From: Octopus sinensis
Taxonomy: Eukaryota
NCBI RefSeq assembly: GCF_006345805.1
Contig: NC_042998.1
Span: 156,488,001 to 156,552,000, forward strand
DNA length: 64,000 bases
Reading direction: 5' to 3'
The position numbers were made by a program, and so were the translations under genes. Of this stretch, positions 1 through 64,000 are shown piece by piece. The stretch's first letter is position 1, and each line of letters starts with the position of its first letter. A model generated the notes under the pieces. It ran no database searches, had not been told where the DNA came from, and was given only the letters and a program-made list of their open reading frames with translations.

Positions 1-380
1 GTGTGTATAGATGTGTCTGTGTGAGTTTGTAAAGTTTGGTAGGATGGTGTGTGTATAAGTGTGCCCCTTTGTCAACCTTGTGTGTGATTGTTTTGGTGTT
101 GTGTGTGTGTGTGTGTATGTATGTGCGTGATTGGTATTTGTCATGGTGCTGTGTGTGTGCATGTGTGTGTATATGTGCATCTGTATGGAGGACAGAATGG
201 TGTGAGTGTGTGTGTCTTTGTGTGTGTGTGTATATATATACATGTGTTTGTGTGTGGGAGCCGTTTTTGATTGGTCCCAGGGTCCATTGTTGTGTAAATA
301 GATGTGTGTTTTTAAAATTTGGTAGGATGGTGTGTGTATGTGTGTGGTTAATGCTTTTTAGTGTGTTGCGTGTGCGCTAG
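1..380. repeat. GT-rich low-complexity/(GT)n region
   Basis: Degenerate (GT)n. gtttggtaggatggtgtgtgtat occurs near 34-56 and again, slightly varied, near 317-339. The ORFs here are C/V-rich artefacts. Confidence 0.8.
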
Positions 381-394
381 TGCATGTATGTGTG

Positions 395-2545
395 TATATC
401 CACGACACCAACCATGCTCTCCGGCTTTTCAACTCTTTCTCCTTTCCTCCCGGCTCCTCCAAAATCCTTTTTACTATGGACATCCAGAGCCTCTATACCG
501 TCATCCCTCACCACGAAGGACTGCGGGCACTTCAACACTTTCTTGACCTCCACCCCAACCCCGAACCCGACACCTCCACACTCATTCGTCTGGCCGAACT
601 TGCCCTTTCTCTCAACTGCTTCTCGTTCGCAGGTGAGTTCTACCAACAGATCTCGGGAGTGGCCATGGGAAAGCGAATGGGCCCCAACTATGCGAACCTG
701 TTCGTTGGCTATGTTGAGGCTCAAATATTCTCTAGTTTCACTGGTCCCACTCCCGAACTATACGGTCGTTACATTGACGACATTATCGGTGCCACCTCAC
801 TCTCCTGTGAACATCTAGATTCCTTCCTTTCTTTCATTCAATCCTTCCATCCTGCCCTCCACTTCACCTCCACTATCTCCTACACCTCTGTCTCCTTCCT
901 CGGCATTTCGGTCAGCATTCATCACTCACTCTTACCACCTACATTCACTACAAACACACAGACTCACACTCATACCTAAATTTCTCTTCCTCCTACCCCA
1001 AACACACCAAGCTTTCCATCCTCTATTCCCAATTCCTCCATCTACGTAGGCTCTGTAGTGGACGACCATGACTTTGAGACTCAGTCTCAACTCATGGCTC
1101 GCCACTTCATCCTACGTGGATATCCCCTCACCACTATCCACACCGCCCTTGCCAGAGCACGTTCCGTAGACCGTGCATCTGCTCTCTCCCCCGAACCCGC
1201 CCTGCATTCTCCCACCTCCCTTTTCCCCTCACTTACCACCCTACCTCTACAACGCACCATTCTTCGAGCTTTCTGGCATCTCCAGTCCGACCCGTCCACT
1301 TCACACCTCTTCCCTAACCAACCCCTCCCCTCTTTCAAACGAGCCCATAACCTACGAGACCTCTTGGTCCACAGCTTCTTCCCTGACCCTACCTCCCAAC
1401 CTGGCTCGTTCCCCTGCTCCCGTCCACGTTGCCGCACTTGCCCTTACCTCTCCAACACCACCCTCCTCACTGGCACCCATCATTGACTCCTTCACCTGCA
1501 CCTCCAGCAATATCATCTATTGCATCTCCTGCTCTCTCTGCCATTCCCTGTACATCGGACAAACGGGACGCCGCTTGGCTGACTGGTTCGTAGAACACCT
1601 CCAAGACATTCGCCTTGCCAACGAAACACCGGTCTCACGCCATTTCCGCGCCACCTGTCACTCCTTGCAACACCTGTCTGTGTTCGGATTGTCCTTGCGC
1701 AGAGGCCATCCGGATTCCCGTTTGCGCCGTGAACAGGGATTAATCTTCTCTCTTCACTCTTTTACACCATTTGGTCTCAACTCTCCCCCCTTTTCATCTA
1801 AGCCCCCTTTTTTTTCATCTAACCTCCCTCCCGACTCCTACTTCTCTTCAGTCCTTCATCTTTTCACCCCTACTCTCTTTCCCTCCTCTTCCCTCTTCCC
1901 CCTCTCTCTTTCTCTCTGCTCACTCATTCCCCTTCTCTCCCCTCCCCCCTTCCTTCTCCTCCTCTCCTTCCTTCTCCTCTCCTCCCTCCTCTTCCTCTCC
2001 TCTCTCCCCTCCCCCTCCTCTCTCCTCTCTCCCCCTCTCACTCTCCCCACAACCCCCACTCTACCCTAACCCCTAGCCGAACCCACACCCCACATGGACT
2101 TTCCCCACTCTCGCTCCCCACCTCCCCACAACCATAACACCACACTACACTACACCATACGACATTACACATCACATCATACATACATACACACGTCTAG
2201 ACCACCAGCCCTCTTTCACATGCACATACATGCTCTCTTATGCACACATGCAACTTCATGTTGGGGCAAGGTCACTTGACCCTGTTATCTCCCCTACTAT
2301 CCCTCTAGCATCTAACGTCTGACCTCTAACGTTTGACCTCTGATCTCTGACTTCTCCTGAAATCAGAACGCCATGTTGGATCGTTAGCCCCTACACACAA
2401 TTTTTTCTCTCCTTGTTTCTTTTCTGTGTATCTTTCTGTCGAAGAGCGTAGCCTTGAAACGTAAAAGACTTGTTTTATTTCTATTCCTGAGCGCCATACT
2501 AATACATTGTATGTTTGTACTCCACCTGCCTTCGTCTTTTGTTTA
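395..2545 (+). mobile_element. 5'-truncated Penelope-like retroelement (Neptune-type), frameshifted RT + GIY-YIG
   Basis: RT motifs TMDIQSLYTVIPH, SGVAMGKRMGPNYANLF and YGRYIDD (380-979), thumb region (1058-1486), and GIY-YIG endonuclease FTCTSSNIIYCISCSLCHSLYIGQTGRRLADWFVEH (about 1485-1790). Followed by a pyrimidine-rich 3' region and a hammerhead-like motif; ends in (TA)n. Confidence 0.9.
2431..2468 (+). ncRNA. Minimal type-I hammerhead ribozyme-like motif (variant core) in PLE 3' end
   Basis: Stem I tcttt (2431-2435)/aaaga (2464-2468); core CTGTCGA+A; stem II GAG/CTT; GAAA; palindromic stem III ACGT; GTA cleavage triplet. Confidence 0.6.
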
Positions 2546-2563
2546 TTTTCATAAACCTTCCCG

Positions 2564-2565
<2 letters not shown>

Positions 2566-2612
<47 letters not shown>

Positions 2613-2640
2613 GTATATATTTATATATATATTTATTATT
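2566..2640. repeat. (TA)n microsatellite
   Basis: Direct reading. Confidence 0.95.
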
Positions 2641-3778
2641 TTATTTATTTTATTTTATCTAGTTTCAACTCACGAGCTGTGGCCATGCTGGGGCACCACC
2701 ATTTGGTGTTGCTACATGATTTTACTTCACGAATGCTTTTTAGCAATTGCCATTTGGTGCATGAGAGAGTTCGATGCAGCTGCCCTCATCTGCACCTCCT
2801 GCCGTGAAGTTGGTTCATCTGGGACACCTGACAGGAAGAGATCCAGTTTTATTTTAAAGACATCTGCATCCACCCCATGCAGGTCTCTCAGGTTCTTCGG
2901 AAGGATATTGAAGAGCTCTGGGCCTCTGAAGCCCAAGCTATCACAGTATCTTGTCCTACATCTTGATGGCAAATTTGGAGTCCTTGGCACTATGCAGTGG
3001 CGCCCAGTTCTAGTATTTGTGTAACTCTCGATGGCAAAGTTTGGGACAAGTCCCTCCAGGATCTTCCAGATGTATATTATGGCATATCTTTCTCTCCTAA
3101 GCTCTAAGGAATAGAGTCTTAATATCTTGAGTCTTTCCCAATAGCTTATATTCTGCACAGAGGCTATCTTCTTCATGTAGCTTCGTTGGATCACCTCAAG
3201 TTCTGAGATTAATTTGACACTGGTTGGTGACCATAGCTGAGAGCAATAGTCAAAGTGTCTTAGGACAAGTGTCCTCCGGAGGACCATCATGGTTTCTTGT
3301 TCTCTTGTTCTAAAGGTTCTGAGAATCCATCCAGCCAGTCGTCTACATTTCATTGCCAATTTAGCAACATGTACACGAAAGGTTGCGTCATCACTCATGT
3401 AAATACCCAGGTCTCGCACTGATTGTGCCTCTGGGATTGCAATCCCTCCAGGTCCAGTGTATTTATTGGGTATTGTATTTAGTTTTGCATGCTGATAGCA
3501 TAAAGCTTGAAACTTTTCAGCATTGAACTGCATGCTATTCTTTTCAGCCCACTTGTATATTTTGTCCAGCTCACATTGCAGGTGCATAGTGTCTTCAGGG
3601 TTCTGTATTGCCTGTAAAACTTTTGTATCATCTGCATAACTTGTGATCGTGGCTCTCTGCGCGGACGAGGGCATGTCTGAGAGGGCCATTATGAACAGCA
3701 GTGGTCCCAAAACAGTGCCTTGCGGAACAACACTCACTATTTGCGTGTTATTGGAAGTGGCCCCATTGGCTACTACCA
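2640..3778 (-). mobile_element. 5'-truncated CR1-clade LINE (RT C-terminal half + 3' tail)
   Basis: ORF 2727-3779: VPQGTVLGPLLF, YADDTK, VRDLGIYM, DYCSQLWSP, LYSLELRRER. 3' tail ...gtgccccagcatggccacagctcgtgagttgaaactaga + (TAAAA)n. Confidence 0.92.
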
Positions 3779-3788
3779 TATGTATTTA

Positions 3789-4003
3789 CATCATCATCAT
3801 CATCATGGTTTAACGTCCGTTCTCCATGCTAGCATGGGTTGGACGGTTCGACCGGGGATCTGGGAAGCCAGAAGGCTGCACCAGGCTCCAGTCTTATCTG
3901 GCAATGTTTCTACAGCTGGATGCCCTTCCTAATGCCAACCACTCCGTGAGTGTAGTGGGTGCTTTTTACGTGCCACCTGCACAGGTGCCAGGCGAGGCTG
4001 GCA
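3789..4003 (-). mobile_element. RTE LINE 3' end fragment with (ATG)n tail
   Basis: Reverse complement of the 3' UTR at about 6400-6682; (cat)n at 3789-3806. Confidence 0.85.
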
Positions 4004-4004
4004 C

Positions 4005-4036
<32 letters not shown>

Positions 4037-4126
4037 ATATATATATATGGTGTGTGTGTGTGTGTATATATATATATGTGTGTGTGTGTGTGTATATATA
4101 TATGTATATATATATATATATATGTG

Positions 4127-4158
<32 letters not shown>

Positions 4159-4226
4159 TGTATATATTTATTATATATATATACATATTTATACATATAT
4201 AATATCATCATATATGTATAAATATT

Positions 4227-4257
<31 letters not shown>
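4004..4257. repeat. Compound (TA)n/(TG)n microsatellite
   Basis: Direct reading. Confidence 0.95.
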
Positions 4258-6682
4258 GAAGTGTGTTCGCATGGAAGATGGTTCACTTGCGCTAAATGAG
4301 GATGCAAAGAGAGAGGTTTGGAGATGCCACTATGAAAGGTTGCTGAATGAAGAAAATGAATGGGATAAAGAGAGTCTGCCGAATGTTGACCCAACAGAGG
4401 GACCAGCTATCCGAGTTGATAGTTCTGTGGTAGCTAAGGCAATTAGAAGCATGAAGACAGGGAAAGCCCCAGGCCCATCAGGAATCACTGCAGAGATGCT
4501 CAAAATGTCTGGTAGTGTCGGCTATAGCCTAGTCACCCATATAGTTAATCAGGTGATACACAAAGGGGTCATACCCAATGACTGGTGTAGCAGTATAATA
4601 GTCAACTGCTACAAAGGTAAAGGTGATGCCCTAGATACAAATAACTACAGAGGTATCAAGCTGTTGGACCAGGTGATGAAGGTTATGGAGAGGGTCATAG
4701 CCCAACTAATTAGAGAGAGAGTTAGTTTAGATGAGATGCAGTTTGGGTTTGTGCCAGGGAAAAGTACTACTGATGCTATATTCCTGGTAAGGCAGCTGCA
4801 GGAGAAATACCTAGCCAAAGATAAGCCCCTGTACCTGGCTTTTGTTGACATGGAGAAAGACTTCGACAGGGTCCCCCGATCCCTTATCTGGTGGGCAATG
4901 AGAAAACTAGGGATAGATGAATGGTTAGGGAGAGCTGTGCGGGCCATGTATAGGGACGCGCTAGTAGGGTGAGGGTTGGAAATGAGTACAGTGAAGAATT
5001 CCGGGTAGATGTAGGGGTCCACCAAGGCTCAGTACTCAGCCCCCTCCTATTTATCATAGTCCTCCAGGCAATAACGGAGGAATTCAAGACAGGATGCCCT
5101 TGGGAGCTCCTCTATGCTGATGACCTTGCTCTAATTGCTGAGTCGCTGTCAGAACTGGAGGAGAAGTTTCAGGTGTGGAAACAAGGATTAGAATCGAAGG
5201 GCCTCAGAGTCAATCTAGCTAAAACCAAAGTCGTAATCAGTAGGAAGGTAGACAAATCACAAACACCTTCAGGTAGATGGCCCTGCTCGATCTGTAGAAA
5301 AGGTGTAGGTAGAAACTCTATAAGATGCACCAAGTGTAAGCTATGGACACATAAGAGATGCAGCAATGTCAAAGGAAGGCTAACTAGGAAGATGGTTTTT
5401 GTATGTGGCAGATGCTCAGGAACAATAAACACTGAAAATGCTCTGAGACCAACTTCCGTCACTTTCCAGGGAGAAAAACTAGAAATAGTTGATAGTTTCC
5501 GTTACCTAGGTGACCAAGTCAGCAGCGGGGGCGGGTGTGCTGAAAGTGTAACTGCTAGAGTAAGAATAGCTTGGGCAAAGTTCAGAGAGCTCTTACCTCT
5601 GCTGGTGACAAAAGGCCTCTCGCACAGAGTGAAAGGCAGACTGTATGATGCGTGTGTACGAACAGCCATGCTACATGGCAGTGAAACATGGGCCGTGACT
5701 GCTGAGGATATGCGTAAGCTCGCTAGAAATGAAGCCAGTATGCTCCGATGGATGTGTAATGCCGGTACTCACACTCGGCAGAGTGTAAGTACCTTGAGAG
5801 AAAAGCTGGACCTAAGAAGCATCAGTTGTGGTGTGCAAGAGAGACGTTTGCGCTAGTATGGTCATGTGGCGAGAATGGATGAAGATAGTTGTGTGAAAAA
5901 GTGCCACACCCTAGCGGTTGAGGGAACCTGTGGAAGAGGCAGACCCAGGAAAACCTGGGACGAGGTGGTGAAGCACGACCTTCGAACTTTAGGTCTCACT
6001 GAGGAAATGACTAGAGACCGAGACCTCTGGAAGTGTGCTGTGCGCGAGAAGACCCGGCAGGACAAGTGAGTCCACAACCCGTGGCCTTCTACATGGGATG
6101 GAGCCAGCCTACGTATGCATACCTTCCCTTCTTGGGACACAAAACTCTACTTGTGAAGACGTGTTGAGGCAAGTGAGGATCAGAATCGAAATCGATCAAT
6201 GGAAATTGCGGATGTGCTACCAGTGCCGGTGGCATGTCGAAACTCTGCTTGTGAAGACGCATTGAGGCAAGTGAGGATCAGAATCGAAATCGATCAATGG
6301 AAATCGATCAATGGAAATTGCAGATGTGTTACCAGTGCCGGTGGCATGTAGAGAACTTTCCGTTTCGCGACCGTTGCCAGCACCGCCCCGTTTCGTGTCC
6401 GTTGCCAGCCTCGCCTGGCCCTCGTGCCGGTGGCACATAAAAAGCACCATCCGTTCGTGGCCGTTTGCCAGCTCTGTCTGGCACCAGTGCGGGTGGCACG
6501 TAAAAAGCACCCACTACACTCACGGAGTGGTTGGCGTTAGGAAGGGCATCCAGCCGTAGAAACACTGCCAGATTTGACTGGGCCTGATGAAGCCTTCTGG
6601 CTTCACAGACCCCAGTAGAACCGTCCAACCCATGCTAGCATGGAAAACGGACGCTAAATGATGATGATGATGATGATGATGA
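4258..6682 (+). mobile_element. 5'-truncated RTE-clade LINE
   Basis: NYRGIKLLDQVMK, QFGFVPGKSTTDAIF, GVHQGSVLSPLLF, YADDL, CxxC/HxxC region, HGSETW, GRGRPRKTW. Frameshift near 4970, TAG stop at 5854-5856, 3' UTR ending in (ATG)n. Confidence 0.95.
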
Positions 6683-6688
6683 CATATA

Positions 6689-7107
6689 GGCGCAGGAGTG
6701 GCTGTGTGGTAAGTAGCTTGCTAACCAGCCACATGGTTCCGGGTTCAGTCCCACTGCGTGGCATCTTGGGCAAGTGTCTTCTGCTATAGCCCCGGGCCAA
6801 CCAATGCCTTGAGAGTGGATTTGGTAGACGGAAACTGAAAGAAGCCTGTCATATATATATATATATATGTGTATACGTGTGTGTTTGTGTGTCTGTGTTT
6901 GTCCCCCTAGCATTGCTTGACAACCGATGCTGGTGTGTTTATGTCCCCGTTACTTAGCGGTTCGGCAAAAGAGACCGATAGAATAAGTACTGGGCTTACA
7001 AAAAGAATAAGTCCCGGAGTCGAGTTGCTCGATTAAAGGCGGTGCTCCAGCATGGCCGCAGTCAAATGACTGAAACAAGTAAGAGTAAAGAGTTAGAGAG
7101 TAAGAGT
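6689..7107 (+). mobile_element. tRNA-derived SINE with internal microsatellite
   Basis: A-box-like TGGCTGTGTGG and B-box-like GGTTCAGTCCC. The 3' tail ggcggtgctccagcatggccgcagtcaaatgactgaaacaag resembles the CR1 tails in this window; (AGAGTA)-like end. Confidence 0.85.
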
Positions 7108-7117
7108 ATATATACAT

Positions 7118-10075
7118 TCTTCCAGGCGAAGAATGTACTCCTCAACATAGATTAGTAGTTAGCGACTTCAGGATCAGAGCTAAATGGTTTCCCAGAAGAA
7201 GACCAGCTTGGAGGAGAAGGGTCTGGAAGCTTAAAGATCCTGCAAATGAACAGAGATTTAGAGACATACTACTCAAAGCCTTTGATAAAATAGAAGGGGA
7301 TATAGCTTCACTTAATGTGGAAGACAACTGGAGATTTCTACGGGACAATCTGCTTACAGCCACTGACCAGATCTGTGGATGGAGCAAAGTACCATCTCGA
7401 CCCAGAGTAACGTGGTGGTGGAACAAGGTGGTTAACTGGGCTATTAGACAAAACAAACAGGCTAGGAAGGACTGGAAGAACGGTGGTAGCAGGGAATTGT
7501 ATCAGACAGCCAGAAGGGAAGCTAAGAGACAGGTTTATTTAGCCAGAGGGGAAGTGGATTAGAAAAAATTTACCAATGTTCTGCGCCGTAAGGATGAAAG
7601 ACTTGAGGTATTTCATGTTGCAAAACAGTGTGTGAGAGAGAATCGTGATGTGGTAGGAGAGAAATGTGTCCGCATGGATGATGGTTCACTTGCGCTAAAT
7701 GAGGATGCAAAGAGAGAGGTTTGGAGATGCCACTATGAAAGGTTGCTGAATAAAGAAAATGAATGGGATAAAGAGAGTCTGTCGAATGCCAACCTGTAGT
7801 GACGTCATATTCCAGTGTGCGCACATGCAACGTCATTCTTCAGTGTGCGTGTGCGGAACGTCACCTTTGTAGTGACGTCATGTTCCGCTGTGCGCACACG
7901 CAACGTCATTCATCAGTGTGCGTGTGCGGAACGTCCTTCTTCAGTGTCCGTGTGCGGGGTTGGAACCTTCTGGAAAGGCATAAGGAAGTTCCCTCATGCA
8001 CATGCACTAGAGACTGAAGAATAAATTCCATAGCGTTCCTTAATAGCATCGGGGACTTGAGACACGGCGTTAGAAGAGAAAGGACGTATATTTTGAAATC
8101 TGTGATCAGCCTATTCTCCTGTCCCAGACGCTTAGGATTTGACCTGTTCTGTTGCTGCTGAATTGTTGTAAAGCTTACAAACGTTTGAATTCAGCCTTGC
8201 TGCGTTGAACTAGGTGGATACCAGCATACCATCGTGTTTCATTGTTGAACCAAGAAAATAAAGAATTATATATATTTTTAAACTTGCTTTTCGTTCCTGA
8301 CTGGTAGTTTCTAGAAACAAAAAGAAAGGAAATTGTGTTGCACCCAAGTTGCACCCCAAAAGTGTAAAGAAGCAACCAGTTCCCTTTACAAACCCAACAG
8401 AGCGACCAGCCATCCGAGTTGACAATTCTTTGGTAGTTAAAACAATTAGAAGCATGAAGACAGGTAAAGCCCCAGGCCCATCAGGAATTACTGCAGAGAT
8501 GCTCAAAACATCTGGCAGTGTCGGCTATAACCTAGTCACCCGTATAGTTAACCAGGTGATACACGAAGGAGTCATACCCAATGACTGGTGTAGCAGCATA
8601 CTAGTCAACTGCTACAAAGGTAAAGGTGACGCCCTAGATACAAATAATTACAGAGGTATCAAGCTGTTGGATCAGGTAATGAAGGTTACGAAGAGGGTCA
8701 TAGCCCAACTAATTAGAGAGATAGTTAGTTTAGATGAGATGCAGTTTGGGTTCATGCCAGGGAAAAGTACCACTGATGCTATATTCCTGGTAAGGCAGCT
8801 GCAGGAGAAATACCTAGCCGAAGATAAGCCCCTGTACCTGGCTTTTGTTGACATGGAGAAAGCCTTCGACAGGGTCCCCCGATCCCTTATCTGGTGGTCA
8901 ATGAGGAAACTAGGGATAGATGAATGGCTGGTGAGGTCTGTGCAAGCCATGTACAGGGATGCCGTAAGTAAGGTCAGGGTTGGCAACATGTACACAGAAG
9001 AATTCAAAGTAGAGGTTAGGGTCCACCAGGGTTCAGTACTCAGCCCCCTCCTATTTATCATAGTCCTCCAGGCAATTACGGAGGAATTCAAGACAGGTTG
9101 CCCCTGGGAGCTCCTCTATGCTGACGACCTTGCTCTAATTGCTGAGTCACTATCAGAACTGGAGGAGAAGTTCCAGGTGTGGAAGGAGGGTTTAAAATCA
9201 AGGGGCCTTAGAGTCAACCTAGCTAAAACCAAAGTACTAATAAGTAGGAAGGTAGACAATCCACAAATGTCTTCAGGTAGATGGCTCTGCTTGATCTGTA
9301 GAAAAGGTGTAGGTAGAAACTATAAGATGTACCCAGTGTAAGCTATGGACACATAAGAGGTGCAGCAATTTCAAAGGAAGGCTAACTGGGATGATAGTTT
9401 TTGTATGTGGCAGATGCTCGGGAGCATTAACCTCTGAAAATCTGCAGAAAACAACTTCCGTCACTTTCCAGGGGGAAAAACTAGAAGTAGTTGATAGCTT
9501 CCGTTATCTTGGTGACCAAGTCAGTAGTGGGGGTGGGTGTGCTGAAGTGTAACGGCTAGAGTAAGAATAGCCGGGGCAAAGTTTAGGGAGATCTTACCTC
9601 TGCTGGTGACTAAAGGCCTCTCGCTCAGAGTAAAAGGCAGAATGTATGATGCATGTGTACGAACAGCCATGCTACATGGCAGTGAAACATGGGCCGTGAC
9701 TGCTGAGGACATGCGTAAGCTCGCGAGAAATGAAGCCAGTATGCTCCGATGGATGTGTAATGTCAGTGTGCATGCTCGACAGAGCGTTAGTACCCTGAGA
9801 GAAATGTTGGACCTAAGGAGCATCAGTTGCGGTGTGCAAGAGAGACGATTGCGCTGGTATGGTCATGTGGCGAGAATGGACGAAGATAGGTGTGTGAAAA
9901 AGTGCCAATTCCTAGCAGTTGAGGGAACCTGTGGAAGAGGTAGACCCAGGAAAACCTGGGACGAGGTGGTGAAGCATGACCTTCGAACTTTAGGTCTCAC
10001 TGAGTCCTTTGGAAATATGCTGTGCGTGAAAAGACCAGGCAGGACAAGTGAGTCCAGCCCACTTATGCATGCTCC
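7118..10075 (+). mobile_element. RTE LINE copy (5'- and 3'-truncated), interrupted by a solo LTR
   Basis: 7118-7794 and 8395-10075 are colinear with the RTE at 18595-20910. Several stops and frameshifts. Confidence 0.92.
7795..8390. mobile_element. Solo LTR (596 bp) with 4-bp TSD AACC
   Basis: TGTA...TACA termini; AACC at 7791-7794 and 8391-8394. Removing it restores the RTE sequence gccaacccaacagag. Two tandem 73-bp units carry TGACGTCA (7800-7807, 7873-7880). Confidence 0.85.
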
Positions 10076-10360
10076 TTATAAATTAGTATGAAGTAATATA
10101 ATGTACTATTGACTATGTATATTTGCATCTAGGTACAAATATGTGTATGTTTATTATCACAATATTAAGTTGAAAATCTGAAACATTGAATGTGGAACAT
10201 ATATATGTTTACTAATTTATATTATTTATTTACATCATTATGTATATGTATATTTTTATATGTATAGGAGTGTGAGTATATGCACTCATATGTATATGTA
10301 TATGTTGTATTATGGGTATGTACCCACACCCATGTGGGTATATATGTAGACTGATTTATA

Positions 10361-10498
10361 TTACATAATCTCCGAAGAGGTCTTATGATATTTTTGTAAA
10401 TGTCTCATTTATATCTATATATTGACCTACCATAAAAGGCTAATATTGGTAAAATGAGACATACTTATCTACATGGCTGAAACAGCTGTAAGATGTAA
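10361..10498 (+). ncRNA. Degenerate hammerhead-like motif with long stem II (probable PLE pLTR remnant)
   Basis: atct-CCGAAGA-[about 100-nt hairpin including atgtctcattt/aaatgagacat]-GAAACAGCTGTA-agat. Palindromic stem III ACAGCTGT. Confidence 0.5.
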
Positions 10499-10737
10499 TC
10501 TATACTTATATTTATATTTACTTATATTTATTTTCTCTTTTATATATATTCTACTTATTATACAACATTACTCTTTTATGAACACTTTTATGTACATTCC
10601 TTTATGTACACTGATTTGTTCTGCTTTTTTATGTTTTACCCTACAGTCTCTTATGTGGTGGTTTAATAAAGTATGTGATTGAGTATTATCTGGTAATGGA
10701 TATTTGATTTAGATGTATTTCTCCATTTTCTTATCTT

Positions 10738-11110
<373 letters not shown>

Positions 11111-12043
11111 GCATATCAGTGGCGTGCAGTGACTTCCGGTGTTGGGCATGCAATTAATTTCATTGCCACCTCCACCGGCAATTTTTCAGTAAAACATTTT
11201 CATATTCCTACGATTTACATATAAGAAATTCTGAATATGCAATCACCCCCGTATGACCTAGAATAAACAGGGAATAAAAAATGGCTGTGTAGAGATGAGC
11301 CTGAAATAAGTGTATTGTTTGTATTATTCTTTGCTCTTCGAAACGTAAGTACTTTCCCATCCTCATTCTCCCTTAGAAAAGTCTAAAAATCATAAGTGAA
11401 ATGTAATAAAGATGAAATTGGATTCTGTCAATATTTTTGCATATTCAGAATCTCTGTTAAAGGTAGGAATCCCAAAAAAAATTTTCACAAAAATTCGTTT
11501 TTCAAAGAGGTGCAATTCTGCATTAGTCCCTATACCTATTGGTTGAGCCGAATGAAATGATTCAATTAAAAGAACACATTTAGTTACATTATATGGCCAT
11601 GGTTTTAGATCGTTACGCTCTTGAAGACAAGTCAGGTGCTTTATCATGCTACTTGTCAATTCCGGGAAAATTATTGACTGTTCTGAGACTTACTGAACTC
11701 CGTACATTAAAAGACTATGTCTCACGCACACACATTGAAAATACACGCATATACATGAATACACACGCAATGAAAGACAGCGAAAATTCAACATTGTAAA
11801 AAGCCTCCCAAAACTGTTGTGGTAGAAGTCAACATCTCTGAGATTGAAACAAGACACTTATTTACGGCTCAGAAAGGGAAATCTATGTAGGTTAGGTTTG
11901 ACGAAGAAATCAAAACATTTCTCCTGCGAAACAATACTGATGTAAGAAGGTTGAACCTTACGTTATAACAAACACTAAGCAAAACCTGTAATATATGCTC
12001 TTTAATATATTAATTTTTTTAATGTTTTAAAATGTTATTTACC

Positions 12044-14181
12044 TCATTTATAAATTAATTCAATTCTTCGATCTTTCTGGGCAAATATATCTATCACATT
12101 TTCATAGAAATCTTCTCTTTTCATCAATTCTTTTAATAAATCTTTTTCAATTGACATTAGTGCTAACCCAGACAGTCTTCTTTCTCCTGTCGCATTTCTT
12201 TGGTATGTTTTAATTCTACTTAATGCAGAAAAGGATTGCTCTACAGAAGCAGTGGTAGACGGAATTGTCAAAATCAACTTGCACAGATTGAAGAGTTCTG
12301 GCATAGCTTCAACAAGATCATTGCTGTTAATGTAACTTATTAAATGACTTACACTTGGTTTTTTAAAATCTTTCATTGAATACATCACATTGAACTCACT
12401 TTGTAATCGTATTACATCAAAAAATCTGCAATAAGTTGTTCTTAAAGAATCTAAAGAGTCCACAAGAAATTGTTTGCAATACTCATCAACTTTGTTGAAA
12501 TTCAAAAGTTCCATGAATTTAAACTCTTCTAAGGATGAATATCGTGCTTTTATTTTGTCAACTATTCTACTGATAATTTTGTTATAAAGCATTCTATAAT
12601 GTTGTTGGGGATCAATAGATATATTCTTGAATCTCTGAATTCCGATTCCTGCATCGACTCCATATTTTTCCCCTAACCTATCATAAAAGATTGAAAAATT
12701 ATCAAGTTTGTTTTCGAGTACAGTTCTAGTTTTATCTATTTGCTCTTTACAATACACTATTTCATGACTTTTACTCTGGAGTATGTTAAATAAGGCGTCA
12801 GTAAATGAAAAAATGTCACTGAATACTTCTAACAAAAATCAGAAATCAGGAGCTTTTAAAGTGTGTAAGAATCCAATTGCTGAATTTATGGTGGTATCAT
12901 CCCATGTTTCAGGATTTTCAATGATGTGTTCAAAAAGGCTGATTATGAAATTATAATTTTCCTTTGAGGTAATAAATAGACGTGAGGAGTAATTCCATCT
13001 AGTTGCTATTGCTTTCGGAAATCTTTTTTTAACAATGTTATCTAATGCATTAGCCCTTTTCGGTGATTTCGTAAAAAATGTACCAAGTCCGTTTATTGTA
13101 GAAAAAAATATCCTGCATTCTTTCATAGCAGAGCATGATTGTGAAAGAACTAAATTTAGGATATGGGCACAACAATGAATAAAGATCGCACATTCATATT
13201 TCTTTCTTACTTTTGCCTGTAGCCCATTTAGTTGTCCTGCCATTGTAGCGGCACCATCATATGTCTGTGCAATCAATTTATTTCCACATTCCCACGTCTC
13301 AATGCATTTAAAAACATGTTCAGATAAAGCATTTGCAGATCGATCTTCACTAACATCACTAAAACTGATAAATTGTTCTTTCGTCACACAGTCTTCTGTA
13401 ACATAACGTAAAACTGTTGACAGTTGTGAAGATGCTGAGACATCAGATGTCTCATCAACAAGAATAGAAACATACTTAGCTTGCTCAATTTCCTTCTGCA
13501 TCTCATTCAGCATAACTTTATGAATTGCTTCGATCAAGTCATTTTCAATTCTGTTTGACAGACCAGTGAAGATAGAAGCTGTATCTAGATGACTTTCCAT
13601 TTTTTGTCATATTTACTGATCAAATAAACGAGTTCTTTATAATTTCCATGATTATTAGAGCCTTCAGATTCAAAATGACCTCGAAACGATAATTCCTGGA
13701 GGCCTAAAAAAATAACAACATCGATCAATCGTTGCAGAATGGATCTGTTTCATCGAACTTTCTCATTATGATGTTGTATGCTTTGATTTTTACGTGCATC
13801 TAATTGTAAGTCTATGCGAACATTCCCAAATATTTTAAGATCTATCAAACATTTTATATGCCTTTGAGAACGCTCATGCTTTAGCATAGTCATATGTAAA
13901 TTATTTAAATCATCATAGCCTTTATCATTCCAAACATTTTTTTCTAAGCCAAAAAGTAAACACGGCCAACAGAATAATTTATTAAGAGCAACACTTCCAG
14001 TTAACCATTTCTTCTTTTCATATGAATTAACCTAAAATTGTCTCGTGAATTTCTTGTAGCTTCGCAAATTAGGTAAATTCGGTGTTGGTCTCCTACCGTT
14101 TATAGTTAATTATTTTCCATCGAAGTCTCTTTTCGAAAAACTATTTCTCAAAATATCGTTTATAACACACATTTCACTCAT
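12044..14181 (-). pseudogene. hAT transposase pseudogene
   Basis: ILVDETSDVS, QTYDGAATM, IHCCAHILNL, ATRWN, and the hAT dimerisation motif LILTIPSTTASVEQSFSALSRIKT. Broken by stops/frameshifts; putative ATG at 14181. Confidence 0.88.
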
Positions 14182-14509
14182 TTTGAAAAAGGCTGCTCTT
14201 ATATAAGAACCCACGTGGAAGTGCCGGCGGAAATTGTAAGTCAATTTCAACAAAACAGAAAAATACCCTTTGTTAAATTAATGTAAGATTAATTAGCTAT
14301 TTCTGAAATAAGAAATATAATATAGATTATATTTTTGTTTTCAAAACACTCCAAAAATATAATAGTGCAAATGGATGTTTTGGATAAAAAAATTCAAATT
14401 TACATGCCAAACTATTCCAACATTTCAGCTGGCTAACTCAAGAATTATGGGCTTGCTCTTGTTCCAGTCAAAAGTGGAACCAGGTTAGCAACAATTCTAC
14501 ACTAACAAA

Positions 14510-14870
14510 TAGACAGAGAGGCGTGTCATTCGGTCTTCTCAGAGCATGACATGCTACAATGAATTTGTTGAATCACTGAGAGAGAAGGGGGTACAAACTA
14601 TTATGGATGACCATTCCTCCTAGCATATCTTTTAAACAAGTCACTAAGAGAGAGAGGAAGGAGGGTCAAACTAACAAAAAGAGAGAGAGGGGGTGTCATG
14701 CTGTCTTCTGAAAGCATGACAGGCTACAATAAATTTATCCAGTCACTGAGAGAGAGGAAGGAAGGACAAACTAATACAGACAGAGAGGGAGTGTGTGTCA
14801 TGCGATCATCTCAAAGCATTTGTCAAAGCAGAAGTATGAGTCACTGAGAGAGGGGAAGGGGAGACAAAAT
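14510..14870. repeat. Subterminal repeats in hAT end
   Basis: About three diverged copies of gagagagg..gtgtcat..gtcttct..agcatgaca..agtcactgagagag..gaagg..acaaa. Confidence 0.7.
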
Positions 14871-14973
14871 ATTTCTAAAACAACTGGACATATTTTCTTT
14901 GAAACAAAGAAGGCATGCAGCGTATAGCTTGCATAGCTGAGAGTGCACACCCCTGATACATATATATATATAA

Positions 14974-15250
14974 ATGGGTTTCATGGGCCCACAGCTTTTA
15001 AATATTCTCCCAAAGAGTGAGGAACTTGCACAAAGTAGATGTAGGGGTTTTTAAATAAAAGCTGGACCTCTTCCTGTCAAGAGTCCCAGATAAGCCTACC
15101 TTACGGCGAGAGGTGCAAATGAGGGTAGCTACATCAAACCCCATTCTTCACCAAGTGCCACATATTAGAGGAGGCTCTTAGTAATAACAGTGTAGCAAAA
15201 CAGTGGTGCATCAGCATGGCTGCAGCTCTGAGCTGAAACAAGAAAAACGA
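14974..15250 (+). mobile_element. CR1 LINE 3' fragment
   Basis: Homologous to the reverse complement of 2660-2940; tail gtggtgcatcagcatggctgcagctctgagctgaaacaagaaaaa. Confidence 0.8.
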
Positions 15251-15399
15251 AAAACGAATATATATATCTATACATATATATATAATATATATGTATATAT
15301 TTATATATATATACATATATATAATACATATGTATATATTTATTTATATATATATATATAAAACTTAGATATGTTTCGACAAAAGATTGGTCCAGGCCA

Positions 15400-15625
15400 T
15401 GTCTAACTTAATAGCACCACCTGATAGGATTATCTAAATCCTGTTTAAGTCAAGTTTTGTTTGTGGTCCATTCGAGTAGTGAGTTTTTTTTGGGTGAGTT
15501 GTATCCAATTATGAGTGGCTTGTCTAGTATTCCTTGAAGGAATCTATCCAGACTCCGTTTAAAGTTGATGGGATCCTTTTTCTCTTTGATCTCTTTTGGG
15601 TCAATGTTAAATAATTTTATATAAT
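15400..15625 (-). mobile_element. CR1-like LINE 3' fragment (different family)
   Basis: LFNIDPKEIK...FKRSLDRFLQGILDKP...NSLLEW resembles a CR1 ORF2 C-terminus. Confidence 0.6.
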
Positions 15626-15628
15626 ATA

Positions 15629-16084
15629 CTAGCAGCATAGCCTGGCGTTGCCCGGGTATGTAAGAGCCCCTAGTAGGCAACGACTAATCCCAATCTAGTC
15701 TTTCCCTCTAGGGAACGAAGGCGCATGTGTAGGTTGCAATGTCTTCTCTTCACTCGAATACTTCTGTGTATACAATGTTCCTAGCTGTCCCTTTGGGCGA
15801 AAACATGAAAACATCATTGCGCCTCCCAACACGTGAACAGCCCACGTACAGCCCAGAAAATGTGTTGCATATAAAAAGCTTAGATTCTCGACCCCATGTC
15901 GAATTTATCGATTTTTTCAGAACTGGGTGAACTTTTCAAAATTTTCGCTGCATTAGTTTCGAATTATGACATTGGGCTATGTGTGTGTCAAGTTTCATCA
16001 GAATCGGTTGAAAGCCGTGGTCAGGGTGAGAGTACAACCTGACAGACACACAGACAGACAAACTGCAGTTTATATAGAGAGAGA
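15629..16084 (-). mobile_element. Non-autonomous Helitron
   Basis: On the minus strand: 5' TC, 3' hairpin cccgggcaacgccagg and CTAG, inserted between A and T. Shares both ends with 37467-38295. Confidence 0.8.
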
Positions 16085-16102
16085 TATGTATATATTTATA
16101 TT

Positions 16103-16134
<32 letters not shown>

Positions 16135-16477
16135 CACGGATTTTCAGAAAAATGGCCAGCTAAGACTTTAACTTTCAACCTATTTCATTCATATTTTTAA
16201 GCATTTGATTGGTAACCCTAATCCGCTTCCCCTTCGTTTCTCTATTTATTTCTAAACATGGCTTCTTCATGCATTTTTAAATTCCTCCTCTACTTTCAGG
16301 GCTATCTTCGTTGTTTATTCCATTCCCCTTCAAAATATTCTCCATCGTATCGTATCGTATTTATTTATTTATTCTCTCTCTGGTTTTCATTTATCTAATT
16401 ATTTTTCCCCTCAAATTCAGTAATTTTGTTGCAGAGAATTCCTTACGAATTATATTCAAACTCGTTGTTTGAGATTT

Positions 16478-16711
16478 GCACCAATCCAACCGTGGCCGAT
16501 GTCAGCCTCGCCTGGCACCTGTGCGGGTGGCACGTAAAAAGCACCCACTACACTCATGGAGTGGTTGGCGTTAGGAAGGGCATCCAGCTGTAGAAACATT
16601 ACCAGATAAGACTGGAGCCTGGTGCAGCCTTCTGGCTTCCCAGATCCCCGGTCGAACCGTCCAACCCATGCTAGCATGGAGAACGGACGTTAAACGATGA
16701 TGATGATGATG
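16478..16711 (+). mobile_element. RTE 3' UTR fragment with (ATG)n
   Basis: Near-identical to the reverse complement of 3789-4003. Confidence 0.85.
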
Positions 16712-16784
16712 AATGCAGACAGACATAGAGAGAGAGAGTGAAAGCACTGTGGAAGGCGGGGAGAAGGGGAAGATATAGAACACC

Positions 16785-16950
16785 GTGACACGACGTTATA
16801 AAGAGAAAGTGAAGGGGAGTTAGATGACGTTATATATAGAAAGTGATGGGAAGGGAGGAAAGAGAATGTGTGAGTTAGACGCTGTTAGACGACGTTATAT
16901 ATAGAAAGTGATGGGAAGAGTGGAAAGAGAATGAGTGACGGAGGAAGCCA
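16785..16950. repeat. Short purine-rich imperfect direct repeats
   Basis: gacgttata..agaaagtga..ggg occurs three times. Confidence 0.6.
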
Positions 16951-17789
16951 GATACATAAAAGAATGAGAGTAGACTTGTCAAAGTGCGTTTTTGGCCCTA
17001 GCAACAACACCTCTTAAGATAGGGATTTCTAACCTAGCCCATTGGCATCCTCACCTCATTTTACATGTCCCTGTAAATTTTGGAGTCAATCCGACTGGAT
17101 CTAGTGGCCTTTAACCCGTTCTCAATGCCAAAACCAGACAAACAAACAAGCTTTTCGCATTTCAGTTTTATAAATAGAGATATATTTATTTTTATATATA
17201 TATATATATATATGTTTATATTTATATATATATATATATATGTATGTACATATTTATATATATATATATATGTATATATAAAAGAGCGATCGCATTATCG
17301 TTAACCCCACTCGCTTCCAAATATCTAAAGAAGAAATACGCACAGATCATGAATGGTTAAAGCTAAGTGATTCTTCTTTCAGCCTCGCTTCCCCTACCTT
17401 CTATCTTTGCACGTATCATCATTATTCTTTCACTATTCTTTGATTACTCTCTCATTATATTGTTCCTCTTTCTTTCAGTATTCTCTCATTACCCTGTCTA
17501 GCTCAAACATTTTTTTTCATTTAGTCTTGTCTCCTGGTTCATAGCCACTTATCTTTCCCCTAAAAATTCTCATTTTCTCAGATTTTTCAAACCTACTTTC
17601 TTGCTCACACGATTAACAGAACCTCTTCCTAGTTTATGGTGCAACCGCCCTCCCACCCCCTCCACACATGCTGGAAGTTCCTATTCTTTGCCATCCCAGG
17701 GTTGCTTCCCATGAAGACTGCAAATGCTCTTTCACCATCCCTACCCCTAGTCTTGACCTATGTAAGGTAATGTTCATACAGTGCAAAAT

Positions 17790-20700
17790 ATGAAAGGCTA
17801 GTGTTATGCAGGTTGTACTGAAGGCTACTTTATTACTTGCACATGAATTCTGCCAAATGCGAGCTTTCTTTTCAGGTACACAAAGCTACTGTCCACCGTC
17901 CCAGGGTCTCTAGGGCCCATGCCTCCCACACCCTCAGGGTTGGCACACTGAAAGGTAGGTCTGGTGAGATAGTCGAGATGCTTGAATGGAGATGTGTGGA
18001 TATATGTTGCATGCAAGAAATAAGTTGGAGAGGAGGATCTGCTAGGTTCCTCACAGGCAAGGAACACAGGTACAAGATTTTCTGGGCAGGGAACACTGAC
18101 GGGGTTGGTGGCGTGGGTATTATCGCTGAGAAATGGGTAGATAAAGTAATTGAGGTAATCAGAGTATGTGACAGAATACTTAAGATTAGATTAGTGCTTC
18201 ATCATAGTTTAGCAACCATTATATCAGCCTATGCTCCTCAGTCGGGGCTACCCGATGGACAGAAAGACCGATTCTATGACACTCTACTGCAGACTACCTC
18301 GTTGACGAACGACAGAGACCTTCTCTTTGTGGCTGGTGACTTCAATGGTCACGTTGGACAACATGCTGGGGGCTTCCATGGCGTACATGGAGGCTATGGC
18401 TATGGTTCCCGCAACGAGGAGGGAACCAGGCTGCTGGAGTTCTGCGATGCAAATAATCTTATGATTTGCAACACTAACTTCAGGAAACCTACCAGCCACC
18501 TTGTCACCTACTGATCGGGCCAACATACTAGCCAAATTGACTACATCCTTACCAGGCAAAGGGAGAGATGGCTGCTTATAAATGCCAAAACCTTCCCAGG
18601 CGAAGAATGTACCCCACAACATAGACTGGTAGTTAGTGACTTTAGGATCAGGACTAGGAGGACAACCAGAAGACGACCAACATGGAGAAGAAGGATCTGG
18701 AAGCTTAAAGATCCTGCAAATGGACAGAGATTTAGGGACATATTACTTGAAGCCTTTGACGAAGTAGAAGGGGATAGAGCATCACAGGGGGTAGAAGACA
18801 ACCGGACGTTTCTAAGGGACAACCTGCTGAGAGCCACTGACCAGATCTCGACCTAGAATAACATGGTGGTGGAACAATGTTGTAGACAGGGCTATTAGAG
18901 AAAAGAGACAGGCTTGGAAGGACTGAAAAAATGGGGGTAGCAGGGAATTGTTCCAGACTGCCAAAAGAGAAGCTAAGAGACAGGTTTATTTAGCCAGAGG
19001 GGAAGCAGATAAGAAAAAAATTTGCCAATGTTCTGCGCCGTGAGGACCAAAGACTTGAGGTGTTTTGCGTTGCAAGACAGTGTGTGAGAGAGAATCGTGA
19101 TGTGGTAGGAGAGAAGTGTGTTCGCATGGAAGATGGTTCACTTGCGCTAAATGAGGATGCAAAGAAAGAGGTTTGGAGACGCCACTATGAAAGGTTGCTG
19201 AATAAAGAAAATGAATGGGATAAAGAGAGTCTGCCGAATGTTGAACCAACAGAGGGACCAGCTATCCGAGTTGATAGTTCCTTGGTAGTTAAGGCAATTA
19301 GAAGCATGAAGACAGGGAAAACCCCAGGCCCATCAGGAATCACTGCAGAGATGCTCAAAATATCTGGTATTGTCGGCTATAGCCTAGTCACCCGTATAGT
19401 TAATCAGGTGATACACAAAGGAGTCATACCCAATGACTGGTGTTGCAGCATAATAGTCAACTGCTACAAAGGTAAAGGTGACGCCCTAGATACAAATAAT
19501 TACAGAGGTATCAAGCTGTTGGATCAGGTGATGAAGGTTACGGAGAGGGTCATAGCTCAACTAATTAGAGAGAGAGTTAGTTTAGATGAGATGCAGTTTG
19601 GGTTCGTGCCAGGGAAAAGTACCACTGATGCTATATTCCTGGTAAGGCAGCTGCAGGAGGAATACCTAGCCAAAGATAAGCCCCTGTACCTGGCTTTTGT
19701 TGACATGGAGAAAGCCTTCGACAGGGTCCCCCGATCCCTTATCTGGTGGTCAATGAGGAAACTAGGGATAGATGAATGGTTAGTGAGAGCTGTGCGAGCC
19801 ATGTACAGGGACGCTGCTAGTAAGGTGAGGGTTGGCAACGAGTACAGTGAAGAATTCCGGGTAGAGGTAGGGGTCTACCAAGGCTCAGTCCTCAGCCCCC
19901 TCCTATTTATCATAGTCCTCCAGGTAATAACGGAGGAATTCAAGACATGATGCCATTGGGAGCTCCTCTGTGCTGATGACCTTGCTCTAATTGCTGAGTC
20001 ACTATCAGAACTGGAGAAGTCTCAGGTGTGGAAACAAGGATTAGAATCGAAGGGCCTTAGAGTCAATCTAGCTAAAACCAAAGTCGTAATCAGTAGGAAG
20101 GTAGACAAATCACAAACGCCTTCAGGTAGATGGCCCTGCTCGATCTGTAGAAAAGGTGTAGGTAGAAACTCTATAAGATGCACCAAGTGTAAGCTATGGA
20201 CACATAAGAGGTGCAGCAATGTCAAAGGAAGGCTAACTAGGAAGATGGTTTTTGTATGTGGCAGATGCTCAGGAACAATAAACACTGAAAATGCTCTGAG
20301 ACCAACTTCCGTCACTTTCCAGGGAGAAAAACTAGAAATAGTTGATAGCTTCCGTTACCTAGGTGACCAAGTCAGCAGCGGGAGCGGGTGTGCTGAAAGT
20401 GTAACTGCTAGAATAAGAATAGCTTGGGCAAAGTTCAGAGAGCTCTTACCTCTGCTGGTGACAAAAGGCCTCTCGCACAGAGTAAAAGGCAGACTGTATG
20501 ATGCGTGTGTACGAACAGCCATGCTACATGGCAGTGAAACATGGGCCGTGACTGCTGAGGATATGCGTAAGCTCGCGAGAAATGAAGCCAGTATGCTCCG
20601 ATGGATGTGTAATGTCAGTACTCATACTCGACAGAGTGTAAGTACCTTGAGAGAAAAGCTGGACCTAAGAAGCATCAGTTGTGGTGTGCAAGAGAGACGT

Positions 20701-21125
20701 TTGCGCTAGTATGGGCATGTGGCGAGAATGGATGAAGATAGTTGTGTGAAAAAGTGCCACACCCTAGCGGTTGAGGGAACCTGTAGAAGAGGCAGACCCA
20801 GGAAAACCTGGGACGAGGTGGTGAAGCACGACCTTCAAACTTTAGGTCTCACTGAGGAAATGACTAGAGACCGAGACCTCTGGAAGTGTGCGAGAAGACC
20901 CGGCAGGACAAGTGAGACCATAACCCGTGGCCTTCTACATGGGATGGAGCCAGCCTACGTATGCATACCTTCCCTTCTTGGGACACAAAACTCTACTTGT
21001 GAAGACCTGTTGAGGCAAGTGAGGATCAGAATCGAAATCGATCAATGGAAATTGCAGCTGAGTTACTAGTGCCGGTGGCACGTAAGAAAACCATCCGTTC
21101 GTGACCGTTGCCAGCGCCTCGACTG
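17790..21125 (+). mobile_element. Near full-length RTE LINE (APE + RT), decayed
   Basis: APE motifs VGTLKGR, DICCMQE, ISAYAPQ, GDFNGHVG and NTNF (17837-18514), RT (19060-19950), C-terminal region (20026-20910) and partial 3' UTR. Several stops. The 5' boundary is approximate. Confidence 0.93.
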
Positions 21126-21354
21126 GCCTCGATCATTTTGGCCGCCATGGGTTTTGTAGTAAATCACTAAATCATCCATAACTTTTGTATTATCCTCTCA
21201 AATTACACCAAAATCTCAGACAATAACAATTAATATCGTATTTATTGTCTGTGTAAATTAAATAATATAAAACAACTTTGGTAAAAACGTATACCTACTT
21301 TTCTGGCGAAAACAATACCGTTCTGAACATTTTGGCTGCATCTGTATATATATA

Positions 21355-21926
21355 TCATCATCATCATCATTGTTTAACGTCCGCTTTCCATGCTAGCATG
21401 GGTTGGATGGTTCAACTGGGGTCTGGAAAGCCAGAAGGCTGCATCAGGCCCAGTCTGATCAGGCAGTGTTTCTACAGCTGGATGCCCTTCCTAACGCCAA
21501 CCACTCCGTGAATGTAGTGGGTGCTTTTTACGTGCCAGACGAGTCTGGCAAACGGCCACAATCGGATGGTGCTTTTTACATGCCACCGGCACAGAGACCA
21601 GACGAAGCTGGCAACGGCCACAAATCGGATGGAGGCCAGTCAGGGCGGAGCTGACTATGGTGCTTTTTACGTACCACTGGCACGGAGGCCAGTCAGTGTG
21701 GCACCGGCTACGACCACGTTCGGATGGTTCTCTTACGTGCCACCGGCACTGGTATCACAGCTACAAATTCCATTGATGTTGATTGAATACGATTTTGATT
21801 TTCACTTGCCTCAATAGGTCTTCACAAGTGGAGCTTTGTGTCCCAAGAAGGAAAGGAATGCATAAGTGGGCTGGCTACATCCCAGGTAGAGGCCACGGGA
21901 TTATGGCCTCACTTGTCCTGCCGGGT

Positions 21927-21929
<3 letters not shown>
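21355..21929 (-). mobile_element. RTE 3' UTR (related subfamily)
   Basis: (cat)n followed by the reverse complement of an RTE 3' UTR, ending cacttgtcctgccgggtct. Confidence 0.8.
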
Positions 21930-21971
<42 letters not shown>

Positions 21972-22136
21972 ATATATATATATATATAGATATATATATA
22001 TATATAATATATATATATATATAGATATATATATATATAATATATATATATATAGATATATATATATGTATATATATATGTATATATATATATATATATA
22101 TATAGTATATATATATATATAATATATATATATATG

Positions 22137-22199
<63 letters not shown>

Positions 22200-22227
22200 G
22201 TATATATATATGTATTATATATATATA

Positions 22228-22269
<42 letters not shown>

Positions 22270-22270
22270 G

Positions 22271-22301
<31 letters not shown>

Positions 22302-22352
22302 GTATATATATATTATATATATATGTATATATATATATTATATATATATATG

Positions 22353-22385
<33 letters not shown>

Positions 22386-22409
22386 ATATATATATATATA
22401 TATTATATG

Positions 22410-22450
<41 letters not shown>

Positions 22451-22465
22451 CTATATATGTATATA

Positions 22466-22506
<41 letters not shown>

Positions 22507-22642
22507 GTATATATATATATATATATATATGTGTTAATATATATGTTATATATATGTATATATATATGTATATATATTATATATGTATATATATATGTAT
22601 ATATATATGTATTATATATGTATTATATATATATATATATGT

Positions 22643-22679
<37 letters not shown>

Positions 22680-22708
22680 GTATATATATATATATATATA
22701 TAATATGT

Positions 22709-22745
<37 letters not shown>

Positions 22746-22822
22746 GTAATATATATATATATATATATATATATGTTATATATATATATATAATATATAT
22801 ATATATATGTATATATATATGT

Positions 22823-22853
<31 letters not shown>

Positions 22854-22875
22854 TATATATGTATATATATATATG

Positions 22876-22907
<32 letters not shown>

Positions 22908-23073
22908 TGTTATATATATATATATATGTATATATGTATATATATATGTATATATATATATATATATATATGTATATGTATATGTATATATATATATATT
23001 GTATATATGTATATGTATATATATGTATATATATATATATTATATATATATATATGTATATATATATGTATAT
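21929..23073. repeat. About 1.15-kb imperfect (TA)n microsatellite
   Basis: Direct reading. Confidence 0.97.
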
Positions 23074-24980
23074 TCAGACCCTAAAGTTAGATTAATTTGC
23101 CCATGTAAATCGGACCTAGGTAAATTAAGTAAATTTATTTTAGATAAATATATTGATAAGTTAAATAAACTTAATTATTTAAAATTATGGTTTAGTAATA
23201 ATAATACATTGAAATGGTTTAATAATATTAAAGATAAAATCGTTATAAATTTATTCAAATAGATATAGATAATTATTATTCTTCTATTAATGAAATTGTG
23301 TTTAATAAAGCGCTTATTTTCGCAATGAATAAAGTGGGCATGTCACGGGAAGAAGTTAATGTAATTAAATTGGCTAGGAAATCGCTAATTAAATATAAAA
23401 ATAAATTATGGGCTAGGAATGATACTAGAGATTGTTTTGATATACCTATGGGAGCACCAGATTCTGCACAGGCTACTGATTTAGTAGGTATTTTTCTTTT
23501 ATCTGAACTCCAATTAGAAAATCTTAAGATAGAGGGTGGTTTATATAGAGACGATCTTCTACTAGTTACAAAGAATTGTACTAATAGGAATCTAGAAGTA
23601 TATAAGAAAAAACTATATAGTTTCTTTAAAAGATATGGTTTACGTATTACTATATATAAGGAGAATTATAATGTTAATTATTTAGATGTTAATTTTAATC
23701 TTATTACAGGTAAAACACAACCATATCATAAACTTAATGAGAACCTTAGATATATAAATGTTAATAGTAATCACCCATTTTCTATTAAAAAATCGTTGAT
23801 TAATAATATAAGTAAACGTATTTCATTACTCTCTTATGATATAGAGATTTTTAATAAACATGCTAATTATTATAATGAGGCCCTTAGAGGGGCAGGTTAT
23901 AATAAGAATATTAAATTTTATAATATTAGCGATAATGATTTAAATGATAATTTTCGAGATACTTCTAATAATAATTATAATTTTGTTACGTTTAGTGGTA
24001 AAAATAATAGATATTATAAAAAAAATAATAAAAATGATAAAAATATAAATAAGAATAATAATAATAATAAATATAATAATAATAATATAAATAAGAATAA
24101 TATAAATAAAAATAAATTTAATAATTATTATAATAATTATATTGATAAATTTAATAATATTAATAATTCCTTAAATGCTGTACATAGATATAATTATGAT
24201 AATAATTTTAATAAAATAAAGAATTATAAATATATTTATAATAATGATAATAATAAGGTTAATAAGAATAAAATTTGGTTAATAGTTCCTTATGGAGATC
24301 AAGTTAAAACGAATATTATTAAAGAGATTTTAGATGTTATAGAACTATTTATTAGAGATAATCGTAAATATAGAAACATTTTCTCTTTTAATAATTTTGG
24401 AGTTGGTTACTCTACCACTAATAATGTTGGTAACATTATTTCTTCATTTAATAAATATAAACTGAATAATTTTTATAAAAAGAAATTATTTGATAATAAT
24501 ATTAATAATGATAAGACTTATATTAATTGTACATGTAGAGATAAATCTAATTGTATATTAAATAATAATTGTGATATTAACGATGTAGTGTATAAATGTA
24601 TAGTTACATTACATGATAATAACTTTAAGAATAATAATTACACAAAAGCGGTTTATATAGGTTCTACTTCCTCAAAAATAAAACTAAGAATTGCACAACA
24701 TATGAATTCTTTTAAAAATAAAAACTTAATCAACTCAACCGGACTTAGTAAGTATATTTGGAGTCTTAAATCACTAAATATTAATTATAGTTTAATATGG
24801 GAAATAATTTGTAAAACTAAATCATATAATATAGGAGCTAATTGTTGTTATTTATGCTCTAATGAGTTTAAAGAAATTTTATTTTATAAGTATGATAATT
24901 TACTTAATACTGGGGAGGAGCGCAAAATAAAATGTAGACACAAGTTACTTTACTTATATAATAAGTTTCATGATAAATAG
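23074..24980 (+). pseudogene. PLE polyprotein (5'-truncated, one frameshift near 23245)
   Basis: [17 protein letters not shown]; [13 protein letters not shown]; FDIPMGAPDSAQATDLVG; GLYRDDLL; YINVNSNHP; CTCRDKSNC; VVYKCIV...YIGSTS...RIAQH; CYLC...KCRH. Confidence 0.9.
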
Positions 24981-26158
24981 CAATAATAGTTCCCTTTTAG
25001 GTTATTTTAGTTTAGTTTAAATTAGTTTAGATGATATATTTTTGGTTATGTTGTCTAGGATTTAATTATAGTTAGTCTTTATTGATATTTCTTTGTTTTA
25101 ATTAGTTCATTTTTAATGTATATTAATTTAGCAGTTTATGGTACGTTAAAACTTTAATAATTTATATTAGATTTTTTTATTTTTTTATTTTTATTTTTAT
25201 TTATTTTATTTTATTATGTATTTTTATTTTGCATTTGTTATATGTATTTTGAGGATATATTTATATGTTTTTGGGTGTTATTTAGTGGTGTTTTTATTGA
25301 GTTTTGTATGTATGTGTGAATGTTTAAGATCCCTTTGTTTTTTGTTTTTATTTGTATGTTGAATTGACAGATTTTATTTGGGTATTGTCTTTTATAATAA
25401 AGTACACACCCATAACAATTATAAGTGCCCACTTCATTCGTTGTACTTGGGTTTGCATGTGAGCCTCAGCATATGCACCTAACGGCCACTCCAGCCCCAC
25501 ATGGATAAATAAACACATACATCCCCTGTGTAAGTGTATCTCCGGTGTATATGTTGAGGCTTATATGTAGAGTTGTTGAAGGGAACGTCGTTGAAATTGT
25601 GAATGAATGGGTAGAGTTGGGAATTGTAACCGGGTGGTGGACTAGTGTTGCTTGGAATTGTGAATGGATTAGGGTGGTAATGAGGTAGGCATTGAGTATG
25701 GGTTACTGTAAGTTGTTTGTTAGAGTTGCTAGGGTGAGCTAAAGCTCATAAATGTATATAACTGATTTTTCATGATAGTTTTTAAAGAATCCATTCATAA
25801 TAAATTTTTTTTAAGTAGCGTTGGTTTGCTACGTGGAAATAGTTTTTAGTTCCATTTATTATATTTCTCCATTCATACTATGAATGACGTTTACTTTCTA
25901 TGGCGCGTATTCTTTTTTTACATTAGTTATTTCCAAGGTAACGTAATTTTGTTTGGTTTTTTAACGGCTAAGAATCTAATTTCACTTCATAATTTGTAAC
26001 TGAATTGTAAGTATGTATTTGATTTATCCTTATGTCATAATGTTATTTTTGATATTCTGGTTAATTACGATGTATTTATTGTTGTTTTCATAAGAGTGTT
26101 TATGTATATGAGATTGGTTGTGAGTTTTTAATTGTATAATTAATTTATTTATCTGTAT

Positions 26159-26837
26159 GAGTGTGGGTGTAAATATTGTTGTATATATCGAGTTTTAGTG
26201 AGTATGTATATGCGTATATGTGAGGGAGCATATGTATCTGTTGTGTGTGTGTGTTTTGCGTGTGTGTGTGTTTGTGTGTGAATGTGTATTTGGGTTTGTT
26301 ATTTAGGATTTGGGATGTATGTGTTAATTTGTCTGTGTGGGGAGGGAGTGGTTTTTGGTGTATATTGAGGTTTATAAGTTAGTATAGGTTTGTGTATAAG
26401 TCTTGGGTCTGTGGTTTACGTGTGGGTTTTTTGTGTGTGAATGTTTAGGTTAGGGGGATTGCTATATAAGTTTGTTATAGGGTTTAGCAAAGGGAGATTT
26501 TATCGTTATATGCTTTTATGAGTTTTGGTTTATCATGGTTTTTTTAGGTAATTTGTGGTATTTTGTCTATTTTAGGTGTTGGTTATTTTTTTACATTGTT
26601 TCATTCATATTTTTGAGTGGTGTTCGTTTTGCCACGTGAATAACCGGGTGGTGGACTAGGGTTGCTTGGAATGTGAATGGAATAGTGTAGTAGTGAGGTA
26701 GGCATAGAGAATGGGATTGGGTTACTGCAAGTTGTTTGTTAGAGATGTTAAGGTGAGTTAAAGCTCATAAATGTATATAATGTTTTTTGTGGGTGTGTAA
26801 GTATTGTTGTATATGTAGAGTTTAGTGAGTATGTATA
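26159..26837 (+). repeat. Direct repeat copy 1 (near-identical to 27356-28035)
   Basis: Base-by-base match with only a few differences seen. Confidence 0.92.
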
Positions 26838-27355
26838 AAATTTCTTTAAACTCATTAGAGCATAAATAACAACAATTAGCTCCTATATTATATGATTTAG
26901 TTTTACAAATTATTTCCCATATTAAACTATAATTAATATTTAGTGATTTAAGACTCCAAATATACTTACTAAGTCCGGTTGAGTTGATTAAGTTTTTATT
27001 TTTAAAAGAATTCATATGTTGTGCAATTCTTAGTTTTATTTTTGAGGAAGTAGAACCTATATAAACCGCTTTTGTGTAATTATTATTCTTAAAGTTATTA
27101 TCATGTAATGTAACTATACATTTATACACTACATCGTTAATATCACAATTAATATTTAATATACAATTAGATTTATCTCTACATGTACAATTAATATAAG
27201 TCTTATCATTATTAATATTATTATCAAATAATTTCTTTTTATAAAAATTATTCAGTTTATATTTATTAAATGAAGAAATAATGTTACCAACATTATTAGT
27301 GGTAGAGTAACCAACTCCAAAATTATTAAAAGAGAAAATGTTTCTATATTTACGA
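26835..27355 (-). repeat. Inverted copy of PLE ORF segment (about 24362-24882)
   Basis: The minus-strand ORF 26758-27129 matches the GIY-YIG part of ORF 23298-24980. Confidence 0.95.
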
Positions 27356-28400
27356 GAGTGTGGGTGTAAATATTGTTGTATATATCGAGTTTTAGTGAGT
27401 ATGTATATGCGTATATGTGAGGGAGCATATGTATCTGTTGTGTGTGTGTGTTTTGCGTGTGTGTGTGTTTGTGTGTGAATGTGTTTTTGGGTTTGTTATT
27501 TAGGATTTGGGATGTATGTGTTAATTTGTCTGTGTGGGGAGGGAGTGGTTTTTGGTGTATATTGAGGTTTATAAGTTAGTATAGGTTTGTGTATAAGTCT
27601 TGGGTCTGTGGTTTACGTGTGGGTTTTTTGTGTGTGAATGTTTAGGTTAGGGGGATTGCTATATAAGTTTGTTATAGGGTTTAGCAAAGGGAGATTTTAT
27701 CGTTATATGCTTTTATGAGTTTTGGTTTATCATGGTTTTTTTAGGTAATTCGTGGTATTTTGTCTATTTTAGGTGTTGGTTATTTTTTTACATTGTTTCA
27801 TTCATAATTTTTGAGTGGTGTTCGTTTTGCCACGTGAATAACCGGGTGGTGGACTAGGGTTGCTTGGAATGTGAATGGAATAGTGTAGTAGTGAGGTAGG
27901 CATAGAGAATGGGATTGGGTTACTGCAAGTTGTTTGTTAGAGATGTTAAGGTGAGTTAAAGCTCATAAATGTATATAATGTTTTTTGTGGGTGTGTAAGT
28001 ATTGTTGTATATGTAGAGTTTAGTGAGTATGTATAGGCGTATATGTGAGGGAGTATATGTATCTTTTGTGTGTGAGTGTTTTGCGTGTGAGTGTGTGTTT
28101 GTGTGTGAATGTGTATATGGGTTTGTTATTTAGGTTTTGGGATGTATGTGTTAATTTGTCTGTGTGGGGAGGGAGTGGGTTTTGGTGTATATTGAGGTTT
28201 ATAAGTTAGTATAGGTATGTGTATAAGTCGTGAGTCTGTGGTTTACGTGTGTGTATTTGTGTGTGAATGTTTAGGTTAGGGGGTTTACTTTATAGGTTTG
28301 TTATAGAGTTTAGCAAAGGGAGATTTTATCGTTATATGTTTTTAAGAGTTTTGTTTTATCATGGTTTTTTTAGGGAATTCGTGGTAATTAGTCTATATTT
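27356..28400 (+). repeat. Direct repeat copy 2 plus a diverged next tandem unit
   Basis: 27356-28035 repeats 26159-26837; a diverged unit restarts near 27987 (period about 630 bp). Confidence 0.88.
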
Positions 28401-28520
28401 TCGATATGGATTATATATAGGTTATATATGGATTATATACTTATATTTTTTCATTTATACTTTAATTATTTAAAAGTATTATTTTTATATTTTATAATTT
28501 TGATTTTTTAGATTGGAAGT

Positions 28521-28563
28521 CCACCTGAAGATTGTCGATCAAGACAAGAAACGATTGTAGTGG
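28521..28563 (+). ncRNA. Type-I minimal hammerhead ribozyme
   Basis: ccac-CTGAAGA-ttgtc(gatcaa)gacaa-GAAA-c(gatt)g-TA-gtgg. Stems I and II are perfectly complementary, the core is canonical, and the cleavage triplet is GUA. Confidence 0.8.
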
Positions 28564-28738
28564 CGGTTTTTTTGACTATTTATTAAATTTTATGTATTGA
28601 TTAAGTCTTTCCTTGTTTGTTTTGCAAAATAGTGGTTTTGTCTCAAATAATATTTTATAATATTTTACTATAAAATTGGATTTAATCCTAAATCTGATTT
28701 TTTTTTCCTGTAAATTGGATATATTCCCTAATATTTAT

Positions 28739-28841
28739 TATATGTATATATATATAGTATATATATATATGTATATATATATATGTATATATATTATGTA
28801 TATATATGTATATATATATATATGTATATATATATAATATG

Positions 28842-28874
<33 letters not shown>

Positions 28875-29035
28875 GTATATATTATATGTATATATATATA
28901 TATGTATTATATATATATATATATATATATAATGTATATATATATGTATGTATATATATATATATATGTATATATATATGTATGTATATATATATATATA
29001 TATTATATGTATAATATATGTATATATATAGTATG

Positions 29036-29066
<31 letters not shown>

Positions 29067-29159
29067 GTATTATATATATATATGTATATATATATGTATA
29101 TATATTATGTATGTATATATATATGTATATATATATATGTATATTATATATATATATGT

Positions 29160-29192
<33 letters not shown>

Positions 29193-29201
29193 GTATATAT
29201 G

Positions 29202-29246
<45 letters not shown>

Positions 29247-29247
29247 C
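28739..29247. repeat. Imperfect (TA)n microsatellite
   Basis: Direct reading. Confidence 0.95.
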
Positions 29248-29849
29248 TTTTTGGCGCCCTCCGATTCTTCCCCTCTCTTCCTCCCATCCTCCTCCCCTCT
29301 TCCTCCCATCCTCCTTAATCCCTTCTTTCTCCTTTTCTCTTGGTCACTGATTCTGTCCCCTGCCTTCCACCCTCTTTGATTCCCTCTCTCTCTGTCTCTC
29401 TTTCTCTCTCTCCTGCGACCTGCTGCTTCTTAAACCATTCTGTTGGCCTTCGTATCTCGACCAACATGTGTCCCCGCTACCGAAACGGTAATTATTTCTA
29501 CGCCAGCTATGTTGTTGTTGTTTTTGTCTCATTTGGTCTAAAGTCGTATGACAACCACCGTTATATATATTTTGTTTATTCATTACTGTTTTCAATTTCG
29601 TTTTCGTCTCTTGTATTCACATCCGTCTTGTGCGTTCACATTCCTGTCTTCTACCAAGAAATCTAATGCTTACAGCTTAGTTTTTTTCTTGGGGCTGGCC
29701 GAGTTGGAGCAAATATCAGAATTGAACAGCCGAAATTTGCTATGATGATTCGGTGTCTGACTGAAGATTGAAGGCTTCGAATGATTTGTCTGTGTTCCGT
29801 GTTCGTCCCTTCCTGTATTTCACGTTCATTATATATAAAAACATTCATT

Positions 29850-29850
<1 letters not shown>
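29248..29850 (+). mobile_element. Possible PLE-like 3' terminal fragment
   Basis: CT-rich tract followed by unique sequence between (TA)n tracts, an architecture like 1800-2545. No coding evidence. Confidence 0.3.
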
Positions 29851-30180
<330 letters not shown>

Positions 30181-30234
30181 TACAAAATACAAAGTTATAT
30201 CTTGATATCGCTAGTGATAACAATACTCAAAATA

Positions 30235-30790
30235 TATAACAGACTGGAATTGTAGGCCCGTCTATTGCAATTTCGATCAATTGTATCTTGTCCTCTCTCT
30301 TGTATAGAAGTGTGGCTACAATCCAGCCTACCTCTACTTTTGGGGGGACATTTTAAATTTTTATCCGGGATGTCCTATGTCCCAGATATAAAGGTAAAAA
30401 TAAAATATTTCCACTTTGCAAGGTTCCAGTTGAGTACCCCCTTGCACGCTCCGTTGACTTGAACCCTCTATTGTGGCGAATTTACCGCCTCTGGTTAGAT
30501 ACTTGATATCTTTCATAGTCGCACCAAGACACTTTTCGATGGTGCTTTCCTCTAGGTGTTCAAATCTTTTTTTTTTCTCTACATTGTATACTTTATAGAC
30601 AATAGTCTTTTCTTTAATTTAATTTTTTATTTCGTTTGGTGGTGTTATCCTAGATTCACTGTCTTTGTCGGTGATCAAACCGAAATAGGTTTGTATTTCT
30701 TCCATTTTAATTTTAATGAGTTCCTGCCGACGGCTGCAGTGAAATTCATTTTTGGACTTTCATCTATCAAAGGCATTTTAACAAAAATAC
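30235..30790 (-). pseudogene. Degenerate coding-like fragment, possibly a retroelement ORF1
   Basis: Manual minus-strand reading across frameshifts: KEKTIVYKVYNV...LEESTIEKCLGATMKDIKYLTRGGKFATIE...LPLYLGHRTSRIKI*NVPPKVEVGWIVATLL. Confidence 0.3.
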
Positions 30791-31409
30791 TTCCGTATAA
30801 ACGGTGAAAATATTGTCAATTTCCCCAAACAGGGACACAATTCAATTTTTAAACAATAACCAAAGCTCCTTCTCCCAAAGGGGGAGGGTTACAGTTTACA
30901 ATTATTTAACAAATGCAACACAACAACGTTTCCCTTTTGAGGAACCAACAAACGTGATAACAATAGTTAAACAGTAATAATAATAACAACAAACCTTACG
31001 GTGCATCAAAAAGCAGTACGCAGTTGAAGCTATAGTCATTTATGTATAAGGAATAAACCAACAGCAGTACTCAGTAGAAGCGGCTGTTCGAGAAAACAGA
31101 TATTACATACAGCCAAACTTCATATAGATACTTAATGCTAGCTAATTAGCAGATAATCTAATGTAAAAGCCAAGGTAAAAGATATGTGCACAGTGCCATC
31201 TGGACTATTCCATTTATGCACGCTAATTTTATTTTTAATTTATTCCCATTCATGTGAAACCACTTATTCAAGTTCAAATCATTGATGCAATTTTATACCA
31301 ATTGCTATTTTTACTTCTGTTATGTTATGATTATATTATACTTTAGTTTGATTTTAATTATTATTTACTACATATAATTCAATTGTTATTATTATCTCTA
31401 ATTTTTATT

Positions 31410-31850
31410 GTTAAAGTGAAAGGATCTGACATAAAATAGAGAAATGTTTTTGTTTCACTTTTAACACGTAATACTGAAATAGTGGAGAAGATATGATATT
31501 GCTATGGGCTCACCCTAGGCAAGAAGTTGAACTTTTTTTTGCCGATGACACTCCCTGGACCCTAAGTAAGGCATGTGTAAAATTTGAATGAAATTGGTTG
31601 TGTAGTTCTCACATTTTAGGGAAATACACAGACAGACACACATTCTCAGTTTTTTATATATAGAGATATATATATAAAATTTTACACATGCCTTACTTAA
31701 GGTCCGGGGAGTGTCATCGGCAAAAAAAATCTTAACTTTTGCCCTAGGGCGACCCCACAGCAATATCATATCTTCTCCACTATTTCAGTATTACGTGTTA
31801 AAAGTGAAACAAAAACATCTCTCTTTTGTAATGCAGACACTTTCACTTTA
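31410..31850. repeat. Inverted repeat (arms about 31410-31585 and 31676-31850) around a Helitron-like 5' end
   Basis: The arms are clearly complementary, e.g. ttttaacacgtaatactgaaatagtggagaagatatgatattgc vs gcaatatcatatcttctccactatttcagtattacgtgttaaaa. The spacer ends acagacagacacac...tatatagagat. Confidence 0.85.
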
Positions 31851-31854
31851 ATAC

Positions 31855-32091
31855 TGAGTGGTCGAGCAGTTGTTTCAGCACCCAGTCATAGTGTTGTAGG
31901 AGCTGAGTTAGGCAGCTTCTTCCTGGTCGGAAACCATGTTGGGTGTCAGACAGCAAGTTATTTTCTTCAAGGAAGGCGATTAGTTTCCTTCTGACTATTC
32001 GTTCCATGACCTTGCTGATGTGTGAGGTGAGAGAGATAGGTCTGTAGTTCTTGGCCTCTGCTCTGCTACCTCCTTTATGAATAGGGCATAT
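31855..32091 (-). mobile_element. CR1 RT internal fragment
   Basis: Matches about 36290-36525 ([16 protein letters not shown] region). Confidence 0.85.
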
Positions 32092-32589
32092 ATATATATA
32101 AAATATACATATATATATATATGTATTTTATATATTTTATTTTTATTTTGTCTAGTTTCAGCTCACGAGCTGTGACCATGCTGGGGCACCGCCATTCGGT
32201 GTTGCTACATGATTTTACTTCACGAATGCTTTTTAGCAATTGACATTTGGTGCATGAGAGAGTTTGATGCAGCAGCCCTCATCTGCACCTCCAGCCATGA
32301 AGTTGGTTCATCTGGGACACCTGACAGGAATAGGTCCAGCTTTATTTTAAAGACATCTGCATCCACTCCATGCAGGTCTCTCAGGTCCTTTAGGGGGATA
32401 TTGAAGAGCTGTGGACCTCTGAAGCCCAGGCTATCACAGTATCTTGTCCTACATCTTGATTGCAAATTTGGAGTCCTTGGCACTATGCCATGGCGCCCAG
32501 TTCTAGTATTTGTGTAACTCTCAATGCCAATGTTTGGGACAAGTCCTTCCAGGATCTTATGGCATATCTTTCTCGCCTACGCTCTAAGG

Positions 32590-35491
32590 CAGGGGTGGGC
32601 AAACTACGGCCCGCCATAGGTTTTCTTGCGGCCCGCCGAGAGCTTTTATGAATCCCAACTTCTATGCAGATACTTCGTAACTGTTTCAGTTATGGTAATT
32701 CACAATAGTTTGCATTTTATTTCAGTTCACTGTTTCGTACCTTCACAAAATTGTCCGCTGTTTGTTTGTTTCAGCTACTGTGAAGCGATGAAAAATTTCG
32801 AGAAATATTCCCATGACATCATAATAAAACACATTTCTGGGTGAAGATATCTTTTCTGTGTTTTCTCGTCAGACCCTACAAACACAAAAATTAATAGAAC
32901 AATGAAACAAGTATTGTGGCAATACAATGAGTCAATCGATATGCTTGAAACATTCAAATAAATAAATCACGTGATAGATGGTGAAGAGGGCATGATGGAC
33001 GATGCGTTTCGTTCCAATGAAGAAGCTGGCCAGGTTAATAAAAGGGCTTGAACCAGCTTTTTCTGGACACAGAGCTGTGGGTGGTTATCATTCACTCTAT
33101 CGATTATTTGAATTTAGTACAGACACGAGTGTTTCAAACTAGCTTTTGTTGTCTGATAAAATTTACCCAAAATGAGTTGTTCGAAGCTATCTAAAAAGCG
33201 AAAAATTGAAGAGGAATGTCGTGTTTTTAATGAAAATTGGACTGAAAAGTATTTCTTTACCGACGTTGGAGTGAAAGCTGCATGTTTAATTTGTTCTGAA
33301 ACAGTTGCTGTGTTCAAGGAATATAATTTGAAACGCCACTTTCAAACGAAGCACGCCAATTTTGGACACAATTTATCAAAACAAGAACTGCAAAAGAAAG
33401 CAAATGATCTGGCAAAACATTTGAAGCAACAGCAAAATGTGTTTGATAAAACTTCCTCTTTACAAAGGAACGCGACAAAGGCAAGTTTTATATTGGCCAA
33501 CAAAATTGCAAAGCAAAACAAGTCATTCGCAGAAGCAGAATTTATCAAAGATTGTATGGTTGATGCTGTCAGCGTTGTGTGTCCTGAAGTTAAATCAAAA
33601 GTAGAAGCCATTTCCCTGTCACGAAGAACTATTGTTCGTCACATTGATGCAATTGCCGTGAATATTCATGAACAGCTGTTAACAGCCAGTGGTCGATTTC
33701 AGTGGTTTTCTATTGCTTTAGATGAGAGTACTGATATTCAGGATACTGCTCAGTTACTCATTTACATCAGAGGAATTGACGAAAACTTTGAAATTACAGA
33801 GGAATTGTTATCTATGGAGTCTCTCAAAGACACTACTACTGGAAAAGATTTGTTCAACAGTGTCATTAACAGTTCAATCAGGTCTGGATTAACCCTAAAT
33901 AAACTGGCCAGCATTACAACCGATGGAGCTCCTTCACTCACCGGTAAACATTCCGGCCTTGTGAAGTTGTTGAATGACAAAATCAAAGAAGATTTTCCAC
34001 TACACAGTGTGTTGTCTTTTCACTGCATCATACATCAAGAAAGCCTTTGTAAGTCATCTTTAAAACTCAAACATGTCATCGAACCTGTGGTACGTGCAGT
34101 GAATTTAATAAGATCACGGGGATTGAAACACAGGCAATTCTGAAGTTTCTTGGAGGATGTGGAGGCTGATTTTACTGATGTGCTGTACTACACAAATGTC
34201 CGCTGGTTAAGCATTGGAAAAGTTCTTAAGAGAGTATGGGACCTCAAAGCAGAGATTCTTATGTTTCTCAAAATGCAAGACATCTCCTGTGACTTTTTAA
34301 ATGAAATGGAGAGTGACGAATGGGTTTGTGATTTTGCATTTGCTGTGGACATAATGCAGAAGCTGAATGAACTTAACACAAAACTGCAAGGCAAAGGTAT
34401 ATTTGCTCATGTTGTACCTGGAAGTGAAAGCTTTTCAATGGAAGCTTGGACTTTTTGCCAAGCAGCTGAATGAGCAAAAATTTATTCACTTCCCTCTGCT
34501 GAAAACACAGTCTGTTACACAAGAATCATCGGACAAGTACAGTTCCCAGTTGATGGCTTTACAAAAGGAATTCATTAGAAGATTTGCTGATTTCAAGGCA
34601 GTTGAAGGCCTGTTCGATTTGCTTAACTCACCTCTTGCCTGTGACATTGAAACAACTACCAAGGAACTGCAGATAGAACTGATTCATTTGCAAGCCGACA
34701 ATTCTTTAAAGATGATGTTTGAAAGTAAACCACTGGTCGAGTTTTATGCTTCTCTACATTCAAAAAAGTTTCAAAATCTAAAAAATTTGTAAGAAAGATG
34801 TTTGTGTTGTTTGCATCAACTTACATATGTGAGCAGACTTTCTCCATCATGAAAATTAACAAGGGGAAGAATCGATCACTTCTCACAGACTCAAATCTTC
34901 AGTCAGTGTTAAGAATCAGCACAAGCAAATTGACACCTAATTTTGACAAACTGGTAAATGACAGTAGTCAGCTGCATCATTCTCATTGACATTGTTATTT
35001 ACAGAGCCGCTTTGTTTTTCAAATAAATGTTTCAGGTGACGTTTCTAATTTCAGATATCAATTCATATTAAAAAACTGTTATTTCTCTTTAAAATCTTTT
35101 ATTTTGGGTATCCTAGAATTTAAGTATAATATTCATCATGGTTGTCCATAATATTAAGAGGTGGTTGTCCACAATTAGTGCAGATGTTACTAGGAAAATT
35201 CCATTCCTGGCAATTTGTAAGCAATAACAGGCTGTCCAAAATAACCGAGGTTCCTGTAATAATTTCAACTATAGGAGCAAATAACCGAAAAACATGAACC
35301 CGATACTCTAAAAAATAAATTAAATCACTTTAACCAGGAATATTTCACAAAATTTCCTTTCAATCAATTGTGTGTTTATAGGTCTATAACCGCCTTTAAA
35401 AATATTTTCACTTGATTTTTATAAATGAGGCCCGCCAATGTTCCAAAGACGCACTGTGCGGCCCGCGATCAAAAAAGTTCGCCCACCCCTG
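32590..35491 (+). mobile_element. hAT-Charlie/SPIN-type (GTF2IRD2/ZBED-like) transposon
   Basis: TIRs CAGGGGTGGGCAAACT/AGTTCGCCCACCCCTG (15/16); perfect 8-bp TSD CTCTAAGG at 32582-32589 and 35492-35499. Confidence 0.96.
33172..34989 (+). pseudogene. Charlie-type transposase pseudogene
   Basis: WTEKYFF..CLIC..KEYNLKRHF (BED-like), SIALDESTD, ITTDGAPS, HCIIHQESLC, VRWLS, FASTYICEQTFS. In-frame TGA at 34141-34143, a frameshift near 34410 and a stop near 34790. Confidence 0.92.
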
Positions 35492-37271
35492 CTCTAAGGA
35501 ATAGAGTCTTAATCTCTTGAGTCTTTCCCAATAGCTTATAGAGGCTATCTTCTTCGTGTAGCTTTGTCGGATCGCCTCAAGTTCTGTGATTAATCTGACT
35601 CGTTGGTGACCATAGCTGAGAGGAATAGTCAAAGTGGCTTAGGACAAGTGTCCTCCAGAGGACCATCACGGTTTCCTGGTCTCTTGTTCTAAAGGCTCTA
35701 AGAATCCATCCGGTCAGCCGCCTACATTTCATTGCCAATTTAGCAACATGCACATGAAAGGTTGCATCATTACTCATGTAAATACCCAGGTCTCACACTG
35801 ATTGTGCCTCTGGGATTGCAATCCCTCCAGGTCCAGTGTATTTATTGGGTATTGCATTTAGTTTTGCATGCTGATAGCATAAAGCTTGAAACTTTTCAGC
35901 ATTGAACTGCATGCTATTCTTTTCAGCCCACTTGTATATTTTGTCCAGCTCACATTGCAGGTGCATAGTGTCTTCAGGGTTCTGTATTGCCTGTGAAACT
36001 TTTGTATCATCTGCATAACTTGTGATTGTGGCTCTCTGCATGGCTGAGGGCATGTCTGAGAGGGCCATTATGAACAGCAGTGATCCCAAAACAGTGCCTT
36101 GCAGAACAGCGCTCACTATTTGCATGTTATTGGAGGTGGCCCCCATTGACTACTACCACCTGACTTCTATCCTTCAGAAAGTCATGAAGCCATTTTCCCA
36201 ATTTTCCAACTATGCCAAGATCACGCAGTTTGTGACATATCGACTTTATCAAAGACCTTTGCAAAGTCTAGATATATCACTTCCACATTTGAGTGGTTGA
36301 GCAGTTGTTTCAGTACCCAGTTATAGTGTTGTAGGAGCTGAGTTAGGCAGCTTCTTCCTGGTCGGAAACCATGCTGGGTGTCAGGCAGCAAGTTATTTTC
36401 TTCAAGGAAGGCGATTAGTTTCCTTCTGACTATTCGTTCCATGACCTTGCTGATGTATGAGGTCAGAGAGATAGGTCTGTAGTTCTTGGCCTCTGCTCTA
36501 CTACCTCCTTTATGAATAGGGCATATTTTACCCTCCTTCGGTTTTCTTGGAAGTTTGCCAGTTGCAAGGAAGCTCTGAAAGAGGAACTGCAGTGGTCTTG
36601 CTAGGACTCGCTTACATACTTTTAGAAGGATTGCTGGGAATCCATCAGGGCCAGTGGCTGGGTTTGGGTTCATTTCATCTTTAGCCCTTATTACATCGTC
36701 TTCCTTTATATTGATGTAATCGATCATTGTTGCCTCTGATTTTATATCTGTAGTGGTAAAGTAGTCAGTTGGATTGCTGACTTGAAAATGCCCTAGGAGT
36801 GGAGTGAAAATACTTTTGAATTGCTCATTTAGTATTTCACTTATCCTCATTGGATTTCCTGTGAGTGTACCATCTCTTTCAAGGAGTGGCTCTATCCTGT
36901 AGTGCACCGTAGCTGTTTCTTTGGCATTGGGCCATCTGACATTGGGCAGATTGAAGTCTCCCATAAGAAGTACACTTATGTGTTGTTCAAATGTGACTAG
37001 AACTTGTATTTTTGTAAGGCAGTCTTGAAACTTGCCTACATGACTTGGAGCATCTGGAGGGCGATATGTAGCACATATAACTACACCAAGTTGCCTTATA
37101 TGTACGATTAGTGTGTCACACACCGAATTTGAGTATGGCAAAAGAACCTGGGGTGTGAGGTCCTTGCAGATGTACATAGCAACTCCACCATGACTCCTTT
37201 CTTTTCTATCGGCGGTCCGTAATACAACATACTGTGGTATGTGTATTTCCGCATCTGCTATATCTGGTTTC

Positions 37272-37274
<3 letters not shown>

Positions 37275-37330
<56 letters not shown>

Positions 37331-37466
37331 TACATATATATATATACATACATATATATATATACATACATATATATATATACATACATATATATACATA
37401 TACATATATACATATACATATATATACATATATATATATATACATATATATATATACATATAGATA
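37275..37466. repeat. (TA)n/(TACA)n microsatellite
   Basis: Direct reading. Confidence 0.9.
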
Positions 37467-38295
37467 TCTCTCTATATATAAACGGCAGTTTGTCTGTCTG
37501 TGTGTCTGTGCGTCTGTGTGTCTGTGCGTCTGTGTGTCTGTTTGGTTGTACCCTCACCCTGACCACGGCTTTCAACCGATTCTGATGAAACTTGACACAC
37601 GCATAGCCCAATGTCATAATTCAAAGCTAACGCAGAGAAAATTTTGAAAAGTTCCCCCAGTTCTGAAAAAAAATCGATAAATTCGACATGGGTCGAGAAT
37701 CTAAGCTTTTTATATGCAACACATTTTCTACAGACTGTCTAGGGGATGCAACTCGACCTTTTTAACTCTCGGGACACATGGGGTAAGTATCCCAAAATGT
37801 ATAAAAATGTACAAAAACGGCAAAAAAGCGGGCAGCAATGTGAGTGACAACAACGAAAAAGTCAAAAGTGACCAAACTGAACAAACGAATGGAAAAGGTT
37901 TTTTGATGCACACGACAAAAGCGGTTTATAATAAACCAAGAGTTTGCAAGTAGCGTCCGAGGACCCTTAGGGTACGTCAAAAATTTAAGGTAAAACGTTT
38001 GGGGTGGTAGTTATAAAGAGAGTGTAAACAAAAAAAAGAATTCAAATAACTTGCAGCTGCAGCAGCTATTAGCAGAAGTGGTGTTGAGGGTAAAGTCTCG
38101 AATGTAATTTCTTCCTGGTAGGAATTGGTTGGGTTGAATTATCGATAGCTGTTTGATAGTTATTTGGGAGTGAAGAGAAGACATTGCAACCTACACATGC
38201 GCCTTTGTTCCCTAGAGGGAAAGGACTAGATTGGGATTAGTTGTTGCCTACTAGGGGCTCTTACATACCCGGGCAACGCCGGGCTATGCTGCTAG
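37467..38295 (+). mobile_element. Non-autonomous Helitron
   Basis: A|TC start; hairpin cccgggcaacgccggg (38268-38283); CTAG|T end. Termini shared with 15629-16084. Confidence 0.82.
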
Positions 38296-38319
38296 TATAC
38301 ATATAGATATATATATATC

Positions 38320-38500
38320 TGTGTGTCCCCCAACTTCGCTTGACAACCGATGATGGTGTGTTTATGTGTCCCCCGTCACTTAGTGGTTCAGCAAAAGAGA
38401 CCGATAGAATAAGTACTAGGCTTACAAAGAATAAGTCCTGGGGTCGATTTGTTTGACTAAAGGCAGTGCTCCAGCATGAAACAAATAAAAGAGTAAAAGA
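38320..38500 (+). mobile_element. SINE 3' fragment
   Basis: Homologous to about 6890-7090. Confidence 0.85.
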
Positions 38501-38544
38501 GAGAGTATATATGTATATATTTATATATATATATATATATATAT

Positions 38545-39592
38545 TGTTACGCCGCCACTCAAGCCCAAGGCCTTCTGATTCCACCACGGGAAGGGGGGAA
38601 GGCAGCGAACGCAGCCAGGAACCAACACAACAACAAAAGAAGAGAGACAGGTGGAAGTTGCGTAATTGAAACAATTTTTTTCATAACAAAACCAAAGCAT
38701 TCACAACAGTTTAACAGATCATGTACAGAGTTCGAAGAACAAATCATTTGCATTTAAACATAATACAGAGTTCGAAAAAAACAAATCATTTAACATTTGA
38801 CACAATACAGTTCGATTTTTCAAGACAAATCATTTTATTTTTACGTTTAACACAAAGCTCACAATCAAGTCTCTTAGAGCATCACTTTCCTTCTTTTTTT
38901 TTTAACATGACAGTTCTCAAAAAAGTTCCTTCTACTTTTAAAAACATTTCCAAGTTCTATTTTTTCTTCCTTTTTCTTTTCTCTTAATAACAGCCAACAA
39001 CACGCTCTTCTTTTTCTTTGCAACTGTTACATCAGAGCCTTTCTCTTTTCTTCTTTTTTTAGACATTTACATTTAAACATTAGAATTCAAAACATACAGA
39101 AAACAACATTAGCAGAACATTTGTTTCTGAACTCGTGTCCGCAACAATTTTTAACTTCGCAAACTCTCACTATAGCAACTTGCCTGGCCGCTCGTTGTCA
39201 TCTCTCCCACTACTCTCTCTCGTCCCCGCCATCTCCAACTACAACTGTCTGTCTCCGACTGTCATCTTCTTGGCTGCCTCTCTCCGACTCTCTCCCACTC
39301 ACTGACTCCTTAACTTAGTGCTATCCGTATTTATAATGGGTAGCAGCTAGAAGAAGAGAAATATCGATGACAGCAGTGTGTAGATCCCTCCCCAACATTT
39401 TAATTTTTTTAAAACTTTCCGTGACTGTGGGGGCCATAGGTCTCTGCCTAGGGCCATTAATAATCATGCTCTTTGACAGGACAAAGGAAATACCATTGTC
39501 CTGAACAACTGGAGCGCCAGTTCGATTCCAACTAATGGAACAAGGGGCATAATGTTTTTTTGTTCGTTTACATTTTCCTTGCATCTGTAACA
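38545..39592 (-). mobile_element. Solo LTR (1048 bp) with ATAT TSD
   Basis: TGTTAC...GTAACA termini flanked by ATAT (38541-38544, 39593-39596). Minus-strand TATAAAT near 39330 and AATAAA near 38835 suggest the orientation. Confidence 0.7.
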
Positions 39593-39596
<4 letters not shown>

Positions 39597-39633
<37 letters not shown>

Positions 39634-39658
39634 ATATATATTTATATATGTATGTATG

Positions 39659-39689
<31 letters not shown>

Positions 39690-40464
39690 ATATATATTTA
39701 TATATGTATGTATGTATATATATATTTATATATGTATGTATGTATATATATATTTATATATGTATGTATGTTATATATATTTATATATATATATATGTAT
39801 GTATATATATATTTATATATGTATGTATGTATATATTTATATATGTATGTATGTATATATTTATATATGTATGTATGTATATATTTATATATGTATGTAT
39901 GTATATATATATTTATATATGTATGTATGTATATATTTATATATGTATGTATGTATATATTTATATATGTATGTATGTATATATTTATATATGTATGTAT
40001 GTATGTATATATTTATATATGTATGTATGTATATATATTTATATATGTATGTATGTATATATATATTTATATATGTATGTATGTATATATTTATATATGT
40101 ATGTATGTATATATTTATATATGTATGTATGTATATATTTATATATGTATGTATGTATATATATATTTATATATGTATGTATGTATATATTTATATATGT
40201 ATGTATGTATATATTTATATATGTATGTATGTATATATTTATATATGTATGTATGTATGTATATATTTATATATGTATGTATGTATATATTTATATATGT
40301 ATGTATGTATATATTTATATATGTATGTATATATATATATTTATATATGTATGTATATATTTATATATATGTATGTATGTATATATTTATATATGTATGT
40401 ATGTATATATTTATATGTATGTATATATTTATATATGTATGTATATATTATATATATTTATATA

Positions 40465-40519
<55 letters not shown>

Positions 40520-40544
40520 TATTATATGTGTGTGTGTGTGTATG

Positions 40545-40575
<31 letters not shown>

Positions 40576-40603
40576 GTACATATTATATGTGTGTGTGTGT
40601 ATG

Positions 40604-40645
<42 letters not shown>
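39597..40645. repeat. Regular compound satellite (TATG)n-(TA)n-TT, units about 18-22 bp
   Basis: Recurrent unit tatatgtatgtatgtatatatt. Confidence 0.95.
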
Positions 40646-40647
<2 letters not shown>

Positions 40648-40893
40648 CAAGTGAGTGTGAAAAATGTTCTGAATTCTATTCCTGCCAAAGTAGAGTTTGC
40701 TATACATCCTTCTGGGGTTGATAAAATTTAGTGCCAGTATTCAAGTTAATCTAAGTGGTTGTTCCTTGCTCTAAATAATTTGTGTTTTTGTCCCTATGTT
40801 AGAAATTATTATTATTTACAAGTAGGATTCTTATGTTCAACAGTGCAAATTACAATGAATTGAACTATATTTTATTATTTTCTTTACTTTCAG

Positions 40894-41148
40894 GATGTGG
40901 AGACGTGCGTTGGTTGTCTTCAGAAAGAAGCAAATGTAAAACTCCAAAAGTTATGTACTGAACTGAGAGAAGGGGATTGTCAACAGTGTTATTGTCGTCC
41001 AATGTGGTGCCTTGATTGTATGGGCAAATGGTTTGCAAGTCAACAAGACAAAGATAGCTCTCAGACATGGCTAAGTGGTAAAACACCGTGTCCAACTTGC
41101 CGCAGAAGATTTTGTATCCTCGATGTCTGTTATATTACTCAACCGTGA
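40894..41148 (+). CDS. TMEM129: Terminal coding exon of E3 ubiquitin ligase TM129 (C-terminal RING)
   Basis: Acceptor ttttctttactttcag|GAT; DVETCVGCLQKEANVKLQKLC...CQQCYCRPMWCLDCMGKWFASQQ...WLSGKTPCPTCRRRFCILDVC-stop resembles the TMEM129 C-terminus as I recall it; AATAAA signals downstream. Upstream exons were not found in the window. Confidence 0.88.
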   Translation, partial: DVETCVGCLQKEANVKLQKLCTELREGDCQQCYCRPMWCLDCMGKWFASQQDKDSSQTWLSGKTPCPTCRRRFCILDVCYITQP

Positions 41149-42587
41149 TATTTTTATTCTGAATGAAATTGCTATTGTGGGCTTCAAATATGGTTAATTT
41201 AAATGCTTCAAACATGGTTAATTTAAATGCTTCAAACTGTTCATGTACTTGATTGTTGGTATTACTAATAACCGGGCTTAGTTCTAGGTATTGCTAATAA
41301 CCAATAAAATGTACATCTGTCTTATTTATATATTTGAACTGAGAAAACTTTTTTATTAATTACTTAGTCACAAAGTAAATTTTTATAAAGGACAAATATA
41401 ATCATTTGTCTCCAGTTTATTACTGCTGTTTGGCAACCCAATCGAGAAAAAGGGGAATAGCTGACTGTAATGAAATTTGGGCATAACTGAAGAGATGAGA
41501 TTAAACAATTGTAAAGCATTTTGTCTGGTGCTCTACTATTTCAACAATCTCCTCTATTTTAGAATTTGCAATAAAATTAACTTCAATAAAAGTTTGAATT
41601 TATTATCAGCACATTTTTTTCTGTTTTCCTCCTTTGCCTTTGAAGTGGTTAATCTAATAACCAAGTATCATGTGGCCTCACCAGTGATGCTAGTTATCCA
41701 TAGGTGTTGTGAATTTAAGTCTCGATAGATCTCTATTATCCTGTTGTGAATTAAGTTTCACTGATCCACTTGTCAACAGACCCATCCATTGGTGTATACG
41801 TGAGTTCTATGTATTAGCTGGAGCAAAACAGTAAAATAGCTCACTATTAAAACTTGTTAGTTAAAACAATGAACATTCAAGAGAATAACAGTCAATGAAA
41901 TGCTGTCCAACACCACATGTAGATAAAATTTGAAAGAAACAACTCTGCATGAAACAGACCTTAAAACCTTTAAAAGAATGTTTTCCATTATTTCACTTCA
42001 CATTATATACTAAAAGTTTAATATAAATAGATGACATTTAACAAGCCATATCTATATCAACTACAATATCAAGTAAGAAATACAATTACTACCTTCTTAA
42101 TGGCATAACTCTACATAGAATACATGCAACAATTCCAATACCTGACATATGGAAATAAATCATCATCATTTTTTTAACCTACACTTTCCATGCTTGTATG
42201 GGTTGGGCAGAGTTTATTGTGGCAGATTTTCTACAGCCTGAAACCCTTCCTGTCACCTACCCTCACTTGTTTTCAAACAAGGTAATATTTTCCAGTGGCC
42301 AGACATGTTTTTGCTGAATATTGGAAATGACAAGCACTGCTTGCATGACAGTGACACTTGTTTACAACTACCATGTGATCTCAAGATGAGACACACACAC
42401 ACATACATACACATAAGTGTGTACCAATGTGCCCATGAGATTGATAAGTGATTAGGTAGCTGGCGGGTATTTTTCTGAAGTTAGTGCTGCAGATAAACAT
42501 TACAGAACTTTTGTTGTCTTAATCCCTCCTTATTCTAAAACCTAAAGCTGTAACCTCCATGCACTTCATGAAATTCATTGGAGTGTA

Positions 42588-42650
<63 letters not shown>

Positions 42651-42654
42651 TATA

Positions 42655-43330
42655 TATCTCATCATCATTGTCATCTTCATTTAATGTCTGTTTTCCATGC
42701 TGGCATGGGTTGGATGGTTTGACGGAAGCTGGCCAGCTGAAGAGCTGCCCAGGCTTCATGTCTGTTTTAGCATGGTTTCTATGGCTGGATACCCTTCCCA
42801 ATGCAAACCACTTTACAGAGTGTACTGGGTACTTTTACAGGTGTGTTTATGTAGCACTAATACCCATAAGCCTGCAAGGTTAAGAATGCTCAGATGGAGA
42901 GGGAGCAGGGAATAGCCTGTATGCAAGGACAACCACACTTAGCTTGACATGTCTTTTCAAGCACAGCAAACCACCAGGAGCTTCAGTCCTCTCTCAACCC
43001 CCTTGTCAATCCGAACACCACTTTCTCACAATCCTTTCTCACCACTTCATCCCATATCTTCCTAGGTCTCCTACCACATATTTCCTCTACAATTTGACAT
43101 TGACACTTCTTGATGCAGCTGTCTTCATTCATATGCATTACATGACTGTACTAGCACAGTCTTCTCTCTTGCATACTATATTTAATGCCTCGTATACTGA
43201 GTTTTTCTCTCAAGTCACTCTCTGTTGTATATGCACGCTGACATTACCCATCCATTGGTGTATACTGGCTTCATTTCTTTTAAGCCTTTGCATATCCTCA
43301 GTAGTCACAGCCCACGTCTCACTGCCGTAA
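42655..43330 (-). mobile_element. Old, diverged RTE 3' fragment
   Basis: (cat)n plus a diverged 3' UTR; YGSETWAVT-like remnant near 43310-43330. Confidence 0.7.
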
Positions 43331-43352
43331 ATATTTATATTTGTTATGTGTG

Positions 43353-43626
43353 ACAGAAGCAGTATTAGTTCAAAATAGTAATTCATGTATCATACTTAAA
43401 GCTGATACCTTGTGGAAAACCTGATAAACTGTGGTAATTGTCTCAAGATGGCATCTCATATATATGTATAGCATTAAAAAAATATTTCGATCTGTAGCTG
43501 ATGAAAATTGTCCAACAGTGGTGGTGGCATTGCTAAATATGTATTTCTGCCTCACTGAACTTTCAGTGATGTATCTGCTTTAAGTTTGATACATAGAATA
43601 CTATTTTGAACTAATACTGCTTCTGT
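43353..43626. mobile_element. MITE-like element (274 bp) with about 55-bp TIRs
   Basis: acagaagcagtattagttcaaaatagta.. vs ..tactattttgaactaatactgcttctgt. No clear TSD. Confidence 0.7.
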
Positions 43627-44099
43627 TGGCCATAAGTTTTTATTCAACCTGCCAGCTAAGTGCAACATCAATGATTTTTCTGTCACTGTTTCTCTGTATT
43701 AATGGAGACTGTTTTTATCTTAGTATGTGGTTGCCAGTGGATTCTTGCTACTGACAAAGCCCAGACTATGCCTTTCATCCTCTCAGGATCAATAAAATAA
43801 GTACAACTTGACTACTGGAGTCAATGTAATTGGTTGGCTCCTCCACTAAACTTCCTGACCTTTCTATTATAATGTCTACAACAATAGGGGGAAGTCATCT
43901 ACCCTCACTGACAGTAGTTTCCTCACTGCTGGAATGAATTCAAGACAGAAAGCCTGCAAGCTTTCCAACCTTCTAAAGTGAACCTTCTGGTCCCTTGCCA
44001 AGAGAGTCTATATCAACATTGCAAAATTCTTCAACTGACTGTACCTCAATAAAAATGGCTTTGTAGCATTCAATTATACAACCTATCTCATTTACTTAC

Positions 44100-44400
44100 T
44101 TCTTCATTTTCAAATTCCCTTTTTTAATCTCCATGCATTTACCTAATCCAAAAACTGTTTTGAATGCTCCAATCCTGATAACATCATTTTCATTGCTATT
44201 TCAAATTTCCTCCTACAGGAATCTATCCCACTCTTTGGAAGTACACTATAATATGTCCCATATCTGAGAAAGGCAATCTCTCCTACTCTACCAACTACCA
44301 ACCTATCACTCTTGATTTCAGCATCCCAAAGGTGATGGAAAGTTATAAATGATTGCTTCCTTCATCACAATGAATCCCTCCTTTTCCTCCTCCTTATTCT
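44100..44400 (+). mobile_element. Highly degenerate LINE RT fragment
   Basis: TGIYPTLWKYTIICPISEKGN...NYQPITL...PKVME resembles RT domains 1-2. Confidence 0.6.
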
Positions 44401-45129
44401 GTACAGCTTCTACAGAACCAGATTTACCTGTTTTATGAATAGAGCAAATGCAAATATATAAGAATATTTTTAATTTATCAAGTGGGCTCACAGAAATTAA
44501 GCTTTCACTATCTTAAAAAATTAAATGCATGATCTTTCATCATAATCAATAAAGGAAAAAAAATCCCAGTATTCAATCCATGCAGTTTGTTTTTGGCCTG
44601 TGTGTCATGTGTCTTAGATGGATAATGTAACTATATTTTCAGGGAGCTATACATAATGTGGGTCACACCTTTGGTTCTCGCATCTAAGTATGTATAAGGT
44701 ATTTTATTTTTCTTTCCAGTTCCTGGACTGTAAAGGCATACTTAAGTGCTTTTCCATTTTGTGTAGGATAATTTTAACAAATGTATTGTCTAAAATACTA
44801 GCCTATGGATCCTATCTGTCTTGTTTTTTTTTTGTTTTTTTTTTGGATTGGAGCTTCCTGTCAGATTGCACTCTGAGTACACAGCCTATCTGGTGTACTT
44901 AAAGTTCCAGTATGTCTTTTTATGTACACTAACAACCTACTTACTGTCACATCAACTCACACACACATCTACACAAAAGATTCTGCACACCACTTCTTAA
45001 CCTGCTGCACACAAGCTTCAATTTAAATATCTCATGTATGGCATGAACATCATGTGCATGTTCCTCATGTAAGAAAACATCAAAGAAACAATCTTGTACC
45101 TCATGCTCTATATGTATGGTTAGCACATA

Positions 45130-45723
45130 CTGTAAATCCAAGTATAATCCGCATTTTTTCCCCAGAATTTAAAGGTCAAAATCCCTAGTGCATACCATAT
45201 ACGAGGTTAAAAATGAAAAATATTTTCTAAGCAATGTCCAAGTCTCTATTTGCTGTCTGGCAATCTTTATTCAGACACATTTTGTGGTGTCGGGCACGAA
45301 AATACCTTAAGCTAAGCCTGAAAGCAATGAAGGCATAAAAGAATCATCTATAACTTGCAGTAAGCAACATTTATTAAAATAAAAGTATTCAGATCACAGA
45401 ATAACATGTAACAAAAACAATTTGCAAACATATTTACATTCCCATATAACAGTTAAGAACATCACCATTATTGTATTACGCATGCGCGGAAATGTTTGTT
45501 CGACTAGGTACTGCTGGCTTAATTAATTGTGCTTAATAGTTTAGCACTAAACAGTTCATCCTGCTGTTTGTATTGGCAGTTGGCATCATTACCGTGGCAA
45601 ACAATAGATAATTAAATACCAGTATTAAATGTTTGAACTACTGTGGGTCTTTACTAAGGTTTTTATAAGCGGGACTTAAAAACCTGAACATTAATCTCCA
45701 ATAAAACATTTTATACATTACAA

Positions 45724-45765
<42 letters not shown>

Positions 45766-48615
45766 TTAACATCCGTTTTCCATGCTAGCATGGATTGGAC
45801 GGTTCAACCGGGGATCTGGGAAGCCAGAAGGCTGCACCAGGCTCCAGTCTTATCTGGCAATGTTTCTACAGCTGGATGCCCTTCCTAACACCAACCACTC
45901 CATGAGTGTAGTGGGTGCTTTTTACGTGCCACCTGCACAGGTGCCATGTGAGGCTGGCGACAGCCACGGTTGGATTGGTGCATTTTACGTGCCACCGGCA
46001 CCGAAGCCAGTTGAGGCAGCACTGGCTTAGGCCACGATTTGGATGGTGCTTTTTACGTGCCACCGGCACGTAGGCCAGTCGAGGTGGCGCTGGCATCGGC
46101 CACGATTCGGATAGTGCTTTTTACGTACCACCAGTCCAGGGGTCCTGGCATCTGCCGGGTGCCAGTCATAGGATTGGTTCAATTTCGATTTCGATTTCAA
46201 TTTCAATTTCGCTTGCCCCAATAGGTCTTCACAAGCATGGGTGCCTGTCATCGAATGAGGTTCGATATCAACTTCGCTTGCCTCAACAGGTCTTTGTGTG
46301 TCCAAGGGAGGAAAGGCATGCATAAGTGGGCTGGACTCACTTGTCCTGCCTGGTCTTCTCATGTACAGCATATTTCCAAAGGTCTCGGTCGCTGGTCATT
46401 TCCTCAGTGAGGCCTAATGTTCGAAGGTCGTGCTTCACCACCTCGTCCCAGGTTTTCCTGGGTCTACCTCTTCCACAGGTTCCCTCAACTGCTAGGGATT
46501 GGCACTTTTTCACACACCTATCTTCATCCATTCTCGCCACATGACCATACCAGCGCAATCGTCTTTCTTGCACACCACAACTGATGCTTCTTAGGTCCAA
46601 CATTTCTCTCAAGGTACTAACGCTCTGTCGAGTATGCACACTGACATTACACATCCATCGGAGCATACTGGCTTCATTCCTCGCGAGCTTACGCATGTCC
46701 TCAGCAGTCATGGCCCATGTTTCACTGCCATGTAGCATGGCTGTTCGTACACATGCATCATACAGTCTGCCTTTTACTCTGAGCGAGAGGCCTTTAGTCA
46801 CCAGCAGAGGTAAGAGCTCCCTAAACTTTGCCCAGGCTATTCTTACTCTAGCAGTTACACCTTCAACGCACCCACCCCCACTACTGACTTGGTCACCTAG
46901 GTAACGGAAGCTATCAACTACTTCTAGTTTTTCCACCTGGAAAGTGACGGAAGTTGTTTTCTGCAGCTTTTCAGAGTTTAATGCTCCCGAGCATCTGCCA
47001 CATACAAAAACTATCTTCCCAGTTAGCCTTCCTTTGACATTGCTGCACCTCTTATGTGTCCATAGCTTACACTGGGTACATCTTATAGAGTTTCTACCTA
47101 CACCTTTTCTACAGATCGAGCAGGGCCATCTTCCTGAAGACATTTGTGGATTGTCTACCTTCCTACTTATTAGTACTTTGGTTTTAGCTAGGTTGACTCT
47201 AAAGCCCCTCGATTCTAAACCCTCCTTCCACACCTGGAACTTCTCCTCCAGTTCTGATAGTGACTCAGCAATTAGAGCAAGGTCATCAGCATAGAGGAGC
47301 TCCCAGGGGCAACCTGTCTTGAATTCCTCCGTAATTGCCTGGAGGACTATGATAAATAGGAGGGGGCTGAGTACTGAACCCTGGTGGACCCCAACCTCTA
47401 CTTTGAATTCTTCTGTGTACATGTTGCCAACCCTAACCTTACTTACGGCATCCCTGCACATGGCTTGCACAGCCCTCACCAGCCATTCATCTATCCCTAG
47501 TTTCCTCATTGACCACCAGATAAGGGATCGGGGGACCCTGTCAAAGGCTTTCTCCATGTCAACGAAAGCCAGGTACAGGGGCTTATCTTTGGTTAGGTAT
47601 TTCTCCTGCAGCTGTCTTACCAGGAATATAGCATCAGTGGTGCTTTTCCCTGGCATGAAACCAAACTGCATCTCGTCCAAGTTGACTCTCTCCCTAATCA
47701 GTTGGGCTATGACCCTCTCTGTAACCTTCATTACCTGATCCAACAGCTTGATACCTCTGTAATTATTTGTATCTAGGGCGTCTCCTTTACCTTTGTAGCA
47801 GTTGACTAGTATGCTGCTACACCAGTCATTGGGTATGACTCCTTCGTGTATCACCTGGTTAATTATATGGGCGACTAGGTTATAGCCGACACTGCCAGAT
47901 ATTTTGAGCATCTCTGCAGTAATTCCTGATGGGCCTGGGGCTTTCCCTGTCTTCATGCTTCTAATTGCCTTAACTACCAAAGAATTGTCAACTCGGATGG
48001 CTAGTCCCTCTGTTGGGTTGATATTCGGCAGACTCTCTTTATCCCATTCATTTTCTTTATTCTTTATTCATAGTGGCATCTCCAAACTTCTCTCTTTGCA
48101 TCCTCATTTAGTGCAAATGAACCATCATCCATGCAGACACATTTCTCTCCTACCACATCACGATTCTCTCTCACACACTGTCTTGCAACACGAAATACCT
48201 CAAGTCTTTCATCCTCACGGCGCAGAACATTGGCAAATTTTTTCTTATCAAATTTACATGCCCATAAAATGCCTCGTAGTTCTTATTCAGCTATGTTTAA
48301 ACTTGAAGTTATATCATATGCTGAAGAGCACGGTAATAGGACCACCGGAAGAAAATTTGATGTTGACGAAAGCAATGTCAGGTTATGGAGAAGAAATAAA
48401 GATGAAATTAAACAGATACCAAAGATAAAGAAGGCAATAATAAAGGACGTTACTGTATACATTTTTACAAACCAAGGACGTTATATAGACCTCCTTGACT
48501 CAAGTTAAAGAAGGGGTGCATATTATACACAAGGTTTAGGTTTTTCTGAGGTACAGCCCCCTAAAAATCCCCTGTGTATTATACTCAAGGGTGGACTATA
48601 CTCGAGGATTTACAG
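45130..48615 (+). mobile_element. pogo/Tigger-like deletion derivative containing a nested RTE
   Basis: TA|CTGTAAATCC...GGATTTACAG|TA; HTH remnant MPRSSYSAMFKLEVISYAEEHGNRTTGRKFDVDESNVRLWRR at about 48269-48440. Confidence 0.8.
45724..48249 (-). mobile_element. 5'-truncated RTE LINE with an uninterrupted 547-codon RT-C-terminus
   Basis: ORF 46337-47980 with RT motifs (QGSVLSP, YADD); 3' UTR and (ATG)n at 45724-46330. Confidence 0.95.
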
Positions 48616-48964
48616 TAGCTAAGACCTTCAGAGAAAAAGTAAATGTTAGTCATGTCATATAAACATAATTAAAATGCACCACAGAGACCAAGAATCCTCT
48701 TGAGAGCCAGGAAATACTCTGGTCCTGATCAGTTACTGAATCTCTACAAATCTCATGTCCCACATTCGATTATGTGAACCTATCCATCATTCCCAGTCCA
48801 CTGTCCTTATACTCTCTTCTAACTCACCTTCTTGTACCTTGAGAATCTACCTTGATACCTCGTCACCTCCATCTTTATCTCACTTTCCAGTTACTCCCAC
48901 CCACCCTTATATAATATGGGTTATCCATTTACCTCCTCTGTAGCAAAATACCTTTTCCTGACTA

Positions 48965-50638
48965 ATATGCTGCAAACCCCTAATTTTTGTTCAGAAAAGT
49001 GGTTGTTGGGGTGGGGGGATGCATCCCGAATCATTGGAATTTTTTTTTTTTCTGTTGAATGAATTATGGTGATCTCCTAATATGCAACAACACCCATTTT
49101 TTGGGGGTCCGGGGAAACGGGGGAAGGACCCTCGGAAATTTCACCCCCGCCATTTTCAAATATTCTTTGCTGTGTTTTTTTATGCCCGTATTTTTAGATA
49201 ACATTTCGCAGAAATACGTTTGAGAGATTTGTCTTTCAAATTTATTCAGCAATCTGGAATTATTATATATCATCACGGATATAATTATCCTGTGATTTTA
49301 AGAGGTATGAAAAAGATATTTTGTTTTAACCCCTTAATGGATTATCCCGAATTTACTCGTGCATTGCAAATGTATCTTTTTAGACTCGGTCGAAATTAAC
49401 TTTTAATTTTAGCACTCAAACGAGTATATTTGTTTTGTGTCGTTTCATTTTTGAGCAATCACGAATTTACTCGCGTTGTCGTACGCCTGGCAGCACATAT
49501 TCTGGTGCCATTTCAAAGAGTTTATGCTTCTGAGTTTTGAACTTTTACTTCTGTGCATATTCAGCTTCAGGAGGAGGTTGATGTCATTTTAGAACTGTCT
49601 CGTTTTGATTCTCTATTATTTATACAAATAAGAGAATTATTTACGCATTTTTTTTTCTTAAAACTTATGAAGATTTAGATATATTCAGCGATCACGAAAG
49701 CGATTTTTCATTTCACGATCTGGAAAGCTCTGGAGACGAATTAGACACGTGTAGTTCAGACTCTGACAATTTTTCAGAAGATGACAAAGAAGATAATCAG
49801 ATAGATGCTCGTGTATGGCACGAAATCAATTGCTTGTCTGATTCGAAGAGAAAGCAGATACATGTGTGATGACTACAAGATAATTTTGTGTGTAACGCCT
49901 TGTTTAAAAAATTATCATTCTAAATAAACTATCTCATTTTTCAAAAAAATTTCCTTTGATTTAAAAGCAATACATCTTATAAAAAATCGAAGATAGTTAA
50001 GTTATATGTATTTTTTTAATGTCCGAGTTAACTCATTTAAATCCAATTGAGTAAAAGTACATTTTAATTTCTATAATAAAAAATAAAGGAAACAAGATAA
50101 AAAAACAACTTTTTTTAAATAACACAGTTTATATAATTAAAAAAGGAAATTAAAAAATATGCTCTGAAATGAAATGCCATGTCAAAATAATCGATCCATT
50201 AAGGGGATAATATACATTTACTTGTTCCACACACATACACTCGTGTTTTTTTAGATGAATTCTTTATCATTCTTTCTCTCTCCACAGACTTCGTTACCAC
50301 TAACTTCCATAACCTCTGTATTTTCACTTATTCTTTTTAGTATTCTTTTCAAACTTGCTTGAATTTTCAATTTAATGTGGATTACACACTCTCTCGAAAA
50401 GGTATTTCTGCAATATGTCGCCTAAAATTGTGAGTAAAGAAAGAAACATAAAAAAATATCTGAAAATAGGGTTGGGGTTCTAGGGTTCCCAACACCTCCC
50501 CCTCCCCGTTTTCCGGACCCAAAAAAGGGGTAATTCATTCAACGAAAAAAAAAAATTCCATTGATTCCGGAATTGGGGTGGGCGGTTTCCCACCCCACTT
50601 TTTTTCCGAACAAAAAAAAAGCGGGGGTTGCAGCATAT
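48965..50638. mobile_element. Foldback/MITE-like element with about 300-bp degenerate inverted arms
   Basis: atatgctgcaa...ttgcagcatat termini; further arm matches such as gggtccggggaaacgggg/ccccgttttccggaccc, and gtatttctgc in the right arm vs gcagaaatac in the left. Confidence 0.7.
49330..50206 (+). mobile_element. Internally deleted piggyBac
   Basis: 13-bp perfect TIR CCCCTTAATGGAT; TTAA/ATAA flanks; acidic N-terminal remnant and C-terminal Cys-rich RRESRYMCDDYKIILCVTPCLKNYH. Confidence 0.82.
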
Positions 50639-51709
50639 GGTACTTAATTCCACGCAAAAAATCCGAGATTTTTTTTTTTTTTACTGAAAAATCGTGTGGT
50701 TGAAAGTATCGAAATTTACCGATTTAAATTCGTCCCAAAAATGCAGCGAAGACATTTCTACTTATCATGACCTGCGAGCTGGGGGCTCTTGTTTATTTAG
50801 ACTAAAGTCGTTGGTTAGTTGAGTTGATGGTTAGATAACGAGTAAGTTTACGCACACATGCATACATGAACGTACACACGTATGAGTGCGTGTGTACACG
50901 TATGTATGCAGGTGTGTTAGAAAGAACAGACTGTAATCCCACGACTAATTCAGTGTTTAAACATGAAAATATATTCGCTGTCTTCCAGTAATGTAGCTAG
51001 AGTGTGTGTCGCCCGAGGTAACCCCGGAGTTTGCAACTCCACACCACTCAGAAGTGTTGTTCCTGTAAAAGCGCAAACAGGGACGGACTACCCATCTCTC
51101 TTCCACTTTATTTATAAAGTGGACCCTATCGTCGCTAAATTTACACCGAGCATTAAACTATTCAGGTTACACGAATATCTGATTTGTCGAAAGGGTTGTT
51201 TTTCCAAATCCTTTTTTATTTCCCACACTCAATAGGGTTATACACTCACGCATGGGGTTATACACCACTCATGCGTGCGCGCGCGTAAGTGCGTGTTATA
51301 CTCACACACGCACGCGCGCACACACAGAGAGAAGAAGAGTGTTGGTTATAGATAGGCAATGTTTTTGAAAATATCGTTTTAATCTTCTTTTTATTGTATG
51401 TCATATTTTTCCCTTTTTGAATCAAGGAAAGAAAATACTAGTGATGGTAACGTTAAAATATTCGTGATGAAGAATTTTGTAACTTTTAGTTTCACTCTTC
51501 CATCCTTCTTGTTGAAATGCCGCTGAGGTTAACTTTGCTTTTCATAATTCTAAGTTGATAAATTGACTATCAGTAATATCAATGTGTTACAATTGAAATA
51601 AATTGTCGGATATTAAAACTAAAAAGATAATTTTACAGTAGTTTATTTAACTTCTTTATTAATATTCTTTTGTAAATGATGAACATTTATATAAACCAAT
51701 CATTTAAGA

Positions 51710-54205
51710 TCAATAAAATTTTGTTTGAAGTAAGTCAGCACTCCATATGTGAGCTGCATATTCTTTGATAGCTCGATCACTTGAGAATTTTCCACAACAA
51801 GCTATGTTCAACAGGGATTTTCTTAGCCATTCTTTAGTATTATTATAAAGATTTTCTACATCATCTTGAGCTCTAATGTAATCTTCATAATCTTCAAGAA
51901 GCAAATAATGATCACAGTGGTACAAACTATCAAAGATTTCTATAAATAGAGAGGGATTGTCAGGACTGAAGTAGCCATCTTTAATCATGTCCATTGCCCT
52001 TCTTAACTCATCATTACGATGATAATGGCGTGATGCTGTATAGCCGGATGATCTCAAATTCTTAACCTCTTCAACGCAAAGACCGAAAATAAACATATTT
52101 GTTTTTCCAACTTCTTCAGCTATTTCTACATTGGCACCATCCATTGTACCTATTGTTAATGCTCCATTGGCCATAAATTTCATGTTTCCTGTACCAGAAG
52201 CTTCTGTTCCAGCTGTTGAAATCTGTTCACTAAGATCTGTTGCAGGTATAATTTTCTCAGCCAAGGACACACAATAATTTTCTAAATAAACTATTTTAAG
52301 TTTGTTTCCTATATCAACGTCATTGTTGATAATCTTTGCCATATTATTGATAAGCTTTATAATAAGTTTAGCCATCCTGTAGCCGGGAGCGGCTTTACCA
52401 CCAATTATGACGGTACGAGGAACAACAAATTTCTTTTCGTATTTGATACGACAGTATTTTGTAACTATATGAAGACAGTTCAGTAGCTGGCGTTTATATT
52501 CGTGTATACGTTTTACATGGACATCAAATAACGATGCTATGTTTATATTAATAAGGTATTTCTCTTTTATGTATTCTGCCATTCTTTTTTTGTGTTCCAT
52601 TTTGACTTCCATTAAATCCCTTAAAATATGGCCATCATGCTCAAATTTTCTAAGGTCTCTTAAATGGCATAACTCTGTTATCCACGCATCTCCAATTCTT
52701 CCCGAAATCAAATCTGAAAGACATGGATTACTCTGAAGTATCCACCGCCTTGGTGATATTCCATTGGTTACATTTTGAAATTTGTGTGGCATCATCTCGT
52801 AGAAGTCTTTAAATAGTTCTTGTTTTAGTAAATTTGAGTGTAATGCGGCTACGCCATTAACTGCATGCGAACCGACTATACACAAATAAGCCATATTTAC
52901 TTTTTTGTAAGGCTCTTCTTCAAATATGGACAATCTCTTTATTCGATCATCATCATTCGGCCAAATTCTTGCAACTTTTTCTAAATGTAAATGATTGATA
53001 TGGTAAATAAGCTGCAGATGTCTCGGAAGTAATGTTTCCAATAATGTAACTGGCCACCGTTCAAGAGCTTCTGGCATCAATGTGTGGTTTGTATAAGCAA
53101 AAACATTGCAACTAATATCCCATGCGTCATCCCAGTCCATGCATTCATCATCAACAAGTATTCTCATAAGTTCTGGTATTGCGAATCCAGGATGGGTATC
53201 ATTCAACTGTATTGCTACTTTTTCTGGTAGTTGATAAAACATGTCTCTTCCCCTTCTTTTCCTTCCATATTTATCAGCTTTGAATCTTCTTATAATATCT
53301 TGTAAAGTTGCTGCTACTAGAAAATACTCTTGTTTGAGACGCAATTCTTGTCCTTCGAAGAAAGTGTCATTTGGATAAAGAACACTAGAAATATTTTCAG
53401 CTAAGTTTCTTTCCATAACTGCTCTGATGTAATCTCCGTTATTGAAAAATTGCAGCTGAAATTCTTTGGTACATCTAGCTGACCACAATCGCAGAGTATT
53501 TACTCTGTTGTTCTTGTAGCCAGGAATTGGATAATCATAAGGTGTTGCAATAACATTGTGTGTGTCCAGCCACTGAAAGCGACCTTCTATAACTTCCACT
53601 CTTCCCCCAAAACGAACGGGAATTCGATGTTCGGGTCGGGATTTTTCCCATGGGTTCCCGTATTCTAACCATTCATCTGCCGATTCACATTGCCATCCAT
53701 TGTTAATTTTTTGTGTAAATATTCCATAATTATAACGAATTCCGTATCCATATCCTGTTACGCCAACTGTAGCCATAGAATCCATATAACAAGCGGCTAA
53801 TCGACCAAGACCACCATTTCCTAATCCTGCCTCCTCTTCAATTTCTATGAGATTGCTCAACTTCAGATTCATTTGTCTCAAAGCTTCTTCATTAGAATAC
53901 ATATTTCCAAGACATAACATGGCGTTCTCTAAAAATTTTCCCATATAAAATTCCATAGAAAGATAATAAACCCTTTTTGGATCAGTATCATAATTAAATT
54001 GCTGAGTTCTGATCCAACGTCCGACAAGTTGATCTTTAACAGAATGGGCTAATGCTACATAATAATCTCTTCTGGTGGCTACATTTCTATCTTTCATACA
54101 TGTGAAGTGAAGATGTCGATTGAAGGATTTTTTAATGTTTTCTGTACTCATCTCGTCTGCCAGTCCTGTCATTCCACACAGTGTAATTTGCTGTTGCAAA
54201 GGCAT
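51710..54205 (-). CDS. Intronless glycogen phosphorylase (831 aa), probable retrogene/paralog
   Basis: Single uninterrupted ORF with [47 protein letters not shown] and [10 protein letters not shown] (PLP lysine), GTMDGANVE. In-frame TAA 12 nt upstream of the ATG; AATAAA about 50-65 nt after the stop. Confidence 0.96.
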
Positions 54206-54719
54206 GTTTTTTTTTTATTATTTAAGTTTTCTATTATACTTTTGTTATTAGAGTTTCTTTTCCTTTCGATTTTGTTTAAACACTCGAAATATGTAGCACG
54301 GTAAAGTCAGGATGTTTCTTTTTTGATACTGTCAACATGGCTATAAATTACATTTTATTACGTCACTGCACGGGTTTGCATAACCATTTTATGACATAAT
54401 ATTAATGGTGGATATAGATTCTGCTTTCTACCTTTATTTATGTTCAGCTTTCGTTATAAAAAAAAATAATAATTAAACACTCCACCTCTTCGATTCCCAC
54501 TTTAAAGTGGGGAATATAAAATCCTAAGGTATATTGTGGGATAATATCACTTAATCATATAATTCATCTATACAATAATGATCCAGTTTTCTTTATTTTA
54601 GGGTTCAGTGAAAATTGTTTAGGTAATCAGGATTTTATATGTAATATGACTGTGAATTCAAATTTGCTACTGGCAAATTGTTTCTATTTCTATTTCAGTT
54701 TTATACTAGGTCAATTCAC

Positions 54720-55272
54720 TTCACTATTGGGGCTATCACGAGTAGTGCGGGCAAAATCTGCATTCTCAAAATTGTGTAACATTTTGAGAAATCGTATTCC
54801 GAGCATGAAAACCAAGATCTGTATATTGAACTGCTTTGTCTACCTTGTTTTTATGTACAGAAGTAAAGCTTGGTCTATAACATCAGAAATGAGAAGGTGC
54901 TTAGAGAGCTGTGAAATGTGGTTCTTAAGGGAAATATTGAGGATAGCATAGACAGATAAAGTGTCTAATGAAGAAGAGATGACCCGAGTTGCGGTAAATA
55001 GGAAACTGCTTCGTGAGATAAGGGCCAAACAACTGAGATTTCTTGGTCATGTGATGAGGAAAGAGGGCCTGAAGAATTATGGGATGACCGGAAAGATTGG
55101 TGGGAAAAGAAGTAAACGAAGGAGAAGGATGATATGGATGTCAAGCTTGACGAACTGGTTGCAAGAAAGAGGCATTAAACATCAGGAATTGGAACTGCTA
55201 CAGAAAATAAAGAGCAGAGAATTGTGGCAGAACATGATCGCCTATGTCCTACATTCTGGATATGACACATAA
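54720..55272 (+). mobile_element. Diverged RTE-like LINE 3' fragment
   Basis: AFSKLCNIL...TKICILNCFVY..MYRSKAW...CEMWFLREILRI; QLRFLGHVMRKEGL...GKIGGKRSKRRR. Confidence 0.75.
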
Positions 55273-55423
55273 AGAAGTTATTGGGGTTACGTACGCATTT
55301 ACCTGGGAATGCTGGCTGCAAAAAAATTGTATATAAATTCTAGATGGTAATTTATATTTCACATTTGTATCATGCCATGAAACCAGAGTGACATGCTATT
55401 GACATTTCTGCGGGTTTGAAGTC

Positions 55424-56035
55424 ACCCAAAGTTACAATACTTCTTTCCTTTTCATCTGCCACTTGTATTCTTAGCATCAATGCCTCTGAAGATGATACAG
55501 TTCGACAATCATCTTAATCTTCTCCTCAATTTATTATTTCTTTCGTAAATAGGTCTACGAATTCTGTTTTGTCAGCGTCAAAATACCCACTTCTTCGCAT
55601 CTTTTATGATGATCGAGTATCGTATAATAGCGGAAAAACGCATAAACGGTGTTCAGATTCAAAATTGACGAATTAGTGAAATGTGCTTTTGTCGACTCTT
55701 CGTTAACCACATCATCTTTATACCTTCAACATTGCAAAACATAATTGAATTTACAGAACTTTACCGGCAATAGTAAAAATTATTTTCATCCCAGTATAAT
55801 CCATCTTTGAATAGTGCTTTTTCGATATTCACTCTATCAACTAAAACAGATTTCACCCAGAGTTACAATACTTTTTTCCTTCTCATCTGCCACTTGTATT
55901 CTTAGCATCAATGTCTCCGGTGTTCAGATTCAAAATTGACGAATTAGTAAAATGTGCTTTTGTTGACTCTTCGTTAACCACATCATCTTTATACCTTCAA
56001 CATTGCAAAACATCATTAAATTTACGGAATTTTAA
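55424..56035. repeat. Imperfect tandem duplication (period about 430 bp), second copy internally deleted
   Basis: gttacaatac..catctgccacttgtattcttagcatcaatg at about 55431 and 55862; ggtgttcagattcaaaattgacg.. at about 55648 and 55919. Confidence 0.8.
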
Positions 56036-56059
56036 TCCGATGCAGTTGCTGAAATTATA

Positions 56060-56930
56060 GAGGGTGTTCGGGCTAAACATGACAGTTTGCTTAAAAGGTA
56101 AAGAAAACACAATATCCTATCCAAAAATAAAAGTATCTTAAAATATATATTTAAAAAATATCAACTAGATTAAAGTGGGAGATAACAGTTTACTCAAACT
56201 AACCTCCCTCAGCTTCCACTACAGTCTCATGATAACTCCGTTTCTCACTGCATCCTTGGGAAGATCTTCGAACACCTTGATCTTGCCCAGCTCGGCCTTG
56301 GTGTCGTAGGCAGAGCGGTTGGTGTCTTTCACACTTAGTAATCTTTAGAATTACAATCGGAGGAATAAGGAAGCTAGAAATGGGGACTGGTGAAATGGTA
56401 GAAACTCTCTGACAACCACTTATGATCTTTCAGGAGGTATGGCTGGAAACCGAATCCTACGGTTATATATATGACTTTCCAACAGCAACCCATCTCTAGT
56501 CAGAAATTGACCACTATCTTCAGCAGCTTCACATAGCCGTCTGAAAATAGCCTAAGGCTCTGTTCAAAGATGTGGGGATGAATTCTGATACGCGGCCACA
56601 GTTAGAACGCCTACTGTGTCCCAGTTGGCCACGAGTTCGCAGTCTCCGTTGCCTCTATCCATATCATATCTTATAGCTTTTACAGTGTACACAGAGCATT
56701 AAACAGCAGTCATAACATTGGCATTTTGACGCCCGGCGCGAATCATGATGTCACAGGTAACTCTTCCAATATTCAAATGGCTTCTAGTTCTCCATATCAG
56801 ATAACTTTTTGCCAACTCCAACTTGAATGTTCATGCTTTCCAATGCCGCTGACTGCTCACCAATACGTCAAAATGTTCTCGAAAAAAGGAGACATAAAAA
56901 AAAATCGTCAAATTTAGCTCGAACACCCTG
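56060..56930 (-). mobile_element. Tc1/mariner (maT-like) deletion derivative
   Basis: TIRs agggtgttcgggctaaa/tttagctcgaacaccctg with TA flanks; minus-strand remnant KWLSESFYHFTSPHF*LPYSSDCNSKDY...DTNRSAYDTKAEL. Confidence 0.78.
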
Positions 56931-58469
56931 TACAGGGCCAAACTGAGTAAGATAATACAAGTCACTCAACAAATATACATTAGAGTGTATTCATAAATAA
57001 GGGAAAACACTTGCCTGTTTGTCATGAACTTCCTTCAGGCAATATTTTCCTAAAACTTATCTTTCCCAGTATTTATCTTCGGCGTACATACTTGCCCTCT
57101 CAAAATTCTTTTTCCAACCATTCTATGTGATTTTATCATTAGCACTTCAAGAATAGGTATAGTGACAGACACGTTTAAATTGGGTTATTGAGAATTTGTG
57201 GCGTTCATACCTGTGCCGGATAGTGGTGTAGTGCTAAAAAAAAATTGCAGAAACGCAGCTTGAAAGTGTTTTTTCAGATGGAAATGAGGAGCAACGCAAG
57301 AGCAGCGAACCCATAAAGTTGTTATGGAAGGCAATGTAAGCTCAGGTAAATATTTTATTAAACTGATTTTAGTGGTAGATGGAAAGAGGTGAATCGAATC
57401 CCTTTGCTGCACTTTCAAACTTGCTGGGTTTGCAGCGAATCTGTACCACTGCGTAACATCCCATGTCTTACGGGATGATAGAGCGTTTATACCGTCGATT
57501 GAAAGCAGCTCTACGCGCTTATATCGAGTCAGACGCTTGGTTAGAAGTTTTACTAATTGTTTTATTGGAGCTTCGATCAGTTGTCAAGAAAGTATTAGGT
57601 TTTTCACCGGCGGAATTACTTTAAGGCACCCATCTTATTTTACCTGGACAGAGGTCACAAATACAACTGCACTTTATCGAAACTTCGATCCAGCAGATTA
57701 TGTTTATCGTTTGCAAAAATACATAATGGAATTACCCCGTTTGGTAACCAAGTCACAATCAAATCTTTTGTTCCACCGGATATTCATAAATACACTCAGT
57801 GTAAACAGTTTGAAACTTCGTATACTGGTGGAATTTCTCACCCAGAACACAGTTTACTTTGAACATTTTTGACAAAATTTCGTATTTTAGAAGTTATTTC
57901 GTGTTAAAGTTGTCGTAGAACAACTTCCGGATCATCTCTACTCAATGTCACCACTCTGTTCTATTCGTATGTCGAACGAAGACGATGCCATCTTTATCCT
58001 TTCTTCCTTTCTAGTCAGTACCATACATTCCTTACTTTTTCCCTCCATACTGGCGTGCTTTTCTTTGCTTGTAAGAGTTATTGTGAATTTTGGCTACACT
58101 ATATTTCGTGTTTTCTTTCGCGAGAATCTCACAGGTTCCAGGGTGACATAACGAGACTAAATTCATAATTGCATGTTTTAGACTTGAGTAATCCAAAAAA
58201 GGCTCCACGCGTAATTCTCTAATGATTGGTCATGTGACGTTGAAATATTTGGTTAAGTCCCACATTTGGATTGGTCTTGTTTTACGCGGGATACGGAACT
58301 CGTATCCGAACGGGGGCGGGGGAGAGGACTCGGAAAATTCACACCTATTGCACTCTTTTCTTCTTTTTTTGTTTTCGCTCGGGTCAAACACTGGAGTTTG
58401 ACCGAATAATATGGCAGTCGAAACTCTCCACTTACAATAGGACAATATTCCACAATGCATTTGAAGTTC

Positions 58470-58995
58470 TTGTACTGATTCCAACATTTTGGATACTTGA
58501 CTGGTCTGTAGAGAAAATCCACTTCATGGACGTTAAAACCCTTAAGATTCTAGCATCAACTGGAAATCTCCACAGAAATAAGGATATCGACAGGCTCTAT
58601 CTAAGAGAAGATAAAAGAGGTGGAGGTTTGAAATCAGCGCAGACAGCCTTCGAATGTCGTTCAGGTAGCACTTGCTAAACAACAGCAGCAAAAGTAAATA
58701 CATTAACTTAGCGCTGAAAAGTAAAGAAAATAGTATCCCACGTGTTGGCAGCGGGCTTCTTAGGAAACACGTTTTTCCTGATGACCTCCCATACAACCCC
58801 CAAATTAGCCGGACTAGCATACCTCAAAGAAGACCTGGATATGAAACGCTCAGTATACCGAAATGACCATATTTCCCGAAGACTTGAAGAGGACAGAAAT
58901 ATTGACATGAAGCGCAGCCTTTCTTGGACTCGTGACCACTACATCAGATCACACTTCGAAGGTTATGCATTTGCAATTCGAGAACAGGAGATTAC
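58470..58995 (+). mobile_element. R4/Dong-like (REL clade) non-LTR fragment
   Basis: WSVEKIHFMDVKTLKIL...HRNKDIDRLYLREDKRGGGLKS and FEGYAFAIREQEITT resemble post-RT motifs of R4-type elements. Confidence 0.6.
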
Positions 58996-59002
58996 TACGA
59001 AA

Positions 59003-59378
59003 TCTTTATATATAAAAGTCAAGTTGTGTGTCTGTCTCCTACGATTTAGATTCCTAACTACTCCCACATTTTGCGGGGCAGTTTAACCAAAACCGGGTAT
59101 CTTATAGTCGTGATTCATATCGAGCCCTTCTGGGTATTAGCGCGCGTCTACGATGAGTCTACGATTTTTAAAAAGATTTACCATCATTTTTTTCCATTTT
59201 AATGCATTTTTTCGCTATTATATAAGGGCAGTAACTCTCTAAAAATGTCTACGATGAGTCAACGATTTAAAAAAAAAATTACCATATTTTTTTTTCCATT
59301 TTTAATGCATTTTTTGCTATTTTTTGGCTATAACTCTCTAAAAATGCTTATATAGTTATTTCCCTTACAAACCCGAGC
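59003..59378 (+). mobile_element. 3'-truncated non-autonomous Helitron-like element
   Basis: a|tctttatatataaaag start, internal gtctacgatgagtc duplication, and an end at cccgagcaac (half of the terminal hairpin). Confidence 0.65.
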
Positions 59379-60350
59379 AACATTGATTGTAACTAACAAT
59401 CAGTTATTCTCTGAGGTAATAAATGAAAAGGTTTATATTTCAAGGTTATACTTTTTAAATAATTGTACAGTTATATATTTTCTTTAGTTTTATGCATCTC
59501 ACTTTTAATTATATGTAATTTTATCTATACTTTTGTAAAAATTCTGATACCAGATTATGGTTTAAATGCAAGCGTTCCTTATTCTTCTCATTAAGATAGG
59601 AGAAAATAAAAACCAAATGCACCATGATTTAGCGAAAGTGAACACTAACTTATCGTTACATTTCTTTGCTCTTTGGGTGTTGCCAAATATCCTCATAAAA
59701 ATTGTTAAATGTTGTTTAGATGAGGTTCGATGGGGGTAGGTTTGCTGAAATAAATAAGTTCAGTTACTCTGAGAAGTGGCTTTTCAACTAGGTTTAGAGT
59801 TTGGTCAGCGAAAAGTGTCAGTACGGTGACGTTAGTGAAATTCGCGTACCGCGCTGATAAAAAGTGTTCTAACATATTTTGGGTAGTGCTTACCATAAAT
59901 ATAAGTTAAAAGGGATGATTTCAGTGGCGTAGCAAGAGAAGCCAATAGTCTCATCCTTCGTTGATAGGGAGTAAACCGTTACATTTCAAAAAGTGGGGTA
60001 GATCACAAGTGCAAAATATAAAAAAGAAAGAAAATGGCCCACACAAATTCTTCGGCTTCGTGCTTCATCCTACACCGTAACAGAAATACAGGGACCGTGA
60101 AGCAATAATTAACGCTAAGTAACTGCTGCTAATCCATATTTAAATTCGAATTCGTGCTCAAAAGGAAAGCATTGATGTGCTTCGAAAGGTTAACTTAGCT
60201 CAGATTAGGTTAAGTTATCCCAACTTAGTTTAGCTTAAATGGACGTTTTCTCATTATAATTATAAATCCAACAAGCGCGTTTTAAATTAAAACAGCCGAA
60301 TGCGACAAGAATGCTTAGTACAAGTTTTAAAACTACATTTTCTTTGTATT

Positions 60351-60557
60351 TGTTATGTGTAGTTTGTGTTCAAATGGGATAGACAACCAAATGAAAGCCA
60401 TTGTTATTGTTTACGTGTTTATTTACTATTCATGTTACACGGACTCGACATTCAGCGTAGTAATACATTATATAATTTACACACAGTTTGTACTATTCAC
60501 TAACAAAATAGTGCCAAGAGTGGGGATGCACGTATACACACATATGAATGTGTAACA
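60351..60557 (-). repeat. 3' LTR (207 bp)
   Basis: TGTTA...TAACA termini; adjacent to the PPT; matches 63893-64000. Confidence 0.92.
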
Positions 60558-60569
60558 TCCCTTCTTCTT
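60558..60569 (-). promoter_or_regulatory. Polypurine tract
   Basis: AAGAAGAAGGGA immediately before the 3' LTR on the minus strand. Confidence 0.85.
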
Positions 60570-60982
60570 GAAAAAAATAAAGGGGTCTTCTGGCAGTGAA
60601 GACAATTATGAGTAGTCTCCCTTACTCTATGGATTGTCAGCCTGAGGTGGCAATCCTACAGCAGAAATCGTGAGATTATTCTGCCTCTGCTTTGTAGTCT
60701 AGCTGAATTAGTTACTTATCTTCTCATTTTCTTTTTTTTTTTTCTTTAACGGTATCGAATCGGTGGCAGAATGTTCTTTCTCCATCTGGTGGATCTTGTG
60801 CTTCGCACCGGTGTCTTAGGTGTGTTGTTGGGCTGCTGATGGGTGGTTTGTGCCCGTTGGGGTGATGATTCTGTAGGTGTTGTCACTGATGCAGCAGGTG
60901 TTGTATACGTTGTCTTCGACAGCTTTGGTGTTGGGCGGATATGGGCCCTGTTGCGTCTCAGCTGCCTACCAGATTCCGTTTC

Positions 60983-61094
60983 TTTTTTTTTTTTTTCTAG
61001 TTTCAGCTCAGAGCTGCGGCCATGCTGATGCACCGCCGTTTAAAAAATTTGGAACGCTTCACGAATGTGCGTGTCATCCTTGCGCAGGTGCCAC

Positions 61095-61132
<38 letters not shown>

Positions 61133-61145
61133 ATTGCCGAAGCAA
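60983..61145 (-). pseudogene. U6 snRNA retrocopy fused to a CR1/SINE-type 3' tail + poly(A)
   Basis: Minus strand: ttgcttcggcaatacatatactaaaattggaacgatACAGAGAagattagcgtggcacctgcgcaaggatgacacgcacattcgtgaagcgttccaaatttttt + aaacggcggtgcatcagcatggccgcagctctgagctgaaactag + An. Confidence 0.95.
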
Positions 61146-62144
61146 TATTATATATGATCTTGGAGTTTCAGCTCTACTGACAACCTGTGCTGGGATCCAT
61201 GTTTTAGTTATGGGATCTTGAGTATGCACATGTTGTCCTCCAAGTATCTCAGGTAAATACTGTTCATGTTTGTTGTAATACCTCTGTGATTGTTCTTGAG
61301 TGGCTGCTAGCTTTGCCCTTGTCTCTTCCTGGTCAATTGGAGGTTGGATCTTAGTTGGCAGGGTAGTTTTGTACTTCCTGCCATTCAGCATTTCTGCTGG
61401 GGATTTCATATCAGCTCTCAGTGGTGTCGCTCGTTGGGACAGAAGTACCAGGTGTGGGTCTTCCTTAGTCTCTCAGCATTTGACTAGTGTTCTCTTCACT
61501 GTCTGCACCTGTCTTTCTATAAACCCATGACCTTTGGGGTAGTGTGGAGATGAGGTTGTGACATTGAACCCATACTCATCGGCTAGCTTTTTGAATTCTT
61601 GTGATGTGAACTGCGTTCCATTGTCACATATGATCTGCTCTGGTATTCCTTGCTCTGCTAGAAGTCCTCGAGCCACTGTAGTGATTGTTTTGGCTGTCAG
61701 GTCTTTCACTTTTCTCACAAATGGAAATTTGGAGTAGTAGCAGGCCATTATCAAATACCATTCTTGGCCCTCTGTGAACAGATCTACTCCAATAGTTTGC
61801 CATGGCCTTCTTGGGATGTCACTAGATATCATTTCCTCCTTTTGTTGTGAGTTTCTGTACTTTTGACAGATGTGGCATGTAGAAACTGTCTTTTCTATGT
61901 CTTTGTACATGCCTGCCCAATATACTGCTGACTTGGCTCGGAGCTTGCATTTCTCCATTCCTAGATGCCCTTGGTGGATCTTGTAAAGAATCTCCTTTTG
62001 CATTGACTTAGGTATAATGATTCGGGATCCATCCATCAGGATTCCATTCTCCACTGATATATCATCATGGATGGCTCAATATTCACGAATTAGGGGCTGC
62101 ACCTGATGTCTCTTTTCTGGCCACCCCTGAATCACCATCTGAGT

Positions 62145-62722
62145 AAGGAACTGAAGTTCTTCATCTTTGCTGGTCTCCTCTTTGATTTCTGCTAGCTTTG
62201 TGGTTGTCACATTTACAATGTGGTGGACCTTTTTGCTTAGTCCTTCCATCTCCTGTTTGTTTGTGATTGGTGGTCGGTCTTTGATAGGCATATCACTGTC
62301 AATCCTGCTTGGCGCTGCTTTCACTTCAGCATTGATTGATACAATATTTAACCTCATGCAGGTATCGAGTCCAAGAATTGCTGGCCCTTCTGTTCTTGTG
62401 ACATAAAAAGAACACTTAATTATTTTTTCCCTTTGTGTGTCCCTGTGATAGTTGTTTTACCCAGTTGTGGAATCCTGGTACCTCCGCAATTCTTGGACTC
62501 GATACCTGCAGGAGGTTAAATATTGTATCAATCAATGCTGAAGTGAAAGCATCGCCAAGCAGGATTGACAGTGATATGCCTATCAAAGACCGACCACCAA
62601 TCACAAACAAACAGGAGATGGAAGGACTAAGCAAAAAGGTCCACCACATTGTAAATGTGACAACCACAAAGCTAGCAGAAATCAAAGAGGAGACCAGCAA
62701 AGATGAAGAACTTCAGTTCCTT
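62145..62722. repeat. 237-bp inverted duplication (62145-62381 / 62486-62722)
   Basis: The arms differ at only two positions that I could see; 104-bp spacer. Confidence 0.93.
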
Positions 62723-63879
62723 CTTTGGCTTTATCCTCTTTTGTCATGTGATGTGGGAACATCTTTTTGTAGAGGTTGACAGGTAAGATATCACTCTGGG
62801 CTCCAGTGTCAATCTTTAGCCTTAAGTCTATGTTTATTCTTTTCCTTCCGGCCTTCTTTTGAATTCTTATTGTCGTGTATGCTTCATCTTTTTTCTTCCG
62901 GTCGTCCTTTCCCATCTCATGCACATTTATTGTGCCGACTGCCAAGAATTCCTCCTCTGAGGTGTTTTGTTCCTGTTGTTGTGCATGTATATCTCTTCTA
63001 TTTCTGCTCCTCTTTGAAAATTGGGGCTTGTTTTTCTGGAATTTTATTAGCCTACACATTTTTTCCCAGAGGTTAAGTTTTCTACATGCTTTGCAGTGTG
63101 TACCGAATGCAGGACATTTCTCTCGGTTATTGAATTCATGCTCCATACCATAGTACTGGCATGTTCTTTGTTTGCGGGTATCTTTCGTCCTATGCCTAGA
63201 TACAATATCTACACTGCTGCCTAGTGAGCTTGTTTGTAAGCTAAGTGAGGCCATTTGTTTAATAGTAGCTTCGAATGCTCTTGCAGTGTCTATTGCTTCT
63301 ATCAACTGGAGAGCGTCCTTACCTATGAGGGATTTCTGAACTTCCTTATGAGCACACCCCCATTCTTTCGTCCTTATCTTTGAATTTGCATTTTTCGGCA
63401 ACATTCTTTAGTCTGGACAGGAAATTGTCAATCGTTTCTTGTGGGTCTTGTTTCAGGCCCTGGAATTCGTATCTGTGAATTCTATGGTTCGATCTGGGCT
63501 CTAGGTGCCTTTCGAATTTCTCCAAAAGTGTTTCTGGGTTATTGCAGTCCGATTCTGACATATCCCAGCTATTGAATAGGTATATTCCTTTATTGCCTGA
63601 CCATAAGAGGATATAGCTTACCTTCTCATCATCAGTTGTGCCTTTCAGGAAACTTTTGAAAGCCAGTTGAGTTTTCTGTTTGAATTTTTTAAATGCTTCT
63701 ACGACAATAAACGGAATCCCAATTCATAATCGGATGTAGATTCATCTGTACGGCGACGGGGGTCGCCATCTTGGATCGTCGTGTATGTTGTCCGAAGAAG
63801 ATGCGATGTTTTGTTTGTTAATTTCTGGTTCGTTGTGTTTATGTTTCGTTGTAAAGGCACAGTTTCCGATTAATTATTT

Positions 63880-63892
63880 ACCGCTGCCACCA
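63880..63892 (-). promoter_or_regulatory. Primer-binding site, tRNA-Leu-like
   Basis: TGGTGGCAGCGGT directly after the 5' LTR end, complementary to the usual tRNA-Leu 3' end (ACCGCUGCCACCA). Confidence 0.8.
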
Positions 63893-64000
63893 TGTTGTGT
63901 GTAGTTTGTGTTCTAATGGGATAGACAACCAAATGAAAGCCATTGTTATTGTTTACGTGTTTATTGACTTTTCATGTTACACCGACTCGACCTTCAGCAT
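63893..64000 (-). repeat. 5' LTR (partial, window edge)
   Basis: 7 mismatches in 108 bp vs 60351-60458. Confidence 0.92.

Follow-up and report, generated by a model that had tools for sequence, protein, structure and literature searches.

The window analysed here, a stretch of 64,000 nucleotides of Octopus sinensis DNA placed by exact protein look-up on chromosome CM016860.1 of assembly GCA_006345805.1, contains a single-exon coding sequence for a glycogen phosphorylase (PYG), referred to below as paralog 1 or p1, which occupies positions 51710..54205 of the minus strand and consists of one uninterrupted ORF of 2496 bp, that is 831 codons encoding 831 amino acids and followed by TGA. The original prediction, which gave no strand, described this ORF as intact and free of stops among decayed ORFs of transposable elements, and so it proved on inspection: the remaining long ORFs in the window turn out to be pieces of non-LTR reverse transcriptase, DUF4371 and the like. 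Remnants of LINE reverse transcriptases are plentiful throughout the window. An N-terminal extension of the protein is ruled out because, besides the in-frame stop already expected 12 nt upstream of the ATG (TAA at 54217..54215), direct reading of the minus strand reveals a second in-frame TAA at -15 (54220..54218), the two codons together covering 54215..54220. Downstream of the gene, two AATAAA poly(A) signals are found at 51642..51660 on the minus strand, 50 and 63 nt past the stop codon, the first of which is kept in a third Octopus species; the poly(A) site itself is predicted at about 51620-51640.

Residues 109-822 of p1 match positions 1-712 of the 713-position Pfam profile PF00343 with a score of 1067 bits (curated cut-off 27 bits), and an alignment with human brain PYGB (5IKO; E=0) runs over the full length of the protein. 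By this full-length profile match p1 is a member of the GT35 alpha-glucan/glycogen phosphorylase family. RefSeq already annotates it as glycogen phosphorylase, and only its evolutionary context is newly worked out here; its orthologs are XP_052834372.1 in O. bimaculoides and CAI9717427.1 in O. vulgaris.

Rabbit residue numbering was carried onto p1 through an alignment with frog muscle PYG. Mapped in this way, G134/G135, H341, H377, N484, K568, R569, H571, Y573 and K574 are all intact, as are E672, S674, G675, T676 and K680; the PLP-binding Lys680 lies within EASGTGNMK, and the catalytic residues H377, K568, R569, K574, E672, T676 and G135 are the same as in the frog, abalone and human enzymes. 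The AMP-site residues D42, N44, V45, W67, Q71, Q72, Y75, R309 and R310 are also kept, so that the predicted conservation of the catalytic and PLP motifs and of the phosphate and AMP contacts is confirmed residue by residue. In the phosphate-binding pocket (R43'/R69), O. sinensis and O. bimaculoides have Arg at both positions, and the third species carries R69K. Since the residues of catalysis, PLP binding and the AMP site, together with R43 and R69, are intact, the encoded protein should be an active and AMP-responsive phosphorylase. This catalytic constraint is not universal, because the ortholog of the third Octopus species carries N376C, H377Q, D339E and Y573H.

Differences in the 280s loop had also been predicted, and p1 does carry R277S, N284T and K289Q in this region. 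These changes are not peculiar to p1, being common to all intronless copies described below (R277 to C/S, N284 to A/T/S, K289 to Q), and judging from the residues involved, the altered 280s gate of the whole clade should weaken the glucose/T-state lock.

The eleven residues at the N-terminus of p1, of which codons 1-8 lie at 54182..54205 (minus strand) and are followed by codons 9-11, align with the KRKQISVRG segment of animal phosphorylases, and Thr8 is the equivalent of Ser14. The phosphosite segment reads QQQITLCG in p1, KRRITIRG in the neighbouring intronless gene p2, QRRITIHG in the third intronless lineage, X, and LRKQITIRG in the canonical Octopus enzyme. In kinase-regulated PYGs the phosphorylated residue is Ser14 and is flanked by basic residues (K/R at 9-11 and R16); in p1 it is Thr, and the segment contains neither Lys nor Arg, both of which are absent from the first 24 residues of the protein. 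Behind the phosphosite segment there is a 3-residue insertion, and the entire N-terminus is unchanged in O. bimaculoides, O. vulgaris and the third Octopus species. Ser occupies position 14 in 204 of 205 other animal PYGs, and among the sampled sequences Thr14 is confined to the canonical Octopus PYG, to a canonical PYG (P0157) occurring in an RNA-seq run of Sepia esculenta and to the intronless clade. Of the N-terminal remodelling originally proposed, the loss of basic residues thus stands as a feature of p1, whereas the replacement of Ser14 by Thr does not, being found in the canonical enzymes of Octopus and Sepia esculenta as well; what is specific to p1 is confined to the disappearance of all basic residues flanking Thr and to the 3-residue insertion.

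There are three PYG genes in Octopus, one canonical and multi-exon and two intronless (p1 and p2). The multi-exon gene expected elsewhere in the same genome was located on CM016862.1 (XP_029634504.1, P0161), where it spans 42 kb and comprises at least 14 coding blocks. Paralog 2, which in each of three genomes consists of one CDS of 2508 bp (XP_036356237.1 in O. sinensis, CAI9717426.1 in O. vulgaris and XP_052834373.1 in O. bimaculoides), is arranged head to head with p1, and the two ATGs are separated by 15.35 kb in O. sinensis, a distance that grows to 18.1 kb in O. vulgaris and to 23.9 kb in O. bimaculoides. Its ATG lies at the window-equivalent position 69555 (+), 5.5 kb past the end of the window, so that, of the 15.35 kb divergent spacer, the window holds the 9.8 kb nearest to p1 (54206..64000, no strand), and window positions 59555-64000 correspond to L002:1-4446 at 100% identity. 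The X lineage exists beside p1 and p2; the 22.5 kb surrounding the gene X1 contain no further ORF of at least 150 amino acids.

Upstream of p1, a CRE-like octamer, TGACGTAA, is found at 54358..54365 (minus strand), 160 nt before the ATG, and the equivalent octamer TGACGTCA is present upstream of every p2 and X copy, being in p2 a perfect palindrome at -253. A further element, ATTATGTCATAAA (54388..54400, minus strand), aligns with ATTATGACGTCATAAA of p2 and may be the ancestral CRE minus 3 nt. Closer to the gene, 33 nt before the ATG, lies the TATA-like hexamer TATAAT (54233..54238, minus strand), a putative core promoter; with the transcription start predicted at about 54210, the 5' UTR would be very short. 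A TATA-like box is found upstream of all intronless copies. One CRE-type octamer is located between -152 and -257 in all 10 of the 10 intronless-copy flanks, against a background of approximately 0.05 per kb. Over the window as a whole such octamers are not enriched (3 distinct sites in 64 kb), and the significance of the CRE lies only in its repeated position upstream of each intronless copy.

With respect to its relatives, p1 is 70% identical to the adjacent p2 and 60% identical to the canonical Octopus PYG. In a neighbour-joining (NJ) tree the intronless genes p1, p2 and X form a clade with 100% bootstrap support, within which p1 and p2 are sisters (78-81%). The clade as a whole is 60-62% identical to all animal PYGs, the canonical Octopus enzyme included, and in the NJ tree it sits on a long branch joining the vertebrates at 59% rather than the canonical Octopus gene or the molluscs, a placement which was treated as long-branch attraction and not taken as evidence of parentage. 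At 382 near-invariant columns the intronless genes depart from the animal consensus 49-54 times (p1 itself 50 times) and the canonical genes 1-10 times (5-10 in Octopus), and p1 shares the derived states at R277, N284 and K289 and at some 27 other near-invariant positions with p2 and X. Counting rare, exclusively shared residues was also tried as a test of parentage and was non-discriminating, giving 3-5 for the canonical Octopus gene and 6 for an unrelated flatworm. A comparison of conservation between p1 and the canonical gene was dropped, as 47 residue differences separate P0161 from P0224, probably through differences in gene models. Comparison of p1 with p2 gives a saturated dS, and the two genes resemble each other only within the CDS, no similarity having been found when it was sought outside it.

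Taken together, these data point to p1 being a functional single-exon glycogen phosphorylase, derived by DNA duplication from an old coleoid retrogene, with catalysis and AMP site intact and likely without kinase control, a reading to which we assign a probability of about 70%. The three-gene evolutionary picture behind it, of one canonical gene and two intronless ones forming a single clade with X, is largely established. A retrocopy origin of the clade is plausible because a canonical multi-exon PYG exists on another chromosome, and the case for retroposition is the missing introns, since neither poly(A) nor target-site duplication has survived: no A-run of at least 8 was found within 1 kb of the p1 stop codon and no common word of at least 10 nt between its 600-nt flanks, although at the age of this clade both marks are expected to have been erased. 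The most economical sequence of events would be that a single ancient retroposition copied the mRNA of a coleoid PYG, that the retrocopy then gained a compact promoter with CRE and TATA elements, and that in the octopod lineage a local inverted duplication of the retrogene gave rise to p1 as one of its products.

Two other origins were weighed against this scenario. According to the original prediction p1 was itself a retroposed paralog, copied directly from the multi-exon octopus PYG, and its lack of introns, the presence of such a gene on another chromosome and the abundance of LINE reverse-transcriptase remnants around it all fit this proposal. The intronless ancestry may be retained, but not the direct copying, because the closest relative of p1 is the adjacent intronless p2 and not the canonical gene, which argues that a gene already devoid of introns was duplicated locally at the DNA level; the head-to-head arrangement at 15-24 kb in three genomes, the derived states common to p1, p2 and X and the missing poly(A) tract and target-site duplication speak against direct retroposition as well, and it is disfavoured to the point of being extremely improbable. 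It could also be supposed that the intronless genes represent an ancient PYG paralog, older than the cephalopods, which lost its introns secondarily, with no coleoid retrocopy being involved, as might be expected from the equal distance of the clade to all animal PYGs and its failure to join the molluscs in the NJ tree. This would, however, demand the loss of the paralog in every other sampled animal; Thr14 is otherwise found only in coleoid canonical PYGs, and the many departures at near-invariant columns and the long-branch behaviour of the clade explain its distance by an elevated rate, and we consider such an origin hardly credible. The coleoid origin preferred here rests mainly on Thr14 and parsimony, as the parent was settled neither by the NJ tree nor by the shared-residue count.

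Purifying selection on p1, as originally proposed, is clear. Between O. sinensis and O. bimaculoides pN/pS is 0.13 and neutrality is rejected (P = 1.4e-12), the CDS is 98.0% identical compared with 93-95% for the flanks, no near-invariant column has changed on either of the two terminal branches, and four species have kept the ORF intact. As regards expression, the 90%-identity protein cluster built from assemblies of public runs includes full-length p1 from only four runs of one other species. The corresponding four Logan contigs of approximately 3.59 kb were rejected as transcripts: their colinearity with the genome begins at -230, ahead of both TATA and CRE, and continues well beyond the poly(A) signals, and they end in microsatellites. 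Containing the promoter as well as sequence downstream of these signals, they most likely represent genomic reads. The canonical gene, by contrast, was assembled as mRNA in one Octopus run, with Sepia-type sequence in 79 run blocks. This difference, together with the loss of H377 and Y573 in the third-species ortholog, would suit the view that p1 is a relic, silent in transcription or without catalytic relevance and on its way to becoming a pseudoenzyme, whose intact ORF is misleading. Such a relic would not be expected to show the selective constraint just described, to keep its frame in four species despite a saturated dS to p2, to remain unchanged at conserved columns in O. sinensis and O. 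bimaculoides or to retain conserved CRE and TATA elements, and we judge this explanation to be very unlikely.

Glycogen phosphorylase is a textbook example of control by reversible phosphorylation. The transition from a KRRITIRG-like tail to QQQITLCG, accompanied by the 3-residue insertion, would remove the local recognition determinants of phosphorylase kinase, and from the residues lost and kept, control of p1 is most likely exerted by allosteric effectors and transcription, without the kinase cascade. It is nevertheless possible, though not favoured, that Thr8 still acts as a phosphorylation switch, through remote docking of phosphorylase kinase or through another kinase, the N-terminal change having retuned covalent control. 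Neither Thr8 nor the phosphate-binding pair R43 and R69 has been lost from p1, and O. sinensis, O. vulgaris and O. bimaculoides all share these three residues, a retention that would be unexpected were phosphorylation no longer important, and the invariance of the QQQITLCG tail over three to four species implies constraint. On the other side, no basic residue is left from P-4 to P-2 or at P+2, and three residues are inserted; Lowe et al. in 1997, together with peptide studies, reportedly found P+2 Arg and P-3 Lys to be important determinants for the kinase, and Thr is said to be a poor acceptor. The loss of the local motif need not end phosphorylation, because phosphorylase kinase uses remote docking and binds the whole phosphorylase approximately 1000-fold better, in terms of a lower Km, than the phosphosite peptide (PMC2639635).

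A more far-reaching proposal would be that in the coleoid retrogene-derived PYG family control by cAMP, PKA and phosphorylase kinase has been replaced altogether, p1 being kinase-independent on account of its non-basic, net acidic tail and either AMP-only or constitutive, the altered gate relieving glucose inhibition and the CRE and TATA elements making transcription the step at which cAMP exerts control. We regard this as rather unlikely; if true, no animal PYG isozyme before p1 would have been shown to escape the classical Ser14 switch. Literature searches for PYG retrogenes or for the regulation of cephalopod PYGs found nothing relevant in the collection of papers searched. The Ser14 motif is near-invariant in animals, and coleoids depart from it twice, with Thr in the canonical enzyme and with a fast-evolving intronless clade. 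Should biochemistry agree, the family would be an example of retrogenes long retained in cephalopods and a natural experiment in the rewiring of a classic regulatory switch. Overall, p1 is a modest evolutionary curiosity and no new kind of system.

Among known phosphorylases, the closest comparison is p2, which is likewise single-exon, lies on the same chromosome, is 70% identical and has Thr14, R277C/S, N284A/T, K289Q, L380M and the upstream CRE octamer in common with p1, but which has kept the strongly basic KRRITIRG (a segment that also fits the RRxT motif of basophilic kinases) and has no 3-residue insertion. The canonical Octopus PYG (XP_029634504.1, annotated as 'glycogen phosphorylase, muscle form'), presumed to represent the source lineage of the retrocopy, belongs to the same genome and family and shares Thr14; it differs in being a 42 kb multi-exon gene on another chromosome, in being 78% identical to abalone PYG and 60% to p1, and in retaining LRKQITIRG, R277, N284 and K289. 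Vertebrate phosphorylases (human PYGB 5IKO, rabbit muscle GPb/GPa) are approximately 62% identical to p1 over their full length and have the same conserved residues of the catalytic, PLP, AMP and purine (F285/Y613) sites and of the pSer pocket, whereas they are encoded by multi-exon genes and have Ser14 within KRKQISVRG and an intact N284/R277/K289 gate. Outside the family, mammalian PGK2 is a retrogene-derived metabolic isozyme, an intronless copy of a multi-exon housekeeping gene which is under purifying selection and has a short promoter. In contrast with PGK2, the retrocopy behind p1 has itself been duplicated and is far more diverged from its parent, and testis or germline expression would be hypothetical for p1; what the two have in common is an intronless copy of a metabolic gene, maintained by purifying selection and preceded by a short promoter, which in p1 is putative.

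The window gene (p1) is a single ORF of 831 codons plus TGA on the minus strand (51710-54205), which matches the whole PF00343 (carbohydrate phosphorylase) profile in Pfam with 1067 bits, aligns end to end with the human brain, liver and muscle glycogen phosphorylases (E=0) and, by sequence, is clearly assignable to GT35/PF00343; it already has a RefSeq annotation. As direct reading of the sequence places TAA TAA in frame at -15 and -12 upstream of the ATG, the N-terminus cannot be extended. When p1 was put into rabbit numbering via a frog muscle glycogen phosphorylase (PYG) of equal length, every residue of catalysis and PLP binding proved intact, as did the AMP and purine sites and the phosphate pocket R43/R69, and the substitutions R277S, N284T and K289Q were present. 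The original prediction was therefore right about the intact ORF with its catalytic and PLP residues, about the excluded extension, and about changes in the region of R277, N284 and K289 with AMP and phosphate contacts kept.

Three PYG genes are found in Octopus. The canonical gene (XP_029634504.1; 850 aa, 78% identity to abalone PYG) extends over 42 kb of another chromosome, CM016862.1, in at least 14 separate coding blocks, and is a multi-exon PYG of the kind that had been proposed as a check. The second intronless gene, p2 (XP_036356237.1; 835 aa, 70% identity to p1), is one 2508-bp CDS in O. sinensis, O. vulgaris and O. bimaculoides, and lies head to head with p1, the start codons being 15.35, 18.1 and 23.9 kb apart, respectively. 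In O. sinensis it is on the plus strand at 10001-12508 of the retrieved locus L002 (window-equivalent 69555-72062), with its ATG at 69,555, past the window end; this locus on CM016860.1 (GCA_006345805.1) overlaps the window at 59555-64000 with 100% identity, which puts the window at 156,488,001-156,552,000 of that chromosome. A third lineage, X, comprises three uninterrupted PYG ORFs of 827-837 aa with 68% identity to p1; a 190-kb metagenome-style contig carries one of the three.

In bootstrapped NJ trees, the phylogeny that had been suggested, the grouping of p1, p2 and X receives 100% support, and within it p1 is sister to p2 (78-81%). The identity of each of the three to all other animal PYGs, the Octopus canonical protein included, is about 60-62%; canonical PYGs of molluscs, arthropods and vertebrates share 73-80% identity with one another. 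Of 382 near-invariant alignment columns (conservation of 97% or more across 209 canonical-type PYGs), 49-54 are changed in the intronless genes, compared with 5-10 in Octopus canonical, 6 in Sepia-type and 1 in abalone PYG; private departures number 10 in p1, 10 in p2 and 11 in X, and p1 is not more divergent than its neighbour. The NJ tree could not place the long branch of the clade, and counting residues shared exclusively with candidate parents gave no discrimination. Between p1 and p2, dS is saturated and nucleotide similarity ends at the CDS boundaries; neither a poly(A) tract nor a target-site duplication survives at p1.

Position 14 is Ser in 204 of 205 other animal PYGs (800-900 aa), Thr being found only in the intronless clade, in Octopus canonical PYG (LRKQITIRG) and in P0157 (LKKQITIRG), a protein 84.8% identical to the latter and encoded by a mRNA-like contig of about 3.2 kb assembled in 79 run blocks, one of whose runs, SRR19578102, is Sepia esculenta RNA-seq according to publications. 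This distribution indicates that Thr14 is a trait of coleoid canonical PYG, inherited by the intronless clade, and not, as had been claimed, a change of this gene. The most economical history would begin with one ancient retroposition event from a coleoid PYG mRNA and continue in the octopod lineage with an inverted local duplication, of which the window gene would be a product; it is founded on the intron contrast, the adjacency of p1 and p2, the tree and the Thr14 distribution. The predicted retroposed paralog thus stands insofar as p1 is intronless and the canonical gene multi-exon, but p1, with an adjacent sister in p2, does not as a single locus qualify as a primary retrocopy, and we infer that it arose from a retrogene by DNA duplication. 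Neither a PYG retrogene nor this clade is described in the papers searched.

Purifying selection on p1, also predicted, is borne out by comparison of O. sinensis with O. bimaculoides (XP_052834372.1, 98.2% identity), with 16.5 nonsynonymous against 32.5 synonymous differences, a pN/pS of 0.13 (0.25 for p2) and neutrality rejected at P = 1.4e-12; the CDS is 98.0% identical versus 93-95% in the flanking kilobases, and near-invariant columns are untouched by the amino-acid changes on the respective terminal branches (3 and 7). The canonical proteins of O. sinensis/vulgaris (P0161) and O. bimaculoides (P0224) show 47 differences (94.5% identity), compared with 15 for p1 and 19 for p2; alternative exons or differing gene models, rather than faster evolution, are the probable cause. 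In O. vulgaris the p1 locus differs from the window gene by one nucleotide (R730H); the model CAI9717427.1 (OX597815.1, locus L025; 736 aa, named 'isoform X3') begins at Met96 but is merely truncated, since the genomic ORF runs through all 831 codons and has the same stops ahead of it. A third Octopus species (contigs L005-L008; runs SRR11869385/390/391/394) has a p1 copy with 89.9% identity and an intact ORF (279-2774 of L005), on whose branch 25 of 38 changes fall in near-invariant columns, including L136I, L139V, D339E, N376C, H377Q and Y573H at catalytic positions that do not vary elsewhere; together with a pairwise pN/pS that rises to 0.28 against O. sinensis, these changes make it appear that catalytic constraint has been relaxed or altered in that lineage. 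The p2 of this species (L013) carries H571N and N678S.

The window holds long microsatellite arrays, (AT)n/(TA)n and ATAT-GTAT, the largest of which reaches 1.1 kb (21929-23073, 28731-29246, 39593-40644, 10829-11110 and 4005-4257); they account for the tract of 14-30% GC at 22-30 kb and for overlapping pseudo-ORFs at 39.6-40.7 kb. No Pfam family matches the 560-aa ORF at 23298-24980. ORFs from transposable-element fragments, none full length, are found at 2727-3779, 36221-37459, 46337-47980 and 12839-13600 (minus) and at 3959-4972, 8349-9341 and 33172-34143 (plus), and encode DUF4371, a Spin-doc-type zinc finger and non-LTR reverse transcriptase (RVT_1), the last accompanied in one case by an endonuclease domain and in one by a PHD finger. 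A 675-bp element, probably a young interspersed repeat, is present in two copies with 98% identity, one 17 kb downstream of p1 (34823-35497) and the other in the p1-p2 spacer (L002 5471-6143, window-equivalent about 65025-65697). The 3' flank of p1 at 50471-51557 (about 1.09 kb) is shared by O. sinensis and O. bimaculoides and corresponds to about 80 nt in the third species, an indel that is possibly an insertion with a (GT/GC)-rich tract.

Exactly one CRE-type octamer occurs in each of the ten available 5' flanks of intronless genes (p1 in three species, p2 in four, three X sequences; three deeply diverged groups), 152-257 nt 5' of the ATG and against a background of about 0.05 per kb in 246 kb of these loci, and there is none within 500 nt 5' of the canonical CDS. 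A motif scan locates it at -152 to -160 in p1 (TGACGTAA; window 54358-54365, minus strand, upstream of the ATG), at -253 to -257 in p2 (TGACGTCA) and at -155 to -166 in X (TGACGTCA); the further octamers, TGACGTCA or TGACGTAA, are at about 9744-9751 of L002/L003/L004 and in the 5' flanks of L009, L010, L013 and L024. The p1 sequence ATTATG---TCATAAA aligns to p2 ATTATGACGTCATAAA. The window has three distinct CRE octamer sites in 64 kb, the only others lying at 7795-7935, where a 73-bp unit repeated 1.9 times contains a perfect TGACGTCA in each copy. With a TATA-like box 33-60 nt 5' of the ATG in each group and two AATAAA signals 50 and 63 nt 3' of the p1 stop, this suggests that p1 may be transcribed as a compact unit of about 2.6 kb, with a single exon and a promoter responsive to cAMP. 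Among run assemblies, full-length p1/p2 sequences occur only in the third-species contigs, which are most likely genomic, since they span the promoter, continue beyond the poly(A) signals and terminate in microsatellites; canonical PYG assembles readily from Octopus and Sepia RNA-seq, which hints weakly that expression of the intronless genes is low or confined to few tissues.

As judged from aligned residues, p1 has kept its active site, its AMP site and its pSer pocket, and the 280s gate is altered clade-wide (R277 to S/C, N284 to T/A/S and K289 to Q in p1, p2 and X alike); of the three regulatory changes that had been listed, these and Thr14 are not specific to this gene. p1 would be an active, AMP-responsive phosphorylase. 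What is specific to p1 is its N-terminal tail, QQQITLCG, where canonical PYG has LRKQITIRG, p2 KRRITIRG and X QRRITIHG, so that the predicted loss of basic residues at the phosphosite holds, for p1 only. Its residues 1-24 are free of Lys and Arg and include three acidic residues, and a 3-residue insertion directly follows the phosphosite. The O. sinensis tail recurs unchanged in O. vulgaris and O. bimaculoides and, over the first 12 residues, in the third species. The p2 tail also matches the RRxT motif of basophilic (PKA-type) kinases.

For phosphorylase kinase, basic residues at P-3 and P+2 are important and Ser is preferred over Thr; the local determinants for this kinase would be gone from p1, which is probably governed by allosteric effectors and transcription. 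That the conserved Thr8 of p1, the Ser14 equivalent, is still phosphorylated is a serious rival, even if we consider it rather unlikely, because the Km of the kinase is about 1000-fold lower for whole phosphorylase than for peptide, pointing to remote docking (PMC2639635). Compared with the classical kinase-switched animal PYG, p1, with its probable control by allosteric effectors and transcription, lacks both the Ser14 and the basic flanks of that enzyme.
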